64,000 bases of DNA, taken from NCBI RefSeq assembly GCF_024298765.1, contig NZ_CP101210.1; one strand, given 5' to 3'. This document shows, piece by piece, positions 1 through 64,000 of this stretch (within the stretch, counting starts at the first letter, position 1; every line of letters starts with the position of its first letter). This stretch comes from Escherichia coli (lineage in GTDB: Bacteria > Pseudomonadota > Gammaproteobacteria > Enterobacterales > Enterobacteriaceae). The position numbers were made by a program, and so were the translations under genes. Below the pieces are notes generated by a model that was not told the origin of the DNA, searched no databases, and saw nothing but the letters and a program-made list of their open reading frames with translations.

Positions 1-209
1 CTAATGCTGGGGCGTTAAAAGCCGGGGGTATGGTGGCTTCAATGGATCAGGGCGGTTCTCCCATTACCTGGTTACTGATTCAGGTTTTCTCCCCGCAAAA
101 TATTCCCGGTTTCATTATTATCGGTGCAATTTATCTGACCGGTATTTTCATGACCTGGCGTAGAGCGCGTGGCTTTATTAAACAAGAGAAAGTCGTTCTC
201 GCAGAATAA
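1..209 (+). CDS. gatC: PTS galactitol-specific EIIC component, 3' end (partial, runs off window start)
   Basis: In-frame translation ...GALKAGGMVASMDQGGSPITWLLIQVFSPQNIPGFIIIGAIYLTGIFMTWRRARGFIKQEKVVLAE, stop TAA at 207-209; directly upstream of gatD as in the gat operon. Confidence 0.8.
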   Translation, partial: NAGALKAGGMVASMDQGGSPITWLLIQVFSPQNIPGFIIIGAIYLTGIFMTWRRARGFIKQEKVVLAE

Positions 210-256
210 TTTTTACCTGAGGGGGAGGTTATCCCCCTTAACAATCAGGAGTTTTT

Positions 257-1297
257 ATGAAATCAGTGGTGAATGATACTGATGGTATCGTGCGCGTTGC
301 AGAAAGCGTCATTCCTGAAATTAAACATCAGGATGAGGTGCGGGTAAAAATTGCCAGCTCGGGCTTATGTGGTTCCGATTTACCCAGGATATTTAAAAAT
401 GGTGCACATTATTATCCAATAACGTTAGGCCATGAATTTAGCGGCTATATTGATGCGGTGGGATCCGGTGTTGATGATTTACACCCTGGCGATGCGGTTG
501 CCTGTGTGCCGTTATTACCCTGTTTTACTTGTCCAGAGTGTCTGAAAGGGTTTTATTCCCAGTGCGCAAAATATGATTTTATTGGCTCGCGGCGTGATGG
601 TGGATTTGCTGAATATATTGTCGTTAAGCGAAAAAATGTCTTTGCTCTACCCACGGATATGCCTATTGAGGATGGGGCTTTTATTGAGCCGATTACCGTT
701 GGTCTGCATGCTTTTCATTTAGCGCAAGGTTGTGAGAATAAAAACGTTATTATTATTGGTGCCGGAACCATTGGCCTGCTGGCCATTCAGTGCGCTGTCG
801 CGCTGGGAGCAAAGAGTGTGACGGCGATCGACATTAGTTCAGAAAAACTGGCACTGGCAAAATCTTTCGGTGCGATGCAAACATTTAACAGTAGCGAAAT
901 GAGCGCGCCGCAAATGCAGAGCGTTTTACGCGAACTGCGCTTTAATCAGCTTATCCTCGAGACGGCTGGCGTACCGCAAACTGTCGAACTGGCGGTAGAG
1001 ATTGCCGGTCCTCATGCCCAACTGGCGCTGGTGGGCACGTTGCATCAGGATCTGCATTTAACATCGGCAACGTTTGGCAAAATATTGCGTAAAGAGCTGA
1101 CGGTTATCGGCAGTTGGATGAACTACTCCAGCCCTTGGCCGGGGCAGGAGTGGGAAACGGCGAGCCGGTTGCTGACAGAACGTAAGTTAAGCCTGGAGCC
1201 ATTAATCGCTCACCGTGGAAGCTTTGAAAGCTTCGCCCAGGCGGTGCGTGACATCGCTCGTAATGCTATGCCGGGCAAAGTGTTGCTCATTCCCTGA
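257..1297 (+). CDS. gatD: galactitol-1-phosphate 5-dehydrogenase (Zn-dependent alcohol dehydrogenase family)
   Basis: 346 aa ORF; MDR/Zn-ADH motifs (GHEFSG, cysteine cluster CxxCxxC, Rossmann GAGTIGL); gat operon context. Confidence 0.9.
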   Translation: MKSVVNDTDGIVRVAESVIPEIKHQDEVRVKIASSGLCGSDLPRIFKNGAHYYPITLGHEFSGYIDAVGSGVDDLHPGDAVACVPLLPCFTCPECLKGFYSQCAKYDFIGSRRDGGFAEYIVVKRKNVFALPTDMPIEDGAFIEPITVGLHAFHLAQGCENKNVIIIGAGTIGLLAIQCAVALGAKSVTAIDISSEKLALAKSFGAMQTFNSSEMSAPQMQSVLRELRFNQLILETAGVPQTVELAVEIAGPHAQLALVGTLHQDLHLTSATFGKILRKELTVIGSWMNYSSPWPGQEWETASRLLTERKLSLEPLIAHRGSFESFAQAVRDIARNAMPGKVLLIP

Positions 1298-1396
1298 AAC
1301 CGCGGGCCAGCGTGATGCTGGCCCGGTATTGTGCAAAACAGATCATTCACCAATGGTCCCCCTTCGTTTACACTAGCCACAATTGAATATGGGTAA

Positions 1397-2176
1397 ATGA
1401 CGATGAATTCATTCGAGCGAAGGAATAAGATCATCCAATTAGTGAATGAACAGGGAACCGTGCTTGTTCAGGATCTGGCGGGAGTATTTGCTGCCTCGGA
1501 AGCGACAATCCGTGCCGATTTGCGCTTTCTCGAACAAAAAGGCGTGGTTACGCGCTTTCATGGCGGTGCGGCGAAAATAATGTCTGGTAATAGTGAAACC
1601 GAGACCCAGGAAGTCGGGTTTAAAGAGCGATTTCAGCTCGCCAGCGCGCCAAAAAACAGAATAGCGCAGGCGGCAGTCAAAATGATCCACGAAGGGATGA
1701 CCGTTATTCTCGACAGCGGAAGTACGACAATGCTTATCGCCGAAGGATTAATGACCGCCAAAAATATCACGGTGATTACCAACAGTCTCCCGGCAGCGTT
1801 TGCCCTTTCCGAAAATAAAGACATTACTCTGGTCGTCTGTGGTGGCACGGTCCGCCATAAAACGCGCTCGATGCATGGTTCCATTGCCGAGCGTTCATTA
1901 CAGGATATTAATGCCGATTTAATGTTTGTCGGTGCTGATGGTATTGATGCGGTTAATGGTATTACGACCTTTAATGAAGGTTATTCTATTAGCGGTGCGA
2001 TGGTCACAGCCGCTAATAAAGTGATTGCCGTTCTCGATTCATCGAAATTTAACCGTCGCGGTTTTAATCAGGTACTACCAATCGAAAAAATTGACATTAT
2101 TATTACCGATGATGCTGTGTCAGAGGTGGATAAACTGGCATTGCAGAAGACGCGGGTAAAATTAATTACGGTGTAG
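1397..2176 (+). CDS. gatR: DeoR-family transcriptional repressor of the galactitol operon (intact)
   Basis: 259 aa ORF with N-terminal HTH and DeoR sugar-binding C-terminal domain; position after gatD. Confidence 0.85.
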   Translation: MTMNSFERRNKIIQLVNEQGTVLVQDLAGVFAASEATIRADLRFLEQKGVVTRFHGGAAKIMSGNSETETQEVGFKERFQLASAPKNRIAQAAVKMIHEGMTVILDSGSTTMLIAEGLMTAKNITVITNSLPAAFALSENKDITLVVCGGTVRHKTRSMHGSIAERSLQDINADLMFVGADGIDAVNGITTFNEGYSISGAMVTAANKVIAVLDSSKFNRRGFNQVLPIEKIDIIITDDAVSEVDKLALQKTRVKLITV

Positions 2177-2257
2177 TATTGTTCTGTATGCCGGATAAGG
2201 TGTTTACACCGCATCCGGCATTACGGATTCTCCCTGGTTCAAGAGAGAATAGTTTGA

Positions 2258-3157
2258 TTAACGCAACAGTGGACAATCTGGTGGTAATCGACAACGCAAC
2301 GCTGCCGGAAGTATTTCAATATGAAAATTTTGCCCACTCAACGGTTCGCCATCAAGATTAAAGGTGATGTCGTGTGGTGCCTGAATATCAAACCACGACG
2401 AAGCGCCTTCGATAATATTCGGGTTATCTTCGTCAGATTTTAAGGTTGATACGAGAGCCGGAAGTATTTCATCGCCGGTAAAAATGCGCAGTTGCAGCAA
2501 GCCATCGTTAATTAACGCGTTCGGACACAATTGCTGACCGCCACCGGCCTGACGCCCGTTACCAATACCAATGACCAGGGCGTCACCTTGCCAGTGAAAG
2601 TTTTCACCGCGGATTTCACAACGGTCCGGTTGCAGAGTATCCATACGCATTAAGCCATGAATGATGTAAGAGACGCTACCCAGCGCGGCTTTTAATTTTT
2701 CCGGCGTTTCTGTGGTAATACGCGTCCCAAATCCGCCTGTCGCCATATTAATAAAACAGGTTTGTTTGTTGACCTGCGCCATATCTATCGCAATGGCGTC
2801 ACCGGCAATTGCCAGTTTCAGCGCCTTATCCAGTGCCTCAGGAATCCCTACACTGGTGGCAAAATCATTGGCGGTTCCTAATGGCAAAATTCCCAGCGCG
2901 GGTATGTCATCCCCCTCACACTGAATCAACGCCGTAGAAACTTCATTAATGGTGCCATCGCCACCACCGGCAATCACCGTTGCGACGCCCAACTTCCGGG
3001 CCTCCTCTACATATCGTGCGGCATCGCCTTTCTCCCAGGTGACCCGCACATGGATCGTCATTCCTTCCTCACGCAACAGCATAATTGCTTCGCGCAAGGG
3101 TAGATTGTCAGTACTTTTGCCATTAAGAATCAGTAAGCTGGCGGGAAATTCTGCCAT
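2258..3157 (-). CDS. yegS: lipid kinase YegS (diacylglycerol kinase catalytic domain family)
   Basis: 299 aa; GGDGT motif ([13 protein letters not shown]); matches recalled YegS sequence. Confidence 0.9.
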
Positions 3158-3562
3158 GATCGTATGTGCCTTTATGATTGGTCTGTAGATAGTGTAGAGC
3201 AGAAAACAAAAGGTGGAGTCAGAACAGGATGAAAGTCGGAGGATAAAAAGTCAGTTCAAGTATGGAGGATTCAGTGGTTACCACCAGGAGCTTGCAATGG
3301 GGACAGCGAATACTAACGGCTGCCACCGATAAATTTCAAAAAAGAGCATATACCTAATATTCAACTAAACAGTGGCATCTTCAATATAATATATTAAAGC
3401 CCCCATGGAGTTACCCTGAAGGGCCTCAATGTCCGTAATTCCTACTTATGTAGGAAATGTTGTACAGAACATTTATTATAATCCTATTCAATTATAATAA
3501 TCATGCCATTATTATATTTAAACACTAGAGAGTGTCGTTGGTATTTAATGGGGGAAGGTGAG

Positions 3563-3880
3563 ATGAAAAAGATAGCTGCTATATCATTAATTAGTATTTT
3601 TATTATGTCTGGTTGTGCTGTGCATAATGATGAGACAAGTATCGGTAAATTTGGTCTTGCATATAAAAGTAATATTCAGCGTAAACTTGATAACCAATAC
3701 TACACCGAAGCCGAAGCTTCTTTAGCCAGGGGTAGAATATCTGGTGCAGAAAATATAGTAAAAAATGATGCAACTCATTTCTGTGTTACTCAGGGCAAAA
3801 AAATGCAAATAGTTGAGCTGAAGACAGAAGGTGTAGGATTACATGGTGTCGCTCGTCTGACATTCAAATGTGGAGAGTGA
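3563..3880 (+). CDS. yegR: small lipoprotein YegR (105 aa)
   Basis: Internal ATG at 3563 gives MKKIAAISLISIFIMSGC signal peptide with lipobox; AT-rich; the ORF-track start at 3503 is an upstream extension. Confidence 0.75.
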   Translation: MKKIAAISLISIFIMSGCAVHNDETSIGKFGLAYKSNIQRKLDNQYYTEAEASLARGRISGAENIVKNDATHFCVTQGKKMQIVELKTEGVGLHGVARLTFKCGE

Positions 3881-4037
3881 GAATATTTTTTGGTAAGCGT
3901 CAAATATGCGCGTTCTGGCTGTGCGTAGCCGGAACCTGTGGGAGCACGATGCCGATAAGTGAAAGGCATCGTGCTATGAAGGAGGATTCTATCGATGTGG
4001 TCAATGGAAGACGGTTACCAGAGATAGGGCTTATGCA

Positions 4038-4073
4038 TAAAAAAATAAGCCCGTGTAAGGGAGATTACACAGG
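4038..4073 (-). terminator. putative Rho-independent terminator downstream of yegQ
   Basis: Inverted repeat ccgtgtaa...ttacacagg (4050-4073) followed on the minus strand by a T-rich run (plus strand aaaaaaataag). Confidence 0.4.
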
Positions 4074-4210
4074 CTAAGGAGGTGGTTCCTGGTACAGCTA
4101 GCATTTTATGGGTTATGTTTTTCAGCGAAACGGATGATAACCTTAATAAATGCAGCTGTATGTGATCGGTTTCTAAGAATTTTCCATCCGGGAAAAATAA
4201 TCGAAATTAA

Positions 4211-5572
4211 TCACTTACCGTGTGGGTTACGCGTGGTTTCCCCGGAGAAATTACGCATCAGCAGAGCGTAATTGAGCTCAAGATCCTGCGGGACCGGGAG
4301 CCACACAGTATAACCATCGCCTGGTGCGACCGGCATCGCTTCACCTTTGGCGTTTTCCATGTGCTCAAGGGTAAAGTTAATGTTGCCTTGCGGCGTCATC
4401 AGCTCAAGGCTGTCGCCAACGGAGAATTTATTTTTCACCGCTACCGCCGCGAGGTCCCCCTTGCGCTCACCGGTAAACTCACCAACAAACTGCTGGCGGT
4501 CAGAAACTGAATAACCGTATTCGTAGTTCTGATAATCGTCGTGAGTATGACGACGCAGGAAACCTTCGGTATAGCCACGATGCGCCAGACCTTCCAGAGT
4601 TTCCAGCAGGCTGGTATCGAACGGTTTGCCCGCAGCGGCGTCATCGATAGCTTTACGGTAAACCTGTGCGGTGCGTGCGCAATAGTAGAAAGATTTAGTA
4701 CGGCCTTCGATTTTCAGCGAATGCACGCCCATTTTGGTCAGGCGTTCTACATGGGCGATGGCGCGCAGATCTTTCGAGTTCATGATGTAAGTGCCGTGCT
4801 CATCTTCAAACGCGGTCATATACTCGCCCGGACGCTGGGCTTCTTCGATCATAAACACTTTGTCGGTTGGCGCGCCGATACCCAGCGTCGGCTCAACATT
4901 TTGCACCGGAATCGGCTCGTACTTGTGTACGATGTTGCCAACGTCATCTTCTTTCCCTTCCTGGACGTTGTACTCCCAGCGGCAGGCGTTGGTGCAGGTA
5001 CCCTGGTTCGGATCGCGCTTGTTGATATAGCCAGAGAGCAGGCAGCGACCGGAGTAGGCCATGCACAGTGCGCCGTGAACGAAGATCTCGATCTCCATAT
5101 CCGGCACCTGATTGCGGATCTCTTCAATCTCTTCCAGCGACAGCTCGCGAGAGAGGATCACGCGGGTCAGGCCCATTTGCTGCCAGAATTTCACCGTCGC
5201 CCAGTTTACGGCGTTAGCCTGCACCGAGAGGTGGATCGGCATTTCAGGGAAGTGCTCACGCACCAGCATAATCAGCCCTGGATCGGACATAATCAGCGCA
5301 TCCGGCCCCATTTCCACCACCGGTTTCAGGTCACGGATAAAGGTTTTCAGCTTGGCGTTGTGCGGTGCAATGTTGACCACGACATAAAACTTTTTCCCCA
5401 GCGCGTGGGCTTCATTGATGCCGAGCTGAAGATTTTCGTGGTTGAATTCGTTGTTGCGCACACGCAGGGAGTAACGCGGCTGGCCCGCATAAACAGCATC
5501 TGCGCCATAAGCGAAAGCGTAACGCATATTTTTCAGCGTTCCCGCCGGGGAAAGGAGTTCCGGTTTAAACAT
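4211..5572 (-). CDS. yegQ: peptidase U32 family protein YegQ
   Basis: 453 aa ORF; matches recalled YegQ (collagenase-like U32 peptidase family). Confidence 0.85.
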   Translation of the reverse strand: MFKPELLSPAGTLKNMRYAFAYGADAVYAGQPRYSLRVRNNEFNHENLQLGINEAHALGKKFYVVVNIAPHNAKLKTFIRDLKPVVEMGPDALIMSDPGLIMLVREHFPEMPIHLSVQANAVNWATVKFWQQMGLTRVILSRELSLEEIEEIRNQVPDMEIEIFVHGALCMAYSGRCLLSGYINKRDPNQGTCTNACRWEYNVQEGKEDDVGNIVHKYEPIPVQNVEPTLGIGAPTDKVFMIEEAQRPGEYMTAFEDEHGTYIMNSKDLRAIAHVERLTKMGVHSLKIEGRTKSFYYCARTAQVYRKAIDDAAAGKPFDTSLLETLEGLAHRGYTEGFLRRHTHDDYQNYEYGYSVSDRQQFVGEFTGERKGDLAAVAVKNKFSVGDSLELMTPQGNINFTLEHMENAKGEAMPVAPGDGYTVWLPVPQDLELNYALLMRNFSGETTRNPHGK

Positions 5573-5718
5573 AATTCTCTCGTTCTGATGACAGGTCAGA
5601 TCCGCTTCACCTGATGAAGCGGTTAGGGGAGTGCCCCCACTTTAAGGGCGGGCATTGTAGCGCTGTGGGGGGATCTGGTAAAGCGCCGGACGCCAACAAC
5701 CCACGCCCGGCATCGTAA

Positions 5719-6051
5719 TTACGTATTGTCTTTCACCGTCTGGCTTGTGCCATTGGCTTTAACGGAGGCAATCCCGGTTTCACGAGATTGCGCGGTGGCG
5801 TACATCTGGCTGGAGCCGATAATTTGATGATTAGCGGCTTTCAGATTGAAATAGAATTTGCCGTTACTTGCCGTTTTTTTCTCATAGCGTTCTTCTTGCG
5901 GGCTGTTGCTACGCACCGACGCGATGCCCTTTTCCGCAGAGGCTTTTGAGGTATAAAGCTCGCTGGTGAGGATAGTCTCACCATTGCCCGCTTTTAGCAC
6001 AAACCGGAACTGATTATCACTGCTCTTACTGAGTTCAAACCAACCAGCCAT
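5719..6051 (-). CDS. yegP: UPF0339 family protein YegP (tandem DUF1508 repeats)
   Basis: Two internal repeats (KAGNGETILTSELYTSKASAEKGIASV / KAANHQIIGSSQMYATAQSRETGIASV); 110 aa from the internal Met. Confidence 0.75.
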   Translation of the reverse strand: MAGWFELSKSSDNQFRFVLKAGNGETILTSELYTSKASAEKGIASVRSNSPQEERYEKKTASNGKFYFNLKAANHQIIGSSQMYATAQSRETGIASVKANGTSQTVKDNT

Positions 6052-6241
6052 AATGACTCCTTGATTGAAATTGTGTATCGAAAACAGCATCTAAAGGTGC
6101 TGTTTACCGATTAAAGTATGAGCGATTTTCTGATGCCTGCCAGGGCGGAGAGATAATGTCAGTTTGCTGACCATGCGTGGGATAATGTTGCCGGATCTGG
6201 TCTGAACGCCATCTCCGGCTAACAAAATAATGTCGCTAAAA

Positions 6242-6964
6242 CTAAACGATGCGGCAGGCGTCGGCTTCCCAGCGGTAACCGACGCCATAAACGGCGCGGA
6301 TAAATGACTGTTCGGCGTCGAGAGATTCCAGCTTGCGGCGCAGGTTTTTAATGTGGCTGTCGATGGTGCGGTCGGTTACTACGCGGTAGTCGTCATAAAG
6401 ATGATTGAGCAATTGCTCGCGGGAGAACACTTTTCCTGGTTCGTGAGAGAGCGTTTTCAGCAGACGAAATTCCGCAGGCGTCAGGTCAAGCATTTTACCG
6501 CGCCATGAAGCCTGAAAACGACCTTCGTCGATAATCAACGGGCTTTCAGCATCCTGTTGCTGCAACTCGCGCTGCGGTTTGCAACGGCGCAAAATGGTTT
6601 TGACGCGCGCTACCACTTCCCGTGGGCTGTACGGCTTACAGATATAATCATCTGCGCCAATCTCCAGCCCCAGCAGGCGATCGATCTCTTCGATTTTTGC
6701 CGTCACCATCACGATCGGAATGTCAGAAAAACGACGAATTTCCCGGCACAGCGTCAGGCCATCGGTGCCAGGGAGCATCAGATCTAACAGGATCAGATCC
6801 GGTGGTGTCTGGCGCACATACGGCAGTACCTGATCGCCGTGGCTGATAAGCGTCGGCGCATAGCTCGCAGCACGCAGATAATCAATGAGCAACTGCCCCA
6901 GCTTCGGTTCATCTTCCACGATCAAAATACGCGGTGTGTTTTCGTCGATTGGTAACTCGGTCAT
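6242..6964 (-). CDS. baeR: two-component response regulator BaeR (OmpR family)
   Basis: 240 aa; receiver domain (ILIVEDEP...[11 protein letters not shown]) plus winged-helix C-terminus; overlaps baeS stop. Confidence 0.9.
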
Positions 6965-8364
6965 ACTTCTCTCTGTAAATCCCGTTCCAGCGGTAACTCT
7001 ACTGTAATGCTTACCCCGCCAAAAGGCGAATGGGCAGCAATAATGCGACCATTATGTGCTTCAACAATGTTCAGGCAAATCGCCAGCCCCAGCCCGGAAC
7101 CGCCGCTGGCACGGTTGCGGGAACCTTCGGTGCGATAAAAACGTTCAAACAATTTTTGTAGCTGATCGTCACTGACACCTGGCGCACTGTCGGCAAAGGT
7201 CAGTCGCACCGTTTTGTCGCGCTGCCCGGCAGAGATTTGCAGGCTGCCGCCGCTGTCAGTGTAGCGCAGGCTGTTTTCCAGTAAGTTATTGAATAACTGC
7301 ATTAAACGGTCGCGATCGCCAAATACGGTAATACTGTCTGGCAGGGAAAATTGCAGTTTCAGGCCACGACTGGCGAATCGTTCGCGAAATGCGCCGCCCG
7401 CCACTTCCAGCAGTGGGATCAAATCTACCGGTGCTTTTTGATAGGCGAGAGCGCCTTCATCAGACATCGACAACTGATGGAGATCGTCAACCAGTTTGGT
7501 CAGTGTACCGACCTCCGCCTGTAAAGACGCCACCGTCTCCGGCGTGAATTTACGCACGCCATCCTGAATGGCTTCCAGTTCACCGCGCAGCACCGCTAAT
7601 GGCGTACGCAGTTCGTGAGAAATATCGGCCATAAAATCGCGCCGCATTTGCTGGTTTTTCTCCAGTGTGCTGGCAAGCTGGTTGAAGTCTTGCGCCAGTT
7701 TGCCCAGTTCATCTTCACTGGTGGGCGTTACGCGGGTAGTGAAATCGCCCGCCGCCAGTTTGTGCGTGCCATCGACAAGTCGTTTTACCGGTGCCAGTAA
7801 ACCGCGCGCCAGCAGAAAAGTGGCAAGTGCCGCGAGTAACGTTGCCAGGGCGACAATCAACCAGCTGGTTTGCCGCTGTTGTTTATCGAAATTGATATCA
7901 GTATTGCGCGTTAACCGCTCAACGGGGGAGGCGATCACCGCGCCCACTTCCGCACCGTTGACCAGAATGGGTCGCCGTGTACCGTCAGGTGGAATCGGCG
8001 CTCGTGGACCAACCAGCACTTTGTTGTTTTGATCAACCACCCAGAACTGGGTACGCCAGCCGTGCGGTGGCATACCCGGGCCGGGTTTATCTTCCGAATT
8101 ATCGTGTTCAAATGAACGCAGGATCTGAAAGACAAAGCGATCATTGTTGCGCAGGAAGCGCCAGTTGCCATGCTGCGCATACTGCTCGCCAAGCGCATCA
8201 CTTAACAGTTGTAATCGCTGTTCATTACCATGCTTGATGTAATCAATAAAGCCACGCTCAAAACTGATACGCACCGCCCAGTGCATACTGATCAGCAAGA
8301 CAATGCAGGTGGCGAAAATCGCCAGAAACAGTTTGCCGGTAATACCAGGTCGCCAGAACTTCAT
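6961..8364 (-). CDS. baeS: envelope-stress sensor histidine kinase BaeS
   Basis: 467 aa; two TM segments, HAMP, H-box ([11 protein letters not shown]), ATPase G-boxes. Confidence 0.9.
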
Positions 8365-9776
8365 TGCGCGCTCCTTTTTCGCCGCGAAATAGCTACATTT
8401 TGATGCGTATCGTTCGGCACTCTGGCAAAGATGAACGCCGGAAGGGCGATGATAAACGCCATGCTAAGCCAGGTGTACATAAAGACGGTTTGTGTGGTGC
8501 CGCTGTCGACGCTGACATGCTGCGAACCAAAAAGTCCCAGCAACAGCCCGGCGATGGTGACGCCGATACTCATCGACAATTGCATAATCATCGACAGCAG
8601 GCTGTTTCCGCTGCTCGCCAGATTGTCCGGGAGATCTTTCAGCGTCAGGGTGTTCATGGAGGAGAAACGCGTCGAGTTGACCATCCCTTGTAAAAACAGG
8701 ACGAACGGCAAAACGTAGTACCAGCCCAGCAGAGCGGTAGTCATAAACAACAGGGTGACCAGCGACAGACCCAGCGTGGTCGCTACCAGTACCCGACGAT
8801 AACCAAAGCGATTCACCACCTGTACCACAATTCGCTTCATTCCCATGCTGCCAAGCACCATCGGGATCATCATCAGTCCGGCATGAAACGGCGAGAAACC
8901 GAGGCCAATTTGCAGGAAAACCGGTGTCATAAAGGGCAACATGCCACTGCCAATACGTCCGGCAAAGCTCCCCGCCAGGCCCAGCGAAAAGGTACGAGTA
9001 CGGAACAGTTTCAGACTGAACAGGGCACGGTTGTTATTTCTGGCGTGCAGCAGATAAAGCACCAGTGCCACCACGCCAACTGCGACCAGGCCTGCAATCG
9101 TCAGCGGCGATAAACCTGTACCTTTACTGCCGTCCAGCGCCAGGGTTAATACCGCCATGCCAACCGCCAGCAATAAAAATCCGGAGAGATCAAAGCGCCG
9201 CGTCTGCATGGTGTAGTTTGGCATTAACAGCAATGTGGCGATCGCACCGATAATCCCCACCGGAATGTTGATCAAAAAGATACAGTGCCACGATGCGTAC
9301 TCCACCAGCAGACCGCCGAGCGCCGGACCGAGCAGCGGACCGACCTGACCGGGTAACGTGACAAAGGTCATCGCCGCCATATATTGCTCGCGCGGTACGA
9401 TTTTCATCACCGTCAATCTGCCGACCGGCACCATCATCGCGCCGCCAACGCCCTGTAACGCGCGTGCCAGCAACAGTTCGTTCAGCGTGCCGGAAAGCGC
9501 GCAAAACAGTGAACCGAGAGTAAACAGCACGATGGCGGTAAAGAAAATATTGCGCACGCCGACTTTGTCCGCCAGCCAGCCGCTGGCGGGCAGCATCACC
9601 GCCACGGTCAGCACATAAGAGACAATGACCATGTGCATATGCAACGGACTTTCCCCGAGGCTTTGCGCCATTGAGGGAAGGGCGGTGTTTACGATGGTGG
9701 TGTCCAGCGACTGCATAAAGAAGCCGAAAGCCACAATCCACAATTGCCAACGGGTGCTGTCGGGAAGATCTGTCAT
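8361..9776 (-). CDS. mdtD: MFS transporter MdtD
   Basis: 471 aa, 14-TM MFS-like; position between mdtC and baeS. Confidence 0.9.
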
Positions 9777-12700
9777 TTACTCGGTTACCGTTTGTTTAGG
9801 TTTACGCGAAAAACGCAGCCGCAGACGGTCGAAAAAGAGATACACCACCGGCGTGGTATACAGCGTAAGGAGCTGGCTCATTACCAGTCCGCCGACAATG
9901 GTGATCCCCAGGGGTTGCCGCAGCTCCGAGCCGTCGCCGCCCGACAATACCAGCGGCAGCGCACCAAACAGCGCCGCCAGGGTAGTCATCATAATCGGGC
10001 GAAAACGCAGCAGACAGGCCTGGAAAATAGCTTCCTGCGGCGTCAGGTTACCGTGCCGTTGGGCTTCAAGCGCAAAATCGACCATCATAATGGCGTTTTT
10101 CTTCACGATGCCGATTAATAGCATGATCCCTATCAGGGCGATTAGGCTGAACGGGGCATTGAACAGCTCCAGCGCCAACAGCGCTCCAACGCCCGCCGAG
10201 GGCAGGGTGGAGAGAATCGTCAGCGGATGTACGTAACTCTCGTAAAGGATACCCAGCACGATATACACCGTGGCGATGGCGGCGATAATCAGGATCACCT
10301 GCGAGTTCATCGTCTCCTGGAACACCTGCGCCGTGCCGGCAAAACTGCCGCGCACCGTCGAAGGCACACCAAGCTGGGTCATTGCGCGATCGATCGCCGC
10401 ACTGGCGTCCGAGAGCGATTTTCCGGTCGGCAGGTTAAACGAAATGGTCGAGGCCGCCGATAATCCCTGATGATTCACCGATAGTGGGGCATTCGCCGGT
10501 TGCCATTTAGCGAAATACGACAGCGGGATCGCTTTGCCTTCGTTATTGATAACGAACATTTTTTCCAGCGCACTGATGTCCTGGGTATAGCGCGGATCCA
10601 CTTCCATCACCACTTTATACTGGTTCATCGGCTGGTAAATGGTCGAGATTTGCCGCTGACCGAAGGCGTTATTTAACAGACTGTTGGCGGCTTGTACGTC
10701 GATTCCCAGCCGTGCCATGGTGTCGCGGTCGTAAACCAGATTCATCTCCGCGCCGTTATCCTGCTGATCGGAGTTCACGTCCGCCAGTTCCGGCAACGTC
10801 GCCAGTTTTTTGCGGATTTTCGGCTCCCATTCTCGCAGTGCCGCCAGGTCGTCGGATAACAACGTGTACTGGTAGCTGGCGTTCGACTGACGCCCACCAA
10901 CGCGAATATCCTGTACCGCCATCAGGAACAGATTCGCCCCCGGTTCTTTCGCCAGTTTTACGCGCAGACGGTCGATAATTTGCTGCGCCGTTTCGCTGCG
11001 TTCGTCGCGTGGCTTGAGGGTGATAAACATCATCCCGCTGTTCACTCGCGAACCGCCTGTAAAGCCGGTGACATTATCCACTGCCGGATCGTCACGGATA
11101 ATTTTCATGAAATCCTGCAACTTGCCGCGCATCGCCTGAAACGAAATACTCTGATCCGCCTGTATCCCGCCCATCAACACGCCGGTGTCCTGCTCCGGGA
11201 AGAAGGTTTTCGGGATCGAGATATATAGCCAGATATTCAAAGCAATGGTGCCAAGCAGCACCACGCCCACCAGACGGGTATGATTGAGCACCCATTTCAG
11301 TGACTTACCATAGCCTTGTTGCAGGGCTACCAACATGCGACCAAAACCACGCAGTCGCTTTTGCTCGCGCGGCTTGCTGGCTTTCAGCATCCAGCCACAC
11401 ATCATTGGCGTTAATGTCAGAGAAACCAGCAACGAAATACCAATGGCGACAGAAAGCGTCACGGCAAACTCGCGTAACAGTCGGCCCGGCAATCCGCCCA
11501 TCAACAGCAGCGGCAGGAACACCGCCACCAGTGACAGACTCATCGACAGCACCGTAAAGCCGACTTCGCGAGTACCTTGCAGTGCGGCTTGCAACGGTTT
11601 CATTCCCGCTTCCAGATGACGTGCAATGTTTTCCAGCACCACGATGGCGTCATCCACCACGAAACCAGTAGCAATGGTGAGCGCCATCAGCGAAAGATTA
11701 TTGAGACTGAATCCGCAAAGGTACATCGCCGCAAACGTACCAATCAGCGAAACCGGCACCGCAACGGCGGGAATAATAGTGGCGCGACCCGAGCGCAGGA
11801 ATAAAAAGACCACCAGAATCACCAGCGCCACCGAGATAATCAGCGTTTGTTCGACTTCCTCCAGCGAGGCGCGAATGGTGGGGGAGCGATCCTGGGCAAT
11901 TTGCAGATCAATCGCCGCCGGAATGGTCTCCTGCAACTCCGGTAATTTTGCCCGGATGCTGTCTACCGTCTGGATAATATTGGCTTCCGGCAGCTTGCGG
12001 ATCATCAGCAAAATAGCCGGTTTGGCGTTGGTCATCCCGGCGTTGCGCACATCCTGCACTGAGTCGGTCACCGTCGCCACATCGCCCAGACGAACCGCGC
12101 CGCCGTTGTTGTAGTGAATAATCAGCGGCTGATATTCAGCGGCGGTTTTCAGTTCATCGTTGGTCTGGATCTGCCAGCGGTGAGTGCCATCTTCCAGCGC
12201 CCCCTGCGGTTTACGCACGTTGGCATTGCTGATGGCAGTGCGTACGTCGTCCAGCGACACGCCCTGATTAAACAGCGCCTGCGGGTTCAGCCCGACGCGC
12301 ACGGCGGGCAGCGAGCTGCCGCCGACATCGACATCACCGACACCGTCGATTTGCGAAATCGTCGGAGCCAGCTGCGTCGAGGCGAAATCGTACAGTTCAC
12401 CCTGCGAATAAGTATCGGATGTCAGCGTGAGGATCATAATTGGCGCATCCGACGGGTTCGCTTTGCGATAGGTCGGGCGGCTGGGCATCCCACTGGGCAG
12501 CAAACTTTGTGCAGCGTTGATCGCCGCCTGCACATCACGCGCTGCGCCGTTGATATCCCGGTCAAAATCAAACTGCAAAATAATACGCGTGCTGCCGAGC
12601 GAACTGCTGGAGGTCATTTCACTGACTCCGGCAATGCGCCCAAGTGAGCGCTCCAGCGGCGTGGCAACGGAAGACGCCATTGTTTCTGGTGACGCACCGG

Positions 12701-12854
12701 GCAGCGAGGCGCTGACCATAATCACCGGAAAATCGACCTGCGGCAGCGGGGCGACCGGCAGCATACGGAAGCCCAGTATGCCGCACAGGGTAATGGCAAC
12801 CGACAGTAAAATCGTCGCCACCGGACGGTAAATGAAGAGGGCAAAAAACTTCAC
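9777..12854 (-). CDS. mdtC: RND multidrug efflux pump subunit MdtC
   Basis: 1025 aa RND permease; operon position. Confidence 0.9.
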
Positions 12855-15800
12855 TTACGCCTCCTCTTCATGACGGGCAAAGCGGCTTTTGGTCCACAAT
12901 GCCAGGCGGTCGAACAGCAGATAAATCACCGGCGTGGTGAACAGCGTCAGCACCTGGCTGACAATCAGGCCGCCGACCATGCCGATACCTAACGGACGAC
13001 GCAGTTCCGCGCCGACCCCGGTACTCAACATCAGCGGCAGCGCGCCAAGCAGAGCCGCCAGGGTGGTCATCAGGATCGGACGAAAACGCAACAGACAAGC
13101 CTGGTAGATTGCATCGCGCGGCGACATGCCTTGCTCGCGCTCAGCAGCCAGCGCGAAGTCGATCATCATGATGGCGTTCTTCTTCACGATACCGATCAGC
13201 AAAATAATGCCGATAATCGCAATCACATCCAGTTCGCTACCGGCAATCATTAACGCCAGCAGGGCGCCAACACCTGCCGTGGGTAGCGTCGAGAGAATGG
13301 TGATCGGGTGAATAAAGCTCTCGTACAGAATGCCGAGCACGATATACATCGCCACCACCGCCGCGACAATCAGCCAGACAGTGCTGCCCAGCGCCGACTG
13401 GAAGGCGAGGGTGCTGCCCTGGAACTGCGTGGTGATATCCACCGGCAGATTCAGCGTCTTTTCGGTGTCCATAATCGCCTGCACCGCATCGCCCAGCGAA
13501 TAGTTATCTGGCACGTTAAAAGAGATGGTCGTTACCGGGAACTGATCCAGATGGTTGATGGAAAGCGGCGCAAAACGCTGTTCAACTTTGGCAATTGAGC
13601 TTAACGGCACCACGCCGCCGTCGCTGCTGGTCAGGCGAATGGTATCTAGCGCCGCAAGCCCTGGGGTATTTTCGGTGTTGTGCTCCAGCACCACGCGATA
13701 CTGGTTGGCCTGAGTATAAATAGTGGAAATCAGCCGCTGACCAAACGCGTTGTACAGGGCGTTATCGACATCCGCCATGCTGATCCCCAGACGGCTGGCG
13801 CTGTCGCGATCAACATTGACATACGCCACCAGCCCTTTGTCCTGCCAGTCGCTGGAGACATCAGAAAGCTGTGGCAGTTGCTGGAGTTTTTCCATCAACT
13901 GTGGCACCCAGGTACTGAGCGCATCCAGTGACGTGGCCTGCAAGGTAAACTGGTACTGGGTGCGGCTGACCTGAGTATCAATAGTCAGATCCTGCGTTGG
14001 TTGCAGGAAGAGATCGACGCCCGGCACTTTATCTACCGCCGTTTGCAGACGGGCGATGACTTTTTGCACCCGATCATCACGTTCATCCAACGGTTTGAGG
14101 TTGATTTGTAAACGTGCACTGTTCAGCGACGGGTTAGTGCCATCAACGCCAACAAATGAGGTCAGGCTTTGCACTGCCGGATCCTGCAAAATCACGTCCG
14201 CGACCTGGCGTTGTCGCTGGGCCATATTGGCAAAGGAGCTGGATTGCGGTGCCTGCAAAGTGCCCTGAATAATGCCATTGTCCTGTACCGGGAAGAAACC
14301 TTTCGGAATGAACACCCACAGCAGCACGCTAAGCAGCAGCGTGCTGAGTGCCACGCTTAAGGTCAGCCACGGATGATTCAGCACTTTCGCCAGTCCACGA
14401 CCATAGGCGGCGATTATCCTGTCGAACATTTTTTCCGAGGCACGGGAGAAGCGGTTCTGTTTACGCAACGACTCCTGGCTGAGCATCCGCGCGCACATCA
14501 TCGGTGTCAGGGTCAGCGACACCACCGCTGAGATCAAAATCGCTACCGCCAGGGTAATAGCAAATTCGCGGAACAGCCGCCCGACGATATCGCCCATAAA
14601 CAGCAGTGGGATCAACACCGCAATCAGTGAGAAGGTCAGCGAGATAATGGTAAAGCCGATTTCACCTGCGCCCTTGAGCGCCGCCGCCAACGGTTTTTCG
14701 CCTTTTTCGATATAGCGGGAAATGTTTTCGATCACCACGATGGCGTCATCGACCACGAATCCGGTGGCGATAGTTAACGCCATCAGTGTCAGGTTATTGA
14801 TTGAAAAATCGAGAAACACCATAACCGCGAAAGTGCCGATTAACGACAGCGGTACAGCAACACCGGGAATGATGGTCGCCGGAATATTGCGCAAAAACAG
14901 GTAGATAATCATGACTACCAGCGCGATAGCCATCATCAATTCAAACTGAGTATCATCGACGGATGCGCGGATATTGGTGGTGCGATCGGAAAGCACTGTC
15001 ACCTTCACCGATTTCGGCAGACTCTCGGTGAGCTGTGGCAGCATCTGCCGGATGCTGTCGGCGGTGGAGATAATGTTAGCACCGGGCTGGCGCTGAACAT
15101 TCATCACAATGGCCTGTTCTTTGTTCGCCCACGCGCCGAGCCAGCTGTTTTCTGCACCTTGCTCTACAGTTGCGACATCGCCCAGACGAATTGGCGCGCC
15201 GTTCTGGTAGGCGATGATTAGCTGGCGATACTCTTCGGCGGATTGCATCTGGTCGTTCGCGGAAAGCGTGACCGCACGGGAAGGGCCGTCGAGGCTACCT
15301 TTTGCCGAGTTAACGTTAGCGCCGGTAATGGCGGTGCGCACGGTTTCGCTGGTCAGGCCGAGGGCGGCAATCGCCTGAGCGTTAAGTTTGACGCGAACAG
15401 CCGGACGCTGACCGCCGGAAAGCGTCACCAGGCCGACGCCGGAAATCTGCGAGATTTTCTGCGCGACGCGGGTTTCCACCATATCTTCCACTTGCGTCAT
15501 CGGCATGGCGGTTGAGGTGACGGCGAGCGTCATGATCGGCGGATCTGCCGGGTTCACTTTGCTGTAAACCGGCGGGTTAGGCAGATCGCTCGGCAACAAG
15601 TTGGTCGCAGCGTTAATCGCGGCCTGCACTTCCTGCTCGGCGACATCGAGCGGTAATGTTAGCTGGAACTGCAAAGTGATAACTGACGCACCGCCGGAAC
15701 TTTGCGACGACATCTGTTTCAGGCCAGACATCTGCCCGAACTGGCGTTCTAGCGGCGCGGTAACGGCAGAGGTCATGACATCCGGGCTGGCACCTGGGTA

Positions 15801-15977
15801 GAGCGTGACCACCTGAATGGTCGGATAGTCCACTTCCGGCAGCGCCGAAACGGGCAGGGCGCGATAACCGATAATCCCGGCGAGTAAGATCGCCACCATC
15901 AGCAGCGTGGTGGCCACAGGACGCATAATAAACAGGCGCGACGGGCCGCCTGTGCTGCTCGGGGGTAACACCTGCAT
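12855..15977 (-). CDS. mdtB: RND multidrug efflux pump subunit MdtB
   Basis: 1040 aa RND permease; start overlaps mdtA stop. Confidence 0.9.
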
Positions 15978-17224
15978 CAGGAGAGTGCTCCTTTTTTCGC
16001 GTATTCGCGGCTGGTGGCTTTCTCTTCCGGAGTAGTGGCGCTCTGGGCTTCCACCACTTCCACTTTCGCCCCTTCGGTCAGGCGATCAATGCCGTCTGTC
16101 ACCACGCGATCGCCCGCAGAAATACCTGCACGGATCACCACTTTCTGACTGTCCTGAATGCCCGGCGTCACCAGATGTTTGCTGACCTTGTTTTCGCTAT
16201 TCAGCACCCAGACAAAATGGCCTTCATTGCCCATTTGCAGGGCGGCTGTTGGGATCACTACGGCGTTTTGTTCGGTGTCGACTAACATGCGCGCGTTAAC
16301 AAACTGATTGGGAAACAGCGCATCATCCTGATTATTAAAGCGTGCTTTCACTTTAATCGTACCGGTAGTGGCATCGATTTGGTTATCTAGACTTAACAGC
16401 GTGCCTTCACTTAATTTCTTCGAGTTGGTGCGATCCCAGGCTTCTACCACCAGCGGTTTTCCGGCTTTCTGCGCCTGCACTACGGTAGCGATATCGCTTT
16501 CCGGCAGGGTAAAGACTAAATCGATAGGATGCGTCTGGGTGATCACCACGATCCCGGTGGTATCACCACTGGAGATTTGGTTACCAACATCAACCTGCTT
16601 GAGACCAACGCGACCATCGACTGGTGCGGTAATCCGGCTCCAGTCGAGTTGCAGCTGCGCGCTGGCAACGCTTGCTTCATCAGCCTTAATGGTGCCTTCG
16701 GTTTCACTGACCAGCGCCTGTTGGGCATCCAGCTCCTGGCGGGAAACGAGATTGGTTTTTGCCAGTTGTTGATAACGCGCCAGGTCACGGCGGGCGTTGG
16801 CAAGCGTGGCTTTATCTTTTGCCAGTTGGCCCTGGGCTTGTGCTAATGCAACTTTGAACTGGCTGGGGTCAATTTCTGCCAGTAAATCGCCTGCTTTGAC
16901 CTGCTGGCCTTCCTGGAAATGTAACGCTATCAGTTGGCCGTCCACGCGGCTGCGCACCGTAACGGTATTAGCGGCGGTAATGGTGCCAAGCCCGGTGAGG
17001 TAACGCGGAACTGCCTGTTCTACGGCGGTCGCCGCCTGAACCGGGGCTAATGGGCCGGAACGCATACCACGTCGACCACCCGCTGGCGATTGCTGCGCTT
17101 GTTTCGTCGCCCCTGGGGCTGCACTCCGGGAGTCATTGCGGCCTTGCCAGAACCAGAATGCGGCGATGGCGGCGATAACCACCACGATTACGATTACCCA
17201 ACGGGATTTATAACTACCTTTCAT
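15977..17224 (-). CDS. mdtA: RND efflux membrane-fusion (periplasmic adaptor) protein MdtA
   Basis: 415 aa from internal Met ([16 protein letters not shown]...); the ORF-track start at 17371 is an upstream extension. Confidence 0.85.
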
Positions 17225-17277
17225 CGTTAAGAGTTTCTCTTCCTGAAACGTTTCGCGGAATGATACTAGTGTAGCCA

Positions 17278-17295
17278 GCCAATAAGGGAGAAAAA
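17278..17295 (-). promoter_or_regulatory. putative BaeR-binding box upstream of mdtA
   Basis: Minus-strand sequence TTTTTCTCCCTTATTGGC resembles the recalled BaeR consensus TTTTTCTCCATDATTGGC; about 55 bp upstream of the mdtA start. Confidence 0.5.
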
Positions 17296-17454
17296 TGGAG
17301 GAATTATGAAACACTGTCGGGAATCGTCTGAATGACGGGCACATTTGCGAGCACGCATCCAGTAATAACACAGGAAACTATTTTATCTACGCGTTAGCGA
17401 TAGACTGCTTGCATGGCGAAAGGAGGTAAGCCGCAGATTTCAGCCGGATGCTGA

Positions 17455-17600
17455 AACGGGAAAGCCCCTCCCGAGGAAGGGGCCTTAAATAAGGAAAGGG
17501 TCATGATGAAGCTACTCATCATCGTGGTGCTCTTAGTCATAAGCTTCCCCGCTTACTAAGACTACCAGGGCGGGGGAAACCCCGCTCTACCCTCACTCCT
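17455..17600 (-). ncRNA. putative Sib-type antisense sRNA (antitoxin of the ibs type I TA pair), copy 1; ends approximate
   Basis: Overlaps the small ibs ORF on the opposite strand; minus-strand hairpin GCCCCTTCCTCGGGAGGGGC (17464-17483) followed by a T-rich tract; part of a ~326-bp tandem repeat. Confidence 0.45.
17503..17559 (+). CDS. Ibs-family type I toxin, 18 aa hydrophobic peptide (MMKLLIIVVLLVISFPAY)
   Basis: Short ORF with RBS (aaggaaaggg) read directly from the sequence; absent from the ORF track; matches the Ibs toxin family. Confidence 0.7.
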   Translation: MMKLLIIVVLLVISFPAY

Positions 17601-17847
17601 GAAAGTATGCCTTCACGATAAGATTGTCAATCCGCAGGCTTTGTAGTCTGCGATCCTGCCAGCAAATATTCTTTGCGAGTCGTTACGCAATAATCACAGA
17701 GGAAACTATTTTATTCACGCGTTAGCGATAGACTGCATTCAGGGCGAAAGGAGGTAAGCCGATGATTTCAGCGGGACGCTGAAACGGGAAAGCCTCTCCC
17801 TGTACTGCACCCATTTTGTTGGACGATGAAATGGAATAGCCCCTAAT

Positions 17848-18369
17848 ATGTCAAAGCCAAAATACCCTTTTGAAAAGCGCCTTGAAGTCGTGAATCACTA
17901 CTTCACAACTGATGATGGTTACAGGATCATCTCGGCACGTTTTGGTGTCCCCCGAACCCAGGTCAGGACATGGGTTGCCCTCTATGAAAAACATGGAGAA
18001 AAAGGTTTAATTCCCAAACCTAAAGGCGTTAGTGCTGATCCAGAGTTGCGTATTAAGGTCGTGAAAGCTGTGATCGAGCAGCACATGTCCCTTAATCAGG
18101 CTGCTGCTCACTTTATGCTTGCTGGTAGTGGTTCTGTAGCCAGGTGGCTGAAGGTCTATGAAGAGCGCGGAGAAGCTGGTTTACGCGCGCTCAAGATTGG
18201 CACCAAAAGAAACATTGCAATATCAGTTGATCCAGAAAAAGCGGCATCAGCATTGGAGCTGTCAAAAGACCGACGCATTGAGGATCTTGAAAGGCAAGTT
18301 CGATTTCTTGAAACGCGGCTTGTGTATCTAAAAAAGCTGAAAGCCTTAGCTCATCCCACGAAAAAGTGA
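17848..18369 (+). CDS. insJ: IS150 OrfA (HTH transposase N-terminal protein, 173 aa)
   Basis: 173 aa with HTH; ends at slippery A AAA AAG (18359-18364), the -1 frameshift site to orfB. Confidence 0.85.
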   Translation: MSKPKYPFEKRLEVVNHYFTTDDGYRIISARFGVPRTQVRTWVALYEKHGEKGLIPKPKGVSADPELRIKVVKAVIEQHMSLNQAAAHFMLAGSGSVARWLKVYEERGEAGLRALKIGTKRNIAISVDPEKAASALELSKDRRIEDLERQVRFLETRLVYLKKLKALAHPTKK

Positions 18370-19217
18370 AAGTACTCAACGAGCTAAGGCAGTTTTATCC
18401 TCTTGATGAGCTTCTCAGGGCTGCGGAGATACCGCGCAGTACGTTTTATTACCATCTAAAGGCTCTCAGCAAGCCTGACAAGTATGCGGACGTTAAAAAG
18501 CGTATTGGTGAGATTTATCATGAGAATAGAGGCCGATACGGATACCGTAGGGTAACGCTGTCTCTTCATCGAGAAGGGAAACAGATTAACCATAAAGCTG
18601 TTCAGCGCCTGATGGGAATCCTCTCACTGAAGGCAGCGATTAAGGTCAAGCGATACCGCTCTTACAGAGGAGAGGTAGGGCAAACCGCCCCCAATGTTCT
18701 CCAAAGAGATTTCAAGGCTACGCGGCCAAACGAGAAGTGGGTTACCGATGTTACTGAATTTGCAGTCAATGGGCGCAAGCTGTATTTGTCTCCAGTAATA
18801 GATCTCTTCAACAACGAAGTTATTTCTTACAGCCTTTCGGAAAGACCAGTGATGAACATGGTCGAGAATATGCTCGATCAGGCATTCAAAAAGCTTAATC
18901 CTCACGAGCATCCTGTTCTGCACTCTGACCAGGGATGGCAGTATCGTATGAGAAGATATCAAAATATCCTTAAAGAACATGGTATTAAACAAAGCATGTC
19001 CAGAAAAGGCAATTGTCTGGATAATGCTGTGGTGGAGTGTTTCTTTGGAACCTTAAAGTCGGAGTGTTTTTATCTTGATGAGTTCAGTAATATAAGCGAG
19101 CTGAAGGATGCTGTTACGGAATATATTGAATACTACAACAGCAGAAGAATTAGCCTGAAATTAAAAGGTCTGACTCCAATTGAATATCGGAATCAGACCT
19201 ATATGCCTCGTGTTTAA
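18366..19217 (+). CDS. insK: IS150 OrfB (DDE transposase catalytic domain, 283 aa)
   Basis: 283 aa with DDE integrase-core motifs ([25 protein letters not shown]). Confidence 0.85.
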
Positions 19218-19277
19218 CTGTCCAACTTTTTGGGGTCAGTACACCCGGAGAAGAGGGCTTTTAATAAGGAAAGGGTT

Positions 19278-19337
19278 ATGATGAAGCACGTCATCATACT
19301 GGTGATACTCTTAGTGATTAGCTTCCAGGCTTACTAA
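19278..19337 (+). CDS. Ibs-family type I toxin, 19 aa (MMKHVIILVILLVISFQAY), copy 2
   Basis: Short ORF with RBS immediately past the IS150 right end; paralogue of the peptide at 17503. Confidence 0.65.
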   Translation: MMKHVIILVILLVISFQAY

Positions 19338-19557
19338 GAACACCAGGGGGAGGGGGAAACCTCTCCCTAACCCTCACTCCTGAAATTATGTCACTCCGCC
19401 CTTAGTGTCAATCGACGGCTCTCCGTTCTTGCGAGGCGAATAGCAAAATTTTCTGCGCCGCCGGGCCTAATTCTGAAAGTTTCTTCGTTTGTTCTTATTT
19501 CATTATTGCAGTCGGTATGATACCGGACCTCAATAATTCTCTAAGAAAGGATTTCTT

Positions 19558-20217
19558 ATGAGCGAACAAATCACGTTTGCCACCAGCGATTTTGCCAGTA
19601 ACCCGGAACCACGTTGCCCCTGCATTTTGCTGCTGGATGTTTCTGGCTCGATGAGCGGCAGACCTATTAATGAACTTAACGCCGGATTGGTGACCTTTCG
19701 TGATGAACTGCTTGCCGATCCGCTGGCTTTAAAAAGAGTGGAACTCGGCATTGTGACGTTCGGCCCGGTGCATGTGGAACAACCCTTTACCAGCGCCGCT
19801 AACTTTTTCCCGCCCATCCTGTTTGCCCAGGGGGATACGCCAATGGGGGCCGCCATTACCAAAGCCCTGGATATGGTTGAAGAGAGGAAACGTGAGTACC
19901 GCGCAAATGGTATTTCGTATTATCGCCCGTGGATTTTCCTGATCACCGATGGCGCTCCAACCGATGAGTGGCAGGCTGCCGCCAACAAAGTGTTTCAGGG
20001 GGAAGAAGATAAGAAGTTTGCCTTCTTTTCCATCGGTGTTCAGGGGGCGGATATGAAGACGCTGGCACAAATCAGCGTTCGTCAGCCTTTGCCTCTGCAA
20101 GGATTACAATTCCGTGAACTGTTTAGCTGGTTATCCAGTTCGCTGCGTTCGGTTTCCCGCTCCACGCCGGGAACGGAAGTTGTGCTGGAAGCGCCAAAAG
20201 GCTGGACGTCAGTGTGA
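19558..20217 (+). CDS. yegL: von Willebrand factor A (vWA) domain protein YegL (TerY-like)
   Basis: 219 aa; MIDAS motif DVSGSMSG (DxSxS) and later ITDGAPTD. Confidence 0.85.
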
Positions 20218-20975
20218 GCTGGCGTCTGGTTTATGCATCCGCTGTTGGAACGTCGCACATTAGCGCTGATTTACCTTGTCAGGATGCCTGCCAGATGCAG
20301 GTTGCCTGGTTAAACGATCAGCAACCATTACTGGTGATGTTTCTTGCTGATGGTGCAGGCAGCGTCTCGCAGGGTGGCGAAGGCGCGATGCTCGCCGTCA
20401 ATGAAGCGATGGCTTATATGTCGCAAAAAGTGCAGGGTGGGGAATTGGGGCTTAATGATATCCTCGCCACGGATATTGTGCTGACTATTCGTCAGCGACT
20501 TTTTGCCGAGGCAGAGGCCAAAGAATTAGCGGTTCGCGATTTTGCCTGCACGTTTATGGGATTGATTTCATCGGCTAATGGCACCTTGATTATGCAGATT
20601 GGCGATGGCGGCGTGGTGGTAGATTTCGGTCATGGTCTGCAATTGCCGCTTACGCCGATGGTGGGTGAATATGCCAATATGACGCACTTCATTACCGATG
20701 AAGATGCCGTTTCCAGACTGGAAACTTTCACCAGCACTGAGCGTGTGCATAAAGTTGCAGCATTTACGGATGGTATCCAGCGACTGGCGTTAAATATGTT
20801 GGATAATTCTCCACATGTGCCTTTCTTTACCCCGTTTTTCAATGGACTGGCGTCAGCAACGCAGGAACAACTCGATTTATTACCTGAATTGTTAAAGCAG
20901 TTTTTGTCCAGCCCAGCGGTAAACGAGCGTACCGATGATGATAAAACGTTAGCACTGGCGCTGTGGGCAGAGTGA
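20214..20975 (+). CDS. yegK: PP2C-family Ser/Thr protein phosphatase (YegK/PphC)
   Basis: 253 aa; PP2C-like metal-binding motifs ([12 protein letters not shown]); start overlaps yegL stop (ATGA-type coupling). Confidence 0.8.
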
Positions 20976-21039
20976 GTTTCTCATGGCGGTTGAAGACAAC
21001 AATTCAACCGCCAGTTTAAACAATAAATATAACGGCTGA

Positions 21040-21501
21040 TTAGCGAACTAATTTTGCTCTAAGCTCGTCGGCTTCTTCTTTTGGATAGGTGACCAATAAA
21101 GGATCAATGGTATAACCGCCGTAAATTTTATCCCCGCGCGTATACATCCAGTCTGAAATATCTTCTTTCTTGATTTTCCACTCCTGGCCATATTCTACGT
21201 TTGTAACAATACCAGGGTCATTGCTGATTACGCCAATAAACATGCCGTTAGAATAAGTGACATCCGTGAGCCAGAAATGCTCGGTTCTTCCGTGATCGGT
21301 TATCGGGGCTTTGACTGCGAAAGTATCGGCATCTTTTTTATTCATAACCTCGATGAATTTATCGGTTTCTTTCCGCGCATGTTTAATCGCGTCAGACATC
21401 GCTTGTTTATCATAACCTTCTGTCACTAACGTATCCGAAACTTCACTAAAGCCCGCGGTAGTAAAAAATAGCAGGCTCAACATGAGTAATATCTTTTTCA
21501 T
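21040..21501 (-). CDS. yegJ: secreted/periplasmic protein YegJ (DUF2314-like)
   Basis: 153 aa with N-terminal signal peptide MKKILLMLSLLFFTTAGFS. Confidence 0.75.
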   Translation of the reverse strand: MKKILLMLSLLFFTTAGFSEVSDTLVTEGYDKQAMSDAIKHARKETDKFIEVMNKKDADTFAVKAPITDHGRTEHFWLTDVTYSNGMFIGVISNDPGIVTNVEYGQEWKIKKEDISDWMYTRGDKIYGGYTIDPLLVTYPKEEADELRAKLVR

Positions 21502-21535
21502 TTTTTCTCCAGAATCTCTGTGTAGTAAAAGTTAG

Positions 21536-22730
<1,195 letters not shown>

Positions 22731-22897
22731 TTAGCAAAACCTGTGGAAGTGAATCATTATCAGGTTGGAATTGAATTGTATCCTGATGAAATTACATTAT
22801 CATTTTTATTCTTGAGTGGGCTCTTCCCATATAGAAATAATTATAATGGGCAGTGTTATTATTCATTGAAATATAATATTGCTGCCCTTGAAACATT

Positions 22898-34336: not shown

Positions 34337-35920
34337 TCACACCTCGTACTCCAACTCGCCATCCTTATGCAGCGGAATAATCTGCACCTTCTGCACGCGA
34401 TGGCTTTCCACCTGCAACGTTTTAAGCAAATAATCCCCCACCTGAACTTCTTCGCCAGGTTTTGGAATACGCTGTAAATATTCCATCAACAGCCCGGCAA
34501 TGGTGTGATATTCACGTTTTTCATCCAGCGGCAGCGGCACATATTGCACCAGATCTTCCAGCGGCATATGACCATTCGCCGTCCAGGAACCGTCCGCATT
34601 CTTCTGAATATCATGGCGGGCGTCGATCTCTTCCACTTCGTTCGGTAAGTTACCGGCAATGGTTTCAGTGACGTCACTTAATGTCACAATCCCTTCCACC
34701 GAGCCAAACTCATCCACCACAAAAGCAAAGTGCGTGCGGGCATTACGGAACTGCTCCAGGGCAGGTAACAACGGCAAGGTTTCCGGGAACACCAGCGGCT
34801 GGCGAATCAACACCCGCAGGTTGAGCGGTTCGCCACGCAGTGACTGTTGTAGCAGGTCGATAACGTGAACAACACCGAGCAAATCTTCTGCGTCATCACC
34901 GTCGGTAACCACCAGCCGCGTATGCTGATTTCGCTCCAGCAACTGGCGGATCTCGTCTTCCGGCGCGTTGAGATCGATATGCTCAATATCGTGGCGCGAC
35001 GTCATAATGCTGCTGACAGTACGCTGGTTAAGATTAAGTACCCGCTCAATCATCCGCCGTTCCTGCGGATTAAAGATCTGCTGGTTACCATGATCCACCA
35101 GCATGGACGCGGTTTCGGCGTCCAGTTCCGCATCTTCTTTTTGCCCGCTAAGCAGGCGCATTACCGCTTCGGTAGTCCGCTGGCGTAGCGTCTGGTTAGC
35201 GGAAAGAAAACGTCGCCGGTTAAAGATAGCCAACTGATTGAGCGCCTCGATCATCACCGAGAAACCAATGGCAGCGTACAGGTAGCCTTTCGGAATGACG
35301 AAGCCGAAACCTTCTGCCACCAGGCTAAAGCCAATCATCAACAGGAAGCTTAAGCAGAGAATAACGATGGTCGGGTGACTGTTAACAAATTGCGTTAACG
35401 GCTTGCTGGCCATCAACATCAGGCTGATAGCGATAACCACGGCGGCCATCATGACCAGTAAATGGTCGACCATCCCGACGGCGGTAATCACTGAGTCGAG
35501 TGAGAAGATGGCGTCCAGTACCACAATTTGTGTCACCACCCCCCAGAACTTCGCACCTTTGCGTTGTGTGGGATTATTGCTGTCTTTCCCTTCCAGCCGT
35601 TCGTTCAGCTCCATCGTGGCTTTGAACAACAGGAAGAAACCACCAAACAGCATGATTAAGTCGCGGGCGCTAAAGGTAAACGAGCGGAAGCTGAACAGCG
35701 GTTGCGTCAGGGTGACCAGCCAGGAGATTGACGCCAGCAGTAACAGGCGCATTAACATCGCCAGCAGCAGCCCGGTAACCCGTGCGCGGTCGCGCTGCTT
35801 CGGCGGTAGTTTTTCGGCGAGGATGGCAATAAAGACCAGGTTATCAATGCCGAGGACCAGTTCGATCACAATCAGCGTGATTAACCCGGCCCAGATAGAC
35901 GGATCGGCAATCCATTCCAT
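34337..35920 (-). CDS. yegH: TerC-family membrane protein with CBS pair and CorC/HlyC C-terminal domain (YegH)
   Basis: 527 aa from internal Met [10 protein letters not shown]; the ORF-track start at 35986 is an upstream extension. Confidence 0.85.
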
Positions 35921-36360
35921 AGTAAGTACAAAACCTATTCGTTGTATGACAAATGTCACAATTCGATCATGGATAAATCGGGGCAAAAATGCAATGTTGC
36001 AGCACTATTTATCTCATATTATTTGAGGGTAATAACCTCACATTATCCCTGAATTAAAAGTGGTAATAATAAAACATTATTTAAGAAATATCGCATGTGG
36101 AGGCGCAATATTAAATATTGTCAACCTAAAGAAACTCCTAAAAACCATATTGAATGACACTTAATATAATTCTTAAAAATAGCCAATTGCCGAATTGTTA
36201 CCTTGCCTGCTATTCCGTTAGCTGTAACACTTCCTCCTGCATTATTGGAGAGCCAATATTCAATTACCATAATGTCACCTTATATTCGGAAGTTAATTTC
36301 CGCAATAACCCTTTCTCATCAACGATTGTATGCAGAGAGGGTTTGAAAAATTAAGCTAAA

Positions 36361-36399
36361 TCAGTGTATTGGTAGCTAAAAAGCCAGGGGCGGTAGCGT
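36361..36399 (+). promoter_or_regulatory. JUMPstart element with ops (RfaH-recruiting) site in the wza leader
   Basis: 39-bp cagtgtattggtagctaaaaagccaggggcggtagcgtg; ops GGCGGTAGCGTG at 36388-36399. Confidence 0.85.
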
Positions 36400-36578
36400 G
36401 TCTGGATGCCTGAAAGACCAGTCTGAATTATTCTGTCAATAGCCTGCGGATGAAATCAATTTTTTTAGGACTGATGCCAGTTAAATTTGTATTCAATTAA
36501 CTGCAAGGTAAATGTGCATGGCGACATTGCTATTAATAGTGCACAGGATAATTACTCTGCCAAAGTGATAAATAAACA

Positions 36579-37718
36579 ATGATGAAATCCAAAATGAAAT
36601 TGATGCCATTATTGGTGTCAGTAACCTTGATAAGCGGTTGCACAGTACTTCCGGGCAGCAATATGTCGACGATGGGCAAAGACGTCATCAAACAGCAGGA
36701 CGCTGATTTCGATCTCGACAAAATGGTGAATGTTTATCCGCTGACCCCGCGCCTGATTGACCAATTACGCCCACGCCCGAATGTAGCGCGCCCCAATATG
36801 ACGCTGGAAAGTGAGATCGCGAATTACCAGTATCGCGTCGGGCCGGGCGACGTTCTGAATGTCACCGTCTGGGATCACCCGGAACTCACCACGCCAGCCG
36901 GTCAGTACCGCAGCTCCAGCGACACCGGCAACTGGGTACAGCCTGACGGCACTATGTTTTACCCGTATATCGGCAAGGTCCACGTAGTCGGGAAAACGCT
37001 CGCTGAAATCCGCAGTGATATTACCGGGCGCTTAGCGACGTACATCGCTGACCCGCAGGTGGATGTTAATATCGCCGCCTTCCGCTCGCAAAAGGCCTAT
37101 ATCTCAGGTCAGGTGAATAAATCCGGTCAACAGGCGATCACCAACGTACCACTGACCATTCTCGACGCCATCAACGCCGCAGGTGGCCTGACCGACACCG
37201 CTGACTGGCGCAACGTGGTGCTAACACACAATGGTCGTGAAGAACGCATTTCTTTGCAGGCGCTGATGCAAAACGGCGACCTCAATCAGAACCGACTGCT
37301 TTACCCCGGCGATATTCTCTACGTGCCGCGTAATGATGATCTGAAAGTGTTTGTGATGGGTGAAGTGAAGAAACAGAGCACCCTGAAAATGGACTTTAGC
37401 GGCATGACCCTGACTGAAGCCCTGGGCAATGCCGAAGGTATCGACATGACCACCTCCAACGCCAGCGGCATCTTTGTCATTCGTCCGCTGAAAGGCGAGG
37501 GCGGGCGTAACGGCAAGATTGCCAATATCTACCAGCTGGATATGTCCGATGCCACGTCGCTGGTGATGGCGACAGAATTCCGCCTGCAACCTTATGACGT
37601 GGTGTATGTCACCACCGCCCCGGTTTCCCGCTGGAACCGTCTGATCAATCAGTTGCTGCCAACTATTAGCGGTGTCCGTTACATGACGGATACAGCCAGC
37701 GACATTCATAACTGGTAA
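36579..37718 (+). CDS. wza: outer membrane polysaccharide export lipoprotein Wza
   Basis: 379 aa; lipoprotein signal (LISGC); colanic acid cluster. Confidence 0.9.
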
Positions 37719-37723
37719 TCGTC

Positions 37724-38167
37724 ATGTTTAACAACATCTTAGTTGTCTGTGTCGGCAATATTTGCCGTTCCCCGACGGCGGAACGCTTACTGCAACGTTA
37801 TCACCCGGAGCTGAAAGTGGAGTCCGCTGGACTCGGCGCGCTGGTCGGTAAGGGCGCTGATCCTACCGCTATCAGCGTCGCCGCAGAACATCAACTGTCT
37901 CTGGAAGGTCACTGTGCCCGTCAAATCAGCCGCCGTCTGTGTCGCAACTACGACCTGATTTTGACCATGGAAAAGCGCCATATCGAACGCTTATGCAAGA
38001 TGGCACCCGAGATGCGCGGCAAAGTGATGCTGTTTGGTCACTGGGATAACGAATGTGAAATCCCCGATCCGTATCGCAAAAGCCGGGAAACGTTTGCAGC
38101 GGTGTACACATTACTTGAACGGTCTGCCCGCCAGTGGGCGCAGGCATTGAACGCAGAGCAGGTATAA
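37724..38167 (+). CDS. wzb: low-molecular-weight protein-tyrosine phosphatase Wzb
   Basis: 147 aa; CVGNICRSP active-site motif. Confidence 0.9.
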   Translation: MFNNILVVCVGNICRSPTAERLLQRYHPELKVESAGLGALVGKGADPTAISVAAEHQLSLEGHCARQISRRLCRNYDLILTMEKRHIERLCKMAPEMRGKVMLFGHWDNECEIPDPYRKSRETFAAVYTLLERSARQWAQALNAEQV

Positions 38168-38169
38168 GA

Positions 38170-40332
38170 ATGACAGAAAAAGTAAAACAACATGCCGCTC
38201 CGGTAACGGGCAGTGATGAAATCGATATTGGTCGCCTGGTCGGCACCGTCATTGAAGCGCGCTGGTGGGTGATTGGCATCACCGCTGTATTTGCCCTCTG
38301 TGCCGTGGTTTACACCTTCTTCGCCACGCCGATTTATAGTGCCGACGCACTGGTACAAATCGAGCAAAACAGCGGCAATTCGTTAGTGCAGGATATCGGA
38401 TCGGCGTTAGCCAACAAACCGCCTGCATCGGACGCCGAGATCCAGTTGATTCGTTCGCGTCTGGTGCTTGGTAAAACGGTGGACGATCTCGACCTCGATA
38501 TTGCAGTGAGCAAAAACACGTTCCCGATTTTCGGTGCGGGCTGGGATCGCCTGATGGGACGTCAGAACGAGACGGTGAAAGTGACCACCTTTAACCGCCC
38601 GAAAGAGATGGCGGATCAGGTGTTTACGCTTAATGTGCTGGACGATAAAAACTACACCCTGAGCAGCGACGGCGGCTTTAGCGCCCGTGGGCAAGCGGGC
38701 CAGATGCTGAAAAAAGAAGGCGTCACGCTGATGGTTGAAGCCATTCACGCCCGCCCGGGCAGTGAGTTTACCGTCACCAAATACTCCACGTTGGGGATGA
38801 TCAACCAACTGCAAAACAGCCTGACGGTAACGGAGAACGGCAAAGACGCAGGCGTACTGAGCCTGACTTATACCGGTGAAGATCGCGAACAGATCCGCGA
38901 CATTCTTAACAGCATCGCCCGTAACTATCAGGAACAAAATATTGAGCGCAAATCGGCGGAAGCGTCGAAAAGCCTCGCTTTCCTCGCGCAACAGTTACCG
39001 GAAGTACGTAGCCGCCTCGATGTTGCCGAAAACAAACTGAATGCCTTCCGTCAGGATAAAGATTCTGTTGATCTGCCGCTGGAAGCGAAAGCGGTGCTCG
39101 ATTCGATGGTGAACATCGACGCGCAGTTGAACGAACTGACCTTTAAAGAGGCGGAAATCTCCAAGCTGTACACCAAAGTTCACCCGGCGTACCGCACGCT
39201 GCTGGAGAAACGTCAGGCGCTGGAAGAAGAGAAAGCCAAACTTAACGGTCGCGTAACGGCGATGCCGAAAACCCAGCAGGAGATTGTGCGCCTGACCCGC
39301 GATGTCGAGTCTGGTCAGCAGGTCTATATGCAACTGCTGAATAAAGAGCAGGAGCTGAAAATCACCGAAGCCAGCACCGTCGGCGATGTGCGCATTGTTG
39401 ACCCGGCAATCACCCAGCCTGGCGTGCTGAAACCGAAGAAAGGGCTGATTATCCTCGGCGCGATTATCCTTGGCCTGATGCTTTCTATCGTGGGTGTGCT
39501 GCTGCGCTCGTTGTTTAATCGCGGCATCGAAAGCCCGCAGGTGCTGGAAGAACACGGTATCAGCGTCTATGCCAGCATCCCGCTGTCGGAATGGCAGAAA
39601 GCGCGCGATAGCGTCAAAACCATCAAAGGGATTAAACGCTATAAACAGAGCCAGCTACTGGCGATGGGGAATCCAACCGATCTGGCGATTGAAGCCATCC
39701 GCAGTCTGCGTACCAGTTTGCACTTCGCGATGATGCAGGCACAGAACAATGTGTTGATGATGACCGGGGTTAGCCCGTCAATCGGTAAAACCTTTGTCTG
39801 CGCCAACCTGGCGGCGGTGATCAGCCAGACCAATAAACGGGTGTTGTTGATCGACTGCGATATGCGCAAAGGCTACACCCACGAGCTGCTGGGCACTAAT
39901 AACGTTAATGGCCTGTCGGAAATTCTGATTGGTCAGGGCGATATTACTACCGCTGCTAAACCGACCTCTATTGCCAAATTTGACCTGATCCCGCGCGGTC
40001 AGGTGCCGCCAAATCCTTCTGAACTGTTGATGAGCGAACGCTTTGCCGAACTGGTGAACTGGGCGAGTAAAAACTATGACCTGGTGTTGATTGATACGCC
40101 GCCGATTCTGGCAGTGACCGATGCGGCAATTGTTGGTCGTCATGTCGGAACCACATTAATGGTGGCGCGTTATGCGGTCAACACATTGAAAGAAGTGGAA
40201 ACCAGTCTGAGCCGCTTTGAGCAAAACGGTATTCCGGTGAAAGGGGTGATTCTGAACTCCATCTTCCGCCGCGCCAGCGCGTATCAGGATTATGGCTATT
40301 ACGAATACGAATATAAGTCGGATGCGAAATAA
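38170..40332 (+). CDS. wzc: tyrosine autokinase / polysaccharide co-polymerase Wzc
   Basis: 720 aa from internal Met MTEKVKQ; Walker A (GVSPSIGKT), C-terminal Tyr-rich tail (YQDYGYYEYEY). Confidence 0.9.
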   Translation: MTEKVKQHAAPVTGSDEIDIGRLVGTVIEARWWVIGITAVFALCAVVYTFFATPIYSADALVQIEQNSGNSLVQDIGSALANKPPASDAEIQLIRSRLVLGKTVDDLDLDIAVSKNTFPIFGAGWDRLMGRQNETVKVTTFNRPKEMADQVFTLNVLDDKNYTLSSDGGFSARGQAGQMLKKEGVTLMVEAIHARPGSEFTVTKYSTLGMINQLQNSLTVTENGKDAGVLSLTYTGEDREQIRDILNSIARNYQEQNIERKSAEASKSLAFLAQQLPEVRSRLDVAENKLNAFRQDKDSVDLPLEAKAVLDSMVNIDAQLNELTFKEAEISKLYTKVHPAYRTLLEKRQALEEEKAKLNGRVTAMPKTQQEIVRLTRDVESGQQVYMQLLNKEQELKITEASTVGDVRIVDPAITQPGVLKPKKGLIILGAIILGLMLSIVGVLLRSLFNRGIESPQVLEEHGISVYASIPLSEWQKARDSVKTIKGIKRYKQSQLLAMGNPTDLAIEAIRSLRTSLHFAMMQAQNNVLMMTGVSPSIGKTFVCANLAAVISQTNKRVLLIDCDMRKGYTHELLGTNNVNGLSEILIGQGDITTAAKPTSIAKFDLIPRGQVPPNPSELLMSERFAELVNWASKNYDLVLIDTPPILAVTDAAIVGRHVGTTLMVARYAVNTLKEVETSLSRFEQNGIPVKGVILNSIFRRASAYQDYGYYEYEYKSDAK

Positions 40333-40424
40333 CGACGCCTGCATTCGCACCGCCCCGTAGGCCGGATAAGGCGCTCACGCCGCATCCGGCAAGCAAACCA
40401 GCTCATAAGCCGGGAGAACAACCT

Positions 40425-41264
40425 ATGAAAGACAATCCGCTGATCTCAATCTATATGCCGACCTGGAACCGCCAACAACTGGCGATTCGGGCGATAAAAT
40501 CGGTCTTGCGCCAGGACTACAGCAACTGGGAGATGATCATCGTGGATGATTGCTCCACCTCCTGGGAACAGCTTCAGCAGTACGTCACCGCCCTCAACGA
40601 TCCGCGTATTACCTACATTCACAACGACATTAACAGCGGGGCGTGCGCGGTACGTAACCAGGCGATTATGCTGGCGCAAGGGGAATACATCACCGGGATC
40701 GATGATGATGATGAATGGACGCCCAACCGCCTGAGCGTCTTCCTCGCCCATAAACAGCAACTGGTCACCCACGCCTTTTTGTACGCTAACGACTACGTTT
40801 GTCAGGGCGAAGTCTATTCCCAACCGGCAAGTTTGCCGCTGTATCCCAAATCGCCGTATTCACGCCGCCTGTTCTACAAACGCAATATCATTGGCAATCA
40901 GGTCTTTACCTGGGCGTGGCGTTTCAAAGAGTGTTTGTTCGATACCGAACTGAAAGCGGCACAGGATTACGACATCTTCCTGCGGATGGTGGTGGAGTAT
41001 GGCGAACCGTGGAAAGTGGAAGAAGCGACGCAGATCCTGCATATCAATCACGGTGAAATGCAGATCACCTCGTCACCGAAAAAATTCTCCGGATACTTCC
41101 ACTTTTACCGCAAGCACAAAGACAAATTCGACCGGGCCAGCAAAAAATATCAGCTGTTTACCCTCTACCAGATCCGCAATAAACGTATGACCTGGCGCAC
41201 TTTGCTGACGCTGCTGTCGGTGCGTAACGGCAAACGTCTGGCTGATGGTATTCGGGGGCGCTAA
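40425..41264 (+). CDS. wcaA: colanic acid glycosyltransferase WcaA (GT2)
   Basis: 279 aa; GT2 DxD motifs. Confidence 0.9.
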   Translation: MKDNPLISIYMPTWNRQQLAIRAIKSVLRQDYSNWEMIIVDDCSTSWEQLQQYVTALNDPRITYIHNDINSGACAVRNQAIMLAQGEYITGIDDDDEWTPNRLSVFLAHKQQLVTHAFLYANDYVCQGEVYSQPASLPLYPKSPYSRRLFYKRNIIGNQVFTWAWRFKECLFDTELKAAQDYDIFLRMVVEYGEPWKVEEATQILHINHGEMQITSSPKKFSGYFHFYRKHKDKFDRASKKYQLFTLYQIRNKRMTWRTLLTLLSVRNGKRLADGIRGR

Positions 41265-41266
41265 AG

Positions 41267-41755
41267 ATGCTGGAAGATCTGCGCGCCAACAGCTGGAGTT
41301 TACGCCCGTGCTGCATGGTTCTTGCCTATCGCGTTGCTCATTTTTGTTCGGTGTGGCGCAAAAAGAACGTCCTCAACAATCTGTGGGCGGCCCCGCTGCT
41401 GGTGCTGTATCGCATTATCACCGAATGCTTTTTCGGTTATGAAATCCAGGCCGCCGCGACCATTGGCCGCCGCTTTACTATCCATCACGGTTACGCCGTA
41501 GTGATCAATAAAAACGTGGTAGCGGGGGATGATTTCACCATTCGCCACGGCGTCACTATCGGCAATCGTGGTGCCGATAACATGGCATGTCCACACATTG
41601 GCAACGGCGTCGAACTCGGAGCCAACGTCATTATTCTTGGTGATATCACGCTTGGTAACAACGTCACCGTGGGCGCGGGCAGCGTGGTGCTCGACTCTGT
41701 CCCGGACAACGCGCTGGTGGTGGGAGAAAAAGCGCGAGTGAAGGTAATTAAATGA
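41267..41755 (+). CDS. wcaB: colanic acid acetyltransferase WcaB (hexapeptide-repeat)
   Basis: 162 aa; left-handed beta-helix hexapeptide repeats. Confidence 0.9.
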   Translation: MLEDLRANSWSLRPCCMVLAYRVAHFCSVWRKKNVLNNLWAAPLLVLYRIITECFFGYEIQAAATIGRRFTIHHGYAVVINKNVVAGDDFTIRHGVTIGNRGADNMACPHIGNGVELGANVIILGDITLGNNVTVGAGSVVLDSVPDNALVVGEKARVKVIK

Positions 41756-42969
41756 ATATTCTGCAATTTAATGTGCGACTGGCGGAAGGCGGGGCAGCAG
41801 GTGTGGCGTTAGATCTCCACCAGCGTGCGCTGCAACAGGGGCTGGCGTCACATTTTGTCTACGGTTACGGCAAAGGCGGCAAAGAGAGCGTCAGCCATCA
41901 GAACTATCCGCAGGTCATCAAACATACGCCGCGGATGACCGCAATGGCGAATATTGCACTGTTTCGTCTGTTTAATCGCGATCTGTTTGGCAATTTCAAT
42001 GAGTTATATCGCACCATTACTCGCACACCGGGTCCGGTGGTCCTGCATTTTCATGTGCTGCACAGCTACTGGCTAAATCTTAAGAGCGTGGTGCGCTTTT
42101 GCGAAAAGGTGAAAAACCACAAACCGGATGTCACTCTGGTCTGGACGCTGCATGACCACTGGAGCGTTACCGGGCGCTGCGCCTTTACCGACGGTTGTGA
42201 AGGCTGGAAAACGGGCTGCCAGAAATGCCCGACCTTAAATAACTATCCGCCGGTGAAGATTGATCGGGCGCACCAGCTGGTGGCGGGCAAACGCCAGTTA
42301 TTCCGCGAGATGCTGGCGCTGGGCTGTCAGTTTATTTCCCCCAGCCAGCATGTGGCTGACGCTTTCAATAGTCTGTACGGGCCAGGGCGTTGCCGGATTA
42401 TCAATAATGGTATTGATATGGCAACCGAAGCAATTCTGGCGGACTTGCCTCCGGTGCGCGAAACCCAGGGCAAGCCGAAAATCGCGGTGGTGGCGCATGA
42501 TCTGCGTTACGACGGCAAAACTAACCAGCAACTGGTACGCGAGATGATGGCGCTGGGCGACAAAATCGAACTGCATACCTTTGGTAAGTTTTCGCCGTTC
42601 ACCGCTGGCAACGTGGTTAATCACGGCTTTGAAACCGACAAACGTAAGCTGATGAGCGCGCTCAATCAGATGGATGCGCTGGTGTTCAGTTCTCGTGTCG
42701 ATAACTACCCGCTGATTTTGTGTGAGGCGTTATCAATTGGCGTGCCGGTGATTGCCACCCATAGCGACGCGGCGCGTGAAGTGTTGCAAAAATCCGGCGG
42801 TAAAACCGTCAGCGAAGAAGACGTGCTGCAACTGGTCCAGTTAAGCAAACCGGAAATCGCGCAGGCGATATTTGGTACCACGCTGGCTGAGTTCAGCCAA
42901 CGCAGCCGCGCCGCCTACAGTGGACAACAGATGCTGGAGGAGTATGTCAACTTCTATCAGAATCTGTAG
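41752..42969 (+). CDS. wcaC: colanic acid glycosyltransferase WcaC (GT4)
   Basis: 405 aa; operon position. Confidence 0.9.
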   Translation: MNILQFNVRLAEGGAAGVALDLHQRALQQGLASHFVYGYGKGGKESVSHQNYPQVIKHTPRMTAMANIALFRLFNRDLFGNFNELYRTITRTPGPVVLHFHVLHSYWLNLKSVVRFCEKVKNHKPDVTLVWTLHDHWSVTGRCAFTDGCEGWKTGCQKCPTLNNYPPVKIDRAHQLVAGKRQLFREMLALGCQFISPSQHVADAFNSLYGPGRCRIINNGIDMATEAILADLPPVRETQGKPKIAVVAHDLRYDGKTNQQLVREMMALGDKIELHTFGKFSPFTAGNVVNHGFETDKRKLMSALNQMDALVFSSRVDNYPLILCEALSIGVPVIATHSDAAREVLQKSGGKTVSEEDVLQLVQLSKPEIAQAIFGTTLAEFSQRSRAAYSGQQMLEEYVNFYQNL

Positions 42970-44161
42970 CTACCTGTTGTTGCCGCTGATTTATCTGCTG
43001 GTTAACGTCAAAATCGCCCAGCTTGGCGAAAGTTTCCCCATCACCATCGTCACTTTTTTACCTGTCTTGTTACTGCTGTTTTTAGAACGCATCAGCGTTA
43101 AAAAATTGATGATTGCCTTAGGGATTGGCGCGGGACTCACGGCGTTTAACTATCTGTTTGGTCAGTCGCTGGATGCCAGTAAATACGTCACTTCAACTAT
43201 GCTGTTTGTCTATATTGTGATCATTATTGGCATGGTGTGGAGTATTCGTTTTAAAACAATTTCGCCACACAACCATCGCAAGATATTACGTTTCTTTTAT
43301 CTGGTGGTCGGGCTGGTGGTGGCGCTGGCGGCGGTGGAGATGGCACAAATTATCCTCACCGGTGGCAGCAGTATTATGGAGTCGATTTCGAAATATCTGA
43401 TTTACAGCAACAGCTATGTGCTGAATTTCATTAAATTCGGCGGCAAGCGCACGACAGCACTTTATTTCGAACCGGCATTTTTCGCTCTGGCATTAATCTC
43501 AATTTGGCTCAGCATCAAACAGTTTGGTATCAAAACGCCTAAAACCGATGCTATGATTCTCGCAGGGATAATATTATCCGGATCGTTTTCAGGGGTTATG
43601 ACCTTTATCCTGTTTTATTTGCTGGAGTGGGCATTTCAATATCTGAATAAAGAGGCGATTAAGAAAAAGTTACCGTTAGCATTGATTTCTCTGGCTGTAT
43701 TCCTGGTTGGTGTGGTAATTGCATTTCCTTATATTTCCACCCGTCTGGGCGATTTAGGTACGGAAGGATCGTCATCGTATTATCGTATTGTCGGTCCGCT
43801 GGTGATGGTCGGTTATTCTTTGACCCATATTGACGGTGTAGTCAGATTTGGCTCACTTTATGAATATGTCGCATCATTCGGAATATTTAACGGTGCGGAT
43901 GTCGGAAAAACCATAGACAATGGTTTGTATCTGCTGATTATTTATTTTTCCTGGTTCGCAGTGTTTTTATCGCTGTGGTACATGGGGAAAGTGATAAAAA
44001 TGATGATCAACGCTTTTGGTGATAACCGCAATTTTCGCGTGCAATTATATCTTTTTACTCCGGTGTCGCTGTTTTTTACCGGTTCGATATTTAGCCCGGA
44101 ATATGCATTTTTAATCGTCTGTCCGTTTATTTTGCGAAAAGCGTTAAATATTACGAGGTAA
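42944..44161 (+). CDS. wcaD: colanic acid polymerase WcaD (Wzy-like)
   Basis: 405 aa polytopic membrane protein from internal Met [15 protein letters not shown]; the ORF-track start at 42872 is an upstream extension. Confidence 0.85.
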
Positions 44162-44171
44162 GAATAAGAAC

Positions 44172-44918
44172 ATGTTGCTTAGCATAATCACTGTCGCGTT
44201 TCGTAACCTCGAAGGGATAGTCAAAACACATGCCTCGCTGGCGCATCTGGCGCAGGCGGAAGATATCAGCTTCGAATGGATTGTTGTCGATGGCGGTTCC
44301 AATGACGGCACCCGTGAGTATCTGGAAAATCTCAATGGTATCTATAACCTACGCTTTGTCAGCGAGCCAGATAACGGTATCTACGACGCCATGAACAAAG
44401 GCATTACGATAGCACAAGGCAAGTTCGCGTTGTTTCTCAATTCGGGCGATATTTTTCATCAGGATGCCGCAAATTTTGTCCGTAAGTTAAAAATGCAAAA
44501 AGATAACATGATGATCACCGGCGATGCGCTGCTGGATTTTGGCGACGGGCATAAAATTAAACGTAGCGCCAAACCGGGCTGGTATATTTATCACAGCCTG
44601 CCCGCCAGTCATCAGGCGATATTTTTCCCTGTATCCGGCTTGAAAAAATGGCGTTATGACCTGGAATATAAAGTTTCTTCCGACTACGCGCTGGCAGCCA
44701 AAATGTATAAAGCCGGTTATGCATTTAAAAAACTCAATGGCCTGGTGTCTGAATTTTCCATGGGTGGGGTATCTACCACCAATAATATGGAATTGTGTGC
44801 TGACGCGAAAAAAGTCCAACGACAAATATTACATGTACCTGGCTTTTGGGCTGAATTATCCTGGCATTTACGCCAACGTACTACCTCAAAGACGAAAGCC
44901 TTATATAACAAAGTCTGA
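44172..44918 (+). CDS. wcaE: colanic acid glycosyltransferase WcaE (GT2)
   Basis: 248 aa. Confidence 0.9.
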
Positions 44919-44933
44919 ATATAAGGAGAACCA

Positions 44934-45482
44934 ATGCAAGATTTAAGCGGTTTCTCGGTGCCGAAAGGGTTCCGGGGCGGCAACGCTATTAAAGTGCAAT
45001 TATGGTGGGCAGTACAGGCAACAATATTTGCCTGGTCGCCACAAGTATTGTATCGCTGGCGGGCATTTTTATTACGTTTATTCGGCGCAAAAATAGGAAA
45101 AAACGTAGTTATTCGTCCGTCAGTAAAAATTACCTATCCGTGGAAATTAACCTTAGGTGATTACGCGTGGGTCGGCGATGACGTCAATTTATATACCCTC
45201 GGTGAAATAACCATTGGCGCACATTCGGTGATATCGCAAAAAAGTTATTTATGCACCGGTAGCCACGACCATGCAAGTCAACATTTCACCATTAATGCTA
45301 CGCCTATTGTGATTGGCGAGAAATGCTGGCTGGCAACCGATGTTTTTGTTGCCCCTGGCGTCACGATTGGCGACGGCACCGTCGTGGGTGCACGAAGCAG
45401 TGTTTTTAAAACGCTTCCGGCAAATGTGGTTTGCCGGGGGAATCCCGCAGTGGTGATACGCGAACGCGTTGAAACTGAATAA
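44934..45482 (+). CDS. wcaF: colanic acid acetyltransferase WcaF (hexapeptide-repeat)
   Basis: 182 aa; hexapeptide repeats. Confidence 0.9.
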   Translation: MQDLSGFSVPKGFRGGNAIKVQLWWAVQATIFAWSPQVLYRWRAFLLRLFGAKIGKNVVIRPSVKITYPWKLTLGDYAWVGDDVNLYTLGEITIGAHSVISQKSYLCTGSHDHASQHFTINATPIVIGEKCWLATDVFVAPGVTIGDGTVVGARSSVFKTLPANVVCRGNPAVVIRERVETE

Positions 45483-45508
45483 ATTCAAAAAATACAGAGG
45501 AATAAGAC

Positions 45509-46630
45509 ATGTCAAAAGTCGCTCTCATCACCGGTGTAACCGGACAAGACGGTTCTTACCTGGCAGAGTTTCTGCTGGAAAAAGGTTACGAGGTGCATGG
45601 TATTAAGCGTCGTGCATCGTCATTCAACACCGAGCGCGTGGATCACATTTATCAGGATCCGCACACCTGCAACCCGAAATTCCATCTGCATTATGGCGAC
45701 CTGAGTGATACCTCCAACCTGACACGCATTTTGCGTGAAGTGCAGCCGGATGAAGTTTACAACCTGGGCGCAATGAGCCACGTTGCGGTTTCTTTTGAGT
45801 CACCGGAATATACCGCAGACGTCGATGCGATGGGTACGCTGCGCCTGCTCGAGGCGATCCGCTTCCTCGGTCTGGAAAAGAAAACCCGTTTCTATCAGGC
45901 TTCCACCTCTGAACTGTATGGTCTGGTGCAGGAAATTCCGCAGAAAGAAACCACGCCGTTCTACCCACGCTCTCCGTATGCTGTCGCCAAACTGTACGCC
46001 TACTGGATCACCGTTAACTACCGCGAATCCTACGGCATGTACGCCTGTAACGGTATTCTCTTCAACCATGAATCCCCGCGCCGCGGCGAAACCTTCGTTA
46101 CCCGCAAAATCACCCGCGCAATCGCCAATATCGCCCAGGGGCTGGAGTCGTGCCTGTACCTCGGCAATATGGATTCCCTGCGTGACTGGGGCCACGCCAA
46201 AGACTACGTAAAAATGCAGTGGATGATGCTGCAACAGGAACAGCCGGAAGATTTCGTTATCGCGACCGGCGTTCAGTACTCCGTGCGTCAGTTCGTGGAA
46301 ATGGCAGCGGCACAGCTGGGCATCAAACTGCGCTTTGAAGGCACGGGTGTTGAAGAGAAGGGCATTGTGGTTTCCGTCACCGGGCATGACGCGCCGGGCG
46401 TTAAACCGGGTGATGTGATTATCGCCGTTGATCCGCGTTACTTCCGTCCGGCTGAAGTTGAAACGCTGCTCGGCGACCCGACCAAAGCGCACGAAAAACT
46501 GGGCTGGAAACCGGAAATCACCCTCAGAGAGATGGTGTCTGAAATGGTGGCTAATGACCTCGAAGCGGCGAAAAAACACTCTCTGCTGAAATCTCACGGC
46601 TACGACGTGGCGATCGCGCTGGAGTCATAA
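45509..46630 (+). CDS. gmd: GDP-mannose 4,6-dehydratase
   Basis: 373 aa; SDR GxxGxxG ([10 protein letters not shown]) and YxxxK. Confidence 0.95.
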
Positions 46631-46632
46631 GC

Positions 46633-47598
46633 ATGAGTAAACAACGCATTTTTATCGCTGGCCATCGTGGGATGGTCGGTTCTGCCATCAGGCGGCAGCT
46701 CAAACAGCGCGGTGATGTGGAACTGGTATTACGCACCCGCGACGAGCTGAACCTGCTGGACAGCCGCGCGGTGCATGATTTCTTTGCCAGCGAACGCATT
46801 GACCAGGTCTATCTGGCGGCGGCGAAAGTGGGCGGCATTGTTGCCAACAACACCTATCCGGCGGATTTCATCTACCAGAACATGATGATTGAGAGCAACA
46901 TCATTCACGCCGCGCATCAGAACGACGTGAACAAACTGCTGTTTCTCGGATCGTCCTGTATCTACCCGAAACTGGCAAAACAGCCGATGGCAGAAAGCGA
47001 GTTATTGCAGGGCACGCTGGAGCCGACCAACGAGCCTTACGCCATTGCCAAAATCGCCGGGATCAAACTGTGCGAATCTTACAACCGCCAGTATGGACGC
47101 GATTACCGCTCAGTCATGCCGACCAACCTGTACGGGCCGCACGACAACTTCCACCCGAGTAACTCGCACGTGATCCCTGCATTGCTGCGTCGCTTCCACG
47201 AGGCGACGGCACAGAATGCGCCGGACGTGGTGGTGTGGGGCAGCGGTACACCGATGCGCGAATTTCTGCACGTTGATGATATGGCAGCGGCGAGCATTCA
47301 TGTGATGGAGCTGGCGCACGAAGTCTGGCAGGAGAACACCCGGCCGATGCTGTCGCACATTAACGTCGGCACGGGCGTTGACTGCACTATCCGTGAGCTG
47401 GCGCAAACCATCGCCAAAGTGGTGGGTTACAAAGGTCGGGTGGTTTTTGATGCCAGCAAACCGGATGGTACGCCGCGCAAACTGCTGGATGTGACGCGCC
47501 TGCATCAGCTTGGCTGGTATCACGAAATCTCACTGGAAGCGGGGCTTGCCAGCACTTACCTGTGGTTCCTTGAGAATCAAGACCGCTTTCGGGGGTAA
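46633..47598 (+). CDS. fcl: GDP-L-fucose synthase (GDP-4-keto-6-deoxymannose 3,5-epimerase/4-reductase)
   Basis: 321 aa; SDR fold ([10 protein letters not shown]). Confidence 0.95.
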
Positions 47599-48080
47599 TG
47601 ATGTTTTTACGTCAGGAAGACTTTGCCACGGTAGTGCGCTCCACCCCGCTTGTCTCCCTCGACTTTATTGTTGAGAACAGTCGCGGCGAGTTTCTGCTTG
47701 GCAAAAGAACCAACCGCCCGGCGCAGGGTTACTGGTTTGTGCCGGGAGGGCGCGTGCAGAAAGACGAAACGCTGGAAGCCGCATTTGAGCGGCTGACGAT
47801 GGCGGAACTGGGGCTGCGTCTGCCGATAACAGCAGGCCAGTTTTACGGTGTCTGGCAGCACTTTTATGACGATAACTTCTCCGGCACGGATTTCACCACT
47901 CACTATGTGGTGCTCGGTTTTCGCTTCAGAGTAGCGGAAGAAGAACTGTTACTGCCGGATGAGCAGCATGACGATTACCGCTGGCTGACGCCGGACGCAC
48001 TGCTCGCCAGTGACAATGTTCACGCTAACAGCCGCGCCTATTTTCTCGCTGAGAAGCGTGCCGGAGTACCCGGATTATGA
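47598..48080 (+). CDS. gmm: GDP-mannose mannosyl hydrolase (Nudix)
   Basis: 160 aa; Nudix-like; start overlaps fcl stop. Confidence 0.9.
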
Positions 48081-49300
48081 AAATACTGGTCTACGGCATT
48101 AACTACTCGCCGGAGTTAACCGGCATCGGCAAATACACCGGAGAAATGGTGGAATGGCTGGCGGCGCAAGGTCATGAGGTGCGGGTTATTACCGCACCGC
48201 CTTACTACCCGCAGTGGCAGGTGGGCGAGAACTATTCCGCCTGGCGCTACAAACGAGAAGAGGGGGCCGCCACGGTGTGGCGCTGCCCGCTGTACGTGCC
48301 AAAACAGCCGAGCACCCTGAAACGCCTGTTGCATCTCGGCAGTTTTGCCGTCAGCAGTTTTTTCCCGTTGATGGCGCAACGTCGCTGGAAGCCGGTTCGC
48401 ATTATCGGCGTGGTGCCAACGCTGTTTTGCACGCCGGGAATGCGCCTGCTGGCGAAACTCTCTGGTGCGCGTACCGTGCTGCATATTCAGGATTACGAAG
48501 TGGACGCCATGCTGGGGCTGGGCCTTGCCGGAAAAGGCAAAGGCGGCAAAGTGGCACAGCTGGCAACGGCGTTCGAACGTAGCGGACTGCATAACGTCGA
48601 TAACGTCTCCACGATTTCGCGTTCGATGATGAATAAAGCCATCGAAAAAGGCGTGGCGGCGGAAAACGTCATCTTCTTCCCCAACTGGTCGGAAATCGCC
48701 CGTTTTCAGCATGTTGCAGACACCGATGTTGATGCCCTTCGTAACCAGCTTGGCCTGCCGGATAACAAAAAAATCATTCTTTACTCCGGCAATATTGGTG
48801 AAAAGCAGGGGCTGGAAAACGTTATTGAAGCTGCCGATCGTCTGCGCGATGAACCGCTGATTTTTGCCATTGTCGGGCAGGGCGGCGGCAAAGCGCGGCT
48901 GGAAAAAATGGCGCAGCAGCGTGGACTGCGCAACATGCAATTTTTCCCGCTGCAATCGTATGACGCTTTACCCGCACTGCTGAAGATGGGCGATTGCCAT
49001 CTGGTGGTGCAAAAACGCGGCGCGGCAGATGCCGTATTGCCGTCGAAACTGACCAATATTCTGGCGGTAGGCGGTAACGCGGTGATTACCGCAGAAGCCC
49101 ACACAGAACTGGGACAGCTTTGCGAAACCTTTCCGGGCATTGCGGTTTGCGTGGAACCGGAATCGGTCGAGGCGCTGGTGGCGGGGATCCGTCAGGCGCT
49201 CCTGCTGCCCAAACACAACACGGTGGCACGTGAATATGCCGAACGCACACTCGATAAAGAGAACGTGTTACGTCAATTTATAAATGATATTCGGGGATAA
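48077..49300 (+). CDS. wcaI: colanic acid glycosyltransferase WcaI (GT4)
   Basis: 407 aa. Confidence 0.9.
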
Positions 49301-49302
49301 TT

Positions 49303-50739
49303 ATGGCGCAGTCGAAACTCTATCCAGTTGTGATGGCAGGTGGCTCCGGTAGCCGCTTATGGCCGCTTTCCCGCGTACTTTACCCCAAGCAGTTTTTATG
49401 CCTGAAAGGCGATCTCACCATGCTGCAAACCACCATCTGCCGCCTGAACGGCGTGGAGTGCGAAAGCCCGGTGGTGATTTGCAATGAGCAGCACCGCTTT
49501 ATTGTCGCGGAACAGCTGCGTCAACTGAACAAACTCACCGAGAACATTATTCTCGAACCGGCAGGGCGTAACACTGCACCTGCCATTGCACTGGCGGCGC
49601 TGGCGGCAAAACGTCATAGCCCGGAGAGCGACCCGTTAATGCTGGTGCTGGCGGCGGATCATGTGATTGCCGATGAAGACGCGTTCCGTGCCGCCGTGCG
49701 TAATGCCATGCCGTATGCCGAAGCGGGCAAGCTGGTGACCTTCGGCATTGTGCCGGATCTACCTGAAACCGGATATGGCTATATTCGTCGCGGTGAAGTG
49801 TCGGCGGGTGAGCAGGATACGGTGGCCTTTGAAGTGGCGCAGTTTGTCGAAAAACCGAATCTGGAAACCGCCCAGGCCTATGTGGCAAGCGGCGAATATT
49901 ACTGGAACAGCGGCATGTTCCTGTTCCGCGCCGGACGCTATCTCGAAGAACTGAAAAAATATCGCCCGGATATTCTCGACGCCTGTGAACAAGCGATGAG
50001 CGCCGTCGATCCGGATCTCGATTTTATTCGCGTGGATGAAGAAGCGTTTCTGGCCTGCCCGGAAGAGTCGGTGGATTACGCGGTCATGGAACGTACGGCA
50101 GATGCCGTTGTGGTGCCGATGGATGCGGGCTGGAGCGATGTCGGTTCCTGGTCTTCATTATGGGAGATCAGCGCCCACACCGCCGAGGGCAACGTTTGCC
50201 ACGGTGATGTGATTAATCACAAAACTGAAAACAGCTATGTGTACGCCGAATCTGGCCTGGTCACCACCGTCGGGGTGAAAGATCTGGTAGTGGTGCAGAC
50301 CAAAGATGCGGTGCTGATTGCCGACCGTAACGCGGTGCAGGATGTGAAAAAAGTGGTCGAGCAGATCAAAGCCGATGGTCGCCATGAGCATCGGGTGCAT
50401 CGCGAAGTGTATCGTCCGTGGGGCAAATATGACTCTATCGACGCGGGCGACCGCTACCAGGTGAAACGCATCACCGTGAAACCGGGCGAGGGCTTGTCGG
50501 TACAGATGCACCATCACCGCGCGGAACACTGGGTAGTGGTCGCGGGAACGGCAAAAGTCACCATTGATGGTGATATCAAACTGCTTGGTGAAAACGAGTC
50601 CATTTATATTCCGCTGGGGGCGACGCACTGCCTGGAAAACCCGGGGAAAATTCCGCTCGATTTAATTGAAGTGCGCTCCGGCTCTTATCTCGAAGAGGAT
50701 GATGTGGTGCGCTTCGCGGATCGCTACGGACGGGTGTAA
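49303..50739 (+). CDS. cpsB: mannose-1-phosphate guanylyltransferase (ManC/CpsB)
   Basis: 478 aa; nucleotidyltransferase N-terminus and cupin C-terminus. Confidence 0.95.
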
Positions 50740-50743
50740 ACGT

Positions 50744-50842
<99 letters not shown>

Positions 50843-50931
50843 ATGAATGCGAAACCGAGATGTAAATAACGACAAAAACAAAATTGGCCGTTTCGGTCAG
50901 GGCCAACTATTGCCTGAAAAAGGGTAACGAC

Positions 50932-52302
50932 ATGAAAAAATTAACCTGCTTTAAAGCCTATGATATTCGCGGGAAATTAGGCGAAGAACTGAATGAAGAT
51001 ATCGCCTGGCGCATTGGTCGCGCCTATGGCGAATTTCTCAAACCGAAAACCATTGTGTTAGGCGGTGATGTCCGTCTCACCAGCCAAACCTTAAAACTGG
51101 CGCTGGCAAAAGGTTTACAGGATGCGGGCGTTGACGTGCTGGATATTGGTATGTCCGGCACCGAAGAGATCTATTTCGCCACGTTCCATCTCGGCGTGGA
51201 TGGCGGCATTGAAGTTACCGCCAGCCATAATCCGATGGATTATAACGGCATGAAGCTGGTTCGCGAGGGGGCTCGCCCGATCAGCGGAGATACCGGACTG
51301 CGCGACGTCCAGCGTCTGGCTGAAGCCAACGACTTTCCTCCCGTCGATGAAACCAAACGCGGTCGCTATCAGCAAATCAACCTGCGTGACGCTTACGTTG
51401 ATCACCTGTTCGGTTATATCAATGTCAAAAACCTCACGCCGCTCAAGCTGGTGATTAACTCCGGGAATGGCGCAGCGGGTCCGGTGGTGGACGCCATTGA
51501 AGCCCGCTTTAAAGCCCTTGGCGCACCCGTGGAATTAATCAAAGTGCACAACACGCCGAACGGCAATTTCCCCAACGGTATTCCTAACCCGCTACTGCCG
51601 GAATGCCGCGACGACACCCGCAATGCGGTCATCAAACACGGCGCGGATATGGGCATTGCCTTTGATGGCGATTTTGACCGCTGCTTCCTGTTTGACGAAA
51701 AAGGGCAGTTTATCGAAGGCTACTACATTGTCGGCCTGCTGGCAGAAGCGTTCCTCGAAAAAAATCCCGGCGCGAAGATCATCCACGATCCACGTCTCTC
51801 CTGGAATACCGTTGATGTGGTGACTGCCGCTGGCGGCACGCCGGTGATGTCGAAAACCGGACACGCCTTTATTAAAGAACGTATGCGCAAGGAAGACGCC
51901 ATCTACGGTGGCGAAATGAGCGCCCACCATTACTTCCGTGATTTCGCTTACTGCGACAGCGGCATGATCCCGTGGCTGCTGGTCGCCGAACTGGTGTGCC
52001 TGAAAGATAAAACGCTGGGCGAACTGGTACGCGACCGGATGGCGGCGTTTCCGGCAAGCGGTGAGATCAACAGCAAACTGGCGCAACCCGTTGAGGCGAT
52101 TAACCGCGTGGAACAGCATTTTAGCCGTGAGGCGCTGGCGGTGGATCGCACCGATGGCATCAGCATGACCTTTGCCGACTGGCGCTTTAACCTGCGCACC
52201 TCCAATACCGAACCGGTGGTGCGCCTGAATGTGGAATCGCGCGGTGATGTGCCGCTGATGGAAGCGCGAACGCGAACTCTGCTGACGTTGCTGAACGAGT
52301 AA
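50932..52302 (+). CDS. cpsG: phosphomannomutase (ManB/CpsG)
   Basis: 456 aa from internal Met [14 protein letters not shown]; active-site TASHNP; the ORF-track start at 50884 is an upstream extension. Confidence 0.95.
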
Positions 52303-52312
52303 TGTCATTACT

Positions 52313-52416
52313 TTCCCCCTCACCCTGACGCTCTACTGCCTGCGGAGAGAAGTGAGCACGGAACTTTCTTCTCCCCCTCGCCCCTTTGGGGAGAGGGCCG
52401 GGGTGAGGGGCGAGGC
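52313..52416. repeat. GC-rich nested palindrome (boxC-like repeat) between cpsG and wcaJ
   Basis: ccccctcaccc (52315-52325) pairs with gggtgagggg (52401-52410); cctcgcccc (52376-52384) pairs with ggggcgagg (52407-52415). Confidence 0.5.
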
Positions 52417-52437
52417 GACAATAGAACAGGAACAACG

Positions 52438-53832
52438 ATGACAAATCTAAAAAAGCGCGAGCGAGCGAAAACCAATGCATCGTTAATCTCTATGGTGCAA
52501 CGCTTTTCAGATATCACCATCATGTTTGCCGGACTATGGCTGGTTTGCGAAGTCAGCGGACTGTCATTCCTCTACATGCACCTGTTGGTGGCGCTGATTA
52601 CGCTGGTGGTGTTCCAGATGCTGGGCGGCATCACCGATTTTTATCGCTCATGGCGCGGTGTTCGGGCAGCGACAGAATTTGCCCTGTTGCTACAAAACTG
52701 GACCTTAAGCGTGATTTTCAGCGCCGGACTGGTGGCGTTCAACAATGATTTCGACACGCAACTGAAAATCTGGCTGGCGTGGTATGGGCTGACCAGTATC
52801 GGACTGGTGGTTTGCCGTTCATGTATTCGTATTGGGGCGGGCTGGCTGCGTAATCATGGCTATAACAAGCGCATGGTCGCCGTAGCGGGGGATTTAGCCG
52901 CCGGACAAATGCTGATGGAGAGCTTCCGTAATCAGCCGTGGTTAGGGTTTGAAGTGGTGGGGGTTTACCACGACCCGAAACCGGGCGGCGTTTCTAACGA
53001 CTGGGCGGGCAATCTTCAACAGCTGGTCGAGGACGCGAAAGCGGGCAAGATTCATAACGTCTATATCGCGATGCAAATGTGCGACGGCGCGCGAGTGAAA
53101 AAACTGGTCCATCAATTGGCGGACACCACCTGTTCGGTGTTGCTGATCCCCGATGTCTTTACCTTCAACATTCTCCATTCACGTCTTGAAGAGATGAACG
53201 GCGTTCCGGTGGTGCCGCTTTACGACACGCCGCTTTCCGGGGTTAACCGCCTGCTCAAACGTGCGGAAGACATTGTGCTGGCGACGCTTATTCTGCTGCT
53301 GATCTCCCCGGTGCTGTGCTGTATTGCGCTGGCGGTGAAACTCAGTTCACCAGGGCCGGTTATTTTCCGCCAGACTCGCTATGGCATGGATGGCAAACCG
53401 ATCAAAGTGTGGAAGTTCCGTTCGATGAAAGTGATGGAGAACGACAAAGTGGTGACTCAGGCGACGCAGAACGATCCGCGCGTCACCAAAGTGGGGAACT
53501 TTCTGCGCCGCACCTCGCTGGATGAACTGCCGCAGTTTATCAATGTGCTGACCGGGGGGATGTCGATTGTGGGGCCACGTCCGCACGCAGTAGCGCATAA
53601 CGAACAGTATCGCCAGCTCATTGAAGGCTACATGCTGCGCCATAAAGTGAAACCGGGCATTACTGGCTGGGCGCAGATTAACGGCTGGCGCGGCGAAACC
53701 GACACGCTGGAGAAAATGGAAAAACGCGTCGAGTTCGACCTTGAGTACATCCGCGAATGGAGCGTCTGGTTCGATATCAAAATCGTTTTCCTGACGGTGT
53801 TCAAAGGTTTCGTTAACAAAGCGGCATATTGA
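52438..53832 (+). CDS. wcaJ: UDP-glucose:undecaprenyl-phosphate glucose-1-phosphate transferase WcaJ
   Basis: 464 aa; polyisoprenyl-phosphate hexose-1-phosphate transferase C-terminal domain. Confidence 0.9.
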   Translation: MTNLKKRERAKTNASLISMVQRFSDITIMFAGLWLVCEVSGLSFLYMHLLVALITLVVFQMLGGITDFYRSWRGVRAATEFALLLQNWTLSVIFSAGLVAFNNDFDTQLKIWLAWYGLTSIGLVVCRSCIRIGAGWLRNHGYNKRMVAVAGDLAAGQMLMESFRNQPWLGFEVVGVYHDPKPGGVSNDWAGNLQQLVEDAKAGKIHNVYIAMQMCDGARVKKLVHQLADTTCSVLLIPDVFTFNILHSRLEEMNGVPVVPLYDTPLSGVNRLLKRAEDIVLATLILLLISPVLCCIALAVKLSSPGPVIFRQTRYGMDGKPIKVWKFRSMKVMENDKVVTQATQNDPRVTKVGNFLRRTSLDELPQFINVLTGGMSIVGPRPHAVAHNEQYRQLIEGYMLRHKVKPGITGWAQINGWRGETDTLEKMEKRVEFDLEYIREWSVWFDIKIVFLTVFKGFVNKAAY

Positions 53833-53833
53833 T

Positions 53834-55312
53834 ATGAGCTTACGTGAAAAAACCATCAGCGGCGCGAAGTGGTCGGCGATTGCCACGGTGATCATCATCG
53901 GCCTCGGGCTGGTGCAGATGACCGTGCTGGCGCGGATTATCGACAACCACCAGTTCGGCCTGCTGACTGTGTCGCTGGTGATTATCGCGCTGGCAGATAC
54001 GCTTTCTGACTTTGGTATCGCTAACTCGATTATTCAGCGAAAAGAAATCAGTCACCTTGAACTCACCACGTTGTACTGGCTGAACGTCGGGCTGGGGATC
54101 GTGGTGTGCGTGGCGGTGTTTTTGTTGAGTGATCTCATCGGCGACGTGCTGAATAACCCGGACCTGGCACCGTTGATTAAAACATTGTCGCTGGCGTTTG
54201 TGGTGATCCCCCACGGGCAACAGTTCCGCGCGTTGATGCAGAAGGAGCTGGAGTTCAACAAAATCGGCATGATCGAAACCAGCGCGGTACTGGCGGGCTT
54301 CACTTTTACGGTGGTTAGCGCCCATTTCTGGCCGCTGGCGATGACCGCGATCCTCGGTTATCTGGTCAATAGTGCGGTAAGAACGCTGCTGTTTGGCTAC
54401 TTTGGTCGCAAAATTTATCGCCCCGGTCTGCATTTCTCGCTGGCGTCGGTGGCACCGAACTTACGCTTTGGTGCCTGGCTGACGGCGGACAGCATCATCA
54501 ACTATCTCAATACCAACCTTTCAACGCTGGTGCTGGCGCGTATTCTCGGCGCGGGCGTGGCAGGGGGATACAACCTGGCGTACAACGTGGCCGTTGTGCC
54601 ACCGATGAAGCTGAACCCAATCATCACCCGCGTGTTGTTTCCGGCATTCGCCAAAATTCAGGACGATACCGAAAAGCTGCGCGTTAACTTCTACAAGCTG
54701 CTGTCGGTAGTGGGGATTATCAACTTTCCGGCGCTGCTGGGGCTGATGGTGGTGTCGAATAACTTTGTACCGCTGGTCTTTGGTGAGAAGTGGAACAGCA
54801 TTATTCCGGTGCTGCAATTGCTGTGTGTGGTGGGTCTGCTGCGTTCCGTAGGTAACCCGATTGGTTCGCTGCTGATGGCGAAAGCGCGGGTCGATATCAG
54901 CTTTAAATTCAACGTATTCAAAACCTTTCTGTTTATTCCGGCGATTGTTATTGGTGGGCAGATGGCGGGCGCAATTGGCGTCACGCTCGGCTTCCTGTTG
55001 GTACAGATTATCAACACCATTCTGAGTTACTTCGTGATGATTAAACCGGTTCTTGGTTCCAGTTATCGCCAGTACATCCTGAGTTTGTGGCTGCCGTTTT
55101 ATCTCTCGTTGCCGACGCTGGTGGTCAGTTATGCGCTGGGCATTGTGCTGAAAGGGCAACTGGCGCTGGGGATGCTGCTGGCGGTGCAAATAGCCGCGGG
55201 CGTGCTGGCGTTTGTGGTGATGATTGTGCTGTCGCGCCATCCGCTGGTGGTGGAAGTGAAGCGTCAGTTTTGTCGCAGCGAAAAAATGAAAATGCTTTTA
55301 CGGGCGGGGTGA
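53834..55312 (+). CDS. wzxC: colanic acid repeat-unit flippase WzxC
   Basis: 492 aa polytopic membrane protein. Confidence 0.9.
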   Translation: MSLREKTISGAKWSAIATVIIIGLGLVQMTVLARIIDNHQFGLLTVSLVIIALADTLSDFGIANSIIQRKEISHLELTTLYWLNVGLGIVVCVAVFLLSDLIGDVLNNPDLAPLIKTLSLAFVVIPHGQQFRALMQKELEFNKIGMIETSAVLAGFTFTVVSAHFWPLAMTAILGYLVNSAVRTLLFGYFGRKIYRPGLHFSLASVAPNLRFGAWLTADSIINYLNTNLSTLVLARILGAGVAGGYNLAYNVAVVPPMKLNPIITRVLFPAFAKIQDDTEKLRVNFYKLLSVVGIINFPALLGLMVVSNNFVPLVFGEKWNSIIPVLQLLCVVGLLRSVGNPIGSLLMAKARVDISFKFNVFKTFLFIPAIVIGGQMAGAIGVTLGFLLVQIINTILSYFVMIKPVLGSSYRQYILSLWLPFYLSLPTLVVSYALGIVLKGQLALGMLLAVQIAAGVLAFVVMIVLSRHPLVVEVKRQFCRSEKMKMLLRAG

Positions 55313-55340
55313 GTTGCTGTTTTCGGTTCCGACAACGGTT

Positions 55341-55526
55341 GCCGGATGCGGCGTAAAACGCCTTATCCATCCTACGGTTCCGTGCTCGGGACCTGTAGGC
55401 CTGATAAGACGCGTCAGCGTCGCATCAGGCACTGAATGCCGGATGCGGCGTGAACGCCTTATCCGGCCTACGGTTCTGTGCTCGGGTCTTGTAGGCCTGA
55501 TAAGACGCGTCAGCGTCGCATCAGGC
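55341..55526. repeat. tandem BIME/REP cluster (two ~95-bp units)
   Basis: Two near-identical units each holding gccggatgcggcgt(g/a)aacgccttatcc and tgtaggcctgataagacgcgtcagcgtcgcatcaggc. Confidence 0.8.
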
Positions 55527-55586
55527 AAAAAGCGGCAACGAACAAAACAAACACAGCCCACCTGGCATCAAATTTATGAGGAAAAA

Positions 55587-56867
55587 ATGAAATTACTTAT
55601 TCTGGGCAACCACACTTGCGGCAATCGTGGCGACAGCGCCATCCTGCGCGGCTTACTTGATGCCATCAACATCCTCAATCCACACGCCGAAGTGGACGTG
55701 ATGAGCCGCTATCCGGTCAGTTCTTCCTGGCTGCTCAACCGCCCGGTAATGGGCGATCCGCTGTTCCTGCAAATGAAACAACACAACAGCGCGGCGGGCG
55801 TTGTCGGGCGCGTTAAAAAAGTCCTCCGTCGCCGCTACCAGCATCAGGTATTGCTCTCACGCGTCACCGACACTGGCAAGCTGCGTAATATCGCCATCGC
55901 CCAGGGATTCACCGACTTCGTGCGCCTGCTGTCAGATTACGACGCCATTATTCAGGTCGGCGGATCGTTTTTTGTCGATCTCTACGGCGTGCCGCAGTTT
56001 GAACATGCACTTTGCACGTTTATGGCGAAAAAGCCGCTGTTTATGATTGGTCACAGCGTCGGTCCCTTCCAGGATGAGCAATTTAACCAACTGGCGAACT
56101 ACGTTTTTGGTCACTGCGACGCGCTGATCCTGCGCGAATCGGTCAGCCTTGATCTGATGAAACGCAGCAATATCACTACCGCAAAAGTGGAACATGGCGT
56201 CGATACCGCGTGGCTGGTCGATCACCACACAGAAGAATTCACCGCCAGCTATGCCGTTCAACACTGGCTGGACGTTGCCGCACAACAGAAAACGGTGGCA
56301 ATTACCCTGCGCGAACTGGCACCGTTCGACAAACGTCTCGGCACCACTCAACAAGCGTATGAAAAAGCCTTTGCCGGGGTGGTCAATCGCATTCTCGACG
56401 AAGGCTATCAGGTTATTGCGCTCTCCACCTGTACGGGCATCGACAGCTATAATAAAGACGACCGCATGGTGGCGCTCAATCTTCGCCAGCACATCAGCGA
56501 TCCTGCCCGTTACCACGTGGTGATGGATGAACTCAACGATCTGGAAATGGGCAAAATTCTCGGAGCCTGTCAACTCACCGTCGGTACGCGTCTGCACTCA
56601 GCCATTATCTCGATGAATTTCTCCACTCCGGCAATTGCCATCAACTACGAACATAAATCCGCCGGGATTATGCAGCAGCTGGGGCTGCCAGAGATGGCGA
56701 TCGATATCCGTCATTTATTAGATGGCAGCCTGCAAGCGATGGTTGCGGATACCTTAGGCCAGCTTCCGGCGCTGAACGCACGACTTAGCGAAGCCGTCAG
56801 TCGCGAACGTCAGACGGGAATGCAGATGGTGCAATCTGTGCTTGAGCGCATCGGGGAGGTGAAATGA
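55587..56867 (+). CDS. wcaK: colanic acid pyruvyl transferase WcaK
   Basis: 426 aa from internal Met MKLLILGNHTCGNRGD with RBS (gaggaaaaa); the 517-aa ORF-track extension reads through the REP array. Confidence 0.9.
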   Translation: MKLLILGNHTCGNRGDSAILRGLLDAINILNPHAEVDVMSRYPVSSSWLLNRPVMGDPLFLQMKQHNSAAGVVGRVKKVLRRRYQHQVLLSRVTDTGKLRNIAIAQGFTDFVRLLSDYDAIIQVGGSFFVDLYGVPQFEHALCTFMAKKPLFMIGHSVGPFQDEQFNQLANYVFGHCDALILRESVSLDLMKRSNITTAKVEHGVDTAWLVDHHTEEFTASYAVQHWLDVAAQQKTVAITLRELAPFDKRLGTTQQAYEKAFAGVVNRILDEGYQVIALSTCTGIDSYNKDDRMVALNLRQHISDPARYHVVMDELNDLEMGKILGACQLTVGTRLHSAIISMNFSTPAIAINYEHKSAGIMQQLGLPEMAIDIRHLLDGSLQAMVADTLGQLPALNARLSEAVSRERQTGMQMVQSVLERIGEVK

Positions 56868-58084
56868 AGGTCGGTTTCTTCTTATTGAAATTTCCGCTGT
56901 CGTCAGAAACCTTCGTTCTTAACCAAATCACTGCGTTTATTGATATGGGCTTTGAAGTGGAGATTGTCGCGTTGCAAAAAGGCGATACAGAGAACACCCA
57001 CGCGGCTTGGACGAAATACAACCTTGCTGCCAGAACCCGCTGGTTACAGGACGAACCTACGGGCAAAGTGGCGAAACTGCGCCACCGCGCCAGCCAGACC
57101 TTACGCGGCATTCATCGTAAAAATACCTGGCAGGCGCTCAACCTCAAACGCTATGGTGCCGAGTCGCGGAACCTGATTTTGTCTGCCATTTGCGGCCAGG
57201 TCGCAACCCCGTTTCATGCCGATGTGTTCATCGCTCATTTTGGACCTGCGGGGGTAACCGCAGCAAAACTACGGGAACTGGGTGTCATTCGCGGCAAAAT
57301 TGCCACCATTTTCCACGGCATTGATATCTCCAGTCGGGAAGTGCTCAACCGCTACACCCCCGAATATCAACAACTGTTTCGCCGTGGCGACCTGATGCTA
57401 CCGATAAGCGATCTGTGGGCCGGAAGGCTGCAAAAAATGGGCTGCCCGAGGGAAAAAATCGCCGTATCGCGTATGGGTGTGGACATGACGCGCTTTAGCC
57501 CGCGTCCGGTGAAAGCGCCTGCAACGCCGCTGGAAATCATTTCCGTCGCACGCTTAACCGAGAAAAAAGGCCTGCATGTGGCGATCGAAGCCTGCCGTCA
57601 GTTGAAAGAGCAGGGTGTGGCATTTCGCTATCGCATCCTCGGCATTGGCCCGTGGGAACGACGCTTGCGCACGCTCATCGAACAATATCAACTGGAAGAT
57701 GTGGTGGAGATGCCGGGCTTTAAACCGAGCCATGAAGTGAAGGCGATGCTCGACGACGCGGATGTCTTCCTCCTGCCATCGGTAACGGGCGCGGACGGTG
57801 ATATGGAAGGTATTCCGGTGGCGCTGATGGAAGCGATGGCGGTCGGCATTCCGGTGGTTTCTACTCTGCATAGCGGAATACCAGAGCTGGTCGAGGCCGA
57901 TAAATCCGGCTGGCTGGTGCCTGAGAACGATGCTCGCGCACTGGCGCAACGACTGGCGGCGTTTAGCCAACTGGACACTGACGAACTGGCTCCGGTTATC
58001 AAACGTGCTCGCGAAAAAGTCGAACACGATTTTAACCAGCAGGTGATCAATCGAGAACTCGCCAGCTTGCTGCAAGCTTTATAG
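56864..58084 (+). CDS. wcaL: colanic acid glycosyltransferase WcaL (GT4)
   Basis: 406 aa; start overlaps wcaK stop. Confidence 0.9.
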
Positions 58085-58094
58085 AGGAGAACGC

Positions 58095-59489
58095 ATGCCA
58101 TTTAAAACACTCTCCCGACGCACCTTCCTGACGGCAAGCTCGGCGCTTGCCTTCCTCCATACCCCTTTCGCTCGCGCACTTCCCGCCCGACAAAGCGTTA
58201 ACATTAACGACTACAACCCACACGACTGGATCGCCTCATTTAAACAAGCCTTCAGCGAAGGGCGAACGGTCGTCGTGCCTGCCGGATTGGTTTGTGACAA
58301 TATCAACACCGGCATCTTCATTCCTCCCGGCAAAACGTTACACATCCTTGGAAGCCTGCGCGGCAATGGCAGAGGGCGATTTGTCTTACAGGACGGCAGC
58401 CAGGTGACAGGGGAGGAGGGCGGCAGTATGCATAACATCACCCTGGATGTGCGTGGCTCTGACTGCACCATCAAAGGGCTGACGATGAGCGGCTTTGGTC
58501 CGGTAACGCAGATTTATATCGGCGGCAAAAACAAACGAGTAATGCGTAACCTCTCCATCGATAACCTGACCGTTAGCCACGCTAATTACGCCATCTTACG
58601 CCAGGGATTTCATAACCAGATTATCGGTGCCAACATCACCAACTGTAAATTTAGTGATTTACAGGGCGACGCCATTGAATGGAACGTGGCGATTAACGAC
58701 CGTGATATTTTGATATCTGACCATGTCATCGAGCGCATCAACTGTACCAACGGCAAAATCAACTGGGGTATCGGCATAGGCCTTGCGGGAAGTACCTACG
58801 ATAATAACTACCCGGAAGACCAGGCAGTGAAAAACTTTGTCGTGGCGAATATCACGGGATCGGATTGTCGGCAGTTGATCCATGTTGAAAATGGTAAACA
58901 TTTTGTTATTCGTAATATCAAAGCCCGCAATATCACGCCGGATTTCAGTAAGAAAGCAGGTATTGATAACGCGACGGTCGCTATTTACGGTTGTGACAAT
59001 TTCGTGATTGATAATATTGAAATGATTAATAGCGCCGGAATGTTAATCGGCTATGGGGTAATTAAAGGCACATATCTCTCGATACCGCAAAATTTCCGAG
59101 TGAATAATATTCAACTGGATAATACCCACCTTGCTTACAAATTGCGCGGCATCCAAATCTCTGCCGGGAATGCCGTCTCCTTTGTGGCACTGACTAACAT
59201 TGAGATGAAGCGTGCGTCGCTGGAGTTACACAACAAACCGCAACATCTTTTTATGCGAAATATCAAGGTGATGCAGGAATCCTCAGTTGGACCCGCATTG
59301 AGCATGAACTTTGACATGCGCAAAGACGTTCGCGGCGTATTTATGGCGAAAAAAGAAACACTACTGTCTCTTGCAAATGTTCATGCGGTGAATGAAAAAG
59401 GGCAAAGCTCCGTCGATATCGACAGGATTAATCACCATATTGTTAATGTGGAAAAGATTAACTTTAGATTGCCGGAACGGAGGGAGTAG
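58095..59489 (+). CDS. wcaM: colanic acid biosynthesis protein WcaM (secreted, beta-helix-like)
   Basis: 464 aa; Tat-like signal ([14 protein letters not shown]). Confidence 0.85.
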
Positions 59490-59646
59490 ATTTGCGACCA
59501 TTCATAAACTTACTGGATATAATGTTCTAAAAGATTATAATCCTCACACTAACTGTTAAAGCTGGGGCTGGGCAGCATTGACTACTCAGGGAAGGTACTC
59601 ATCTTTATCTTGTGTTTCTTACGTAACAACCAGACTAAAGTGATTT

Positions 59647-60642
59647 ATGAACGATAACGTTTTGCTCATAGGAGCTTCCGGATTCGTAGGAACCCGACTA
59701 CTTGAAACGGCAATTGCTGACTTTAATATCAAGAACCTGGACAAACAGCAGAGCCACTTTTATCCAGAAATCACACAGATTGGCGATGTTCGCGATCAAC
59801 AGGCACTCGACCAGGCATTAGTTGGTTTTGACACTGTTGTACTACTGGCAGCGGAACACCGCGATGACGTCAGCCCTACTTCTCTCTATTATGATGTCAA
59901 CGTTCAGGGTACCCGCAATGTGCTGGCGGCCATGGAAAAAAATGGCGTTAAAAATATCATCTTTACCAGTTCCGTTGCTGTTTATGGTTTGAACAAACAT
60001 AACCCTGACGAAAACCATCCACACGACCCTTTCAACCACTACGGCAAAAGTAAGTGGCAGGCAGAGGAAGTGCTGCGTGAATGGTATAACAAAGCACCAA
60101 CAGAACGTTCATTAACCATCATCCGTCCTACCGTTATCTTCGGTGAACGCAACCGCGGTAACGTCTATAACTTGCTGAAACAGATCGCTGGCGGCAAGTT
60201 TATGATGGTGGGCGCAGGGACTAACTATAAGTCCATGGCTTATGTTGGAAACATTGTTGAGTTTATCAAGTACAAACTGAAGAATGTTGCCGCAGGTTAT
60301 GAGGTTTATAACTACGTTGATAAGCCAGACCTGAACATGAACCAGTTGGTTGCTGAAGTTGAACAAAGTCTGAACAAAAAGATCCCTTCTATGCACTTGC
60401 CTTACCCACTAGGAATGCTGGGTGGATATTGCTTTGATATCCTGAGCAAAATTACGGGCAAAAAATACGCTGTCAGCTCTGTGCGCGTGAAAAAGTTCTG
60501 CGCAACTACACAGTTTGACGCAACGAAAGTGCATTCGTCAGGTTTTGTTGCACCGTATACGCTGTCGCAAGGTCTGGATCGAACTCTGCAGTATGAATTC
60601 GTCCATGCCAAAAAAGACGACATAACGTTTGTTTCTGAGTAA
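59647..60642 (+). CDS. NAD-dependent epimerase/dehydratase-family protein, Gnu/Z3206-like (GlcNAc-P-P-undecaprenol 4-epimerase-like)
   Basis: 331 aa; extended-SDR motifs (LLIGASGFVG, YGKSK); sits between wcaM and galF as I recall for Z3206 in O157-type loci. Confidence 0.65.
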   Translation: MNDNVLLIGASGFVGTRLLETAIADFNIKNLDKQQSHFYPEITQIGDVRDQQALDQALVGFDTVVLLAAEHRDDVSPTSLYYDVNVQGTRNVLAAMEKNGVKNIIFTSSVAVYGLNKHNPDENHPHDPFNHYGKSKWQAEEVLREWYNKAPTERSLTIIRPTVIFGERNRGNVYNLLKQIAGGKFMMVGAGTNYKSMAYVGNIVEFIKYKLKNVAAGYEVYNYVDKPDLNMNQLVAEVEQSLNKKIPSMHLPYPLGMLGGYCFDILSKITGKKYAVSSVRVKKFCATTQFDATKVHSSGFVAPYTLSQGLDRTLQYEFVHAKKDDITFVSE

Positions 60643-60884
60643 TGCAGACGAGTCAGAGAAAAAAGGACTAGGTTGGACTACGATTATTCGGAAAGAGGTA
60701 CTGATTAAATTATCAGTATGTGGATTTCCGAGTAATCCGAGTAACCCAGATGCTGATGGTGTGTAGTGTTATCGTAAGGTTTAAGCAAAGTTATGCGGAA
60801 CTAAGCTTTGGTATATAGCCATAACGTTTGGCTAACCTATGGCAATAATTTACGCACTATCAGCCACTTAGAGGTAGGAAAAGA

Positions 60885-61778
60885 ATGACGAATTTAAAAG
60901 CAGTTATACCGGTAGCAGGTCTTGGGATGCATATGTTGCCTGCCACTAAGGCGATTCCCAAAGAGATGCTACCGATCGTCGACAAGCCAATGATTCAGTA
61001 CATTGTTGACGAGATTGTGGCTGCAGGGATCAAAGAAATCCTCCTGGTAACTCATGCGTCCAAGAACGCGGTCGAAAACCACTTCGACACCTCTTATGAA
61101 TTAGAATCTCTCCTTGAACAGCGCGTGAAGCGTCAGCTGCTGGCGGAAGTGCAGTCCATCTGTCCGCCTGGCGTGACCATTATGAACGTGCGTCAGGGTG
61201 AACCTTTAGGTTTGGGCCACTCCATTTTATGTGCACGACCCGCCATTGGTGACAACCCATTTGTCGTGGTGCTGCCAGACGTTGTGATCGATGACGCCAG
61301 CGCCGACCCGCTGCGCTACAACCTTGCTGCCATGATTGCGCGCTTCAACGAAACGGGCCGCAGCCAGGTGCTGGCAAAACGTATGCCGGGTGACCTCTCT
61401 GAATACTCCGTCATTCAGACCAAAGAACCGCTGGACCGTGAAGGCAAAGTCAGCCGCATTGTTGAATTTATCGAAAAACCGGATCAGCCGCAGACGCTGG
61501 ACTCAGACATCATGGCCGTAGGTCGTTATGTGCTTTCTGCTGATATTTGGCCGGAACTGGAACGTACTCAGCCTGGTGCATGGGGGCGTATTCAGCTTAC
61601 TGATGCTATTGCCGAACTGGCGAAAAAACAGTCCGTTGATGCCATGCTGATGACTGGAGACAGCTACGACTGCGGTAAAAAAATGGGCTATATGCAGGCG
61701 TTTGTGAAGTATGGGCTGCGCAACCTGAAAGAAGGGGCGAAGTTCCGCAAAGGTATTGAGAAGGTGTTAAGTGAATAA
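60885..61778 (+). CDS. galF: UTP-glucose-1-phosphate uridylyltransferase subunit GalF
   Basis: 297 aa; matches recalled GalF ([43 protein letters not shown]...). Confidence 0.95.
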
Positions 61779-62011
61779 AAATTGATCATCCATATATGGT
61801 GGATTGAATAAAAATAGAACTGCAGTGAACATTCAAAAGAAAAGATGATTACGTTATAAGAATGTTCCTGTCTTTTATTGAAAGTATTTAATAACAATAA
61901 GTTACAGCATGTATCGCTCGTACATAGATTTTCCTTGTATTTGACTTCGTTTGATTAGACTATTGGAAAATAGTGAAAAGTATTAAATAATTAGTACCTA
62001 TGATTCATTTT

Positions 62012-62050
62012 CAGTGAGTTGGTAACTGTTAAGCCAAGGGCGGTAGCGTG
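62012..62050 (+). promoter_or_regulatory. JUMPstart element with ops site (O-antigen operon leader)
   Basis: 39-bp cagtgagttggtaactgttaagccaagggcggtagcgtg; ops GGCGGTAGCGTG at 62039-62050. Confidence 0.85.
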
Positions 62051-62085
62051 TGTTTTGATCCTACCCACGTAATATGGACACAGGC

Positions 62086-62841
62086 CTAAGCGAGGTTCTG
62101 GTTTTCAAATTGTTCCGGACTGAGGCCGCCACACCAACTGTGCCGCCGCCACCGATTGTAATCACATTCGATATAATTAAACACCGTTGCCCGCATTATT
62201 TCCCGGCTGATAAAGTGTTCTCCATGGATACATTCCACTTTCAGCGAATGAAAGAAGCTTTCCACGCAGGCATTATCGTAGCAGCAACCTTTTGCGCTCA
62301 TACTTCCACGCAGATTATGCCGCTTCAGTTGCGCCGTCATGCGTGGCGACATTGACCAGCCAATAACGGCACGTGACCACAGGTCAATGACCACTGCCAG
62401 ATACAGCCAGCCTTCATCTGTACGTAAGTACGTGATGTCTCCTGCCCACTTCTGGTTCGGGCCACTGGCGTAAAAATCCTGCTCCAACAGATTTTCTGAC
62501 ACAGGCAGGCCGTGTGCGCGGTAGCTGACCGGGCTGAACTTCCGGGAGGCCTTTGCCCTCAGTCCCTGACGGCGCAGGCTTGCCGCCACGGTTTTTACGT
62601 TAAAGGGGTAACCCTGAGCACGCAGTTCATCCGTCAGGCGTGGGGCACCGTAACGCTGTTTTGACCGGGTAAAAGCCGCGAGGACAACGCTGTCGCAGTG
62701 TTGGCGGAACTGCTGACGCGTGCTTATCCTTGTCCGCCGCTGACACCACGTATACCAGCCGCTGCGGGCCACCCGGAGCACGCGGCACATTGCTTTGATG
62801 CTGAACTCAGCCTGATGTTTTTCAATAAAGACATACTTCAT
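62086..62841 (-). pseudogene. insF: IS3 OrfB transposase with ~37-aa internal deletion
   Basis: 251 aa against ~288 expected; reads ...[20 protein letters not shown]..., missing the block that I recall contains HTDRGGQY. Confidence 0.65.
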
Positions 62842-63137
62842 TTCAGGCGCTTCGCGAAGTATGTCGCGGCCTTTTGGAGGATAGCCAGCTCTTCATCCCG
62901 TTCTGCCAGCTGGCGTTTGAGACGTGCAATCTCGGTAGACATCTCCAGTTCACGTTCAGAAGACGTCTGCTGATTTTGCTGTTTACTGCGCCAGTTGTAG
63001 AGCTGTGATTCATACAGGCTGAGTTCACGGGCTGCGGCAGTAACACCGATGCGTTCAGCAAGCTTCAGGGCTTCACTGCGAAATTCAGGCGAATGCTGTT
63101 TACGGGGTTTTTTACTGGTTGATACTGTTTTTGTCAT
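62838..63137 (-). CDS. insE: IS3 OrfA (HTH protein, 99 aa)
   Basis: [32 protein letters not shown]... matches recalled IS3 OrfA. Confidence 0.85.
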
Positions 63138-63237
63138 GTGAGTCACCTCTGACTGAGAGTTTACTCACTTAGCCGCGTGTCCACTATTGCTGGGTAAGAT
63201 CATTTTTCTCTCAATCCTCATGATAAAGGAGGTTTAT

Positions 63238-64000
63238 ATGGTGATTTTCGTAACAGGCGGTGCAGGATATATTGGATCCCATACCATACTTGAGTTACTT
63301 AATAATGGTCATGATGCCGTTTCGATAGATAATTTTGCCAATTCCTCTATAGAATCATTAAAAAGAGTAGAGCAAATAACTAATAAGAAAATTATTTCTT
63401 ATCAAGGTGATATCCGTGATAAAAATCTACTTGATGAGATTTTTTCAAGACATCATATCGATGCTGTAATTCATTTTGCATCGTTAAAATCTGTAGGTGA
63501 GTCAAAGTTAAAGCCCTTAGAGTATTATTCTAATAATGTTGGTGGAACTTTAGTATTACTTGAATGCATGAAGAGATATAACATTAATAAAATGATATTT
63601 AGCTCTTCTGCTACTGTTTATGGGAATAACAGTATCCCTCCCCATACGGAAGATAGACGAATTGGTGAAACTACAAACCCATATGGGACATCGAAGTTTA
63701 TAATAGAAATGATTTTGAGTGATTATTGTGATAGCGATAATAATAAATCAGTAATTGCACTACGTTATTTTAATCCAATCGGAGCACATAAGTCCGGGAT
63801 GATTGGTGAAAATCCTAACGGGATTCCTAATAATCTGGTTCCTTATATATCTAAAGTTGCACAAAATCAACTTCCTGTATTAAATATTTATGGCAACGAT
63901 TATCCAACTAAAGATGGTACAGGAGTAAGAGACTATATACATGTCTGTGATTTGGCTAAAGGGCATGTTAAAGCATTAGAATATATGTTTTTAAATGATG
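63238..64000 (+). CDS. gne: UDP-sugar 4-epimerase (GalE/Gne family), first gene of an AT-rich O-antigen cluster; 3' end beyond the window
   Basis: Translation MVIFVTGGAGYIGSHTILELL...YGTSK...; GxxGxxG and YxxxK SDR motifs; RBS aaaggagg; visibly AT-rich. Confidence 0.8.
   Translation, partial: MVIFVTGGAGYIGSHTILELLNNGHDAVSIDNFANSSIESLKRVEQITNKKIISYQGDIRDKNLLDEIFSRHHIDAVIHFASLKSVGESKLKPLEYYSNNVGGTLVLLECMKRYNINKMIFSSSATVYGNNSIPPHTEDRRIGETTNPYGTSKFIIEMILSDYCDSDNNKSVIALRYFNPIGAHKSGMIGENPNGIPNNLVPYISKVAQNQLPVLNIYGNDYPTKDGTGVRDYIHVCDLAKGHVKALEYMFLND

Follow-up and report, generated by a model that had tools for sequence, protein, structure and literature searches.

Has this strain of Escherichia coli kept a working repressor of its galactitol (gat) genes, as laboratory strains such as MG1655 have not? 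The question arises from an open reading frame (ORF) at positions 1397-2176 (+ strand) of the window, by which we mean the whole 64-kb stretch of DNA that was analysed. The ORF lies directly downstream of gatD and was read from the letters alone as an intact gatR, the gene for the DeoR-family repressor of the galactitol operon. Here we consider whether the frame is complete, whether the allele is one of known function, and what it may say about regulation of the operon and about the background of the strain.

The gatR reading frame and its domains

In the ORF listing of the 64-kb window, 1397-2176 (+) is an ATG-started frame of 259 aa, and reading the sequence through found no internal stop or frameshift within it. 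Searches of Pfam placed the N-terminal DeoR-type helix-turn-helix DNA-binding domain (HTH_DeoR, PF08220) at aa 8-60, encoded by 1418-1576 (+), with 60.5 bits against a cut-off of 21 and a match that spans profile positions 1-53 of 57. The C-terminal DeoRC sensor (effector-binding) domain (PF00455) was found at aa 85-238, encoded by 1649-2110 (+), with 174.2 bits against a cut-off of 31.8 and a match to profile positions 5-159 of 160. Neither domain is truncated, and their pairing, HTH plus DeoRC, is that of the DeoR/GlpR family. By sequence, the nearest solved structure is the DeoR C-terminal domain 7l6l_A (E = 1.9e-11), which covers aa 85-256 of GatR. With the frame open and both domains complete, the full-length 259-aa DeoR-type repressor described after gatD in the sequence-only reading is confirmed, save that the RefSeq start gives 257 aa.

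The length of 259 aa is that of the longest possible ORF, starting at 1397; RefSeq/PGAP begins the identical gene at the second ATG, at 1403, to give the 257-aa protein WP_001295426.1. Both ATG-1397 and ATG-1403 are kept in the divergent alleles described below, which is uninformative between the two. A GGGT at 1391-1394 lies 8 nt ahead of ATG-1403 and 2 nt ahead of ATG-1397, and because of this spacing a start at 1403 seems favoured over one at 1397.

Insertions in laboratory lineages

In the MG1655 annotation, gatR (b4498, 'DNA-binding transcriptional repressor GatR') is a pseudogene that IS3E divides into two fragments. By prefix/suffix matching, the insertion is an IS3E of 1258 bp, and the 3 bp that it duplicated, GAC, correspond to window 1699-1701 (+); in the alignment this target site is empty and the window gene is uninterrupted across it. 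The element cuts the K-12 protein at about codon 102, just inside DeoRC. When IS3E and the 3-bp duplication are taken out, the K-12 fragments and the window gatR are the same. The alignment revealed no premature stop or frameshift and both K-12 fragments were 100% identical to the window, which agrees with the original call of an intact gene. Over the wider locus, the window is 100% identical to an MG1655-derived chromosome from 1 to 1701 (including gatC'-gatD) and 99.9% identical from 1699 to 4057.

In the B strain BLR(DE3) the interruption is a different one, an IS1 that has duplicated 9 bp, CGATTTCAG; its target site corresponds to window 1628-1636 (+), and by alignment is likewise empty and uninterrupted in the window. 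The BLR(DE3) gatR flanks are 100% identical to the window, from which it differs by the IS1 insertion. Judged by these two junctions, MG1655-type K-12 and BLR(DE3)-type B lost gatR by different, independent IS events. Besides K-12, the B lineage is a laboratory background in which gatR is broken, and the sequence-only reading makes no mention of it.

Disruption of gatR by an IS leads to constitutive gat expression in MG1655 (PMC5850726, PMC4072538, bioRxiv 10.64898/2026.01.05.697630), and the higher gat expression of this strain has been put down to the gatR disruption (PMC3045373). One sentence of PMC5850726 names the MG1655 element as IS1; by genome annotation and by our alignment it is IS3. 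The earlier statement that an IS interrupts gatR in K-12 laboratory strains and makes galactitol catabolism constitutive therefore holds for MG1655, where IS3E is mapped and the papers agree, but 'K-12' is too broad a term: NCM3722, also K-12, is reported without the gatR disruption (PMC3045373), and a further K-12 strain, EMG2, has lost the whole gat locus, which has been described as an IS hotspot (PMC9997739).

An allele of known function

The window gatR is identical to that of E. coli HS at 780 of 780 nt, and the protein is WP_001295426.1 in both. As in the window, HS gatR has gatD upstream and yegS convergent downstream; the wider region differs at 72 of 15,480 aligned bases (99.5% identity), with no difference within the gene. 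The evidence that this allele works is thus indirect, but experimental: when PCR-amplified HS gatR was put in place of the MG1655 pseudogene, the resulting strain 'regulates the operon expression' (Sousa et al. 2017, PMC5850726). In mice, the regulated strain that carried HS gatR regained IS insertions in gatR (PMC5850726).

Two more divergent natural alleles were also compared. The gatR of O26 RM10386 has 20 nt differences from the window, all of them synonymous, and so encodes the same WP_001295426.1, while that of strain B2.3 has 25, of which 24 are synonymous and one gives I198V. Because the differences in these two alleles are nearly all synonymous, purifying selection on gatR in natural E. 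coli is evident from the sequence comparison.

Predicted repression of the gat operon

We consider it very probable that the gene is a wild-type, functional gatR, with gat off in the absence of galactitol and induced in its presence; the sequence offers no evidence to the contrary. In the proposed mechanism, the N-terminal winged-helix domain of GatR would bind operators at the gatYZABCD promoter and the DeoRC domain would sense a phosphorylated pathway intermediate. By analogy with the DeoR-family sugar-phosphate repressors, the inducer is usually assumed to be galactitol-1-phosphate. The gat genes would be silent until galactitol is supplied and would then be switched on. The strain would have kept an ancestral gatR that MG1655-type K-12 lost to IS3E and the B lineage to IS1. 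We infer that gatR is expressed, that the inducer is the one assumed, and that the operon upstream is intact and repressible.

At the level of the operon, proper repressibility, as put forward in the sequence-only reading, is plausible because the window allele is identical at 780 of 780 nt to the HS gatR that restored regulation in MG1655; the gatY promoter, the operators and gatYZAB lie upstream of the window. An intact gatR could also sit beside an operon in which regulation is irrelevant or has been lost, either through mutation in those upstream parts (the promoter, the operators, gatYZAB or most of gatC) or because gatR is unexpressed. Damage to gat genes is common: the MG1655 annotation gives gatC as a pseudogene, and in O26 RM10386 a gatD with an internal stop lies beside an intact gatR, so that an intact gatR alone does not imply a working gat pathway. 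The same alternative draws on the locus being an IS hotspot that was lost in EMG2 (PMC9997739), on the presence of three IS copies in the 64-kb window, and on the failure to detect a clear gatR promoter (see below). Against it, everything visible from the gatC 3' end through gatD and the spacer into gatR is 100% identical to K-12 over 1-1701, and alleles with 20-25 differences in the coding sequence have 0-1 in the gatD-gatR spacer. On this evidence we regard lost or irrelevant regulation as quite unlikely, and favour a functional repressor acting on an inducible operon.

Identity of the gene and its neighbours

The name GatR rests on synteny and identity, because NCBIfam has no GatR-specific model, so that equivalog-level HMM naming is not possible, and because the best NCBIfam matches, AgaR (232.9 bits, cut-off 260) and SrlR (226.3 bits, cut-off 350), are both below their cut-offs. 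Upstream of gatR, the 3' end of gatC (galactitol PTS IIC) occupies 1-209 (+), the gene beginning upstream of the window; its end at 209 was taken from the MG1655-derived locus, which is 100% identical over window 1-1701. It is followed by gatD at 257-1297 (+), an intact gene for galactitol-1-phosphate 5-dehydrogenase (346 aa) whose product matches NF007642 (NCBIfam) with 729.4 bits against a cut-off of 550 and whose DNA is identical to K-12 gatD. The gatR frame starts 99 bp after gatD, and is convergent with yegS (lipid kinase) at 2258-3157 (-), whose product matches NF009602 with 489.5 bits against a cut-off of 284. The gene order gatC-gatD-gatR-yegS-yegR-yegQ is common to the window, K-12, B, HS and CP131. 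In a large protein collection, the exact GatR protein (in its 259-aa and 257-aa forms) is present on at least 1000 contigs, and the source name of the identical protein is 'DeoR family galactitol utilization operon repressor'.

Judged by its position after gatD, its uninterrupted frame and its identity to both b4498 and HS gatR, the gene is the GatR orthologue. AgaR and SrlR are the top NCBIfam models for the ORF at 1397-2176, and AgaR, SrlR, GlpR and DeoR share with GatR the two-domain layout of HTH_DeoR plus DeoRC, which could point to another DeoR-family paralogue, AgaR- or SrlR-like, in place of the galactitol repressor. However, the AgaR and SrlR scores are both under the curated cut-offs, AgaR, SrlR, GlpR and DeoR differ from GatR in equivalog cut-offs that it does not reach, in genomic context and in presumed effector, and the identity is settled by the position after gatD and by the K-12 gatR fragments and HS gatR, all of which the ORF matches at 100%; we give a paralogue practically no credence. 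Equally hard to credit is a real disruption masked by an error of sequencing or assembly, such as a collapsed IS: although IS are sometimes collapsed in draft assemblies, nothing specific favours this here, the assembly resolves three IS copies at other places in the window, and the contiguous sequence is identical to several independent complete genomes.

The gatD-gatR spacer and the gatR-yegS intergenic hairpins

Folding of the region around gatR identified structures on both sides of the gene. Just after the gatD stop, at 1303-1325 (+), is a G+C-rich hairpin with a 9-bp stem and no U-tract (-21.1 kcal/mol, z = -2.6). It may be a weak or partial terminator of gatYZABCD; a terminator scan of 1150-2400 called no terminators, this hairpin included.

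A consensus scan of 1150-2400 found no consensus-like sigma-70 promoter in the 99-bp gatD-gatR spacer. A candidate picked out by eye, TTCACC (1346-1351) and TACACT (1369-1374) separated by 17 nt, agrees at only 8 of 12 positions and was not relied on. A search for an operator motif shared between the DNA upstream of gatR and that upstream of HS gatY found none, the two having in common a single 8-mer, GTTTACAC. The copy of GTTTACAC in the HS gatY upstream region directly precedes a repeated GCATCCGGCA motif that reads as REP-like. Autoregulation by GatR is thus unsupported by these comparisons.

The spacer (1298-1396) has 0-1 differences per 99 bp from O26 RM10386 and B2.3, where the gatR coding sequence has 20-25 per 780. 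This hints at constraint on the gatD-gatR spacer, in numbers too small for significance. One reading, which we hold to be improbable, is that the spacer with its hairpin at 1303-1325 is a conserved, uncharacterised cis element, acting for example by partial termination and read-through coupling; if so, read-through would tie the dosage of the repressor to transcription of the gat operon, forming a feedback loop. A simple, independent gatR promoter is the alternative.

On the other side of the gene, between the convergent gatR and yegS, there are two adjacent hairpins at 2184-2250, whose folding energy is -33.3 kcal/mol for the + strand (z = -5.3) and -32.7 kcal/mol for the - strand (z = -6.2). 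By motif reading, the first of these is a REP-type palindrome, GCCGGATAAGG...CGCATCCGGC. The pair is likely to be a bidirectional transcript end or stabiliser.

Frequency of intact gatR

We took a census of gatR in 5426 complete RefSeq E. coli genomes. DNA from the gene is present in 5109 of the 5426, and in 4756 a single location holds 80% or more of gatR. The K-12 gatR::IS3 junction was found in 344 genomes, including JM109 and ER1709, and the B-type gatR::IS1 junction in 35. When 40 ranked records were sampled evenly, 36 had a single-piece, full-length gatR match at 96.8-100% identity. An uninterrupted gatR is thus estimated for roughly 87% of complete genomes, or ~92% of gatR carriers, these being counts at the DNA level in which rare point-mutation pseudogenes may be scored as intact. 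The gene is well known, and its intact form is the wild type and the majority state, already known and ordinary.

Strain background

The proposal that an intact gatR helps to assign the strain background stands in part. It rules out MG1655-type K-12 and B-type strains, but it is a weak marker because the intact state is that of the majority, some 87% of complete E. coli genomes. Two K-12 markers are absent from the window, namely the gatR::IS3E junction and the PR-X (ogrK/yegZ) P2 remnant between cyaR and yegR. Between yegR and yegQ lie 330 bp in the window, B and HS, compared with 959 bp in K-12, and yegQ itself is only 98.5% identical to K-12. From the intact gatR, the missing PR-X remnant and the divergence of yegQ, we conclude that the window is not K-12; from the missing gatR::IS1 junction, that it is not BLR(DE3)-type B.

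The cyaR sRNA (Rfam RF00112, 100.7 bits) lies at 4043-4128 (-), in the gap at 3881-4210 between yegQ and yegR. The 629-bp PR-X P2 remnant of K-12 (ogrK, yegZ) is missing beside it in the window, B, HS and CP131. BLR(DE3) resembles the window in being without the remnant, whereas K-12 MG1655 has it beside cyaR. As a marker of a non-K-12 background, the PR-X-free cyaR site is better than gatR.

Among complete RefSeq E. coli genomes, none matches the first 25 kb of the window in full, the best having 95% coverage at 99.2% identity. The nearest sequence found was contig MOKZ01000006.1 of the draft GCA_001893805.1, which is 99.9-100% identical over window 11699-34844 and has the IS150 insertion of the window without its IS5 insertion. 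For strain assignment, gatR is far less informative than the IS insertions and the O-antigen region.

Other features of the window

The IS150 copy (1443 bp; 17801-19243) has ORFs of 173 aa and 283 aa, and lies between two Sib/Ibs toxin-antitoxin repeats, with Sib RNAs at 17488-17630 and 19263-19411. Three related contigs (L005-L007) have instead about 325 bp at this site (their 7221-7545), amid three Ibs toxin genes in a row. The IS150 insertion of the window recurs in the draft GCA_001893805.1 and also in complete genomes, LWY6 for example. An IS5-like element of 1195 bp at 21536-22730, with a 326-aa transposase ORF at 21604-22584, is inserted between yegJ and yegI and has a 4-bp overlap at its junction. 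It is missing from this site in all five related contigs compared (L005-L009), including L008, which is otherwise near-identical.

The third element, at 62056-63202, is an IS3 copy that has lost about 101 bp internally (positions 281-381 of IS3). It stands directly after a JUMPstart element (62012-62050) and ahead of the first O-antigen gene, which starts at about 63240, and could have a polar effect on O-antigen expression. This IS3/O-antigen stretch is covered end to end by only two complete genomes, LHM10-1 and CP52E, and an IS3 is annotated there in both.

The diguanylate cyclase gene dgcE (yegE), within 27238-30556 (-), has one extra G in a G-run at about 30134-30144, giving ORFs of 177 aa and 1007 aa compared with an intact 1105 aa in the related contig L005. 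The stretch is also without a gene call in the related contigs L006-L009, and the split reflects a genuine frameshift or else a sequencing error in the homopolymer. In the colanic acid (wca) region, Rfam matches at 36362-36400, 50878-50927 and 55398-55468 correspond to a JUMPstart before wza, an algC RNA motif and naRNA4 (- strand), which look expected there.

Implications for galactitol regulation

The finding matters little beyond annotation; a user of the sequence learns that the strain is not of the MG1655/W3110 type of K-12 nor of the BLR(DE3) type of B. For the strain itself, the intact gatR suggests that its gat genes are inducible, and not constitutive as in K-12. Inducible gat expression would be relevant to work on gut colonisation and experimental evolution, where constitutive gat expression is counter-selected (PMC5850726).

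Follow-up and report, generated by a model that had tools for sequence, protein, structure and literature searches.

The unoccupied P2 attachment site within the cyaR terminator of Escherichia coli and the adjoining yegR island, a probable relic of earlier P2-type integration

The present analysis concerns the region between yegS and trhP in a window of 64,000 nucleotides from an Escherichia coli chromosome (NZ_CP101210.1), the window being the whole stretch of DNA that was analyzed and all positions being counted from its first base. Genes were assigned from NCBIfam and from chromosomes of E. coli annotated in RefSeq and 99–100% identical to the window, which also carries gatD and gatR. On the minus strand lie yegS (2258–3157) and trhP, also called yegQ (4211–5572; NF011996, 876 bits), the latter a conserved neighbor upstream of the small RNA gene cyaR, and between them yegR is read from the plus strand (3563–3880, with an alternative ORF start at 3503). 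The spacer from yegR to trhP is 330 bp long (3881–4210), exactly as the first-pass annotation of this DNA had it. That annotation had also described yegR and about 340 bp upstream of it as strongly AT-rich, of which the composition stands (GC 0.36–0.39 against 0.52) and the length does not, the spacer between yegS and yegR measuring 405 bp with an AT-rich part of about 290 bp. GC content is 0.362 in yegR, 0.371 in 3272–3562, and 0.388 over 3239–4039, compared with 0.498 in yegS, 0.543 in trhP, and 0.517 in the whole window, and only about 1.2–1.3% of equal-length windows within the 64 kb are as AT-rich as the yegR region. The non-coding stretch at 3307–3562 (GC 0.37) contains the AT-rich inverted repeats I2 and I5 and is presumed, from promoter-like matches, to be the promoter or regulatory region of yegR. 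A 69-amino-acid ORF at 3868–4077 on the plus strand was treated as non-coding because it has no family match and spans indel-variable DNA.

The spacer between yegR and trhP contains cyaR (ryeE), which had been missed earlier and for which RefSeq annotates no feature at this position. Rfam family RF00112 matches the minus strand at 4043–4128 over all of the model (positions 1–85 of 85) with 100.7 bits against a gathering score of 47 (E 1.4e-20), so that the gene, with its 3′ end included, occupies 4040–4128 and transcription likely starts near 4126. Its Rho-independent terminator, the Hfq-binding 3′ end of an RNA of this family, is the second of two hairpins in the spacer, with a stem at 4048–4075 that on the minus strand forms 11 pairs and is then followed by UAUUUUUUUA, as found both by a terminator scan and by folding. 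This is the only terminator-like site in 3100–4300, trhP having no such site of its own before cyaR. The first-pass annotation had recognized the structure as a spacer hairpin with a T tract, and the hairpin is indeed a strong one; the T tract had to be reassigned, since the U tract follows the stem on the minus strand and is seen on the plus strand as an A run at 4039–4045, and the identity of the hairpin had to be amended to that of the cyaR terminator.

Comparison with other enterobacteria supports this assignment. The outgroup figures given here and below derive from the matches listed, a set without E. fergusonii and Salmonella. In at least 115 enterobacterial loci among them cyaR adjoins trhP, the distance from trhP to the reference point in cyaR being about 140 nt in nearly all of them. 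Across those loci the terminator loop AAGGGAGATT is invariant, and changes in one arm of the stem are compensated in the other, as in CCCGTGTAA/TTACACAGG, CCTGCGTAA/TTACGCAGG, and CCAGCTCAA/TTGAGCTGG. From genus to genus the DNA on either side of cyaR diverges, whereas its 85-nt body, with the anti-Shine-Dalgarno seed, is strongly conserved. Within the 82-bp gap between trhP and cyaR there is a CRP-like site, TTAGAAACCGATCACA (4161–4176, minus strand), centered about 42 nt upstream of the cyaR start; it is a sequence match in which one half-site is the consensus TCACA and the other agrees at 3 of 5 positions. It would fit the known control of cyaR, which is CRP-dependent (PMC3333887), CyaR being an experimentally studied CRP-dependent small RNA (PMC3333887, PMC9765468). 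With its full-length match, terminator, position directly downstream of trhP, putative CRP-like element, and CCUCCUU seed, and with no difference detected from RF00112, the window carries an ordinary E. coli allele of cyaR.

The first-pass annotation had suggested that the spacer might be an empty prophage attachment site and had proposed a search of 3880–4210 for a P2 att core. The core is present at 4040–4066 on the plus strand, where the 27-mer AAAAAATAAGCCCGTGTAAGGGAGATT, found once in the window, agrees at 27 of 27 positions with the annotated attP of P2 (AF063097, 24356–24382); the same 27-mer stands at both junctions of the prophage of E. coli strain 23CRST025. We take 4040–4066 to be the classical locI, the preferred site of P2. 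Since the second hairpin terminates cyaR, the att core coincides with the 3′ terminus of an RNA gene, where an anonymous hairpin had been supposed: on the plus strand the core spans the U tract, the 5′ terminator arm, the loop, and the opening bases of the opposite arm, which together are the last 27 bp of cyaR. That the core doubles as the cyaR 3′ end is a direct consequence of the coordinates. In the accessible literature we found no statement tying cyaR to the P2 att site; the coincidence has reportedly been remarked upon in work on CyaR. When the whole spacer was searched against a phage database, true phage genomes matched in the 27-bp core only, and the other matches were records containing host flanks or chance matches in Vibrio phages. 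Strand exchange by the P2 integrase would take place within the core, and since the phage carries its own copy of the core, attR restores an intact cyaR. In the attR of a lysogen the phage copy rebuilds the terminator, and its U tract then has 6 residues where it had 7, with no other change.

Occupancy of the site was surveyed in 5,426 complete E. coli genomes with a 161-bp query centered on the core. The core region was contiguous in 4,207 of them (78%) and in the rest was split at window position 4040, the first base of the core. A separate search of the same genomes found about 900 split at window position 4066, and comparison of both searches indicates K-12-type short remnants in about 300 genomes and larger inserts in about 900, or about one in six. 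One example is strain 23CRST025, where a complete P2-like prophage occupies the site with int adjoining yegR, ogrK adjoining trhP, and the 27-mer core in both attL and attR. In E. albertii, Citrobacter, and Enterobacter, too, the core is adjoined by prophage arms of P2 type, and in each of them it is present in the host's own variant. A hit in which yegS alone was matched (H40) proved to be an unrelated IS1-associated rearrangement.

The statement in the first-pass annotation that K-12 carries an ogrK-containing remnant at this position, and that the remnant is absent here, was correct on both counts. Derivatives of K-12 match the spacer in two pieces, between which lie a partial gene for "phage late control D" and ogrK, and they have 629 extra bp after window position 4057 that are missing from the window. 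The extra segment consists of the 3′ part of gene D, ogrK, a P arm, and a second core: the left copy of the core breaks off after ...CCCGTGTA and runs into the 3′ part of gene D; beyond this come ogrK, the P arm, and a right copy that is complete. The alignment with K-12 that had been proposed as a check thus maps the insertion boundary inside the spacer between yegR and trhP and not elsewhere. The P2 attachment site and the P2-like remnant of K-12 are reportedly long published, and are said to have been described by Barreiro and Haggard-Ljungquist in 1992. Resemblance of the window to these known cases is close, with an identical 27-bp core, prophages that have int at their yegR end and ogr at their trhP end, and in K-12 the order D′–ogrK–attR at the core, and for the core itself there is no difference. 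The spacer is therefore an empty P2 attachment site in the sense first proposed, with a core identical to attP that is uninterrupted here and filled by P2-like prophages in other E. coli, and because it is uninterrupted the site is an unoccupied and, judged from its sequence, presumably usable attB. "Empty" holds for present-day prophages. For the past it does not appear to hold, because the AT-rich yegR island carries what look like decayed attL and attR features of P2 type, from which it would follow that the locus has been occupied before.

The island is delimited by comparison with other Escherichia. When the window was aligned with the island-free loci L069, L105, and L109, homology extended to about 3237–3238 and resumed at about 4037–4040, so that some 800 bp (3239–4039) are inserted in E. 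coli, ending exactly at the first base of the core. The first-pass annotation had treated the AT-rich yegR region as an oddity separate from the attachment site; the AT-richness is real, and the region is not separate, being an insertion at the P2 core. To its left, 3158–3238 is the ancestral flank on the yegS side, the "B" side of the original site, which abuts the cyaR terminator in island-free Escherichia, and the flank motif GTCAGAACAGGATGAAAG adjoins the core in many genera. The distance from the yegS ATG to the cyaR reference point is 915 nt in the window, compared with 106–200 nt in at least 49 loci, including those of E. whittamii, Escherichia sp. E1V33, and the divergent "E. coli" E69 (117–119 nt). 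Among the loci listed, the genera with a short distance include Enterobacter, Klebsiella, Kosakonia, Cedecea, Atlantibacter, and Citrobacter. In island-free genomes, which comprise three other Escherichia lineages and dozens of genera, the cyaR terminator and yegS are separated by about 85 bp. Other inserts have been acquired at the same place. In E. albertii there is a 3.4-kb insert bounded by an attL with a 25/27 core and P′ and by a P arm with attR, enclosing the cdtB-containing operon cdtABC; it contains neither int nor ogr. In Enterobacter sichuanensis an 864-bp insert is bounded by a 21/27 copy of the core.

Both ends of the yegR island carry features expected of a P2-type attachment site. 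Their statistics rest on mononucleotide shuffles of short segments and on hypotheses formed after the sequence had been viewed. At the left end, 3245–3271 (plus strand) is a degenerate copy of the core, AAAAAGTCAGTTCAAGTATGGAGGATT, read as a relic attL core, with 18 of 27 positions identical (19 of 27 in some E. coli). It is the only other match of at least 18/27 in the 64 kb on either strand and has the same orientation as 4040–4066; an 18/27 match within the first 20 offsets arose in 7 of 20,000 shuffles. This copy begins 88 nt from the yegS ATG, and the real core of island-free L069 begins 86 nt from it. Directly after the degenerate core comes a putative vestige of the P2 P′ arm (3272–3306, plus strand), recognized by anchored alignment to the P′ of the E. 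albertii attL with a score of 10, which was reached in 4 of 20,000 shuffles and at none of 1,729 control positions in the window; against P2 itself at the same offset the figure was 87 of 20,000 shuffles. Free local alignment of the left end of the island with the P2 P′ was not significant (127 of 1000 shuffles), and it is only the position-anchored tests that are significant.

The right end is better preserved. Alignment to P2 identifies 3989–4039 (plus strand) as a decayed P arm of P2 type, in which one arm-type Int repeat, TGTGGTCA, is still intact at 3995–4002, some 45 nt away from the core, a second repeat has degenerated, and a remnant of the IHF stretch is left; the published consensus for the arm-type site is tgTGGaCa (PMC3448106). 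The first base in the local alignment is also the first of the P2 feature annotated as "Int P arm", and the score was equaled in none of 2000 and none of 200 shuffles. The window lineage has a 12-nt deletion in this arm, and those E. coli lineages that keep the 12 nt align over 66 nt; the 66-nt arm of one of them, Ecol_545, when anchored end to end against P2 scored 18 compared with −6.5 ± 3.8 for shuffles (0 of 3000), and the window copy in the same anchored test was matched by 4 of 3000. The flanks of island-free Escherichia, used as negative controls, gave no significant alignment with the P2 arm. Neither P2 Int nor Ogr gave any tblastn or alignment signal in the island, and no phage gene is recognizable there. 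A partial third copy of the core lies to the left of the arm relic, as AAGGGAGATT in most E. coli and AAGGAGGATT at window 3978–3987; it was left unused as evidence because no simple history puts a piece of the core on that side of the P arm, the rough chance of such a match being about 0.03 over all 10-mers of the core.

With flank features in the expected order and with the E. albertii and Enterobacter sichuanensis inserts as analogues, the AT-rich yegR island is read as the relic of an earlier P2-type integration, lying next to an empty P2 attB inside the cyaR terminator. We would put the probability of this reading at about 0.8, drawing on identities, positions, population counts, and comparative absences that are directly observed. 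As to the order of events, we infer that an older P2-type element would have entered the same core, that phage-like content between its ends would then have been lost, leaving yegR, its upstream region, and the hairpin 3′ of it, and that the right-hand core alone would have been kept perfect. The persistence of that copy is explained by its being part of cyaR.

An alternative explanation is that the attB is pristine, that the island came in by some unconnected path, for instance through illegitimate recombination or on a different mobile element, and that its att-like ends are due to chance or convergence. We consider this unlikely. It would accommodate an island without phage genes, a YegR protein without demonstrable phage ancestry and with relatives in non-phage contexts, a left core of only 18/27, and a P′ vestige that is not significant in free alignment. 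It would not account for three independent flank features, each rare under shuffling, that occur in the right order, orientation, and spacing, nor for a left copy placed 88 nt from the yegS ATG just as the real core is placed (86 nt) in island-free genomes, nor for an insertion that stops exactly at the first base of the core, and it leaves aside E. albertii, where an unmistakable P2 remnant built in the same way occupies this very place.

Alternatively, the island could be ancestral and the short yegS–cyaR form could have arisen elsewhere by deletion, for example by excision between attL and attR. Direct repeats of the core would permit precise excision, and the island-free Escherichia other than E. 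coli that were sampled represent three lineages. Against this, the short form with the same flank motif at the core occurs in at least 49 loci from many genera, and YegR is essentially limited to E. coli and Shigella, so that we regard an ancestral island as very improbable; it would moreover still be an integrated element, and therefore timing alone would differ from the reading as an earlier P2-type integration. Finally, that the second hairpin is the terminator of trhP only, with no separate small RNA gene, is scarcely credible: no other terminator-like site follows trhP and read-through would stop there, but the full-length CyaR model match at more than twice the gathering score, the CRP-like site at about −42, the 85-nt body conserved while its flanks diverge, and the experimental study of CyaR as a CRP-dependent RNA (PMC3333887, PMC9765468) all stand against it. 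The hairpin's roles as trhP terminator and cyaR terminator are not mutually exclusive.

The gene in the island is itself of restricted distribution. YegR has 105 amino acids and is a predicted lipoprotein whose signal peptide ends in the lipobox IMSGC, named in RefSeq as "protein YegR" or "lipoprotein YegR". The Pfam set that was searched gave no match to it, and its family designation is PF27694. Its homologues form 81 clusters, almost all from E. coli or Shigella, and tblastn found no match to it in at least 120 cyaR loci of other species. Distant relatives occur among transposases in Enterobacter sp. BIDMC 29 and alone near mug on a contig of a metagenomic enterobacterium, and neither of these contexts was P2-like or adjoined cyaR. 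A match to the phage family phrog_21109 (E 4e-71) was rejected as proof of phage origin, that family probably having been built from prophage records with host flanks; the deposited phage record ON470606 (vB_EcoM-720R8) includes gatR, yegS, and yegR as host flank. By analogy with cdtABC of E. albertii, yegR is probably the surviving cargo of the vanished phage, or it may be a later arrival at the island.

The E. albertii remnant is the nearest parallel to the E. coli island, being likewise an insert between yegS and cyaR with core repeats, P′ at the left copy and the P arm at the right, from which int, ogr, and the structural genes have gone while a gene that is not phage-like has been retained. 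The two differ in size (0.8 kb in E. coli and 3.4 kb in E. albertii) and in the state of the left core (18/27 and 25/27), and yegR, unlike the E. albertii cargo, is transcribed in the direction of cyaR and has become fixed in E. coli. A wider likeness is to elements that enter the 3′ ends of RNA genes, such as those with 186-type integrases at tRNA genes, Fels-2 and SopE-phi at ssrA, and those at the sdsR locus in Salmonella, in which the core overlaps a 3′ stem-loop (PMC3448106, PMC3333887), the gene is made whole again at attR by the copy that the phage brings, and successive insertions and remnants pile up at the site. Here, in contrast, the target is the terminator of an Hfq-type small RNA and not a tRNA-like structure. 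P2-type integrases have been said to integrate "between other genes" (PMC3448106), wording that for P2 itself overlooks cyaR.

Much of this is already known, namely the P2 att site, the remnant in K-12, cyaR, and the core within the cyaR terminator, and existing knowledge of the first three largely explains the finding. As far as could be determined, the reading of the yegR island as a relic and that of the arm on the "bacterial" side as phage-derived have not been described so far, and they are a modest addition. For yegR, an uncharacterized orphan specific to E. coli, a concrete origin can be proposed, with the island appearing to be the fossil of an earlier P2-type integration, and the "bacterial arm" of P2 integration studies would contain phage-derived DNA with an Int site. 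The locus would also be an example of how the 3′ end of a small RNA gene can be used again and again as a landing site, with lineage-specific genes remaining there afterward. The process is a familiar one with new instances, in which integrases reuse the 3′ end of an RNA gene and prophages decay to cargo-bearing scars, and current understanding stands.

A stronger formulation is doubtful, to the effect that the E. coli "attB" is an old attR, its bacterial side a fossil P arm with an intact Int repeat, yegR a fixed phage moron, and the cyaR terminator a recurrent landing pad. If P2 Int still binds TGTGGTCA, the relic arm could help to explain why secondary sites are less favored than this one, or might influence how prophages excise and integrate again. 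Were the formulation true, the cyaR terminator would seed lineage-specific genes, having contributed yegR to E. coli, cdtABC to E. albertii, and further inserts to Enterobacter and Citrobacter.

Between yegR and the decayed P arm stands the first hairpin of the spacer (3943–3975, plus strand), whose 11-bp perfect stem was confirmed as originally described, its arms at 3943–3953 and 3965–3975 being complementary at 11 of 11 positions around an 11-nt loop. The plus strand folds at −24.1 kcal/mol (z = −6.4), and none of 200 shuffles folded as well. After the stem come AUGAAGGAGG on the plus strand and CCCACAGG on the minus strand; with no U tract on either strand this hairpin is not a canonical intrinsic terminator, and the terminator scan does not report it. 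Among seven divergent E. coli the stem is invariant except for one C-to-T change, and the loop and flanks vary several times. The change keeps a G·U pair in plus-strand RNA only, and from this single informative substitution we would suggest, tentatively, that the hairpin may be a structured 3′ end of the yegR transcript. In the search of the phage database with the whole spacer, no phage sequence resembled this hairpin. Relative to the P arm, the hairpin stands in the place that the ogr terminator has in P2.

Inserts in the interval between yegS and the sRNA gene cyaR are found beyond E. coli. Escherichia albertii NBRC 107761 has a P2-type remnant of 3.4 kb in this interval (L010, 4930–8400), with copies of the 27-bp P2 attachment core (25/27) at its bounds and neither int nor ogr, the genes of opposite prophage ends in P2, within those limits. 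The remnant contains cdtB (NF011787, E 4e-109), and the neighbouring ORFs match cdtA and cdtC in size and position. An 864-bp insert lies left of the cyaR core in Enterobacter sichuanensis (L116), where a copy matching that locus's own core at 21/27 marks its boundary, and three further loci from other genera (L051, L107, and L115) have inserts of about 550 bp in the same interval. The occurrence of such short inserts in other genera suggests repeated landing of elements at the cyaR terminator, with small scars left behind.

Just before the left end of the decayed P2-type P arm (3989–4039), which adjoins the P2 attachment core (4040–4066), most E. coli lineages have AAGGGAGATT at window positions 3978–3987 (columns ~962–975 of the alignment of E. 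coli lineages), while AAGGAGGATT is the window's own version. AAGGGAGATT is the same as the final 10 nt of the core and is also complementary to the loop of the CyaR terminator. This 10-nt match may be a third core fragment originating from nested integration, or it may have arisen by chance, for which the rough estimate is about 0.03.

Some E. coli lineages (H26–H30) have approximately 170 bp of additional AT-rich DNA right behind the yegR stop codon (~2496–2665 in strain THO-003, L003, corresponding to window 3886/3887); the same lineages have a C to T change in the core, by which one G.U pair in the stem of this sRNA's terminator becomes A-U. Nested inverted repeats consisting only of A and T occur 40–90 bp upstream of the yegR start (window 3473–3522), formed by the pairs TTATTATAAT/ATTATAATAA and TTCAATTATAATAAT/ATTATTATATTTAAA, and these could be a candidate binding site for a regulator or a nucleoid protein.

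The P2-like prophage at the yegR–trhP site of E. coli 23CRST025 (L002) has a variable region between the replication and portal genes (27193–30247) with a SIR2-family gene and a gene for an ATP-binding protein, a pair that resembles cargo for anti-phage defence; terminase and baseplate genes of this prophage are in part annotated as truncated. The deposited "phage" genome of Escherichia phage vB_EcoM-720R8 (ON470606, 1–2850) includes host gatR, yegS, and yegR outside attL, the left prophage junction, and YegR probably has its own PHROG family (phrog_21109) because phage records such as this one include host genes.

In the window gatR is an intact ORF of 259 aa (1397–2176). In K-12 MG1655 gatR is disrupted by an insertion sequence; a K-12 derivative (L001) has instead a laboratory deletion in which fbaB and yegS fragments are fused. 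Lastly, the RefSeq/PGAP feature at the cyaR match (window 4040–4128) is "none" in all complete E. coli genomes listed, and the sRNA gene that accounts for the hairpin is invisible to standard annotation.

Follow-up and report, generated by a model that had tools for sequence, protein, structure and literature searches.

The BaeR operator of mdtABCD-baeSR in an Escherichia coli genome: a known site whose conserved core appears to lie upstream of the 18-nucleotide box

Is the short T-rich sequence in front of mdtA in this E. coli genome the operator of the response regulator BaeR and, if so, do 18 nucleotides make up the whole of the site? A sequence-only reading of the 64,000-nucleotide stretch analysed here (the window) had placed a close match to the BaeR recognition sequence on the minus strand at 17278-17295, about 55 bp upstream of mdtA. 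Reading of the minus strand bears this placement out. The box, TTTTTCTCCCTTATTGGC, occupies exactly 17295..17278 within the context ttcataattcctccaTTTTTCTCCCTTATTGGCtggctacacTAGTATcattccgcgaaacgtttcaggaagagaaactcttaacgATGaaaggt (18-mer capitalised) and covers -71 to -54, counted from the A of the mdtA ATG (17224..17222), which leaves a gap of 53 nt between the box and the start codon. Very probably the site is the BaeR operator already known for mdtABCD-baeSR, at which phosphorylated BaeR (BaeR-P) on tandem repeats would activate the promoter.

The genes downstream are those of the autoregulated operon that had been recognized from the letters alone. Six genes on the minus strand abut or overlap by a few bases, with baeS and baeR last: mdtA (17224..15977, 415 aa, ATG), mdtB (15977..12855), mdtC (12854..9777), mdtD (9776..8361), baeS (8364..6961) and baeR (6964..6242, 240 aa). 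The MdtA and BaeR products pass the NCBIfam equivalog cut-offs (NF008589, 722 bits against a cut-off of 391, and NF007982, 450.5 bits against 380, respectively), and the cognate OmpR/PhoB-type regulator, BaeR, is encoded intact in the window.

The mechanically derived mdtA reading frame is longer, running for 464 aa from a GTG at 17371 (15977-17371), 49 codons beyond the ATG, and the would-be extension contains both the operator and the -10 element. We rejected the GTG start. The ATG at 17224, which is the RefSeq start, is present at the aligned position in 80 of 80 orthologues, and 54 of these carry an in-frame stop between it and the equivalent of the GTG. The extension is therefore not real, and the internal start favoured by the sequence-only reading stands.

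The box agrees at 17 of 18 positions with the published BaeR motif TTTTTCTCCATDATTGGC, which is attributed to Nishino et al. (2005) where it is quoted in PMC3799227, PMC3915751 and PMC11644481. The motif scan that had been proposed was run on both strands of the whole 64 kb window, allowing up to three mismatches, and returned two matches, compared with 0.13 expected from dinucleotide-preserving shuffles. The mdtA box was the best of these and the only one with one mismatch or fewer; by our own base-frequency estimate about 3e-4 one-mismatch matches are expected per window, so that the match far exceeds chance. The second match (17986..18003, three mismatches) falls within orfA, a transposase gene of IS150, and was treated as fortuitous and not as a BaeR site.

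The closeness of the match is nevertheless probably circular. The K-12 boxes are TTTTTCTCCCTTATTGGC at mdtA, TTTTTCTCCATAATTGGC at spy and TTTTTCTCCACGATTGGC at acrD, and their majority consensus is exactly TTTTTCTCCATDATTGGC, from which we infer that the motif was probably derived from these three boxes. Since the mdtA box is apparently one of the three founders of the motif, agreement with it proves little alone.

Observations made on K-12 can, however, be transferred to the window through sequence identity. From 17318 down to the mdtA ATG the window is 100% identical to K-12 MG1655, in which the box lies at 2153945-2153962. Over the wider stretch 17150-17500 the identity is 100% to strain ECCHD184 and 98.3% to K-12, and 5,408 of 5,426 complete E. 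coli genomes carry this stretch. For MG1655, Data Set S2 of Choudhary et al. (PMC7657598) gives two BaeR ChIP-exo peaks upstream of mdtA, which are the two strongest among the BaeR peaks covered here. Placed on the minus strand of the window through the identical K-12 sequence, peak_5 (MG1655 2153931-2153967, S/N 10.96) corresponds to 17309..17273 and peak_6 (2153972-2153998, S/N 14.99) to 17268..17242. The peak_5 interval holds the whole 18-nt box, and the sequence occupied by BaeR in vivo in MG1655 is thus identical to that found here. The box also precedes a gene whose expression depends on BaeR. In the RNA-seq data reported in the same paper, deletion of baeR under ethanol lowered mdtA, mdtB, mdtC, iceT (mdtD) and baeS by log2 3.4-4.6; the value for mdtA was log2 -4.0, about 16-fold lower. 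In addition, BaeR is reported to bind mdtABC promoter fragments in gel shifts in Erwinia (PMC4107485).

With these data at hand we regard as already refuted, and give practically no credence to, the idea that the box resembles the motif merely by chance and has no regulatory role. The region is T-rich, a half-site-like word, TTCATTTTTTC, occurs four times in the window and a three-mismatch match to the motif does arise by chance within IS150. Yet the mdtA box has one mismatch where 0.13 matches are expected even at three or fewer, the identical K-12 site lies within a BaeR ChIP-exo peak upstream of a BaeR-dependent gene (PMC7657598), and the repeats that adjoin the box are kept across about 20 genera.

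The second part of the question, the extent of the operator, was approached by comparing promoters. One genome per species was scanned, which gave 80 mdtA loci (protein identity 78-98%) from about 20 genera, among them Escherichia, Citrobacter, Enterobacter, Klebsiella, Raoultella, Lelliottia, Kluyvera, Buttiauxella, Cedecea and Atlantibacter; the set is confined to the Enterobacteriaceae, without Salmonella and without an outgroup beyond the family. The 140 nt before the ATG were aligned, representing 79 distinct promoters, and identity was measured against the window sequence. For the whole 18-nt box it is 0.98 in Escherichia (five promoters), 0.84 in the Citrobacter group (16) and 0.55 in the other genera (57). 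The 5' TTTTTC of the box (17295..17290) gives 1.00, 0.94 and 0.93 for the same three groups, and the 3' 12 nt, TCCCTTATTGGC (17289..17278), 0.97, 0.79 and 0.36; this part is near-unconstrained outside Escherichia and Citrobacter. The corresponding values are 1.00, 0.98 and 0.91 for the block 17311..17290 and 0.96, 0.93 and 0.88 for the -10 region (17275..17259). Judged from this alignment, conservation within the BaeR-protected region appears not to be highest in the 18-mer.

What is deeply conserved is the element TTCATAATTCC-TCCATTTTTCT (17310..17289), which shares only TTTTTC(T) with the 18-nt box. It is a tandem 11-nt repeat, and the conserved core would on this comparison lie one helical turn (about 10 nt) upstream of the 18-mer, overlapping it by 6-7 nt. 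Its upstream half-site, r1 (TTCATAATTCC, 17310..17300, minus strand), shows an identity to the window of at least 0.95 at all positions but 17309 and 17304 in the 57 promoters from outside Escherichia and Citrobacter. The central repeat, r2 (TCCATTTTTCT, 17299..17289, minus strand), follows at a spacing of 11 nt, and a weak third repeat, r3 (TCCCTTATTGG, 17289..17279, minus strand), which forms the core of the 18-nt box, begins 10 nt after the start of r2 and is kept only in Escherichia and Citrobacter. In E. coli r1 and r2 are identical at seven of 11 positions; in the Enterobacter-type promoters of many genera, where r1 is TCCATATTTCC and r2 is TCCATTTTTCC, they are identical at ten of 11. 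There are therefore at least two direct repeats with a phasing of about 10-11 bp, and tandem 11-nt repeats are typical of OmpR/PhoB-type regulators; PMC11644481 describes BaeR as a dimer of this family. The box begins with the last 7 nt of r2, so the 18-mer can be read as this tail of r2 plus r3, a register that would leave out the TCCA/TTCT head of the first half-site.

A half-site matrix was trained on non-Escherichia promoters only, with spy and acrD kept out of the training. Its scores are 16.4 bits for r1 (p = 1.6e-5), 16.8 bits for r2 (p = 7.8e-6) and 2.9 bits for r3. When tandem pairs were sought on both strands of the whole window, r1 with r2 ranked first (33.2 bits) and r2 with r3 second (19.7 bits), the next unrelated site reaching 16.7 bits. 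At K-12 spy the matrix finds TTCTTTTTTTC (11.0 bits) and, 11 nt on, TCCATAATTGG (9.8 bits); at K-12 acrD it finds TCCTTTTTTTC (11.5 bits) and, 11 nt on, TCCACGATTGG (-0.1 bits). TCCATAATTGG in spy and TCCACGATTGG in acrD are the counterparts of r3. The ChIP-exo interval at mdtA is asymmetric. Peak_5 reaches 14 nt upstream of the 18-mer and only 5 nt downstream, beginning at r1, which fits occupancy of r1.

A different account, which we think unlikely, would have the 18-nt box alone as a complete BaeR dimer site, with 17311..17296 conserved for another reason: either as the -10 of an upstream promoter (TTCAGA at 17332..17327, an 18-nt spacer and CATAAT at 17308..17303) or as the site of another regulator, for example CpxR. 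The full 18-mer, including ATTGGC, is common to all three K-12 targets, and the whole spy 18-mer is kept in Salmonella and Citrobacter, although this is a shallow comparison in which the best 120 protein matches taken as spy orthologues came almost entirely from Salmonella, Escherichia and Citrobacter. At mdtA, the low identity of TCCCTTATTGGC is found in 57 promoters that do share the conserved promoter core, which is difficult to reconcile with a complete site confined to the box.

TTCAGA-18-CATAAT is the sole consensus-type sigma-70 site in 17000-17900 and both of its hexamers are conserved, as is TTCAGAC, but such sites occur at chance level (one found, 0.7 expected) and peak_6 lies over TAGTAT instead; we rejected 17332..17303 as the real promoter and retained it only within this alternative account. 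A -10 hexamer does not, moreover, explain why r1 and r2 should be near-identical 11-nt direct repeats, and the ChIP-exo interval begins at r1 (PMC7657598). The -10 of this putative promoter does overlap r1, and the conservation of r1 could partly reflect it. As for CpxR, the literature has it acting on mdtA as well (PMC4846824; PMC6375597), but the ChIP-exo peaks listed for CpxR in PMC7657598 do not include mdtA, and inspection by eye from 17400 to 17225 found no convincing CpxR box of the form GTAAA-N5-GTAAA.

Immediately upstream of the BaeR repeats we observed a second conserved block, CATTCAGACGATTCCCGACAGT (17313-17334, minus strand), which in other genera takes the form of a 10-nt direct repeat, CAGACAATTC-CAGACAGTCT. 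The block coincides with the -35-like hexamer of TTCAGA-18-CATAAT and may be bound by a second regulator. It is unlike GTAAA-N5-GTAAA, though CpxR is reported to act on mdtA.

Returning to the repeats, we put forward tentatively, and at rather less than an even chance, that the textbook 18-nt box is mis-registered. The real BaeR element would then be T(C/T)CAT(A/T)TTTCC, present twice at 17310..17289, and the 18-mer would combine the tail of one half-site with a second half-site that is lineage specific. The MG1655 BaeR ChIP-exo peaks listed in PMC7657598 include none at acrD, and those at spy do not cover its 18-nt box, so occupancy cannot be predicted from the 18-mer alone. Mis-registration, if true, could explain these absent peaks, and genome-wide predictions of the BaeR regulon made from the 18-mer would be systematically off. 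The phylogenetic footprint suggests that the 11-nt tandem half-site should replace the 18-mer in motif scans for BaeR targets.

How would BaeR act from this position? The probable -10 hexamer is TAGTAT (17268..17263, minus strand), and ACTAGTATCATT is conserved at about 100% in the 79 promoters. At 17 nt upstream of TAGTAT the sequence is TCTCCC, with no -35-like hexamer, and a sigma-70 consensus scan returned no complete promoter at TAGTAT. A conserved -10 element without a -35 element is usual where an activator of the OmpR/PhoB type binds at the -35 position. The promoter thus has the appearance of one that depends on an activator, with BaeR in the place of the -35 element, the start site and -10 being assigned here from the sequence. 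The peak_6 interval covers TAGTAT and about 20 nt after it, presumed to be the start region, and we infer that this peak represents RNA polymerase cross-linked along with BaeR. There is a parallel in the spy promoter, where one of the ChIP-exo peaks given in PMC7657598 lies over the core promoter TTGACG...TAATCT. Closer to the gene, the conserved TTTCAGGAAGAG (17247..17236, minus strand) is likely to be the mdtA ribosome-binding region, and TTTCAGGA.GAGA before the ATG is near-invariant in the alignment.

Taken together, the mechanism that we propose is as follows. Envelope stress (indole, Cu/Zn, tungstate or ethanol) would activate the BaeS kinase, which leads to phosphorylation of BaeR. BaeR-P, a winged-helix regulator of the OmpR/PhoB family, would bind head-to-tail to direct repeats 10-11 bp apart, namely r1, r2 and, in Escherichia and Citrobacter, the weaker r3, giving two or three half-sites. 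These repeats are positioned immediately upstream of TAGTAT, where they would occupy the place of the absent -35 element, and the bound regulator would recruit sigma-70 RNA polymerase; both the contact with polymerase and the number of BaeR molecules bound are presumed in this scheme. As the transcript ends with baeS and baeR, this would form a self-amplifying loop of positive autoregulation.

Several other features of the neighbourhood were recorded. An IS150 element (IS3 family, 1,443 bp) occupies 17801-19243 between two Sib/Ibs loci. One of its overlapping reading frames (173 aa) has HTH domains and the other (283 aa) an rve integrase core; the element is flanked by a 3-bp target duplication, and its transposase genes point away from mdtA. 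The element is absent from this place in K-12 and ECCHD184, and the junction is found in 74 of 5,426 complete E. coli genomes. The two SIB_RNA antitoxin genes (Rfam RF00113) lie at 17488-17630 and 19263-19411, scoring 142 and 149.5 bits, respectively, and opposite them, on the plus strand, are Ibs type I toxin reading frames at about 17503-17559 and 19278-19337; these are the sibA/ibsA and sibB/ibsB pair of K-12, split here by IS150. Compared with ECCHD184, an IS5 insertion of 1,195 bp (21536-22730) is present between yegI and yegJ, 35 nt upstream of the yegJ start (21501). It encodes a 326-aa IS5-family transposase (NF033581, 367 bits) and has terminal inverted repeats at 21533-21551 and 22715-22733, and the flanking alignments overlap by 4 bp. 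The dgcE-alkA intergenic region (27183-27207) is 25 nt long, compared with 87 nt in ECCHD184, and may represent a repetitive-element polymorphism.

The feature, the BaeR operator of mdtABCD-baeSR, is already known and does not differ from that of K-12. Its role as the control point through which envelope stress turns on the MdtABC efflux pump and amplifies BaeSR is established in K-12. Since this strain has a sequence identical to that of K-12, nothing new is added to the biology of the window. The upstream-shifted conserved core is a specialist refinement and not a discovery, and the analysis also confirms the annotated start of mdtA.

The closest comparison is with the BaeR box of K-12 mdtA (yegM), which is at the same locus, has the same sequence and distance to mdtA and precedes the same operon. 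The window differs from the K-12 locus in having IS150 about 575 bp upstream of the ATG, outside the promoter.

The spy and acrD boxes are near-identical 18-mers, and in both promoters a T-rich half-site lies 11 nt before the TCCA..ATTGG half-site. Several differences set mdtA apart. Firstly, its box has C where the spy and acrD boxes have the A of a CA core; this substitution, in r3, is the sole mismatch of the mdtA box to TTTTTCTCCATDATTGGC. Secondly, mdtA has the additional strong upstream half-site r1. Thirdly, BaeR occupies the mdtA site in the ChIP-exo data, unlike acrD and the spy box itself (PMC7657598). The placement also differs, in that the mdtA box ends 9 nt before the -10 whereas the spy box is about 48 nt upstream of TTGACG, taken as the -35. 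The listed spy peaks (1825677-1825711 and 1825823-1825843) both miss the exact-consensus box at NC_000913.3 1825764-1825781, and acrD has no listed peak despite its one-mismatch box (PMC7657598).

A second BaeR motif, a direct repeat of TCTNCANAA, is ascribed to Yamamoto et al. (2008) where it is quoted in PMC3799227. Like the mdtA repeats, it is a tandem direct repeat with 11-bp phasing. The spy promoter has three exact copies of TCTNCANAA, two of which begin at 1825847 and 1825836, with a spacing of 11 nt, and these tandem copies overlap the peak at 1825823-1825843 (PMC7657598). The best matches in the mdtA promoter, GTTTCATAA and TCTCCCTTA, have two mismatches each. We set these aside as uninformative, matches with two or fewer mismatches occurring at 1.3% of window positions. 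The similarity of mdtA 17315..17289 to the distal site of spy was likewise rejected as evidence of homology; the ungapped alignment gives 17 of 27 identities, which 9% of shuffles equal and which is not significant (p = 0.09).

In the Pho boxes of PhoB-dependent promoters, a pair of 11-bp direct repeats takes the place of the -35 element and stops about 10 bp short of the -10. PhoB belongs to the same regulator family, and the BaeR of the window scores 216 bits on the PhoB model. The mdtA site is similar to a Pho box in having tandem 11-nt repeats and no -35 element, and with r3 included its repeats stop 10 nt short of the -10. Unlike in Pho boxes, the repeats kept by most genera are r1 and r2 only, which end 20 nt before the -10. 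The half-site differs as well, being T(C/T)CAT.TTTCC at mdtA compared with CTGTCAT for PhoB. The resemblance to a Pho box concerns the way in which the site works and not family membership.

What the first reader, a model, noticed from the sequence alone, without database searches (positions are those of the whole stretch)
17363..19460. Tandem sib/ibs type I toxin-antitoxin repeat, with two unannotated 18-19 aa toxin ORFs
Two ~326-bp repeat units, beginning near 17363 and 17689, each contain a conserved block (gcgttagcgatagactgc...ggcgaaaggaggtaagcc...gctgaaacgggaaagcc), a GC hairpin, and a tiny ORF with a strong RBS encoding a hydrophobic peptide (MMKLLIIVVLLVISFPAY at 17503-17559; MMKHVIILVILLVISFQAY at 19278-19337). 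This matches the Ibs toxin / Sib antisense RNA family. The ORFs are below the ORF-track cutoff and would be missed by standard gene calling.
Basis: partly seen in the sequence, partly recalled or inferred. Interest (0 to 1): 0.45.

Follow-up and report, generated by a model that had tools for sequence, protein, structure and literature searches.

The report
Known sib/ibs toxin locus, IS150-split

Summary
Rfam's SIB_RNA model hits the minus strand at 19411-19263 (149.5 bits) and 17630-17488 (142 bits), against a gathering score of 56. Both are identical to K-12 ibsB and ibsA, in the same mdtA-yegL intergenic region. So this is the characterised sibB/ibsB and sibA/ibsA type I toxin-antitoxin pair. 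It is annotated in K-12 and by PGAP in RefSeq, so it is not new and not generally "unannotated".

A 1443-bp IS150 (17801-19243, 3-bp duplication CCC) sits inside the SibA terminator hairpin, which is also the ibsA 5'UTR hairpin. Removing the IS and one CCC restores the K-12 sequence exactly. The ibsA ORF is therefore 1.45 kb from its upstream block. SibA keeps its promoter and first 132 nt but loses its terminator arm.

Side result: exact-junction searches of 5,426 complete E. coli genomes found IS150 at two precise positions in this hairpin. It occurs in both orientations and in both sibA and sibD, giving at least six distinct combinations. Two control positions gave no match. This is a likely IS150 hot spot.

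Overall interest is low.

The parts
17344..17671 (+). Repeat unit B (sibB/ibsB module), intact
   Evidence: Direct repeat family D1, spacing 328. 5 substitutions from K-12 within this unit, none in the ibsB ORF (8 over the whole 955-bp alignment).
17503..17559 (+). ibsB ORF, 18 aa, MMKLLIIVVLLVISFPAY
   Evidence: Translation. DNA identical to K-12 ibsB b4668. PGAP calls it an Ibs family toxin, WP_001386899.1.
17459..17594 (-). SibB antisense RNA, 136 nt by K-12 coordinates, covering the whole ibsB ORF and its ribosome-binding site
   Evidence: K-12 sibB b4437 mapped onto the window with 1 mismatch. Rfam RF00113 gives 142 bits over 17630-17488; that model also includes the promoter.
17461..17486 (-). 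SibB terminator hairpin, an 11-bp stem; its complement lies in the ibsB 5'UTR.
   Evidence: RNA fold.
17625..17630 (-). sibB promoter -35 hexamer TTGACA
   Evidence: Rfam alignment, model positions 1-6.
17672..17800 (+). Left half of repeat unit A. It holds the ibsA upstream block (inferred promoter and first ~33 nt of the 5'UTR). On the minus strand, 17786-17797 are the displaced last 12 nt of SibA (3' arm and tail of its terminator) and 17798-17800 are the duplicated CCC.
   Evidence: Repeat D1. The K-12 SibA 3' end maps to 17786. The ibs transcription start is inferred from ibsC: 18 nt upstream of the Sib 3' end (PMC2943612).
17798..17800 (.). Target-site duplication CCC, left copy
   Evidence: Removing the IS and one CCC restores the K-12 sequence exactly.
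17801..19243 (+). IS150 (IS3 family), 1443 bp. insA is at 17848-18369 and insB at 18366-19217. The A AAA AAG slippery site is at 18330-18336. Terminal inverted repeats are TGTACTG...CAGTACA.
   Evidence: RefSeq annotation 'IS3-like element IS150 family transposase, programmed frameshift' at the same place. 10 substitutions from the K-12 IS150; 9 of them are shared with another natural copy.
19244..19246 (.). Target-site duplication CCC, right copy
19166..19200 (-). 15-bp hairpin followed by UUUUAAUUU, inside the IS150 right end. It is a candidate substitute terminator for read-through SibA (inferred).
   Evidence: Terminator scan. Fold of 19375-19150 on the minus strand.
19247..19375 (-). Retained 5' part of SibA. 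With the GGG of the duplication, nt 1-132 of 144 are native. This part covers the whole ibsA ORF and its ribosome-binding site.
   Evidence: K-12 sibA b4436 mapping. Rfam RF00113 gives 149.5 bits over 19411-19263.
19278..19337 (+). ibsA ORF, 19 aa, MMKHVIILVILLVISFQAY
   Evidence: Translation. Identical to K-12 ibsA b4667. PGAP IbsA, WP_010723109.1.
19406..19411 (-). sibA promoter -35 hexamer TTGACA
   Evidence: Rfam alignment. This stretch is identical to K-12.

Best explanation
The region is the E. coli chromosomal sibB/ibsB plus sibA/ibsA tandem type I toxin-antitoxin locus, between mdtA and yegL. Each unit encodes a hydrophobic Ibs peptide of 18-19 aa on the + strand. On the - strand it encodes a constitutively made Sib RNA of about 140 nt that is fully complementary to the ibs ribosome-binding site and ORF. 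Sib blocks Ibs synthesis by base pairing. This mechanism is established for the family and is not tested here.

Unit B (17344-17671) is intact. Unit A has been split by an IS150 inserted with a CCC duplication. The insertion lies in the loop-proximal part of the hairpin that serves as the SibA terminator on one strand and as part of the ibsA 5'UTR on the other.

Shown by sequence: the ibsA Shine-Dalgarno sequence and ORF now lie 1446 bp from everything more than 31 nt upstream of the ATG. SibA keeps its promoter and nt 1-132 but has lost the 3' arm of its terminator.

Inferred: (1) ibsA is cut off from its native promoter, so it can be transcribed only by read-through from the ibsA promoter and IS150, which point the same way. 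(2) SibA is still made and still pairs with ibsA, but it now runs into IS150 antisense to the end of insB. It probably stops at the IS-borne hairpin at 19200-19166, giving a chimeric RNA of about 215 nt. (3) The insertion is tolerated because ibsA is the one ibs gene that does not need its cognate Sib (PMC2943612).
For: Rfam SIB_RNA hits of 149.5 and 142 bits against a gathering score of 56. ORF translations. The K-12 annotation of sibA/ibsA/sibB/ibsB in the same yegL-mdtA interval. An ungapped 955-bp alignment to K-12 with 8 substitutions once the IS and one CCC are removed, with both ORFs identical.

IS150 features: 1443 bp, inverted repeats, 3-bp duplication, and insA/insB with an A AAA AAG site. 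RefSeq annotation of the same allele.

Folds: the native SibA has a terminal hairpin at nt 115-141. The window version has lost it and gains a 15-bp hairpin with a U-run 45-80 nt into the IS.

Han et al. 2010: the ibsC transcription start lies 18 nt upstream of the SibC 3' end; TRD1 is at +46-68 and TRD2 near +95-113 of SibC, regions retained here; cells lacking SibA tolerate ibsA.
Against: No expression data are available for this strain. The ibsA transcription start is inferred by homology to ibsC and ibsD. Units A and B carry a block of about 22 nt that is absent from C, D and E, so the exact start is uncertain. Every plausible position is still left of the IS. The substitute terminator is only a consensus-type prediction. 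The promoter scan found no outward promoter at the IS right end, but weak or hybrid promoters cannot be excluded.
Confidence: 0.85

Rival explanations
1. Both units are intact, independently working toxin-antitoxin modules in a simple 2 x 326-bp tandem repeat, as the finding implies.
For: The Rfam model matches both copies end to end (1-147 of 147, not flagged as truncated), and both ORFs are intact.
Against: The Rfam model stops before the Sib terminator and includes the promoter, so it cannot see the break. Mapping of the K-12 gene shows that the SibA 3' end lies 1.45 kb away, on the other side of IS150. The unit A hairpin is split.
Confidence: 0.03
2. Unit A still works as a toxin-antitoxin pair despite the IS. 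ibsA would be transcribed at a meaningful level from IS150 or ibsA-promoter read-through, or from a hybrid promoter at the IS right end. The 3'-extended SibA would repress it as before.
For: IS150 and ibsA have the same orientation. No terminator-like site was found on the + strand between insB and ibsA. SibA retains the regions equivalent to TRD1 and TRD2.
Against: No promoter-like site lies near the IS right end on the + strand. IS150 transcription is normally weak (general knowledge of IS3-family elements, not tested here).
Confidence: 0.2
3. The two tiny ORFs are chance ORFs in a repeated intergenic sequence, not genes.
For: They are only 18-19 codons long.
Against: They are identical to the annotated K-12 ibsB and ibsA genes; ibsA and other family members were shown to be toxic on over-expression (own knowledge of Fozo 2008; summarised). 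Each has a strong ribosome-binding site and a full-length antisense Sib gene.
Confidence: 0.01
4. The recurrent IS150 insertions in Sib hairpins reflect selection for silencing ibs toxins, or tolerance of insertions only there. They do not reflect a target preference of the transposase.
For: Both positions separate the toxin ORF from its promoter. Insertions in essential or coding DNA would be purged, which enriches intergenic survivors.
Against: The same two 3-bp positions are reused to the base in sibA and sibD and in both orientations. Positions 3 bp and 8 bp away gave no match. Selection alone would allow any position in the ~60-nt 5'UTR or in the ORF.
Confidence: 0.2

Closest known systems
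E. coli K-12 sibA/ibsA and sibB/ibsB (Fozo et al. 2008, Mol Microbiol 70:1076; Rfam RF00113)
   Same: Same genomic position (mdtA-yegL), same order and strands. ibsA and ibsB are identical. SibB has 1 substitution. The SibA promoter and first 132 nt are identical.
   Different: K-12 has no IS here. In the window, IS150 splits the SibA terminator / ibsA 5'UTR hairpin.
RefSeq E. coli genomes carrying the same allele (for example strain 201609, NZ_CP048107.1)
   Same: Identical left junction and CCC duplication in 13 of 5,426 complete genomes. The flanks of strain 201609 show 0 mismatches in the 600 bp compared on the left and 2 in the 350 bp on the right.
   Different: The copies checked in three of those genomes (L001, L006, L007) are the canonical K-12-type IS150 (0-2 differences). 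The window's copy differs from the K-12 copy at 10 positions, 9 of which are shared with an IS150 in yeeJ of another strain.
hokA/sokA of K-12, a type I TA locus interrupted by IS150; and the IS150 hot spot between trg and mokB
   Same: IS150 lies inside or next to a chromosomal type I toxin-antitoxin locus, close to the toxin ORF but not in it. A trg-mokB insertion hot spot was reported in REL4536 mutation-accumulation lines (PMC5289635). That several K-12 hok loci were inactivated by IS elements is from my own knowledge of Pedersen & Gerdes 1999.
   Different: A different toxin family (Hok, about 50 aa) and no sequence relation to Sib. I did not compare the hok insertion points with the Sib hairpin in any detail.
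IS elements with structured or palindromic targets (for example IS186 at GGGG(N6)CCCC)
   Same: Reuse of exact positions in a GC-rich palindromic target, in either orientation (IS186: PMC5009759).
   Different: A different IS family and a different motif. No target motif for IS150 was found in the papers searched.

Membership tests
Sib RNA (Rfam RF00113) | Covariance-model score at or above the gathering threshold (56 bits) | tested here: met
   149.5 bits (19411-19263, -) and 142 bits (17630-17488, -), both covering model positions 1-147.
Sib RNA (Rfam RF00113) | Encoded antisense to, and spanning, the whole ibs ribosome-binding site and ORF | tested here: met
   SibB at 17594-17459 covers ibsB at 17503-17559. 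The retained SibA part, 19375-19247, covers ibsA at 19278-19337 and its Shine-Dalgarno sequence.
Sib RNA (Rfam RF00113) | Own promoter and own intrinsic terminator giving an RNA of about 136-145 nt | tested here: inconclusive
   Met for SibB (TTGACA -35; 11-bp terminator hairpin). For SibA the promoter is intact, but the 3' arm of the terminator is displaced 1446 bp by IS150.
Sib RNA (Rfam RF00113) | Represses synthesis of the cognate Ibs toxin | not testable with these tools
   Known for K-12 Sib RNAs (PMC2943612). This needs experiments in a strain with this allele.
Ibs type I toxins | Hydrophobic peptide of 18-19 aa with the family's sequence (MMK...LLVISF.AY) and a strong ribosome-binding site | tested here: met
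   Identical to K-12 IbsB and IbsA. PGAP names them IbsA and Ibs family toxin. The peptides are too short (under 20 aa) for the HMM tools offered.
Ibs type I toxins | Toxic on over-expression (membrane or ATP-synthase target) | not testable with these tools
   Literature only. Salmonella IbsA is reported to inhibit FoF1 ATP synthase (bioRxiv 10.1101/2025.05.26.656083).
IS150 (IS3 family) | 1443-bp element with terminal inverted repeats TGTACTG.../...CAGTACA, a 3-bp target duplication, and two ORFs joined by -1 frameshift at A AAA AAG | tested here: met
   17801-19243. CCC duplication. insA 173 aa and insB 283 aa. Slippery site at 18330-18336. 99.3% identical to the K-12 IS150.

The most novel reading that the evidence does not exclude
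IS150 has a previously undescribed, position-precise insertion hot spot in the Sib terminator / ibs 5'UTR hairpin. The duplications are CCC at the stem-loop boundary and GAA six bp further on. Both orientations occur, in sibA and in sibD, giving at least six independent combinations. Each insertion separates an ibs toxin ORF from its promoter. Each also turns the Sib antitoxin into a chimeric RNA whose 3' tail is antisense either to the 3' end of insB or, in the opposite orientation, to the IS150 left end and start of insA. Such an RNA could act in trans on other IS150 copies. Together with IS150 in hokA/sokA and the reported trg-mokB hot spot, this would mean IS150 preferentially homes to chromosomal type I toxin-antitoxin loci.
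Probability: 0.4. Interest if true: 0.45.

Novelty: already known. Interest (0 to 1): 0.2.

Why it matters

Two practical lessons follow. First, a full-length covariance-model hit does not show that an sRNA gene is intact, because RF00113 omits the terminator that the IS destroys here. Second, natural E. coli lineages carry an ibsA allele uncoupled from its promoter and a SibA with an altered 3' end. That matters to anyone who uses ibsA/SibA phenotypes across strains.

The IS150 hot spot, if confirmed, would give a defined natural target for studying IS3-family target choice. It would also add to the evidence that IS elements recurrently disrupt chromosomal type I TA loci.

Tried and rejected
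(1) I tried to read Fozo et al. 2008 (PMC2597788); it is not held. Family facts therefore come from Han et al. 2010, Fozo et al. 2010 and the K-12 annotation.

(2) I tried to fix the ibsA transcription start by aligning units A and B with K-12 units C, D and E. A/B carry about 22 extra nt (AAAGGAGGTAAGCC...), so the exact start stays uncertain. Only 'left of the IS' is safe.

(3) The promoter scan found no sigma-70-like site that could drive ibsA from the IS150 right end, and it did not flag the Sib promoters either because of its thresholds. It is therefore weak evidence in both directions.

(4) I considered in-situ decay of the IS as the cause of its 10 differences from the canonical IS150. 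I rejected this because 9 of the 10 are shared with an IS150 in yeeJ of another strain, and 7 of the 10 are synonymous.

(5) Literature searches for IS150 together with ibsA or sibA gave nothing relevant.

(6) HMM family scans of the Ibs peptides were not possible because the peptides are below 20 aa.

(7) I did not identify the source strain. No complete RefSeq E. coli genome matches the 2.4-kb region at 100%; the best is 99.5%.

Full report
OBSERVATION. A 129-nt direct repeat (17344-17472 versus 17672-17800, 84% identity, spacing 328 bp) was found by the repeat finder. The two ORFs translate exactly as written: 17503-17559 gives MMKLLIIVVLLVISFPAY and 19278-19337 gives MMKHVIILVILLVISFQAY. 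Each is preceded by AAGGAAAGGG. Rfam RF00113 (SIB_RNA) hits the minus strand at 19411-19263 (149.5 bits, E = 3e-31) and at 17630-17488 (142 bits, E = 2e-29). Both hits are full length, against a gathering score of 56.

IDENTITY. The flanking genes are mdtA (minus strand, start at 17224) and yegL (19558-20217). In E. coli K-12 MG1655 this same interval holds the annotated genes sibA/ibsA and sibB/ibsB. After removing 17801-19246, the window aligns to K-12 without gaps over 955 bp with 8 substitutions, and both ORFs are identical. Mapping the K-12 coordinates gives SibB = 17594-17459 (-) with 1 mismatch, ibsB = 17503-17559, and ibsA = 19278-19337. SibA has its 5' end at 19375 and its 3' end at 17786. 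The unit next to mdtA is therefore sibB/ibsB, and the one next to yegL is sibA/ibsA. PGAP annotates both peptides in RefSeq genomes that carry this very allele. 'Unannotated' is thus true only of a length-filtered ORF track. [quoted passage not shown]

Unit A is split. Positions 17801-19243 are a complete IS150. It is 1443 bp long with ends TGTACTG.../...CAGTACA. It encodes insA (173 aa, 17848-18369) and insB (283 aa, 18366-19217), with an A AAA AAG slippery site at 18330-18336. It is flanked by a 3-bp duplication, CCC, at 17798-17800 and 19244-19246. Deleting the IS and one CCC restores the K-12 sequence exactly. The insertion point lies inside the hairpin AAAGCCTCTCC-CGGA-GAAGAGGGCTTT. On the minus strand this hairpin is the SibA terminator: in the fold of the native RNA it occupies nt 115-141. 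The Rfam model begins at the promoter -35 and ends before this terminator. That is why it reports an untruncated hit even though the gene is broken.

MECHANISM. The following is established for the family but not tested here. Sib RNAs are made constitutively and are fully complementary to the ibs translation-initiation region and ORF. They repress Ibs synthesis through two recognition domains, TRD1 (+46-68 of SibC) and TRD2 (around +95-113). Ibs peptides are toxic when over-produced (PMC2943612). Salmonella IbsA is reported to inhibit FoF1 ATP synthase (bioRxiv 10.1101/2025.05.26.656083).

For this allele the sequence shows the following. SibA keeps its promoter and its first 132 nt, so the TRD-equivalent regions are intact. 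Its last 12 nt, the 3' arm and tail of the terminator, are 1446 bp away. Only 31 nt of native sequence remain upstream of the ibsA ATG.

The rest is inferred. In ibsC the transcription start lies 18 nt upstream of the SibC 3' end. By homology the ibsA start lies near 17768, and in any case left of the IS. The IS therefore sits at about +33 of the ibsA 5'UTR and separates the promoter from the ORF. Transcripts from the ibsA promoter now enter IS150 in the sense direction. SibA transcription now enters the IS right end, antisense to the end of insB. There it meets a 15-bp hairpin followed by UUUUAAUUU at 19200-19166, which predicts a chimeric RNA of about 215 nt. The insertion should be harmless, because ibsA is the one ibs gene tolerated without its cognate Sib.

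POPULATION DATA AND A SIDE FINDING. The IS-containing 2.4-kb region is matched over at least 80% of its length in 74 of 5,426 complete E. coli genomes. The best match is 99.5% identical. Exact 34-nt junction searches gave these counts:
- 13 genomes have the window's junction, with the CCC duplication.
- 54 genomes have IS150 six bp further right, with a GAA duplication.
- One genome has IS150 at the CCC site in the opposite orientation.
- A further genome has IS150 at the CCC site in the opposite orientation, in a unit A allele with two flank SNPs.
- In the unlinked sibD unit (yqiK-hldE), IS150 is at the homologous CCC position in the + orientation in 2 genomes that are identical over the 5 kb compared.
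- In sibD it is at the CCC position in the - orientation in 1 genome.
- In sibD it is at the homologous GAA position in 2 genomes; the GAA duplication was verified in one (L016), while the other (strain H2, L015) has its IS150 right end truncated by an IS1.

That makes at least six distinct combinations of unit, position and orientation. Control junctions 3 bp to the right of the CCC site and 8 bp to its left gave no match.

The window's own IS150 copy differs from the canonical K-12 copy at 10 positions. Nine of these are shared with an IS150 in yeeJ of another strain, and 7 are synonymous. The three other copies checked at this site (L001, L006, L007) are the canonical type, with 0-2 differences from the K-12 copy. 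The window's allele therefore arose by a separate insertion or by gene conversion.

K-12's only IS150 lies in the hokA/sokA type I locus. An IS150 hot spot between trg and mokB has been reported (PMC5289635). I found no paper that mentions IS150 together with ibsA.

COMPARISON AND VERDICT. The locus is a member of the Sib/Ibs family by every feature that can be tested in silico, and it is the orthologue of the K-12 locus. It is not novel. The IS150-split sibA/ibsA allele is a natural variant that is already present, and annotated gene by gene, in RefSeq genomes. The apparent IS150 hot spot in Sib hairpins is the only element that may be new, and it is of modest, specialist interest. Overall interest is 0.2.

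Noticed in passing
window 17798-17800 / 19244-19246; loci L008, L010-L016: IS150 reuses two exact positions (duplications CCC and GAA, 6 bp apart) in the Sib terminator hairpin. It does so in both orientations and in both sibA and sibD, across 5,426 E. coli genomes. Control positions 3 bp to the right and 8 bp to the left gave no match. This is a likely insertion hot spot, and I found no paper describing it.
   Followed up: partly
window 17801-19243: This IS150 copy is a variant subtype. It has 10 substitutions from the K-12 copy, 7 of them synonymous. Nine are shared with a copy in yeeJ of strain CRECJHTL34 (L005). No identical copy exists in the complete-genome collection; the best match is 99.8%.
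   Followed up: partly
L009 (K-12 3720633-3722075): K-12's single IS150 lies inside another type I toxin-antitoxin locus, hokA/mokA/sokA. PMC5289635 reports an IS150 hot spot between trg and mokB. This suggests a wider link between IS150 and type I TA loci.
   Followed up: no
window 17747-17782 (unit A) and 17419-17440 (unit B): Units A and B, but not K-12 units C, D and E, carry a Shine-Dalgarno-like block AAAGGAGGTAAGCC upstream of the hairpin. In unit A it is followed at 7 nt by ATG and a 6-codon ORF (MISAGR*, 17762-17782). That ATG is absent from unit B, so this is probably not a conserved upstream ORF. Its function is unknown.
   Followed up: no
window 19166-19200 (-): A perfect 15-bp inverted repeat lies within the last codons of IS150 insB and is followed on the minus strand by a T-run. 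It could stop transcription entering the IS from outside.
   Followed up: partly
L012 (NZ_CM136169.1), locus 1893-4054: This strain has three ibs ORFs between mdtA and yegL, meaning an extra Sib/Ibs unit, in addition to the inverted IS150.
   Followed up: no
window 4043-4128 (-): CyaR (RyeE) sRNA, Rfam 100.7 bits. Its distance from the sib locus matches the K-12 gene order.
   Followed up: no
window 36362-36400 (+) and 62012-62050 (+): Two JUMPstart (ops-containing) elements. I presume they lie upstream of the colanic-acid and O-antigen gene clusters, but I did not check.
   Followed up: no
window 50878-50927 (+) and 55398-55468 (-): Rfam hits to the algC RNA motif (78 bits) and to naRNA4, a REP-type element (80 bits).
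   Followed up: no

Follow-up and report, generated by a model that had tools for sequence, protein, structure and literature searches.

How can an insertion sequence interrupt the antitoxin RNA of a type I toxin–antitoxin module, leave the toxin reading frame intact, and still be carried along? This question is raised by the second of two sib/ibs units in a 64,000-nucleotide stretch of the Escherichia coli contig NZ_CP101210.1, hereafter the window. A first-pass annotation of the window had placed an IS150 element in the loop of a terminator-like hairpin of that unit, and held that such an allele should be counter-selected unless the toxin promoter had been separated from the toxin as well. 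The account we consider probable is that IS150 entered a SibA terminator matching its own target motif and split off the antitoxin's 3′ end and the toxin's promoter in a single event, one that is near-neutral and recurrent.

The interrupted unit and its intact neighbor

The neighboring unit 1 provides an uninterrupted comparison. It is a standard module of the Sib/Ibs type I kind (Fozo 2008; Han 2010): sibB spans 17459–17594 on the minus strand, ibsB (17503–17559, plus strand) lies within it, and the terminator hairpin gcccctcccgaggaaggggc at 17464–17483 is intact. The Rfam model SIB_RNA (RF00113) matches the minus strand of unit 1 at 17488–17630 with 142 bits and that of unit 2, full-length, at 19263–19411 with 149.5 bits, the gathering score being 56. 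In unit 2 the toxin gene ibsA is an intact 19-aa open reading frame (ORF; 19278–19337, plus strand; MMKHVIILVILLVISFQAY) preceded by the Shine-Dalgarno sequence AAGGAAAGGG at 19267–19276. Like ibsB, it is a short hydrophobic ORF of 18–19 aa on the strand opposite the Sib gene and wholly inside it. For K-12 it is known from the literature that Ibs is toxic on expression and that Sib acts as its repressor (Han 2010). Of the standard parts, unit 2 retains the ibs ORF along with the promoter and pairing regions of Sib, but not the Sib terminator, and the ORF has become detached from its promoter.

The cut is made by a 1,443-bp IS150 (IS3 family) at 17801–19243 on the plus strand, inside the hairpin upstream of ibsA. 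The unit reads ...gaaagcctctccc / TGTACTGCACCC...GGGGTCAGTACA / cccggagaagagggctttt, with IS150 between the slashes and a CCC target duplication on either side of it (17798–17800 at the left, 19244–19246 at the right). The left end (IRL, TGTACTGCACCC...) and the right end (IRR, ...GGGGTCAGTACA) align as inverted repeats, which are imperfect (TGTACTG.../...CAGTACA). Two overlapping reading frames, orfA (17848–18369, 173 aa) and orfB (18366–19217, 283 aa), fit an arrangement joined by a −1 programmed frameshift at the IS150 A6G motif at 18330, and RefSeq attaches the label "programmed frameshift" to the IS150 of carrier genomes. Compared with the K-12 IS150 as annotated, this copy is changed at 10 of 1,443 positions (99.3% identity). 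Its length and inverted repeats, this near identity, the two-ORF frameshift layout and the target duplication of the 3- to 4-bp type all identify it as IS150. When the terminal 24 nt of IS150 were compared with genome contigs, the matches listed included insertion sequences of Streptococcus, Alistipes and Clostridia that share just the last 24–30 nt.

Joining the two flanks through one CCC gives the sibA/ibsA sequence of K-12 MG1655 exactly, over at least 17700–19366. The proposed comparison with an IS150-free strain therefore restores a perfect empty site, and both the insertion into the unit 2 hairpin and its CCC duplication stand. The mid-loop position does not: when SibA is folded in silico, the break follows G24 of ...CUUCUCCGGG/AGAGGCUUUCCC, where the loop meets the 3′ arm. 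A compensating change, which had been offered as a possible reading of the arrangement, is not supported, the flanks being identical to K-12. An assembly artefact is ruled out by 74 complete RefSeq E. coli genomes that carry IS150 in the sibA hairpin in the same orientation.

Antitoxin terminator and toxin 5′ UTR on the same DNA

The interrupted hairpin is the SibA terminator, as had been suspected. The annotated sibA of MG1655 (2153311–2153454) ends 46 nt past the ibsA ATG, at window position 17786, and thus 12 nt beyond the insertion point; a termination hairpin of sibC is mentioned by Han 2010. On the K-12 annotation and the native terminator fold, the last 12 nt of the RNA (the terminator 3′ arm and UUUCCC) are orphaned, together with the left CCC copy, at 17786–17800 (minus strand). 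The other piece, the 5′ 132 nt of the 144-nt RNA, occupies 19244–19375 (minus strand; +1 from the K-12 annotation). Nothing antisense to the Shine-Dalgarno sequence, start codon or ORF of ibsA is missing from this truncated sibA. Of the terminator it holds the 5′ arm and loop, the 3′ arm with the last 12 nt having been split off by IS150, so that an intact intrinsic terminator is absent from the Sib 3′ end in unit 2. The SibA promoter region (19376–19411, minus strand) is intact, with TTGACA at 19411–19406; it aligns to positions 1–36 of the Rfam model and equals K-12 at least to 19394.

Where might the truncated RNA stop? A scan of 17250–19560 found a single terminator-like site, a hairpin in the right end of IS150 at 19157–19200 on the SibA strand (minus), 44–87 nt inside the element. 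It has a 15-bp stem (19200 to 19166) followed by UUUUAAUUU, a minimum free energy of −24.6 kcal/mol and a z score of −6.3, and none of 200 shuffled sequences was as stable. This hairpin is a candidate surrogate terminator for truncated SibA. The RNA would still be made from its intact promoter with the full toxin-pairing sequence, and most likely it would end at this point as a predicted chimeric SibA-IS150 transcript of ~219 nt. Loss of the native terminator could lower its stability or its protein binding. In SibC, truncation is compatible with function: SibC(1–78), cut at +78 and fused to the rrnB terminator, retained target repression, and 23 nt (+46 to +68) suffice (Han 2010). The chimeric antisense transcript is a testable case of a host small-RNA promoter feeding a mobile element. 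Insertions in the opposite orientation offer a second such case, in which a Sib promoter would drive a transposase transcript.

The toxin side of the unit is disrupted by the same event. By primer extension, ibsC and ibsD transcripts start 18 nt past the Sib 3′ end, which gives the ibsC mRNA an 18-nt 5′ overhang past the end of SibC (Han 2010). The conserved core common to all five K-12 units begins at CAGC, where the ibsC and ibsD transcripts begin. By analogy, ibsA +1 should lie at about 17768, upstream of the insertion. The unit 2 upstream block (17672–17785, plus strand), presumed to hold the promoter region of ibsA and the initial ~18 nt of its 5′ UTR, is identical to K-12, forms an 84% direct repeat of the unit 1 block 17344–17472, and contains a small hairpin, TTTCAGCGGGACGCTGAAA, at 17766–17784. 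IS150 has moved this block 1.44 kb away from the ibsA ORF, and just 31–34 nt are left between the element and the ibsA ATG. With the promoter placed from ibsC and ibsD, the ORF is no longer contiguous with its own promoter and 5′ UTR. The proviso about a separated toxin promoter thus gains support from the ibsC and ibsD starts and from the core shared by the five units.

Upstream of that core the ibsA/B units are unlike the ibsC/D/E units, and no convincing −10/−35 pair for ibsA was found upstream of it. On the plus strand, a scan of 18521–19278 found no promoter-like site, which leaves the ibsA ORF without a recognizable promoter of its own. We also considered that the right end of IS150 and the adjoining flank might together make a hybrid promoter, and rejected this because scan and inspection gave no −35/−10 pair with usable spacing. 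In a reporter assay, promoter activity of the terminal 150 bp of IS150 was undetectable (PMC12095673). ibsA is therefore probably silent, or weakly read through from IS150.

The opposite outcome would be a toxin switched on and held in check, with read-through or an outward IS150 promoter driving ibsA and a truncated or cross-reacting Sib RNA repressing it. IS150 and ibsA are co-oriented, and the 19166–19200 hairpin has no T-run on the plus strand, so that read-through is possible. An outward IS150 promoter is claimed in one paper, which cites Schwartz 1988. The ibsA ORF is intact in every carrier examined, and non-cognate Sib RNAs appear to recognize ibsA (Han 2010). Against these points stand the promoter scan and the reporter result on the IS150 ends. 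Moreover, the same site has also been entered in the opposite orientation; the one seen in the window is thus not required for survival. We regard activation as unlikely.

The preferred account, dual disruption by one insertion, rests on the architecture of the module. Because Sib and ibs overlap fully on opposite strands, the Sib terminator lies antisense to the 5′ UTR of ibs, and therefore one insertion has two effects. IS150 transposed into the intrinsic-terminator hairpin of sibA, at a site fitting its own target preference. First, this removes the terminator 3′ arm with the last 12 nt of SibA. Second, it leaves the ribosome-binding site and ORF of ibsA promoterless, as 1.44 kb of IS150 now separates them from the presumed ibsA promoter. 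Where the two genes of a type I module overlap fully, one piece of DNA encodes both the antitoxin terminator and the toxin 5′ UTR; thus, a single insertion disarms both partners and need not be counter-selected. The expectation of counter-selection is not supported here, given that the SibA promoter and pairing regions are kept, that a truncated SibC fusion represses, and that SibA-deficient K-12 cells are reported viable (Han 2010). K-12 lacking SibA, or lacking both ibsA and sibA, has no reported phenotype (Han 2010). We infer that the insertion is close to neutral and would thus be tolerated and inherited.

Recurrence at Sib hairpins and the IS150 target motif

IS150 has entered Sib terminator hairpins repeatedly. 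Among 5,426 complete genomes, of which 2,864 hold a total of 6,088 IS150 copies, ~90 carry the element in a Sib terminator hairpin, and these represent at least five clean independent insertions (~7–9 in total). The units affected are sibA, a sibB-type unit and sibD/E, and both orientations are seen. Distinct junctions comprise CCC (+), CCC (−), GAA (+), GGA in the sibB-type unit and GAA at sibD/E, and further non-consensus junctions at Sib hairpins are also present. A second chromosomal locus, yqiK–hldE, has a Sib insertion too. In the count of empty sites, the 80% coverage criterion is also satisfied by paralogous units at ~86% identity. Carrier genomes annotate ibsA as WP_010723109.1. Genome surveys of Sib/Ibs copy number or activity are affected by these alleles, since PGAP still annotates ibsA as intact in carriers.

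Could one ancient insertion, passed on vertically or moved by recombination, lie behind all carriers? The CCC junction is exact in 13 records, and the flanks of the window insertion equal those of strain 201609. The duplications differ (CCC, GAA, GGA), however, each fitting its own unit, and the insertions occupy different paralogous units and the second locus in both orientations. As a general account, common descent is refuted by these differing junctions and is highly improbable, though it may hold within the CCC (+) class. Gene conversion of one insertion among paralogous units was likewise rejected, because the duplication and the adjacent flank are unit-specific.

Under the dual-disruption account, the insertion would recur in other lineages and other Sib units because Sib hairpins are preferred IS150 targets. 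A target motif was observed. The consensus on the IRR side is a 3- to 4-bp duplication followed by Y-G-R-G-G-C-Y (IRR/NNN-Y-GRGGC-Y). GRGGC occurs at offsets 3–5 in 30 of 41 distinct metagenome flanks, against 0–2 of 41 at control offsets (binomial P ~ 1e-59). The SibA hairpin matches this motif, its Sib strand reading GGG-A-GAGGC-T; in the window the motif adjoins IRL rather than IRR, an orientation less common than that of the consensus. Five of six non-Sib E. coli IS150 sites also fit, and the motif holds at insertions within ordinary genes such as yeeJ and gltL. It fits two de novo laboratory insertions at hokC/sokC as well (Finn 2017, PMC5419217); of three REL606 coordinates taken from that table, only those at hokC are usable, and 1,464,xxx (ldr) and 4,381,583 (cycA) lie off the genes named. 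We found no description of an IS150 target motif in the searchable literature. By eye, the target bears no similarity to the IS150 terminal repeats of the kind expected from inverted-repeat mimicry, as in IS911 or IS30. The sibB hairpin of unit 1 has the motif on both strands, yet carries no insertion in the window.

YGRGGCY occurs ~2,000 times per genome. The motif is therefore not enough by itself to set Sib hairpins apart, and a contribution from tolerance or selection is required. The same abundance lends some weight to adaptive inactivation, according to which cells benefit when a chromosomal type I toxin is silenced, and repeated insertion at Sib, hok and ldr is the work of selection, not of target preference. 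In the view of Durrant et al. and Finn et al., insertions at hok/sok and ldr discard redundant functions adaptively, and one Sib junction type has expanded along with a successful clone (~51 genomes, many of them named ST361). Selection for toxin loss would not be expected, however, to place the motif in yeeJ, gltL and 30 of 41 unrelated flanks, and the lack of a reported phenotype in K-12 without SibA, or without ibsA and sibA, also speaks against it. We consider selection as the driver possible but doubtful; it is compatible with target preference, and the two are not mutually exclusive.

The element might instead recognize hairpin or cruciform DNA itself, in the manner of its IS3-family relatives IS1397 and ISKpn1. 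Like IS150, these insert in GC-rich extragenic palindromes, and the loops of REP palindromes are their targets. Hairpins enclose the insertions at Sib and SokC. Hairpins are likewise formed by the yeeJ, gltL, ldr and hokD targets, where IS150 sits immediately before the descending arm. In many hok-like targets, by contrast, GAGGC forms the ascending arm, and the entire hairpin is found on one flank of IS150. Particular bases recur at set distances from IRR, with position 4 never G; the signal is a short asymmetric sequence adjoining IRR. IS150 targets share it without being REP units. By inspection, the Sib hairpin is unlike the REP/PU consensus. Recognition of structure therefore seems an improbable basis for the choice of site.

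IS150 among insertions at type I toxin–antitoxin loci

Insertion of IS150 at loci of this type, hok/sok and ldr, was known before. Pedersen and Gerdes are said to have described, in 1999, a hokA/sokA locus interrupted by IS150 in E. coli K-12, as well as IS186 at hokC/hokE. In MG1655, IS150 lies at 3720633–3722075, between the mokA/hokA pseudogene and a truncated sokA pseudogene, and other strains have IS150 at hokA, hokD and ldr loci. Unit 2 of the window shares with hokA::IS150 the placement of the element between a type I toxin ORF and an antisense RNA gene, and here it lies within that gene, between the toxin ORF and the upstream control region. The two cases differ in their toxins, Hok rather than Ibs, and the K-12 hokA copy is without a target duplication.

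De novo IS150 insertions have been recorded beside hok/sok and ldr in evolution lines of E. coli B (Finn et al. 2017, PMC5419217), and hok/sok is an insertion hotspot in the survey of Durrant et al. (bioRxiv 10.1101/527788). As at Sib, IS150 thus recurs at type I toxin–antitoxin loci. In the data of Finn et al., the hokC sites at 16972 and 16989 occupy the two arms of a hairpin resembling a terminator, and they agree with the motif in the same geometry as at Sib. Both studies read their events as adaptive and give no target motif, and Ibs/Sib is absent from their loci. No relevant paper emerged when the literature was searched for IS150 in combination with sibA or ibsA. Sib/Ibs is a new addition to hok/sok and ldr as repeated targets of IS150.

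These parallels suggest a broader reading, in which IS150 is a motif-choosing, systematic disruptor of type I toxin–antitoxin loci. Its motif would coincide with the G-rich arms of terminator hairpins in antisense RNAs (Sib, Sok and the ldr region), the hok/sok and ldr hotspots would largely reflect mutational bias, and the overlapping layout would disarm the toxin along with the antitoxin. We hold the evidence for this generalization to be evenly balanced. An explicit motif would allow the hotspots of evolution experiments to be divided into mutational bias and selection.

A related preference is known for IS186, whose target is GGGG(N6-7)CCCC (Lee et al. 2016, PMC5009759); the same study includes 2 IS150 events only and no IS150 logo. 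IS186 belongs to the IS4 family and has another motif. In both elements, the transposase recognizes a GC-rich sequence flanking the duplication, and palindromic targets permit insertion in both orientations.

The interrupted sibA unit

In the window, a segment of the E. coli chromosome, two Sib/Ibs units (type I toxin-antitoxin modules) lie between mdtA, whose minus-strand start is near 17225, and yegL, which is followed by pphC. Both units, in which the antisense antitoxin RNA Sib lies opposite the toxin ORF ibs, give full-length minus-strand Rfam SIB_RNA matches far above the gathering score (17488–17630 for unit 1 and 19263–19411 for unit 2), and comparison with K-12 identifies them as ibsB/sibB and ibsA/sibA, respectively. 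The first-pass annotation reported an IS150 copy with a CCC duplication in the unit 2 hairpin, and the sequence is as claimed. The element occupies 17801–19243 (1,443 bp), starts with TGTACTGCACCC, ends with GGGGTCAGTACA, and is flanked by CCC at 17798–17800 and 19244–19246. Once the element and one CCC are taken out, unit 2 matches K-12 MG1655 exactly along its whole length. The element's orfA (173 aa) and orfB (283 aa) overlap, an A6G slippery motif is present, and the copy has 10 differences from the annotated K-12 IS150. Because 74 of 5,426 complete RefSeq E. coli genomes have IS150 in the SibA hairpin in this same orientation, the insertion is no assembly artefact. It is real, and its structural interpretation is right.

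The mdtA–yegL array holds one to four ibs/sib units depending on the strain (genome or contig records L009, L010, L012, L015, L017, and L019), the window having two. A small hairpin where the ibs mRNA presumably begins, conserved across all five K-12 units, lies at 17438–17456 in unit 1 (TTTCAGCCGGATGCTGAAA) and at 17766–17784 in unit 2 (TTTCAGCGGGACGCTGAAA), the unit 2 version having an extra G-C stem pair.

A clipped antitoxin and a probably displaced promoter

The hairpin had been read as the probable Sib terminator, and this identity is supported. In the MG1655 annotation, sibA is a 144-nt RNA that ends 46 nt past the first ibsA base, at window position 17786, 12 nt beyond the insertion point. 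The native SibA 3′ end folds as AAAGCC-C-UCUUC(UCCG)GGAGAGGCUUU followed by CCC. Finally, Han et al. named a "sibC termination hairpin" (Han 2010). IS150 breaks the SibA fold at the boundary between loop and 3′ arm, so that 132 of the 144 nt are retained (19375 to 19244, minus strand), and nothing antisense to the ribosome-binding site or ORF of ibsA is lost. Target repression persists when SibC is cut at +78 and given a foreign terminator, and 23 nt of SibC are enough for it (Han 2010). By this analysis, the SibA antitoxin is merely clipped. The sole terminator-like site in the region downstream of truncated sibA is a 15-bp hairpin (19200–19166) followed by UUUUAAUUU, with a folding energy of −24.6 kcal/mol (z = −6.3), and the predicted product is a chimeric SibA–IS150 RNA of ∼219 nt ending there, inside IS150. 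This inward-facing hairpin (window 19157–19200) lies 44 nt from the right end of IS150; its U-tract is confined to the minus strand, and it could shield the element against transcription from outside.

Primer extension has mapped the transcription starts of ibsC and ibsD, and in the full SibC–ibsC duplex the ibsC mRNA has a 5′ overhang of 18 nt (Han et al., Han 2010), which puts the ibs promoter past the 3′ end of Sib. The core conserved among the five K-12 units begins exactly at the ibs start point, with a small CAGC...GCTG hairpin. By homology, ibsA would start near 17768, with its promoter further left. Thus, the ibsA ORF would now lie 1.44 kb from its presumed promoter, with IS150 between them. 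The 31–34 nt separating IS150 from the ibsA ATG are insufficient for a promoter, and a promoter scan found no hybrid promoter at the IS150/flank junction. In a reporter study, neither IS150 end showed detectable promoter activity in its terminal 150 bp (PMC12095673); one citing paper attributes an outward-facing IS150 promoter to Schwartz 1988.

The first-pass annotation expected counter-selection of the insertion unless the toxin promoter was also separated. The ibsC/ibsD homology, which puts the promoter left of IS150, makes the exception the correct branch. The expected counter-selection is not upheld, given a promoter that is probably separated, an antitoxin that is only clipped, and the reported viability of K-12 without SibA (Han 2010). 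Non-cognate Sib RNAs also appear to recognise ibsA (Han 2010). The suggested compensating change is absent from the flanks, which equal K-12. The module's own layout removes the functional worry.

Recurrent IS150 insertions at Sib terminators

The window case belongs to a known kind, the IS150-interrupted type I toxin-antitoxin locus. At hokA in the K-12 annotation, the sole K-12 copy of IS150 parts mokA/hokA from a truncated sokA. Pedersen and Gerdes (1999) reportedly discussed this insertion. In evolving E. coli B, IS150 has inserted repeatedly at hok/sok and ldr (Finn et al., PMC5419217), and hok/sok is an insertion hotspot across isolates (Durrant et al., bioRxiv 10.1101/527788); both sets of findings are published, with an adaptive interpretation.

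The window insertion is one of a recurrent class, and carrier genomes descend from more than one insertion event. Read in ibs orientation, the window-type junction (i) is GCCTCTCCC/IS150(+)/CCCGGAGAAGAGGGC, its left junction being identical in 13 records. Junction (ii), in strain PRO_A-1412, shares the site and duplication of (i) but has IS150 reversed. Junction (iii), GCCTCTCCCGGAGAA/IS150(+)/GAAGAGGGC, lies 6 bp to the right of (i) with a GAA duplication; it occurs in ∼51 genomes, many named ST361, and as a variant in a four-unit array. Junction (iv), CCCGAGGA/IS150(+)/GGAAGGGGCC, interrupts a sibB-type unit beside mdtA with a GGA duplication, and junction (viii), CCCGAAGAA/IS150(+)/GAAGGGGCC, lies in the separate sibD/E locus beside yqiK. 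Junctions (v), (vi), (vii), and (ix) all have IS150 in minus orientation and fall at the 3′ arm, just past it, or at the ribosome-binding site of ibsA; some of them have no clean duplication. In all, at least five clean and up to nine independent insertions have hit Sib terminator hairpins or their immediate surroundings, spanning sibA, sibB-type, and sibD/E units and both orientations. Some 90 of 5,298 chromosomal IS150 copies lie no more than about 25 bp from a Sib terminator, affecting ∼90 of 5,426 genomes. Under uniform insertion and a 150-bp target, the probability of at least five independent events is 3e-10 to 1e-6, a range that holds even with each IS150 copy counted as a separate event.

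The hybrid junctions of records L006, L011, and L014 look like small deletions or recombination between two IS150 copies. In these records and in L012 and L015, the duplication is absent or the hairpin halves are mismatched, as in CCC/IS/GAAGAGGGC or in a sibB-type left arm fused to a sibA-type right arm. Such junctions suggest IS-adjacent small deletions, or IS150–IS150 recombination collapsing the ibs array; duplication-less IS150 insertions linked to deletions are documented in the literature. Compared with the K-12 element or with the IS150 of any other CCC-junction carrier, the window copy has 10 clustered differences (18322–19100); only 4–6 positions separate it from copies at ldr, hokA, and hokD. 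Behind this pattern lies either gene conversion between IS copies or the independent insertion of another IS150 variant at this site. Where IS150 is reversed (L010, L011, and other minus carriers), the Sib promoter reads into its left end in the transposase-sense direction and could raise transposase expression.

A target consensus for IS150

Five non-Sib IS150 copies, drawn from the search output regardless of location, lie in yeeJ, in gltL, between two ldr toxin genes, at hokA/sokA, and beside hokD; three of the five are thus at type I toxin-antitoxin loci. Read in the element's own orientation, the flanks of the right inverted repeat (IRR) are [AAG]TGAGGCT (yeeJ), [TTT]CAGGGCT (gltL), [CCGG]TGAGGCG (ldr), [GGG]TGGGGCT (hokD), and [AAGTG]AGGCT (hokA). 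Those of the Sib junctions are [GAA]GAGGGCT, [GGA]AGGGGCC, [GAA]GGGGCC, and [GGG]AGAGGCT. As an independent test, metagenome contigs were scanned with an IS150-specific 38-mer, which gave 69 contigs with 41 distinct right flanks. G-R-G-G-C starts 4–6 nt past IRR in 30 of these 41, whereas eight control offset windows give 0–2 of 41 and the background expectation is 0.5% (binomial P ∼1e-59). Positions 4 and 10 are both C or T, and G never occurs at position 4. Together, these flanks show a strong consensus, NNN-Y-G-R-G-G-C-Y, directly next to IRR.

The de novo insertions at two hokC positions in E. coli B (Finn et al., PMC5419217) both fit: the minus-strand site reads [ACC]C-GAGGC-C and the plus-strand site [CACT]C-GGGGC-T. 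The two sites are the arms of a terminator-like hairpin, GCCTCG...CGGGGCTTTT, in the same geometry as at the Sib hairpins. On its Sib strand, the SibA hairpin offers GGG-A-GAGGC-T, a good match that junctions (i) and (ii) use, and in the sibB-type hairpin both strands have the motif. The window copy of IS150 has the motif beside its left inverted repeat, the minority orientation. With roughly 2,000 motif occurrences per genome, sequence preference is not the whole cause; therefore, tolerance or selection must add to it.

The IS3-family elements IS1397 and ISKpn1 target REP palindromes, whereas the Sib hairpin is no REP sequence. Lee et al. had only two IS150 events and gave no logo (PMC5009759). 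Neither a description of this motif nor a paper joining IS150 with sibA or ibsA was found in the searched literature, whose incomplete coverage makes this weak evidence of novelty. The Sib hairpins as repeated IS150 targets, and the explicit target consensus, are by-products of our analysis that are directly testable. A scan of genome contigs with the IS150 end as a source of further targets was set aside, its exact matches spanning only the last 24–30 nt of elements with dissimilar interiors. Among the matches listed, Streptococcus, Alistipes, Rikenellaceae, and Clostridia genomes have IS elements with exact copies of these last 24–30 nt of the right end.

Follow-up and report, generated by a model that had tools for sequence, protein, structure and literature searches.

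The yegH-wza intergenic region of an Escherichia coli strain very probably carries the known two-layer control of the colanic-acid operon

The promoter and leader of cps/wza in E. coli K-12 were reportedly described by Stout in 1996, the JUMPstart element by Hobbs and Reeves in 1994 and the RcsAB box of cps/wza by Wehland and Bernhard in 2000, and Navasa (2014) is cited, besides ChIP in CFT073, on the action of RfaH (occupancy and RfaH-dependent distal expression). Activation by RcsA and RcsB, together with a JUMPstart-RfaH mechanism, has been reported for the colanic-acid operon (PMC9976346; PMC3673037). In CFT073 the wza-wcaM operon was bound by H-NS and silent in rich medium, and in a mutant with delta-hns and delta-stpA it gained sigma-70 and RfaH ChIP signal (PMC9765446). 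An identical 12-nt ops is present on the non-template strand, in the 5' leader, of other RfaH/ops operons (rfaQ/waaQ, rfb/wzx of the O-antigen, kps, hly and tra). As in the case of wza, a long, AT-rich, H-NS-bound surface-polysaccharide operon lies behind it. The distance from ops to the start codon is different: wza has 178 nt, whereas the reported values (PMC9765446) are 40-67 nt in the case of wzx, kps and rfa and roughly 600 nt in that of hly. Further, initiation at wza, unlike in the other operons, is silent unless Rcs is active. The group 1 capsule loci (K30 and Klebsiella cps) have an RcsAB box, TAAGATTATTCTCA, upstream of galF, and also a JUMPstart/ops, which precedes the export genes wzi-wza-wzb-wzc, while a stem-loop follows wzc (PMC3438125). 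Klebsiella has the box and JUMPstart in separate promoters, P1 and P2, whereas at the locus presented here both would serve a single promoter, with wza as first gene.

We analyzed a 64-kb stretch of E. coli DNA (the window), in which the gene order is asmA, yegH (minus strand), wza-wzb-wzc-wcaA ... wcaM, an epimerase gene, galF and the O-antigen cluster. Wza, Wzb, Wzc, WcaA and WcaM were identified with the ORF listing and NCBIfam equivalogs, and YegH was recognized by Pfam as a TerC/CBS/CorC protein. The start codon of yegH (minus strand) ends at 35920 and the ATG of wza is located at 36579. The gap between them has 658 bp, in good agreement with the approximately 660 bp of non-coding DNA given in a preliminary description of this region. 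The AT-rich DNA noted there around 36100-36300 was found as well, as the GC content was 27-38% over 36000-36350, whereas the genes on either side have 50-63%. In the gap, the PGAP annotation includes a hypothetical protein of 49 aa (WP_162829205.1; 36121-36270, minus strand). As only 2 of the 74 orthologous regions have it intact, this ORF is almost certainly spurious and we treat the gap as non-coding. The annotated ORF overlaps the wza promoter and the boxes described below. Downstream of the gap, 20 co-directional ORFs separated by short gaps occupy the plus strand from 36579 to 59489 and form a long operon.

Of 5426 complete E. coli genomes, 4831 contain the yegH-wza gap, and in many E. 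coli, a K-12 derivative among them, its sequence has 100% identity to the one studied here. Compared with cps/wza of K-12, we observed the same locus, the same yegH/wza flanks and JUMPstart/ops 190 nt before wza; the leader differs in nothing. Although its wza leader is identical, the strain is distinct from K-12, as shown by an additional epimerase gene located between wcaM and galF and by its different O-antigen cluster. The extra gene (59647-60642) is annotated in a relative as a GlcNAc-PP-undecaprenol 4-epimerase.

We estimate with a probability of approximately 0.9 that the gap is the known control region for the colanic-acid (cps/wca) operon of E. coli, acting in two layers. It matches the published cps/wza regulatory region and is in this respect already known, so its confirmation adds nothing new. 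What the analysis adds is the exact coordinates of ops, of the boxes and of the likely promoter, and the disruption of the O-antigen leader by an IS3. The features of the wza region are listed below; identity was scored against E. coli, and the baseline was 0.52 at 4-fold degenerate third positions of wza.

35921-36578, 658 bp: AT-rich yegH-wza intergenic region, between divergent genes
36003-36016: box D, RcsB-type TGAGATTTATCTCA in other genera; the E. coli form, CACTATTTATCTCA, is decayed and retains only the right half
36082-36095, plus strand: box A, TAAGAAATATCGCA, RcsAB-like, 9/14 positions overall, block identity 0.76
36118-36125, plus strand: TTGTCAA(C/T) motif, nearly invariant, 1 bp upstream of box B
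36118-36143: segment made of TTGTCAAC plus box B, identity 0.82
36127-36140, plus strand: box B, TAAAGAAACTCCTA, RcsAB-like, 10/14 positions, a perfect RcsB half-site TCCTA followed by AAAA
36162-36175: box C, TAATATAATTCTTA, RcsAB-like in both orientations, 10/14 positions, half-site TCTTA followed by AAAA
36195-36240: promoter block, identity 0.76
36203-36231, plus strand: predicted wza promoter, -35 TTGCCT (36203-36208), 17-bp spacer, TG (36223-36224), -10 AACACT (36226-36231)
36245-36345, plus strand: variable part of the leader, identity 0.33
36362-36400, plus strand: 39-bp JUMPstart, Rfam RF01707 at 57.3 bits (E 1.6e-10), identity 0.89 across species
36389-36400, plus (non-template) strand: ops GGCGGTAGCGTG, RfaH recruitment and pause site, an exact match that ends JUMPstart
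36425-36445, plus strand: leader block 1 (ATTATTCTGTCAATAG...), identity 0.82
36462-36486, plus strand: leader block 2 (TTTTTAGGACTGATGCCAGTTAA), identity 0.90, present also in a species that has no JUMPstart
36541-36578, plus strand: leader block 3 (GCACAGGATAATTACTCTGCCAAAGTGATAAATAA), identity 0.91, adjoining the start codon
36579-37718, plus strand: wza, first gene of the approximately 23-kb wza-wcaM operon, all genes of which are on the plus strand up to 59489
40361-40390, plus strand: REP-type hairpin between wzc and wcaA; as a candidate obstacle, it would be read through by RfaH-modified polymerase

For the comparison between species, Wza was used to collect 80 orthologous loci from Enterobacteriaceae, one genome per species, and 74 leaders were aligned. 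One of the 80 loci was on a contig without upstream DNA. The conserved blocks of the leader showed overall 0.76-0.91 identity to E. coli, versus 0.52 at the 4-fold sites.

We compared the gap with the RcsAB consensus, TaAGaatatTCctA (PMC4325325), and with the box of the RcsB homodimer, TN(G/A)GAN4TC(T/C)NA (PMC7913699). A scan for RcsAB motifs, proposed in the preliminary description and run here with the consensus, did not decide the matter. It gave one site in the gap, box A, at which all six conserved positions of the RcsAB box are matched in E. coli, but the best sites in the E. coli sequence alone matched 9-10 of the 14 positions and 12% of shuffles equalled them. Since a scan of a single sequence could not decide at this rate, we used footprinting across 74 species. 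RcsAB-like boxes clustered at four aligned positions (36127, 36162, 36082 and 36003). Box B was kept in 72 of the 74 species, with its centre at about -105 from the predicted start, and box C in 71 (segment 36160-36179, identity 0.86; centre at about -70). These two best conserved boxes lie within 36100-36300, which is where an RcsAB box had been expected. Box A was kept in 50/74 species and is located at about -150, while a box-like match at the aligned position of box D, at about -229, was detected in 43/74. The right halves of boxes B and C fit both the RcsB box and the RcsAB consensus, and their half-site TC(C/T)TA is nearly invariant. Near-consensus variants of box B, including TGAGGATAATCCTA, were present in some genera. 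A literature search with the box sequences found nothing relevant. Outside the boxes, a further conserved TGTCAAT was observed at 36434-36440, in the transcribed leader.

We take the published RcsAB box of wza to lie approximately 100 bp upstream of the start, and box B fits this distance. It is also located upstream of the -35 element, near the -100 of cps-type promoters, a position that depends on the predicted promoter. Given its conservation and its distance, box B is most likely the principal RcsAB box. Boxes A and C may be conserved auxiliaries of the predicted box B.

The promoter itself was predicted on the basis of conservation and of the same distance of about 100 bp between box and start. 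In a position-weight scan TTGCCT-17-TGnAACACT obtained the top sigma-70 score in E. coli and the top median score across the 74 species (9.4 for 36203-36231 versus 6.3 for the next candidate), and its -10 element reads AACAAT in 68/74 species. This predicted promoter implies a start near 36238, a leader of approximately 340 nt and the ATG of wza at about +341. A generic promoter scan gave fewer matches than it gave in shuffles. The single match of this scanner, TGGAGA-16-CATAAT at 36246-36273, was rejected as the main promoter, as it lies in the least conserved segment; it is possible that it serves as an E. coli-specific start.

The wza JUMPstart matched the Rfam model RF01707 over its full length (1-38), well above the gathering score of 35. 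It ends in an exact ops, as had been described; the coordinates given earlier for ops (36388-36399) were off by one base, and the actual ones are 36389-36400. In the window the ops pattern GGCGGTAGnnTG had two exact matches, 36389-36400 and 62039-62050, and the plus strand carries both. The chance expectation was 0.08 matches, and none of 100 shuffles reached two. The wza ops is on the coding (non-template) strand, the same as wza. It ends 178 nt before the ATG, where about 180 bp had been stated. In CFT073 (delta-hns delta-stpA), ChIP showed that RfaH occupies this very site, GGCGGTAGCGTG, whose listed position is -190 from wza (PMC9765446, Data set S2); the distance is equal here. If the predicted promoter is used, ops falls at about +151 to +162 of the transcript; the CFT073 list gives ops as 'UTR'. 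An Rfam search of the leader at a permissive threshold found JUMPstart alone, and a search of the leader for intrinsic terminators found none.

An exact GGCGGTAG was present in 74/80 loci. In 73 of the 80 it was positioned 186-199 nt upstream of the wza ATG, allowing for matches starting at residue 10; in the 74th locus (L046) it was 335 nt before the start of the match. Citrobacter sp. On2M has an ops with a single substitution, GGACGGTAGCGTG (L006, 2785-2824). There was no JUMPstart within reach of wza in three loci (L036, L037 and L040), therefore not every lineage needs ops for the operon. We inspected L040 (Pseudescherichia vulneris), in which JUMPstart is absent but boxes, promoter and 3' leader are kept.

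The three blocks located 3' of ops are approximately as conserved as JUMPstart over about 50-70 species, and their spacing and the length from ops to ATG are fixed. The gene that follows, wza, has no canonical Shine-Dalgarno sequence. We looked for RNA structure in the leader in several ways. RNAalifold on the leader gave 14 pairs with 0 compensatory changes. In three hand-named helices 4 of 18 pairs changed on both sides, a value reached by 59 of 500 shuffles, and a covariation scan of the leader yielded nothing better. The fold of the whole leader was no better than that of shuffles (z = -1.1). Long-range pairing of AUUGGUA in JUMPstart with UGCCAGU (36475-36481) was predicted, yet it showed no compensatory change and was rejected. 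A hairpin CAGTTAA/TTAACTG in the leader was paired in 79% of cells. The ATG of an 8-codon upstream ORF (36474-36500) was missing in 14/49 species, and of the CsrA-type GGA motifs the one nearest to the wza start codon was lost in Citrobacter. Thus the leader did not show a structured cis-regulatory RNA, understood as a structure supported by compensatory changes, and no structure or known motif among those examined accounts for the three blocks 3' of ops.

The 178 nt between ops and wza could carry an undescribed control element acting after initiation; in addition, the Rcs operator could comprise three to four boxes arranged as an array, where a single box has been published. Judging from the sequence, we regard this proposal as tentative and on balance improbable. 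The element may take the form of translational control of a gene devoid of Shine-Dalgarno sequence, of a protein or sRNA site, or of a short leader ORF. Relative to the accessible literature, new leads come only from the 3' leader and the multi-box array, and the conserved 3' leader is the only part that might repay work.

The choice of the operator can be disputed. Box A (36082-36095) or box C (36162-36175) could be the functional RcsAB operator, with box B not being the principal one. Box A alone matches all six conserved consensus positions in E. coli. Box C is the most conserved box as judged by identity (0.86, in 71/74 species) and matches in both orientations, and its distance of about -70 from the predicted start is the classical one for a class-I activator. 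Against this, box A is less conserved than box B (50 versus 72 of the 74 species) and is remote, at about -150, while near-consensus forms such as TGAGGATAATCCTA occur in some genera at box B, whose position also agrees with the published distance of about -100. We consider box A or box C as the operator somewhat unlikely. As boxes A-C may all act together, this choice would be a refinement within the same mechanism.

The role of JUMPstart/ops can also be viewed differently. The Rfam entry is named JUMPstart RNA and its model contains a 5-bp hairpin, which was base-paired in 99% of cells in 49 species; JUMPstart could on these grounds be a structured RNA element of the transcript and not a DNA signal. 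However, the pairs of this helix were invariant or changed on one side and none was changed on both, the invariant part of JUMPstart is the unpaired 12-mer of ops, and folding of the whole leader gave, as mentioned, nothing better than shuffles. Further, RfaH is published to read ops as non-template DNA, according to work cited in PMC9765446. Taken together, these observations make an RNA element highly improbable. Nearly the same can be said about the wza ops being a conserved relic of little effect, with expression of colanic acid essentially dependent on initiation by Rcs. The three species without JUMPstart, among them L040 with its boxes, promoter and 3' leader, and the substituted ops GGACGGTAGCGTG in one species speak for it, and one paper (PMC3673037) calls RfaH only 'presumably' required by cps. 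The exact GGCGGTAG that most of the loci (74/80) keep at a fixed distance, with 0.89 identity over 39 bp, argues for purifying selection, and an RfaH ChIP signal appears at wza-wcaM once initiation is de-repressed (PMC9765446). We therefore find a relic very unlikely.

The two-layer control would operate as follows. The wza promoter would be a weak, activator-dependent sigma-70 promoter placed in AT-rich, H-NS-bound DNA. Phosphorylated RcsB together with RcsA would bind the upstream RcsAB boxes and turn the promoter on. RNA polymerase would then pause at ops in the untranslated leader, and the exposed non-template ops would recruit RfaH. RfaH would exclude NusG and suppress pausing, Rho-dependent termination and H-NS roadblocks, and it could form a bridge to the ribosome. 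In this way the operon of 20 genes and 23 kb could be read through to wcaM, past obstacles such as the REP hairpin at 40361-40390, and wza, lacking a good Shine-Dalgarno sequence, might be translated through the RfaH-ribosome bridge. RfaH has been reported to recruit the ribosome (Burmann 2012, as cited in PMC9765446). In our own interpretation, the lack of a Shine-Dalgarno sequence in wza fits such recruitment. The elements, their positions and their conservation come from the sequence analyzed here, and activation by RcsAB and occupancy by RfaH come from the literature. Such an arrangement would be a textbook case in which a costly surface polysaccharide is controlled in two layers, stress-triggered initiation by Rcs being followed by processive anti-termination by RfaH.

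The window contains a second leader of this kind, ahead of the O-antigen genes.

62012-62050, plus strand: JUMPstart of the O-antigen leader, downstream of galF, Rfam RF01707 at 52.5 bits, ops at 62039-62050
62056-63202, minus strand: IS3 copy of 1147 bp with a TTT target duplication; its orfA/orfB are also minus-strand genes

The coordinates reported earlier for this second JUMPstart/ops were exact. The claim that both leaders have the same architecture held for the 39-bp element, in which 32 of 39 positions, with ops among them, are identical to those of wza; outside the 39 bp nothing aligned. We limit the likeness to this element, because the distance from ops to the start codon (about 39 nt without IS3) is unlike the 178 nt of wza, and because IS3 follows the O-antigen ops. 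The first gene of the O-antigen leader (ATG at 63238) has a strong Shine-Dalgarno sequence, whereas wza is preceded by 178 conserved nt without a canonical one. The IS3 is inserted 5 bp after ops and before this first gene. In comparison with strains LHM10-1 and CP52E this copy has a 111-bp in-frame internal deletion, and its integrase core is truncated. The junction of the O-antigen ops and IS3 was common to only 2 of 5426 complete E. coli genomes.

At the other end of the wza gap, the segment 35945-35997 that adjoins the yegH start is conserved (identity 0.72) and contains the palindrome TGACAAATGTCA. It is probably the promoter or the 5' UTR of yegH; an Rfam search of this block gave no match. 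In one of the loci (L002, NZ_CP024134.1, clinical strain 14EC017) an IS1 is inserted in the yegH-wza intergenic region, upstream of the boxes. Within the operon, an algC RNA motif was detected at 50878-50927, ahead of cpsG/manB, and a REP/naRNA4 match at 55398-55468, between wzxC and wcaK. Elsewhere in the window Rfam identified two SIB antitoxin RNAs (17488-17630 and 19263-19411) and the CyaR sRNA (4043-4128).

Follow-up and report, generated by a model that had tools for sequence, protein, structure and literature searches.

A BoxC (PIT/TMECO) copy at the hairpin site between cpsG and wcaJ in the Escherichia coli colanic acid operon

What kind of element is the GC-rich palindrome that separates cpsG from wcaJ in the colanic acid operon of Escherichia coli, and does it act on the operon? 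An earlier note, made from the sequence alone, had offered three options: an attenuator, an mRNA stability element or a boxC-type repeat. We analysed the palindrome in a stretch of 64,000 nt (64 kb; hereafter, the window). In the ORF reading of the window, the cpsG stop codon TAA is located at 52300-52302 and the wcaJ ATG starts at 52438, and both gene boundaries match the RefSeq annotation of strain TUM18780, which is 100% identical over 52150-52590. The features of the intervening spacer are summarized in Table 1.

Table 1. Features of the cpsG-wcaJ spacer (positions in the window).
Feature	Position	Strand	Basis or remark
cpsG-wcaJ intercistronic spacer, long allele, 135 nt	52303-52437	+	full-length in 508/5426 complete E. 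coli genomes
Outer closing stem, 5' arm	52316-52327	+	pairs with 52399-52410; RNA and DNA MFE structures, inverted repeat I1
Probable decayed inverted BoxC copy	52317-52352	-	alignment to reverse TMECO copies; weak HMM score
Left-copy block CCCTCACCC	52317-52325		
Left-copy TGA	52326-52328		
Left-copy block CGCTCTACT	52329-52337		
Left-copy GCCTG	52338-52342		
Left-copy block CGGAGAGAAG	52343-52352		
Linker between the two copies, TGAGCACGGAACTTTCTTCTCC	52353-52374	+	resembles the linkers of K-12 yagA-yagE and Enterobacter L042
Unit repeated elsewhere in E. coli chromosomes (core and 8 nt of 5' flank)	52367-52411	+	megablast, query 65-109
Intact BoxC/PIT/TMECO core, type B 'mm'	52375-52410	+	exact consensus fit; nhmmer E = 1.3e-10
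Core block C1, CCCTCGCCC	52375-52383		
Core loop CTTTG	52384-52388		
Core block G2, GGGAGAGGG	52389-52397		
Core CCG	52398-52400		
Core block G3, GGGTGAGGG	52401-52409		
Core final G	52410		
Outer closing stem, 3' arm, overlapping block G3	52399-52410	+	RNA and DNA MFE structures, I1
Extra G block AGGGGCGAGG	52406-52415	+	perfect complement of 52376-52385, giving an alternative nested pairing (I4)
Unpaired tail with the wcaJ Shine-Dalgarno AGGA (52428-52431)	52421-52437	+	single-stranded in MFE and centroid folds

Fold of the spacer and identity of its repeat

Both pairs of complementary G/C blocks described in the earlier note were present in the 135-nt spacer. The block CCCCTCACCC (52316-52325) is complementary to GGGTGAGGGG (52401-52410) within 19-nt arms that are 84% complementary (inverted repeat I1), and CCTCGCCCCT (52376-52385) is complementary to the extra G block at 10 of 10 positions (inverted repeat I4). 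Enterobacter hormaechei L034 has a comparable extra block after its G3. The very stable extended stem-loop that the note had proposed was borne out by RNA folding. The MFE of the + strand was -59.0 kcal/mol, compared with -45.4 +/- 3.6 kcal/mol in dinucleotide shuffles (z = -3.76), and 1 of 200 shuffles was as stable as the spacer. The corresponding values were -56.6 kcal/mol (z = -2.3) for RNA of the - strand and -26.2 kcal/mol (z = -2.45) for DNA of the + strand. In the predicted RNA structure, the outer stem encloses three inner hairpins, one of which is C1:G2 (52375-97). The motif GGGGTGAGGGG (up to 1 mismatch) occurred 3 times in the window, where 0.5 occurrences were expected, and every one of them fell within the cpsG-wcaJ spacer.

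Judged by its sequence, the palindrome is a copy of BoxC (PIT, TMECO), a known dispersed repeat of E. coli. TMECO, an E. coli motif forming intrastrand triplexes, is the element earlier named BoxC and PIT (Holder et al. 2015, PMC4666352). The segment at 52375-52410, which is intergenic between the cpsG stop (52302) and the wcaJ ATG (52438), obeys the three-block consensus CCCTCNCCC-N3-6-GGGNGAGGG-N3-GGGNGAGGG exactly and is identical at 36 of 36 positions to TMECO no. 3 of MG1655 (282,101-282,136, type B 'mm'; Table 1 of PMC4666352). The second loop of TMECO is either type A (TTA) or type B (CCG) (PMC4666352); the CCG at 52398-52400 places the copy in type B, and the central G/A mismatch between C1 and G2 places it in the 'mm' variant. 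For the type B mm 36-mer class, an intrastrand triplex of the G-rich strand has been shown in vitro by CD and NMR (PMC4666352). When the window was searched with a profile of the 23 published K-12 TMECO copies (nhmmer), 52375-52409 was the sole significant match (E = 1.3e-10). The fold z-scores, the enrichment of GGGGTGAGGGG and this profile match indicate that the structure of the spacer is a real feature and not a product of chance.

The core was also found at other loci in a megablast search of the spacer, for example at K-12 282093-282137 (97.8%). We counted copies in complete E. coli genomes by distant-mode blastn with a 50-nt core query. The core occurred in 4875 of the 5426 genomes, at a median of 11 and a maximum of 20 places per genome, and 48,808 places were chromosomal versus 21 that were plasmid-borne. 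Strain E2865, which carries the identical allele, has 16 core places in its own genome. The exact consensus, the identity of the core to a K-12 copy and the many genomic copies confirm the guess of a boxC-type repeat; the earlier note had counted a lack of other genomic copies against the element, and the genome-wide search that it proposed found them in abundance. The cpsG-wcaJ locus is outside the 23 K-12 copies and is not named in the text of PMC4666352. The MG1655 annotation in the genome collection used shows no repeat features. The copy described here is a new yet ordinary member of the family, and about 9% of complete E. coli genomes carry it. The earlier literature on BoxC/PIT is said to comprise work by Bachellier et al. 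in the 1990s and by Hoyne and Maher in 2000, and to our knowledge BoxC has had no known function for 30 years.

The left half of the spacer is probably a decayed inverted copy of the same repeat. Its blocks follow one another as in an inverted TMECO (C3'-nnn-C2'-loop-G1'), although about one quarter of its positions are changed. It can be aligned to the reverse TMECO of head-to-head pair 17+18, located in the K-12 lldD-trmL spacer, and, linker included, to the left copy that Enterobacter L042 carries intact in its cpsG-wcaJ spacer. TGA stands in place of the TAA of type A, and the inner blocks are decayed and have lost their mutual pairing, which fits decay; the right copy is pristine. With the reverse-copy HMMs (128 kb searched), the left half was the top match in the window at a non-significant E value (0.4-0.6; 0.4-1.2 over all HMM searches), and for this reason we grade the assignment as probable only. 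If it is accepted, the spacer contains a head-to-head pair like the lldD-trmL pair of K-12. In paired TMECO copies, an inverted type A copy always lies alongside a type B copy (Holder 2015, PMC4666352). We rejected the left half as a dispersed repeat of its own, because distant blastn found 52303-52372 at the cpsG-wcaJ locus only, at one place each in 508 E. coli genomes.

Two further observations concern the arrangement of BoxC blocks. In the paired or four-block BoxC of loci L023, L034, L005 and L007, the two 3-nt linkers were never complementary (TAA/CCG, CGG/TTA), which matches the rule of type A with type B (Holder 2015, PMC4666352) and would preserve a 3x3 internal loop in the long hairpin. 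Elsewhere in the window, 19346-19382 reads GGGGGAGGGGG-AAA-CCTCTCCC-TAA-CCCTCAC, a BoxC-like fragment whose blocks come in a permuted order (G, C, C on the + strand) and which was the second-best match of both the TMECO and the reverse-copy HMMs (E = 1.7-8.9).

The element was distinct from the REP/BIME repeats of the cluster, as had been claimed. The REP consensus (GCCGGATGCGGCG..., up to 2 mismatches) gave 17 matches in the window, none of which was within 52303-52437, and those in the cluster were confined to the cpsB-cpsG (50761-50841) and wzxC-wcaK (55341-55526) spacers. The wzxC-wcaK spacer (55313-55587) is BIME-like and contains two direct repeats of about 92 nt (55340-55431 and 55437-55527), each with an inverted REP pair. 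The cpsB-cpsG spacer (50740-50931) is 192 nt long in the window and in TUM18780 and 104 nt long in K-12. An inverted REP pair (50761-50841) accounts for the additional length and is a second strain-variable repeat insertion in the operon.

The hairpin site within E. coli and across Enterobacteriaceae

The long spacer was found in 508-509 of the 5426 complete E. coli genomes, in varied backgrounds (O145, O2:H1, a strain named ST-131, and bovine and human isolates). The short K-12-type spacer (54-55 nt; TGTCGGATCTTCCCTTACCCCACTGCGGGTAAGGGGCTAATAACAGGAACAACG) was found in 4130 E. coli genomes. The short allele forms a 9-bp hairpin, CCCTTACCC/GGGTAAGGG (-19.2 kcal/mol when folded with its flanks), at the same position as the long element. 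In the alignment of the two alleles, the arms of the short hairpin fall on the outer-arm positions of the long allele, from which they differ by a complementary T:A versus C:G change; the alleles differ over their whole length, and no target-site duplication was found at the junctions. Variants of the long allele occur in RM14721, which lacks 1 nt in loop 1, and in E69, which lacks 8 nt so that G3 is truncated. The rest of the cluster in the window is 96.7-98.3% identical to K-12. The coexistence of long and short alleles in E. coli without a known phenotype argues that the BoxC-specific parts are dispensable.

We collected WcaJ-anchored loci from 80 GTDB species, which gave 76 distinct cpsG-wcaJ spacers with the window and K-12 alleles included. 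A C-arm/G-arm helix (8 bp, up to 1 mismatch, C-rich 5' arm) was present in 64 of the 76 spacers, compared with a mean of 7.7 in shuffled spacers. The 3' arm of the hairpin ends approximately 19-30 nt upstream of the wcaJ ATG, and the wcaJ ribosome-binding region ACAGGAACAACGATG is near-invariant between genera. Blocks of the types CCCTCNCCC (C) and GGGNGAGGG (G) were counted with up to 1 mismatch. The full head-to-head order CCGCGG was found in 11 species of Enterobacter, Buttiauxella, Kluyvera, Lelliottia and Pseudenterobacter, and approximately 18 further species contained 3-9 blocks, so that about 29 of the 76 spacers have three or more BoxC blocks. Approximately 35 spacers contain a single C-arm/G-arm hairpin and approximately 10 something else. 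A four-block palindrome, CCCCTCACCC-CGG-CCCTCTCCC-TGT-GGGAGAGGG-TTA-GGGTGAGGGG, occurs in Enterobacter sp. kpr-6. S. enterica subsp. arizonae, the one Salmonella sampled, has the short hairpin only. Holder et al. report no TMECO in Salmonella but many copies in some Enterobacter genomes, with 143 in E. asburiae (PMC4666352). The hairpin is found nearly everywhere and the BoxC elaboration where the family is active, a pattern that fits this TMECO distribution.

The short hairpin was examined in 15 aligned sequences of Escherichia, Salmonella and Citrobacter, in which 97.3% of the cells were paired and 3 of the 10 pairs showed double-sided changes (A:U to G:C, C:G to U:A and U:A to C:G). Its covariation score was 0.214, compared with 0.121 in shuffles (0 of 500 reached 0.214) and 0.089 or less with the partners slid. 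The sense RNA was the more stable fold in 52 spacers, against 21 for the antisense RNA (Wilcoxon p = 3e-4). Owing to the relatedness of the species, the p-values of both tests overstate independence. Template-switch (quasipalindrome) mutation in DNA palindromes can also yield compensatory changes without selection. For the long forms, RNAalifold gave an extended imperfect palindrome in which covariation was nearly absent (term +0.32), owing to the sequence conservation of the blocks. The invariable 5' position of the C arm was rejected as a sign of strand-specific function, as the reverse complement of the hairpin has the same order. From these comparisons, the hairpin site ahead of the wcaJ ribosome-binding site appears to be old and conserved. 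We found no description of the cpsG-wcaJ stem-loop in open papers of the searchable literature, and the near-fixed position of the hairpin across Enterobacteriaceae, with its elaboration into BoxC forms in many lineages, may be the new part of this work.

Several individual loci deserve mention. The spacers of L033 (Enterobacteriaceae RIT714, 247 nt) and L059 (UBA5654, 357 nt) contain tandem arrays of units of about 60-70 nt fused to BoxC blocks, which suggest expansion of the element through tandem duplication. In L017 (Citrobacter youngae CCUG 30791) and L019 (Citrobacter sp. Cu233), unrelated sequence at approximately 1350-1500 replaces most of cpsG; the last 45 nt or so of cpsG, the hairpin and the wcaJ ribosome-binding site are still intact. 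L083, recorded as Chryseobacterium sp. 18061, contains a typical enterobacterial cpsG-hairpin-wcaJ locus (WcaJ identity, 81%), and the assembly is probably contaminated or mislabelled.

The K-12 BoxC pair at lldD-trmL served as a control and showed no comparable conservation among the seven further TrmL clusters compared (85-94% identity). None of the seven had as many as three blocks upstream of trmL, one had a two-block hairpin, and in four the upstream gene was different. This small comparison, with one control locus and 7 taxa of which 4 have different synteny, merely hints that, among BoxC sites, the one between cpsG and wcaJ is unusual. Another conserved hairpin (CTGCCCCC...GGGGGCAG) abuts the trmL start codon (L092, 489-518; L093-L104, approximately 660-700). 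It lies downstream of the motif CTGCTAT(C/T)CTG and was present in 8 of 8 TrmL loci, even where the upstream gene is different.

Termination, chance, DNA instability and mobility as alternatives

As a transcriptional attenuator or partial terminator, the stem-loop would leave wcaJ and the genes downstream of it less strongly expressed than the GDP-fucose genes that precede them. A very stable hairpin, conserved at its site inside an operon and directly upstream of the gene of the initiating glycosyltransferase, would suit such a function; moreover, Rahn and Whitfield are said to have described in 2003 a stem-loop attenuator between wzc and wbaP in the group 1 capsule cluster of E. coli K30. 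However, no T/U run follows the stem (the following sequence is GGGGCGAGGCGACAATAGAAC / CGAGGCGACAATAGAAC), and the same holds for the short allele and for other genera; without a U-run after the stem, the element is not an intrinsic terminator. A promoter and terminator scan gave nothing tied to the palindrome, and the lone terminator-like site nearby (52283-52307) is a weak AT-rich stem over the cpsG stop that is within chance expectation. The cps operon is RfaH/ops-dependent, and RfaH suppresses hairpin pausing and termination, which also speaks against attenuation. The PIT/BoxC elements that have been tested showed no promoter or terminator activity (Hoyne and Maher, cited in PMC4666352) and did not impede RNA polymerase (PMC4666352). 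The attenuator option of the earlier note is therefore unsupported, and we regard it as improbable. That the palindrome arose by chance or belongs to an unrelated structured RNA gene is scarcely credible: only the high GC content speaks for it, and against it stand the fold (z = -3.8) and the exact match to the family consensus (E = 1.3e-10), the latter of which already refutes it. Rfam covariance models over 51800-52900 gave matches at chance level only (even the best had E values near 1 or above and fell in unrelated eukaryotic families), and the scan revealed no promoter-like site nearby.

The remaining alternatives concern the DNA itself. A purine-motif triplex of the G-rich strand, or a cruciform, could stall replication and make the site a hotspot of deletion or recombination, in which case the element would be a source of variation rather than an RNA signal. 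TMECO oligonucleotides form triplexes in vitro, and rearrangement among E. coli strains is greater at TMECO loci than at control sites, whereas no triplex was detected by in vivo DMS footprinting (PMC4666352). The location in the recombination-prone cps/O-antigen region and the polymorphism of the site, including the small deletions in RM14721 (1 nt) and E69 (8 nt), are in keeping with such instability. A fully complementary partner, which is present in the head-to-head pair, out-competes purine triplexes, however, and instability leaves the retention of the hairpin across genera with compensatory changes unexplained. We consider action at the DNA level rather unlikely; it is compatible with our main reading and does not exclude it. 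A recent insertion of a MITE-like mobile element into a simple spacer, with the BoxC blocks as its terminal inverted repeats, is quite improbable. The terminal inverted blocks, the dispersed family, the variation in presence within the species and the similar linkers at different loci would accord with insertion. However, the site lacks a target-site duplication, and the difference between the alleles runs through the whole 40-120 nt instead of being a clean insertion. No E. coli genome has more than one copy of the left 70 nt, plasmids hardly ever carry the family, the same spacer is occupied in many genera, and the putative left copy is old and decayed with a pristine right copy beside it. 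We know of no transposase for BoxC.

Proposed role and comparison with known systems

We consider it likely that the palindrome is a head-to-head BoxC composite on an old hairpin site, which is co-transcribed, does not terminate transcription and acts, if at all, as the short hairpin does, with BoxC as a passenger. The composite would consist of the intact type-B copy (52375-52410) and the decayed inverted copy (52317-52352), arranged head-to-head across a short linker, and pairing of its two outermost blocks would close the structure. It would occupy the place of the simpler C-arm/G-arm hairpin found in most E. coli and in most other Enterobacteriaceae. Within the long cps mRNA (wza to wcaM), the element is predicted to fold as a multi-branch stem-loop of very high stability in which the wcaJ Shine-Dalgarno stays free, and transcription would continue through it. 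The structure could be an RNA barrier protecting the upstream cpsG segment from 3' exonucleases. Alternatively, it could insulate the translation-initiation region of wcaJ against ribosomes that terminate on cpsG. As for the BoxC sequence itself, it is most likely a passenger that elaborates the hairpin in a genome where the family is active, and not a dedicated regulator. A role of the element in mRNA stability is plausible on comparative grounds, since different genera keep a hairpin at precisely this position, with compensatory changes in it.

A stronger proposal, which we hold only tentatively and think possible rather than probable, is that the hairpin located approximately 19-30 nt upstream of wcaJ is a cis-acting RNA element, ancient and under selection, that belongs to the colanic-acid operon across Enterobacteriaceae and of which the BoxC forms are elaborations. 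If so, the hairpin could determine how stable, or how well translated, the message is on one side of the cpsG/wcaJ junction relative to the other. BoxC elaborations would arise where the family is active (Enterobacter, Kluyvera, Buttiauxella and some E. coli) and would be missing where it is absent. BoxC would thereby gain a concrete RNA-level context, and a spread of the family by conversion of pre-existing hairpins, rather than by transposition, would be suggested.

Taken alone, the element adds little, being one more BoxC/TMECO copy in a strain-variable spacer. The locus, on the other hand, is a natural allelic series at one position of a well-studied operon, with a 9-bp hairpin and a probable decayed pair in E. 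coli and with four-block palindromes, full head-to-head pairs and tandem expansions in other genera. The series is convenient material for studying what BoxC does and how it arises. The near-constant distance of the hairpin from the wcaJ ribosome-binding site, together with the compensatory changes, points to an undescribed cis element, which may tune the expression of the initiating glycosyltransferase of colanic acid synthesis.

Among other systems, the K30 attenuator has in common with the cpsG-wcaJ element a hairpin in a polysaccharide operon, directly upstream of the gene of the initiating phosphoglycosyl transferase. The K30 element is reportedly terminator-like, whereas the spacer element has no U-run and belongs to a family without terminator activity. 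REP/BIME repeats are, like the BoxC spacer, intercistronic, GC-rich, transcribed palindromic repeats inside an operon, and their function as a barrier to 3' exonucleases is the same kind of mechanism as the RNA role proposed for the spacer hairpin; the intercistronic REPs of malE-malF stabilise the upstream mRNA. The sequence family of REP/BIME differs from BoxC, and we know of no RAYT-type transposase linked to BoxC. The ERIC/IRU (enterobacteria) and Correia/NEMIS (Neisseria) elements resemble the spacer element in being small, palindromic, intergenic, co-transcribed and variably present. In contrast to such MITE-type repeats, the spacer element has no target-site duplication, its full-length composite does not recur, and the occupied site is conserved across genera rather than scattered.

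With the known BoxC copies, the spacer shares the exact three-block consensus, the type B second loop, the 'mm' mismatch and the intergenic site, as well as the many chromosomal copies and the strain-variable presence and, probably, the inverted pairing. The known BoxC pair has an intact type A partner, whereas the probable partner copy in the spacer is decayed, and the extra G block (52406-52415) of the spacer provides a second nested pairing. Unlike lldD-trmL, the one control BoxC site, the cpsG-wcaJ spacer is filled by the hairpin or its BoxC form in most enterobacterial genera.

Follow-up and report, generated by a model that had tools for sequence, protein, structure and literature searches.

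A defective IS3 between the ops motif and gne at the left junction of a probable O128-type O-antigen locus in Escherichia coli

The right end of the stretch of Escherichia coli DNA analyzed here (64,000 nucleotides of contig NZ_CP101210.1, referred to below as the window) is the left junction of a Wzx/Wzy-type O-antigen locus of the O86/O90/O127/O128 group. Our reading is that this junction is O128-type, that Gnu and Gne have separate roles in it, that an IS3 in its leader is read through, and that the locus has spread by recombination; we give this joint reading a probability of roughly 85%. That an O-antigen cluster starts AT-rich is textbook knowledge, and both the gnu-galF-gne layout and the biochemical reasons for it have already been published; only the position of the IS3 and its internal deletion are non-textbook. 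The features of the junction are as follows:

58095-59489: wcaM, at the start of the gene order wcaM, gnu, galF
59647-60642, plus strand: gnu (Z3206-type), 331 aa, intact, predicted GlcNAc-P-P-undecaprenol 4-epimerase (open reading frame; Pfam PF01370)
60885-61778, plus strand: galF, 297 aa (TIGR01105 and NF007516)
61963-61991, plus strand: candidate O-antigen operon promoter, a weak match to the sigma-70 consensus (TTGGAA-17-AATAAT), some 20 bp before JUMPstart
62012-62050, plus strand: JUMPstart element (Rfam RF01707), with the ops motif GGCGGTAGCGTG at 62039-62050
62053-62055: target-site duplication TTT, left copy (empty-site comparison)
62056-63202, minus strand: IS3 with an internal 111-bp deletion, 1147 bp instead of 1258 bp (NF033516, 265 bits; 39-nt inverted repeats)
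62086-62841, minus strand: remnant of IS3 orfB
62326-62335: deletion junction, where one copy of the 10-bp direct repeat CAGTTGCGCC is left (comparison with full-length IS3)
62838-63146, minus strand: IS3 orfA, intact
63203-63205: target-site duplication TTT, right copy (empty-site comparison)
63226-63232, plus strand: gne Shine-Dalgarno sequence AAGGAGG (read from the sequence)
63238-64000, plus strand: gne (galE in PGAP), gene 1 of the O-antigen cluster, the first 254 of 339 codons, running past the window end

An earlier note on this DNA had proposed a Gnu/Z3206-like extended-SDR epimerase upstream of galF and, after the IS3, a GalE/Gne-like 4-epimerase of lower GC content beginning at 63238. 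Both genes are where it placed them: the 331-aa frame of gnu precedes galF, and the gne frame is open from its ATG at 63238 to 64000. The two enzymes are indeed different SDR epimerases, with 27% identity that extends only across the N-terminal 177 residues. The order wcaM, gnu, galF was also found in the annotated genomes examined, and GalF passes the equivalog model TIGR01105 (687.8 bits against a cut-off of 659.2) and scores 665.5 bits on NF007516. The window as a whole has 51.7% GC; gnu has 45.1%, galF 51.6%, the spacer between galF and the IS3 30.7%, the IS3 53.0% and the gne fragment 32.5%, and GC at third codon positions is 21.7% in gne versus 56.7% in galF. This gap is far above sampling noise for 760 bp. 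The composition break described previously thus holds insofar as gne is strongly AT-rich, but there is no single clean step at gne, since GC content has dropped under the genome average before that point, in the 3' half of wcaM (42.9%) and in gnu.

The assignment of Gnu as an SDR epimerase is based on its match to Pfam PF01370 (Epimerase, 3.8e-30) and on the motifs in its translation, an NAD site G9-A-S-G12-F-V-G15 (GxxGxxG) and a catalytic Y132-G-K-S-K136 (YxxxK). None of the NCBIfam models reached its curated cut-off against Gnu. The exact protein is public, named by its sources as N-acetyl-alpha-D-glucosaminyl-diphospho-ditrans,octacis-undecaprenol 4-epimerase, and its 90%-identity cluster has 2299 members which, where the sources name them specifically, are called Und-PP-GlcNAc 4-epimerase. 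The Gnu proteins of O86, O128 and O90/O127-type genomes each differ from that of the window by one or two residues (two for the O86 genome). By its named cluster and these near-identities it is placed in the clade containing the characterised O157 enzyme, for which Rush et al. 2010 is said to be the source, and its specific activity is predicted through near-identity to proteins named after that enzyme. The gene is situated between wcaM and galF, directly upstream of galF and outside the O-antigen cluster. The same position is occupied in O157 and O86, and the O86 protein, termed Gne1 and encoded upstream of the cluster, is identical to the O157 enzyme (PMC3682973).

The truncated Gne scores 331.4 bits on the GalE model TIGR01179, above its cut-off of 262.3, and retains the expected NAD and catalytic residues (G7xxG10xxG13, S124 and Y149xxxK153). 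At the gatekeeper position E. coli GalE has a bulky Tyr299, and a small residue there permits N-acetylated substrates. Full-length Gne has Ser300 at the position aligned with human GALE Cys307, a residue that lies beyond the window and was taken from LHM10-1, where codons 1 to 254 of gne are identical to those of the window; based on this serine, Gne is predicted to be able to take N-acetylated substrates. The gene could instead be a plain second UDP-glucose/UDP-galactose 4-epimerase, a GalE that supplies UDP-Gal and not UDP-GalNAc, as the TIGR01179 equivalog match and the PGAP label of GalE in all genomes examined would have it, and GalE and Gne of clade A cannot be separated reliably (Cunneen et al. 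2013, PMC3682973). We consider this improbable given the gatekeeper serine and the properties of the O86 orthologue, which differs from Gne at four residues in 254 (12 nt). In O86 this gene, gne2, is the first after galF, its product is required for O-antigen synthesis, and that product was assigned as the UDP-GlcNAc epimerase because there is no other source for the second GalNAc (PMC3682973). The O units of O128, O127, O90 and O86 have two main-chain GalNAc residues each and both gnu and gne are therefore needed in these serogroups, O128 included (PMC3682973, Table S2). A bifunctional enzyme acting on both substrate pairs would fit the GalE and the Gne assignments alike.

If the published pathway is followed here, WecA would first form Und-PP-GlcNAc, Gnu would epimerise this on the lipid to Und-PP-GalNAc, and Gne would interconvert UDP-GlcNAc and UDP-GalNAc to provide the donor for the second, internal GalNAc. 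The locus would in this respect be like that of O86, with one GalNAc formed on the lipid and one coming from UDP-GalNAc, and it also shares with O86 the order wcaM - gnu - galF - JUMPstart - gne - GT4 - gmd - fcl - gmm - manC - manB (PMC3682973). It is unlike O86 in its serogroup-specific 3' half, expected from its relatives to be O128, and in having an IS3 in the leader between ops and gne.

The serogroup is almost certainly O128 (or OX38, whose cluster has been reported as 98-99.9% identical to that of O128). Since the window stops at gne codon 254, this call comes from relatives and not from the window's own wzx and wzy. Serotyping by the gne fragment alone was tried and rejected: 14 complete genomes match it at >=99%, and O128 and O90/O127-type clusters are both among them. 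The earlier view that the serotype cannot be called is thus correct for the fragment, which is 2 nt from both O128 and O90/O127-type alleles, but not for the galF-gne haplotype together with the IS3 marker, which leads to near-clonal O128 assemblies. The IS-less haplotype was found at 99.9% in only two of 5426 complete E. coli genomes, both of which carry wzx and wzy of the O128 family and have an IS3 inserted where it is in the window. Three drafts, L006 and L012 (one mismatch each) and L007 (two mismatches), match window positions 53238-64000, the deleted IS3 included, at 99.98-99.99%.

Window gne is 100% identical to that of the O128 genomes LHM10-1 and CP52E and of the near-clone L007. In L007, the 11 kb beyond the window end is 99.94% identical to the O128 cluster of LHM10-1, a complete genome with wzx and wzy annotated as O128-family genes, over a stretch that includes wzx and ends before wzy. 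The LHM10-1 cluster itself differs from that of the serotyped O128:H27 strain 90-9281 (CP024243) at 28 of 14609 nt, with no gene disrupted, and all 14 cluster genes are intact in the complete IS3-bearing genomes. That serotyped strain resembles the window in gne, with 2 nt different in the fragment, and is unlike it in having a leader without IS3 and a galF allele about 3% diverged. The exact Gne protein occurs at ten loci, all ten with IS3 immediately upstream, and those that extend far enough all have the O128-type order with a 185-aa acetyltransferase (103 aa in L006), a 480-aa Wzx and a GT11 fucosyltransferase. That the downstream cluster is instead O90/O127, O86 or a hybrid is very improbable in view of the ten IS3-tagged loci, their uniform O128-type order and the 11-kb match of L007, although the gne fragment is as near to O90/O127-type as to other O128 alleles (12 nt separate it from O86), the order gne, glycosyltransferase, gmd-fcl-gmm, manC-manB is common to these serogroups, and a rearranged version exists in near-clone L006.

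The JUMPstart element was detected at full length (RF01707, 52.5 bits against a gathering score of 35, E 2.8e-10) and was the sole match in an Rfam scan of 59400-64000; this 39-nt element contains GGCGGTAGnnTG and lies on the leader's non-template strand. The operon would be transcribed from a promoter in the galF-gne spacer and through JUMPstart/ops, where RfaH would load onto RNA polymerase. The promoter candidate at 61963-61991 is plausible by position only, because three such sites occur in the region versus 3.5 expected by chance. The IS3, which the earlier note used as a landmark, sits 5 bp past ops and leaves 35 bp to the gne start codon, with its transposase genes antisense to the operon.

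IS3, of the IS3 family, has 1258 bp and two genes, orfA and orfB, with a programmed -1 frameshift. The window copy is like the standard element in its 39-nt imperfect terminal inverted repeats (62056-62094 and 63164-63202), its 3-bp target duplication and its intact orfA, and with 62056-63205 taken out, the sequence is exactly GGCGGTAGCGTGTGTTTTTCTCTC, the empty site in strain S1. Unlike the standard element, it is defective and non-autonomous through the 111-bp in-frame deletion in orfB, which removes 37 aa of OrfB including HTDRGGQY, the segment that in the IS3 family holds the second Asp of the DDE triad. With these residues lost and the Pfam rve match restricted to profile positions 2-51 of 102, the DDE domain is incomplete and the element is therefore an IS3 derivative, not a functional IS3; the loss of the second DDE Asp means that this copy is no longer self-mobile. 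Most likely the IS3 inserted first and later lost the 111 bp between two 10-bp direct repeats. We also considered the reverse order, a deletion older than the insertion, which is unlikely because in LHM10-1, CP52E and L009 exactly this site is occupied by a full-length copy that shares the target duplication and has one mismatch (that mismatch being the only one between the window IS3 and the LHM10-1 copy). The same deletion junction is present in seven other E. coli records, at other loci, as determined with a 44-bp query that can be matched only by a contiguous junction; a 140-bp query was uninformative, since two-piece matches to full-length IS3 tied with true junctions.

The most likely consequence of the insertion, we infer, is that transcription by RfaH-modified polymerase continues across the 1.15-kb insert and that O antigen would still be made. 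Once recruited at one ops in the leader, RfaH remains on the polymerase through whole multi-kb transcription units, and it suppresses the effects of Rho and H-NS (PMC9765446). A consensus scan of the plus strand of the IS3 found no terminator-like site, in a scan that yields no more sites than shuffled sequence. The same type of scan, again no richer in sites than shuffled sequence, found no outward plus-strand promoter within the IS3 or at its gne-proximal end. This last result, together with the location of the IS3 between ops and the first gene, would also be expected if the element were polar, with 1.15 kb of untranslated antisense IS cutting transcription of the O128 operon and leaving a decaying cluster and an O-rough or low-O-antigen phenotype. 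In keeping with polarity, the plus-strand transcript of the IS3 is C-rich over about 62000-62600, roughly the first 600 nt of the insert (GC skew about -0.1). Untranslated C-rich RNA is the kind on which Rho acts, and this transcript is untranslated. Further lesions are present in the near-clones, gnu Q56* in L007 and the truncated acetyltransferase with a colanic-like hybrid segment in L006, and these could reflect relaxed selection on O antigen in the clone. Polarity is possible, yet we consider it unlikely, as 14 of 14 cluster genes are intact in the complete IS3-bearing genomes and near-identical to those of the serotyped O128:H27 strain, the plus strand of the IS3 is without a terminator-like hairpin, and RfaH loaded at ops persists and counteracts Rho (PMC9765446). 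In addition, the tagged block has moved into several backgrounds, which is less likely for a dead locus, although hitch-hiking could account for it.

The movement of this block is evident from the flanks. At least four flanking backgrounds carry the IS3-tagged O128 block, whose left crossovers fall at different points (about 58.8, 60.77 and 60.87 kb), and it has therefore spread by homologous recombination; the whole galF-JUMPstart-IS3-O128 block moves between strains in this manner through the wcaM-gnu-galF flank. The best match to the colanic-acid region of the window among the 5426 complete genomes is 98.5%. The allele family to which the window's gne belongs occurs in 112 of these genomes and gnu in 1314, while the flanks occur in nearly all. 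The proposal that the gne/O-antigen locus was horizontally acquired is supported by this patchy distribution, by the low GC content of gne and by the background-dependent recombination breakpoints.

The junction resembles other long RfaH/ops operons in having one leader ops upstream of an AT-rich envelope operon. An RfaH-dependent operon with a distant ops is known from the hlyR-IS2-hlyCABD arrangement of plasmid pHly152; unlike other distant-ops operons, the ops-to-gene distance here has gone from 35 bp to about 1.19 kb via a recent IS insertion. For typing, the haplotype and the rare IS marker make even a truncated locus assignable to O128/OX38, which helps with fragmented assemblies, many of them interrupted within this IS3 or within the gmd repeat. 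The tagged block could also serve as a natural marker for O-antigen transfer between lineages and as a natural construct for RfaH read-through. It is conceivable, though we regard it as doubtful, that the immobilised IS3 has become permanently built into the O128 leader and alters expression, making it much more RfaH-dependent or, via Rho, lowered or heterogeneous, while the tagged variant has nonetheless spread across lineages by recombination. If true, this would provide a natural test of the distance and the sequence over which RfaH-modified polymerase carries anti-termination.

The window is a piece of the E. coli chromosome that extends from the gat and mdtABCD-baeSR region, across the colanic-acid (wca) cluster, into the first part of an O-antigen locus. 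The arrangement at its right-hand end is already known, its nearest precedents being the paired gne1/gne2 of O86 and the reference cluster of O128. This applies to everything described in the earlier note, and the only departures from the published O86/O128 layout are an IS3 in the leader and the internal deletion within that IS3. The features are as follows.

58095-59489: wcaM (ORF list)
59647-60642: gnu, 331-aa ORF (ORF list)
60885-61778: galF (equivalog model, 687.8 bits against a cut-off of 659.2)
62012-62050: JUMPstart (Rfam, full length, 52.5 bits against a gathering score of 35)
62039-62050: ops motif, GGCGGTAGCGTG
62056-63202: IS3, transposase genes antisense to the operon, 39-nt imperfect terminal repeats
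62086-62841 and 62838-63146, minus strand: two IS3-family ORFs (IS3 transposase parts by family searches)
63238 (ATG), frame still open at 64000: gne (GalE model, 331 bits against 262, passed although truncated)

The observation that two different epimerases lie on either side of galF was borne out by the ORFs, the family models and the 27% identity between Gnu and Gne, which is confined to the N-terminal Rossmann part. The 331-aa Gnu protein is an SDR epimerase by family searches and reached no specific cut-off in the NCBIfam family search; its PGAP name in every related genome is N-acetyl-alpha-D-glucosaminyl-diphospho-ditrans,octacis-undecaprenol 4-epimerase, and the exact protein sequence is widespread under that Und-PP-GlcNAc 4-epimerase name. 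Similarly, a low-GC gene of the GalE/Gne type does open at 63238 after the IS3, with a GC content of 32.5% (GC3 of 21.7%) versus 51.7% for the window. By comparison, gnu has 45.1%, galF 51.6%, the spacer 30.7% and the IS3 53.0%. The fall in GC starts before gne, with low values already in gnu and in wcaM, whose 3' half is at 42.9%.

In O86, gne1 precedes the cluster, at the locus known from O157, and encodes a protein identical to the O157 enzyme, whose substrate is Und-PP-GlcNAc; gne2 immediately follows galF and is the source of UDP-GalNAc for the second GalNAc (Cunneen et al., PMC3682973). Serogroups O86, O90, O127 and O128 each have two main-chain GalNAc residues, and both gnu and gne are needed (PMC3682973, Table S2). 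Based on this literature, WecA would form Und-PP-GlcNAc, Gnu would convert it to Und-PP-GalNAc, and Gne would supply UDP-GalNAc for the second residue. The O86 genome copies differ from those of the window by 2 aa in Gnu and by 4 aa in the Gne fragment. In the full-length gne allele, whose first 254 codons are those of the window, Ser300 (beyond the window end) aligns with Cys307 of human GALE, a position occupied by the bulky Tyr299 in E. coli GalE. Since this gatekeeper is a small residue, it fits the predicted use of N-acetylated substrates by the enzyme. A second GalE/Gne-like epimerase is present in O128 clusters at the 3' end, between wzy and gnd (34439-35458 of locus L001); its gatekeeper residue is Cys (RRSGDIAECW), and its divergence from the 5' gne is such that megablast, which matched one place per genome, missed it.

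The gne allele family occurs in 112 of 5426 complete genomes. As the 14 genomes that match the gne fragment at ≥99% include both O128 and O90/O127-type clusters, the fragment is non-discriminating, and O86 gne alleles are 98.4% identical to it. The earlier view that the serotype is not callable thus holds for the gne fragment alone, but not when the haplotype is considered. We took the IS out in silico and matched galF-spacer-gne against complete genomes: only LHM10-1 (pig, China) and CP52E (human, Thailand) matched at 99.9%, the next best being 98.2%, and both have an IS3 at the window's site and O128-family wzx and wzy. The exact full-length Gne protein was found at ten loci on look-up, all ten with IS3 immediately upstream. 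Positions 53238-64000 are matched end to end, the deleted IS3 included, by three near-clonal drafts, L006 and L012 (1 mismatch) and L007 (2 mismatches), and past the window end the next 11 kb of L007 are 99.94% identical to the LHM10-1 O128 cluster. That cluster, in turn, differs from the one in the serotyped O128:H27 strain 90-9281 at 28 of 14609 nt, with all genes intact. From the haplotype, the IS3 site and the downstream cluster of the near-clonal drafts, the locus is therefore almost certainly O128, as read from its relatives' clusters. Its wzx and wzy would then lie about 5.7 and 9.7 kb past the gne start. By genotype O128 is inseparable from OX38, because the two clusters are 98-99.9% identical (DebRoy et al., PMC4732683).

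Two of the near-clonal drafts have lesions. The gnu gene of L007 (L007:6410-7405), a draft with 2 mismatches in 10.76 kb, has a C-to-T change at window-equivalent 59812 that produces Q56*, so that L007 no longer encodes the lipid-linked epimerase on which the first sugar of O128 should depend. In L006, which has a single mismatch to the window, an O-acetyltransferase gene is truncated (103 aa) and a colanic-acid-like gmm-wcaI-cpsB-cpsG segment, 98% identical to the window's wca genes, lies within the O128 cluster (L006:14174-19438). This hybrid is either a genuine recombinant or a chimeric assembly.

Horizontal acquisition of the O-antigen locus, also proposed in the earlier note, is supported by its low and mosaic GC, its patchy distribution and its varied crossover points. 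Within the O128 cluster, GC is 33% in gne and the GT4 gene, 52-57% in gmd-fcl-gmm, 38% in manC, 54% in manB and 28-31% in the serogroup-specific genes. Compared with the 112 genomes that have gne, gnu is found in 1314 of the 5426. The left crossovers of the IS3-tagged block fall at ~60.77 kb (LHM10-1, CP52E and L009), ~60.87 kb (L005 and L011) and ~58.8 kb (L010). No close match for the colanic-acid region (36000-60700) was found among the 5426 complete E. coli genomes, the best being 98.5%, whereas the window's first 25 kb matches at 99.2%, a contrast that would fit extensive recombination close to the O-antigen locus. The colanic-acid gmd-fcl (45509-48044) and its O128 counterpart (L001:22931-25466) are ~97% identical and 17 kb apart, and 17 of the 28 differences between the two O128 clusters are located in gmd, which suggests gene conversion between the two loci. 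Draft assemblies break at gmd-fcl because of this near-identical second copy.

Other variable features were observed elsewhere in the window. In the wzxC-wcaK spacer (about 55314-55600), whose length ranges from about 70 to 370 bp among the loci examined, a long TTG-started ORF upstream of wcaK has the translated motif GLIRRVSVASG twice and looks like tandem REP/BIME elements. An IS5 (21536-22730; 1195 bp, 326-aa transposase, TTAG target duplication) lies between yegJ and yegI; strain LWY6, although 99.5% identical otherwise, lacks it. The IS150 at about 17.8-19.3 kb, which lies downstream of mdtA in the region of the ibs type I toxins, is common to the window and LWY6, since the alignment runs contiguously over it, while LWY6 has an IS621 between asmA and yegH that the window lacks.

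The IS3 of the leader is inserted 5 bp past ops and 35 bp ahead of the gne start codon, and in silico removal of the element with one copy of its TTT target duplication yields the exact empty site of strain S1. It is 1147 bp long versus 1258 bp; relative to the LHM10-1 copy, 111 bp are gone between two copies of CAGTTGCGCC, with otherwise one mismatch. The reading frame is kept, but 37 aa are missing, HTDRGGQY among them, a segment that carries the second Asp of the DDE triad in IS3-family transposases, and the Pfam rve match is limited to the first half of the profile. With that Asp lost, the element is non-autonomous despite its intact ends. LHM10-1, CP52E and L009 have full-length copies at this very site, and so the 111 bp were most likely lost in situ. 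The same junction (62309-62352) is present at unrelated loci in seven further E. coli records, of which three are bovine chromosomes and four are ~130-kb plasmids; either the 10-bp repeats give rise to this deletion repeatedly or a defective IS3 variant is in circulation.

The native promoter would have to be upstream of JUMPstart; there is a weak promoter consensus match at 61963-61991, although such sites are no commoner than in shuffled sequence. A consensus-type scan of the IS3, in which there was no enrichment over shuffled sequence, found neither a terminator-like hairpin on the operon strand nor an outward promoter of consensus type. RfaH is loaded at ops, is kept on polymerase through entire units, and opposes Rho and H-NS on AT-rich operons (PMC9765446). 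We consider it most likely that RfaH-modified polymerase would cross the IS3 and that O antigen would still be produced, based on the intact genes downstream of IS3 in the IS3-bearing O128 cluster, the presence of the tagged block in at least four flanking backgrounds, and the differing left crossover points among them. These same observations count against a polar IS3 and a rough strain, which we regard as rather unlikely even though the untranslated operon-strand transcript is C-rich over the first 600 nt of the insert and the lesions of L007 (gnu) and L006 (acetyltransferase and colanic-like segment) would be in keeping with it. It is commonplace for O-antigen clusters to have IS elements within or near them (PMC4732683). 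The remaining interest of this locus is how an IS placed straight after ops may influence the operon.
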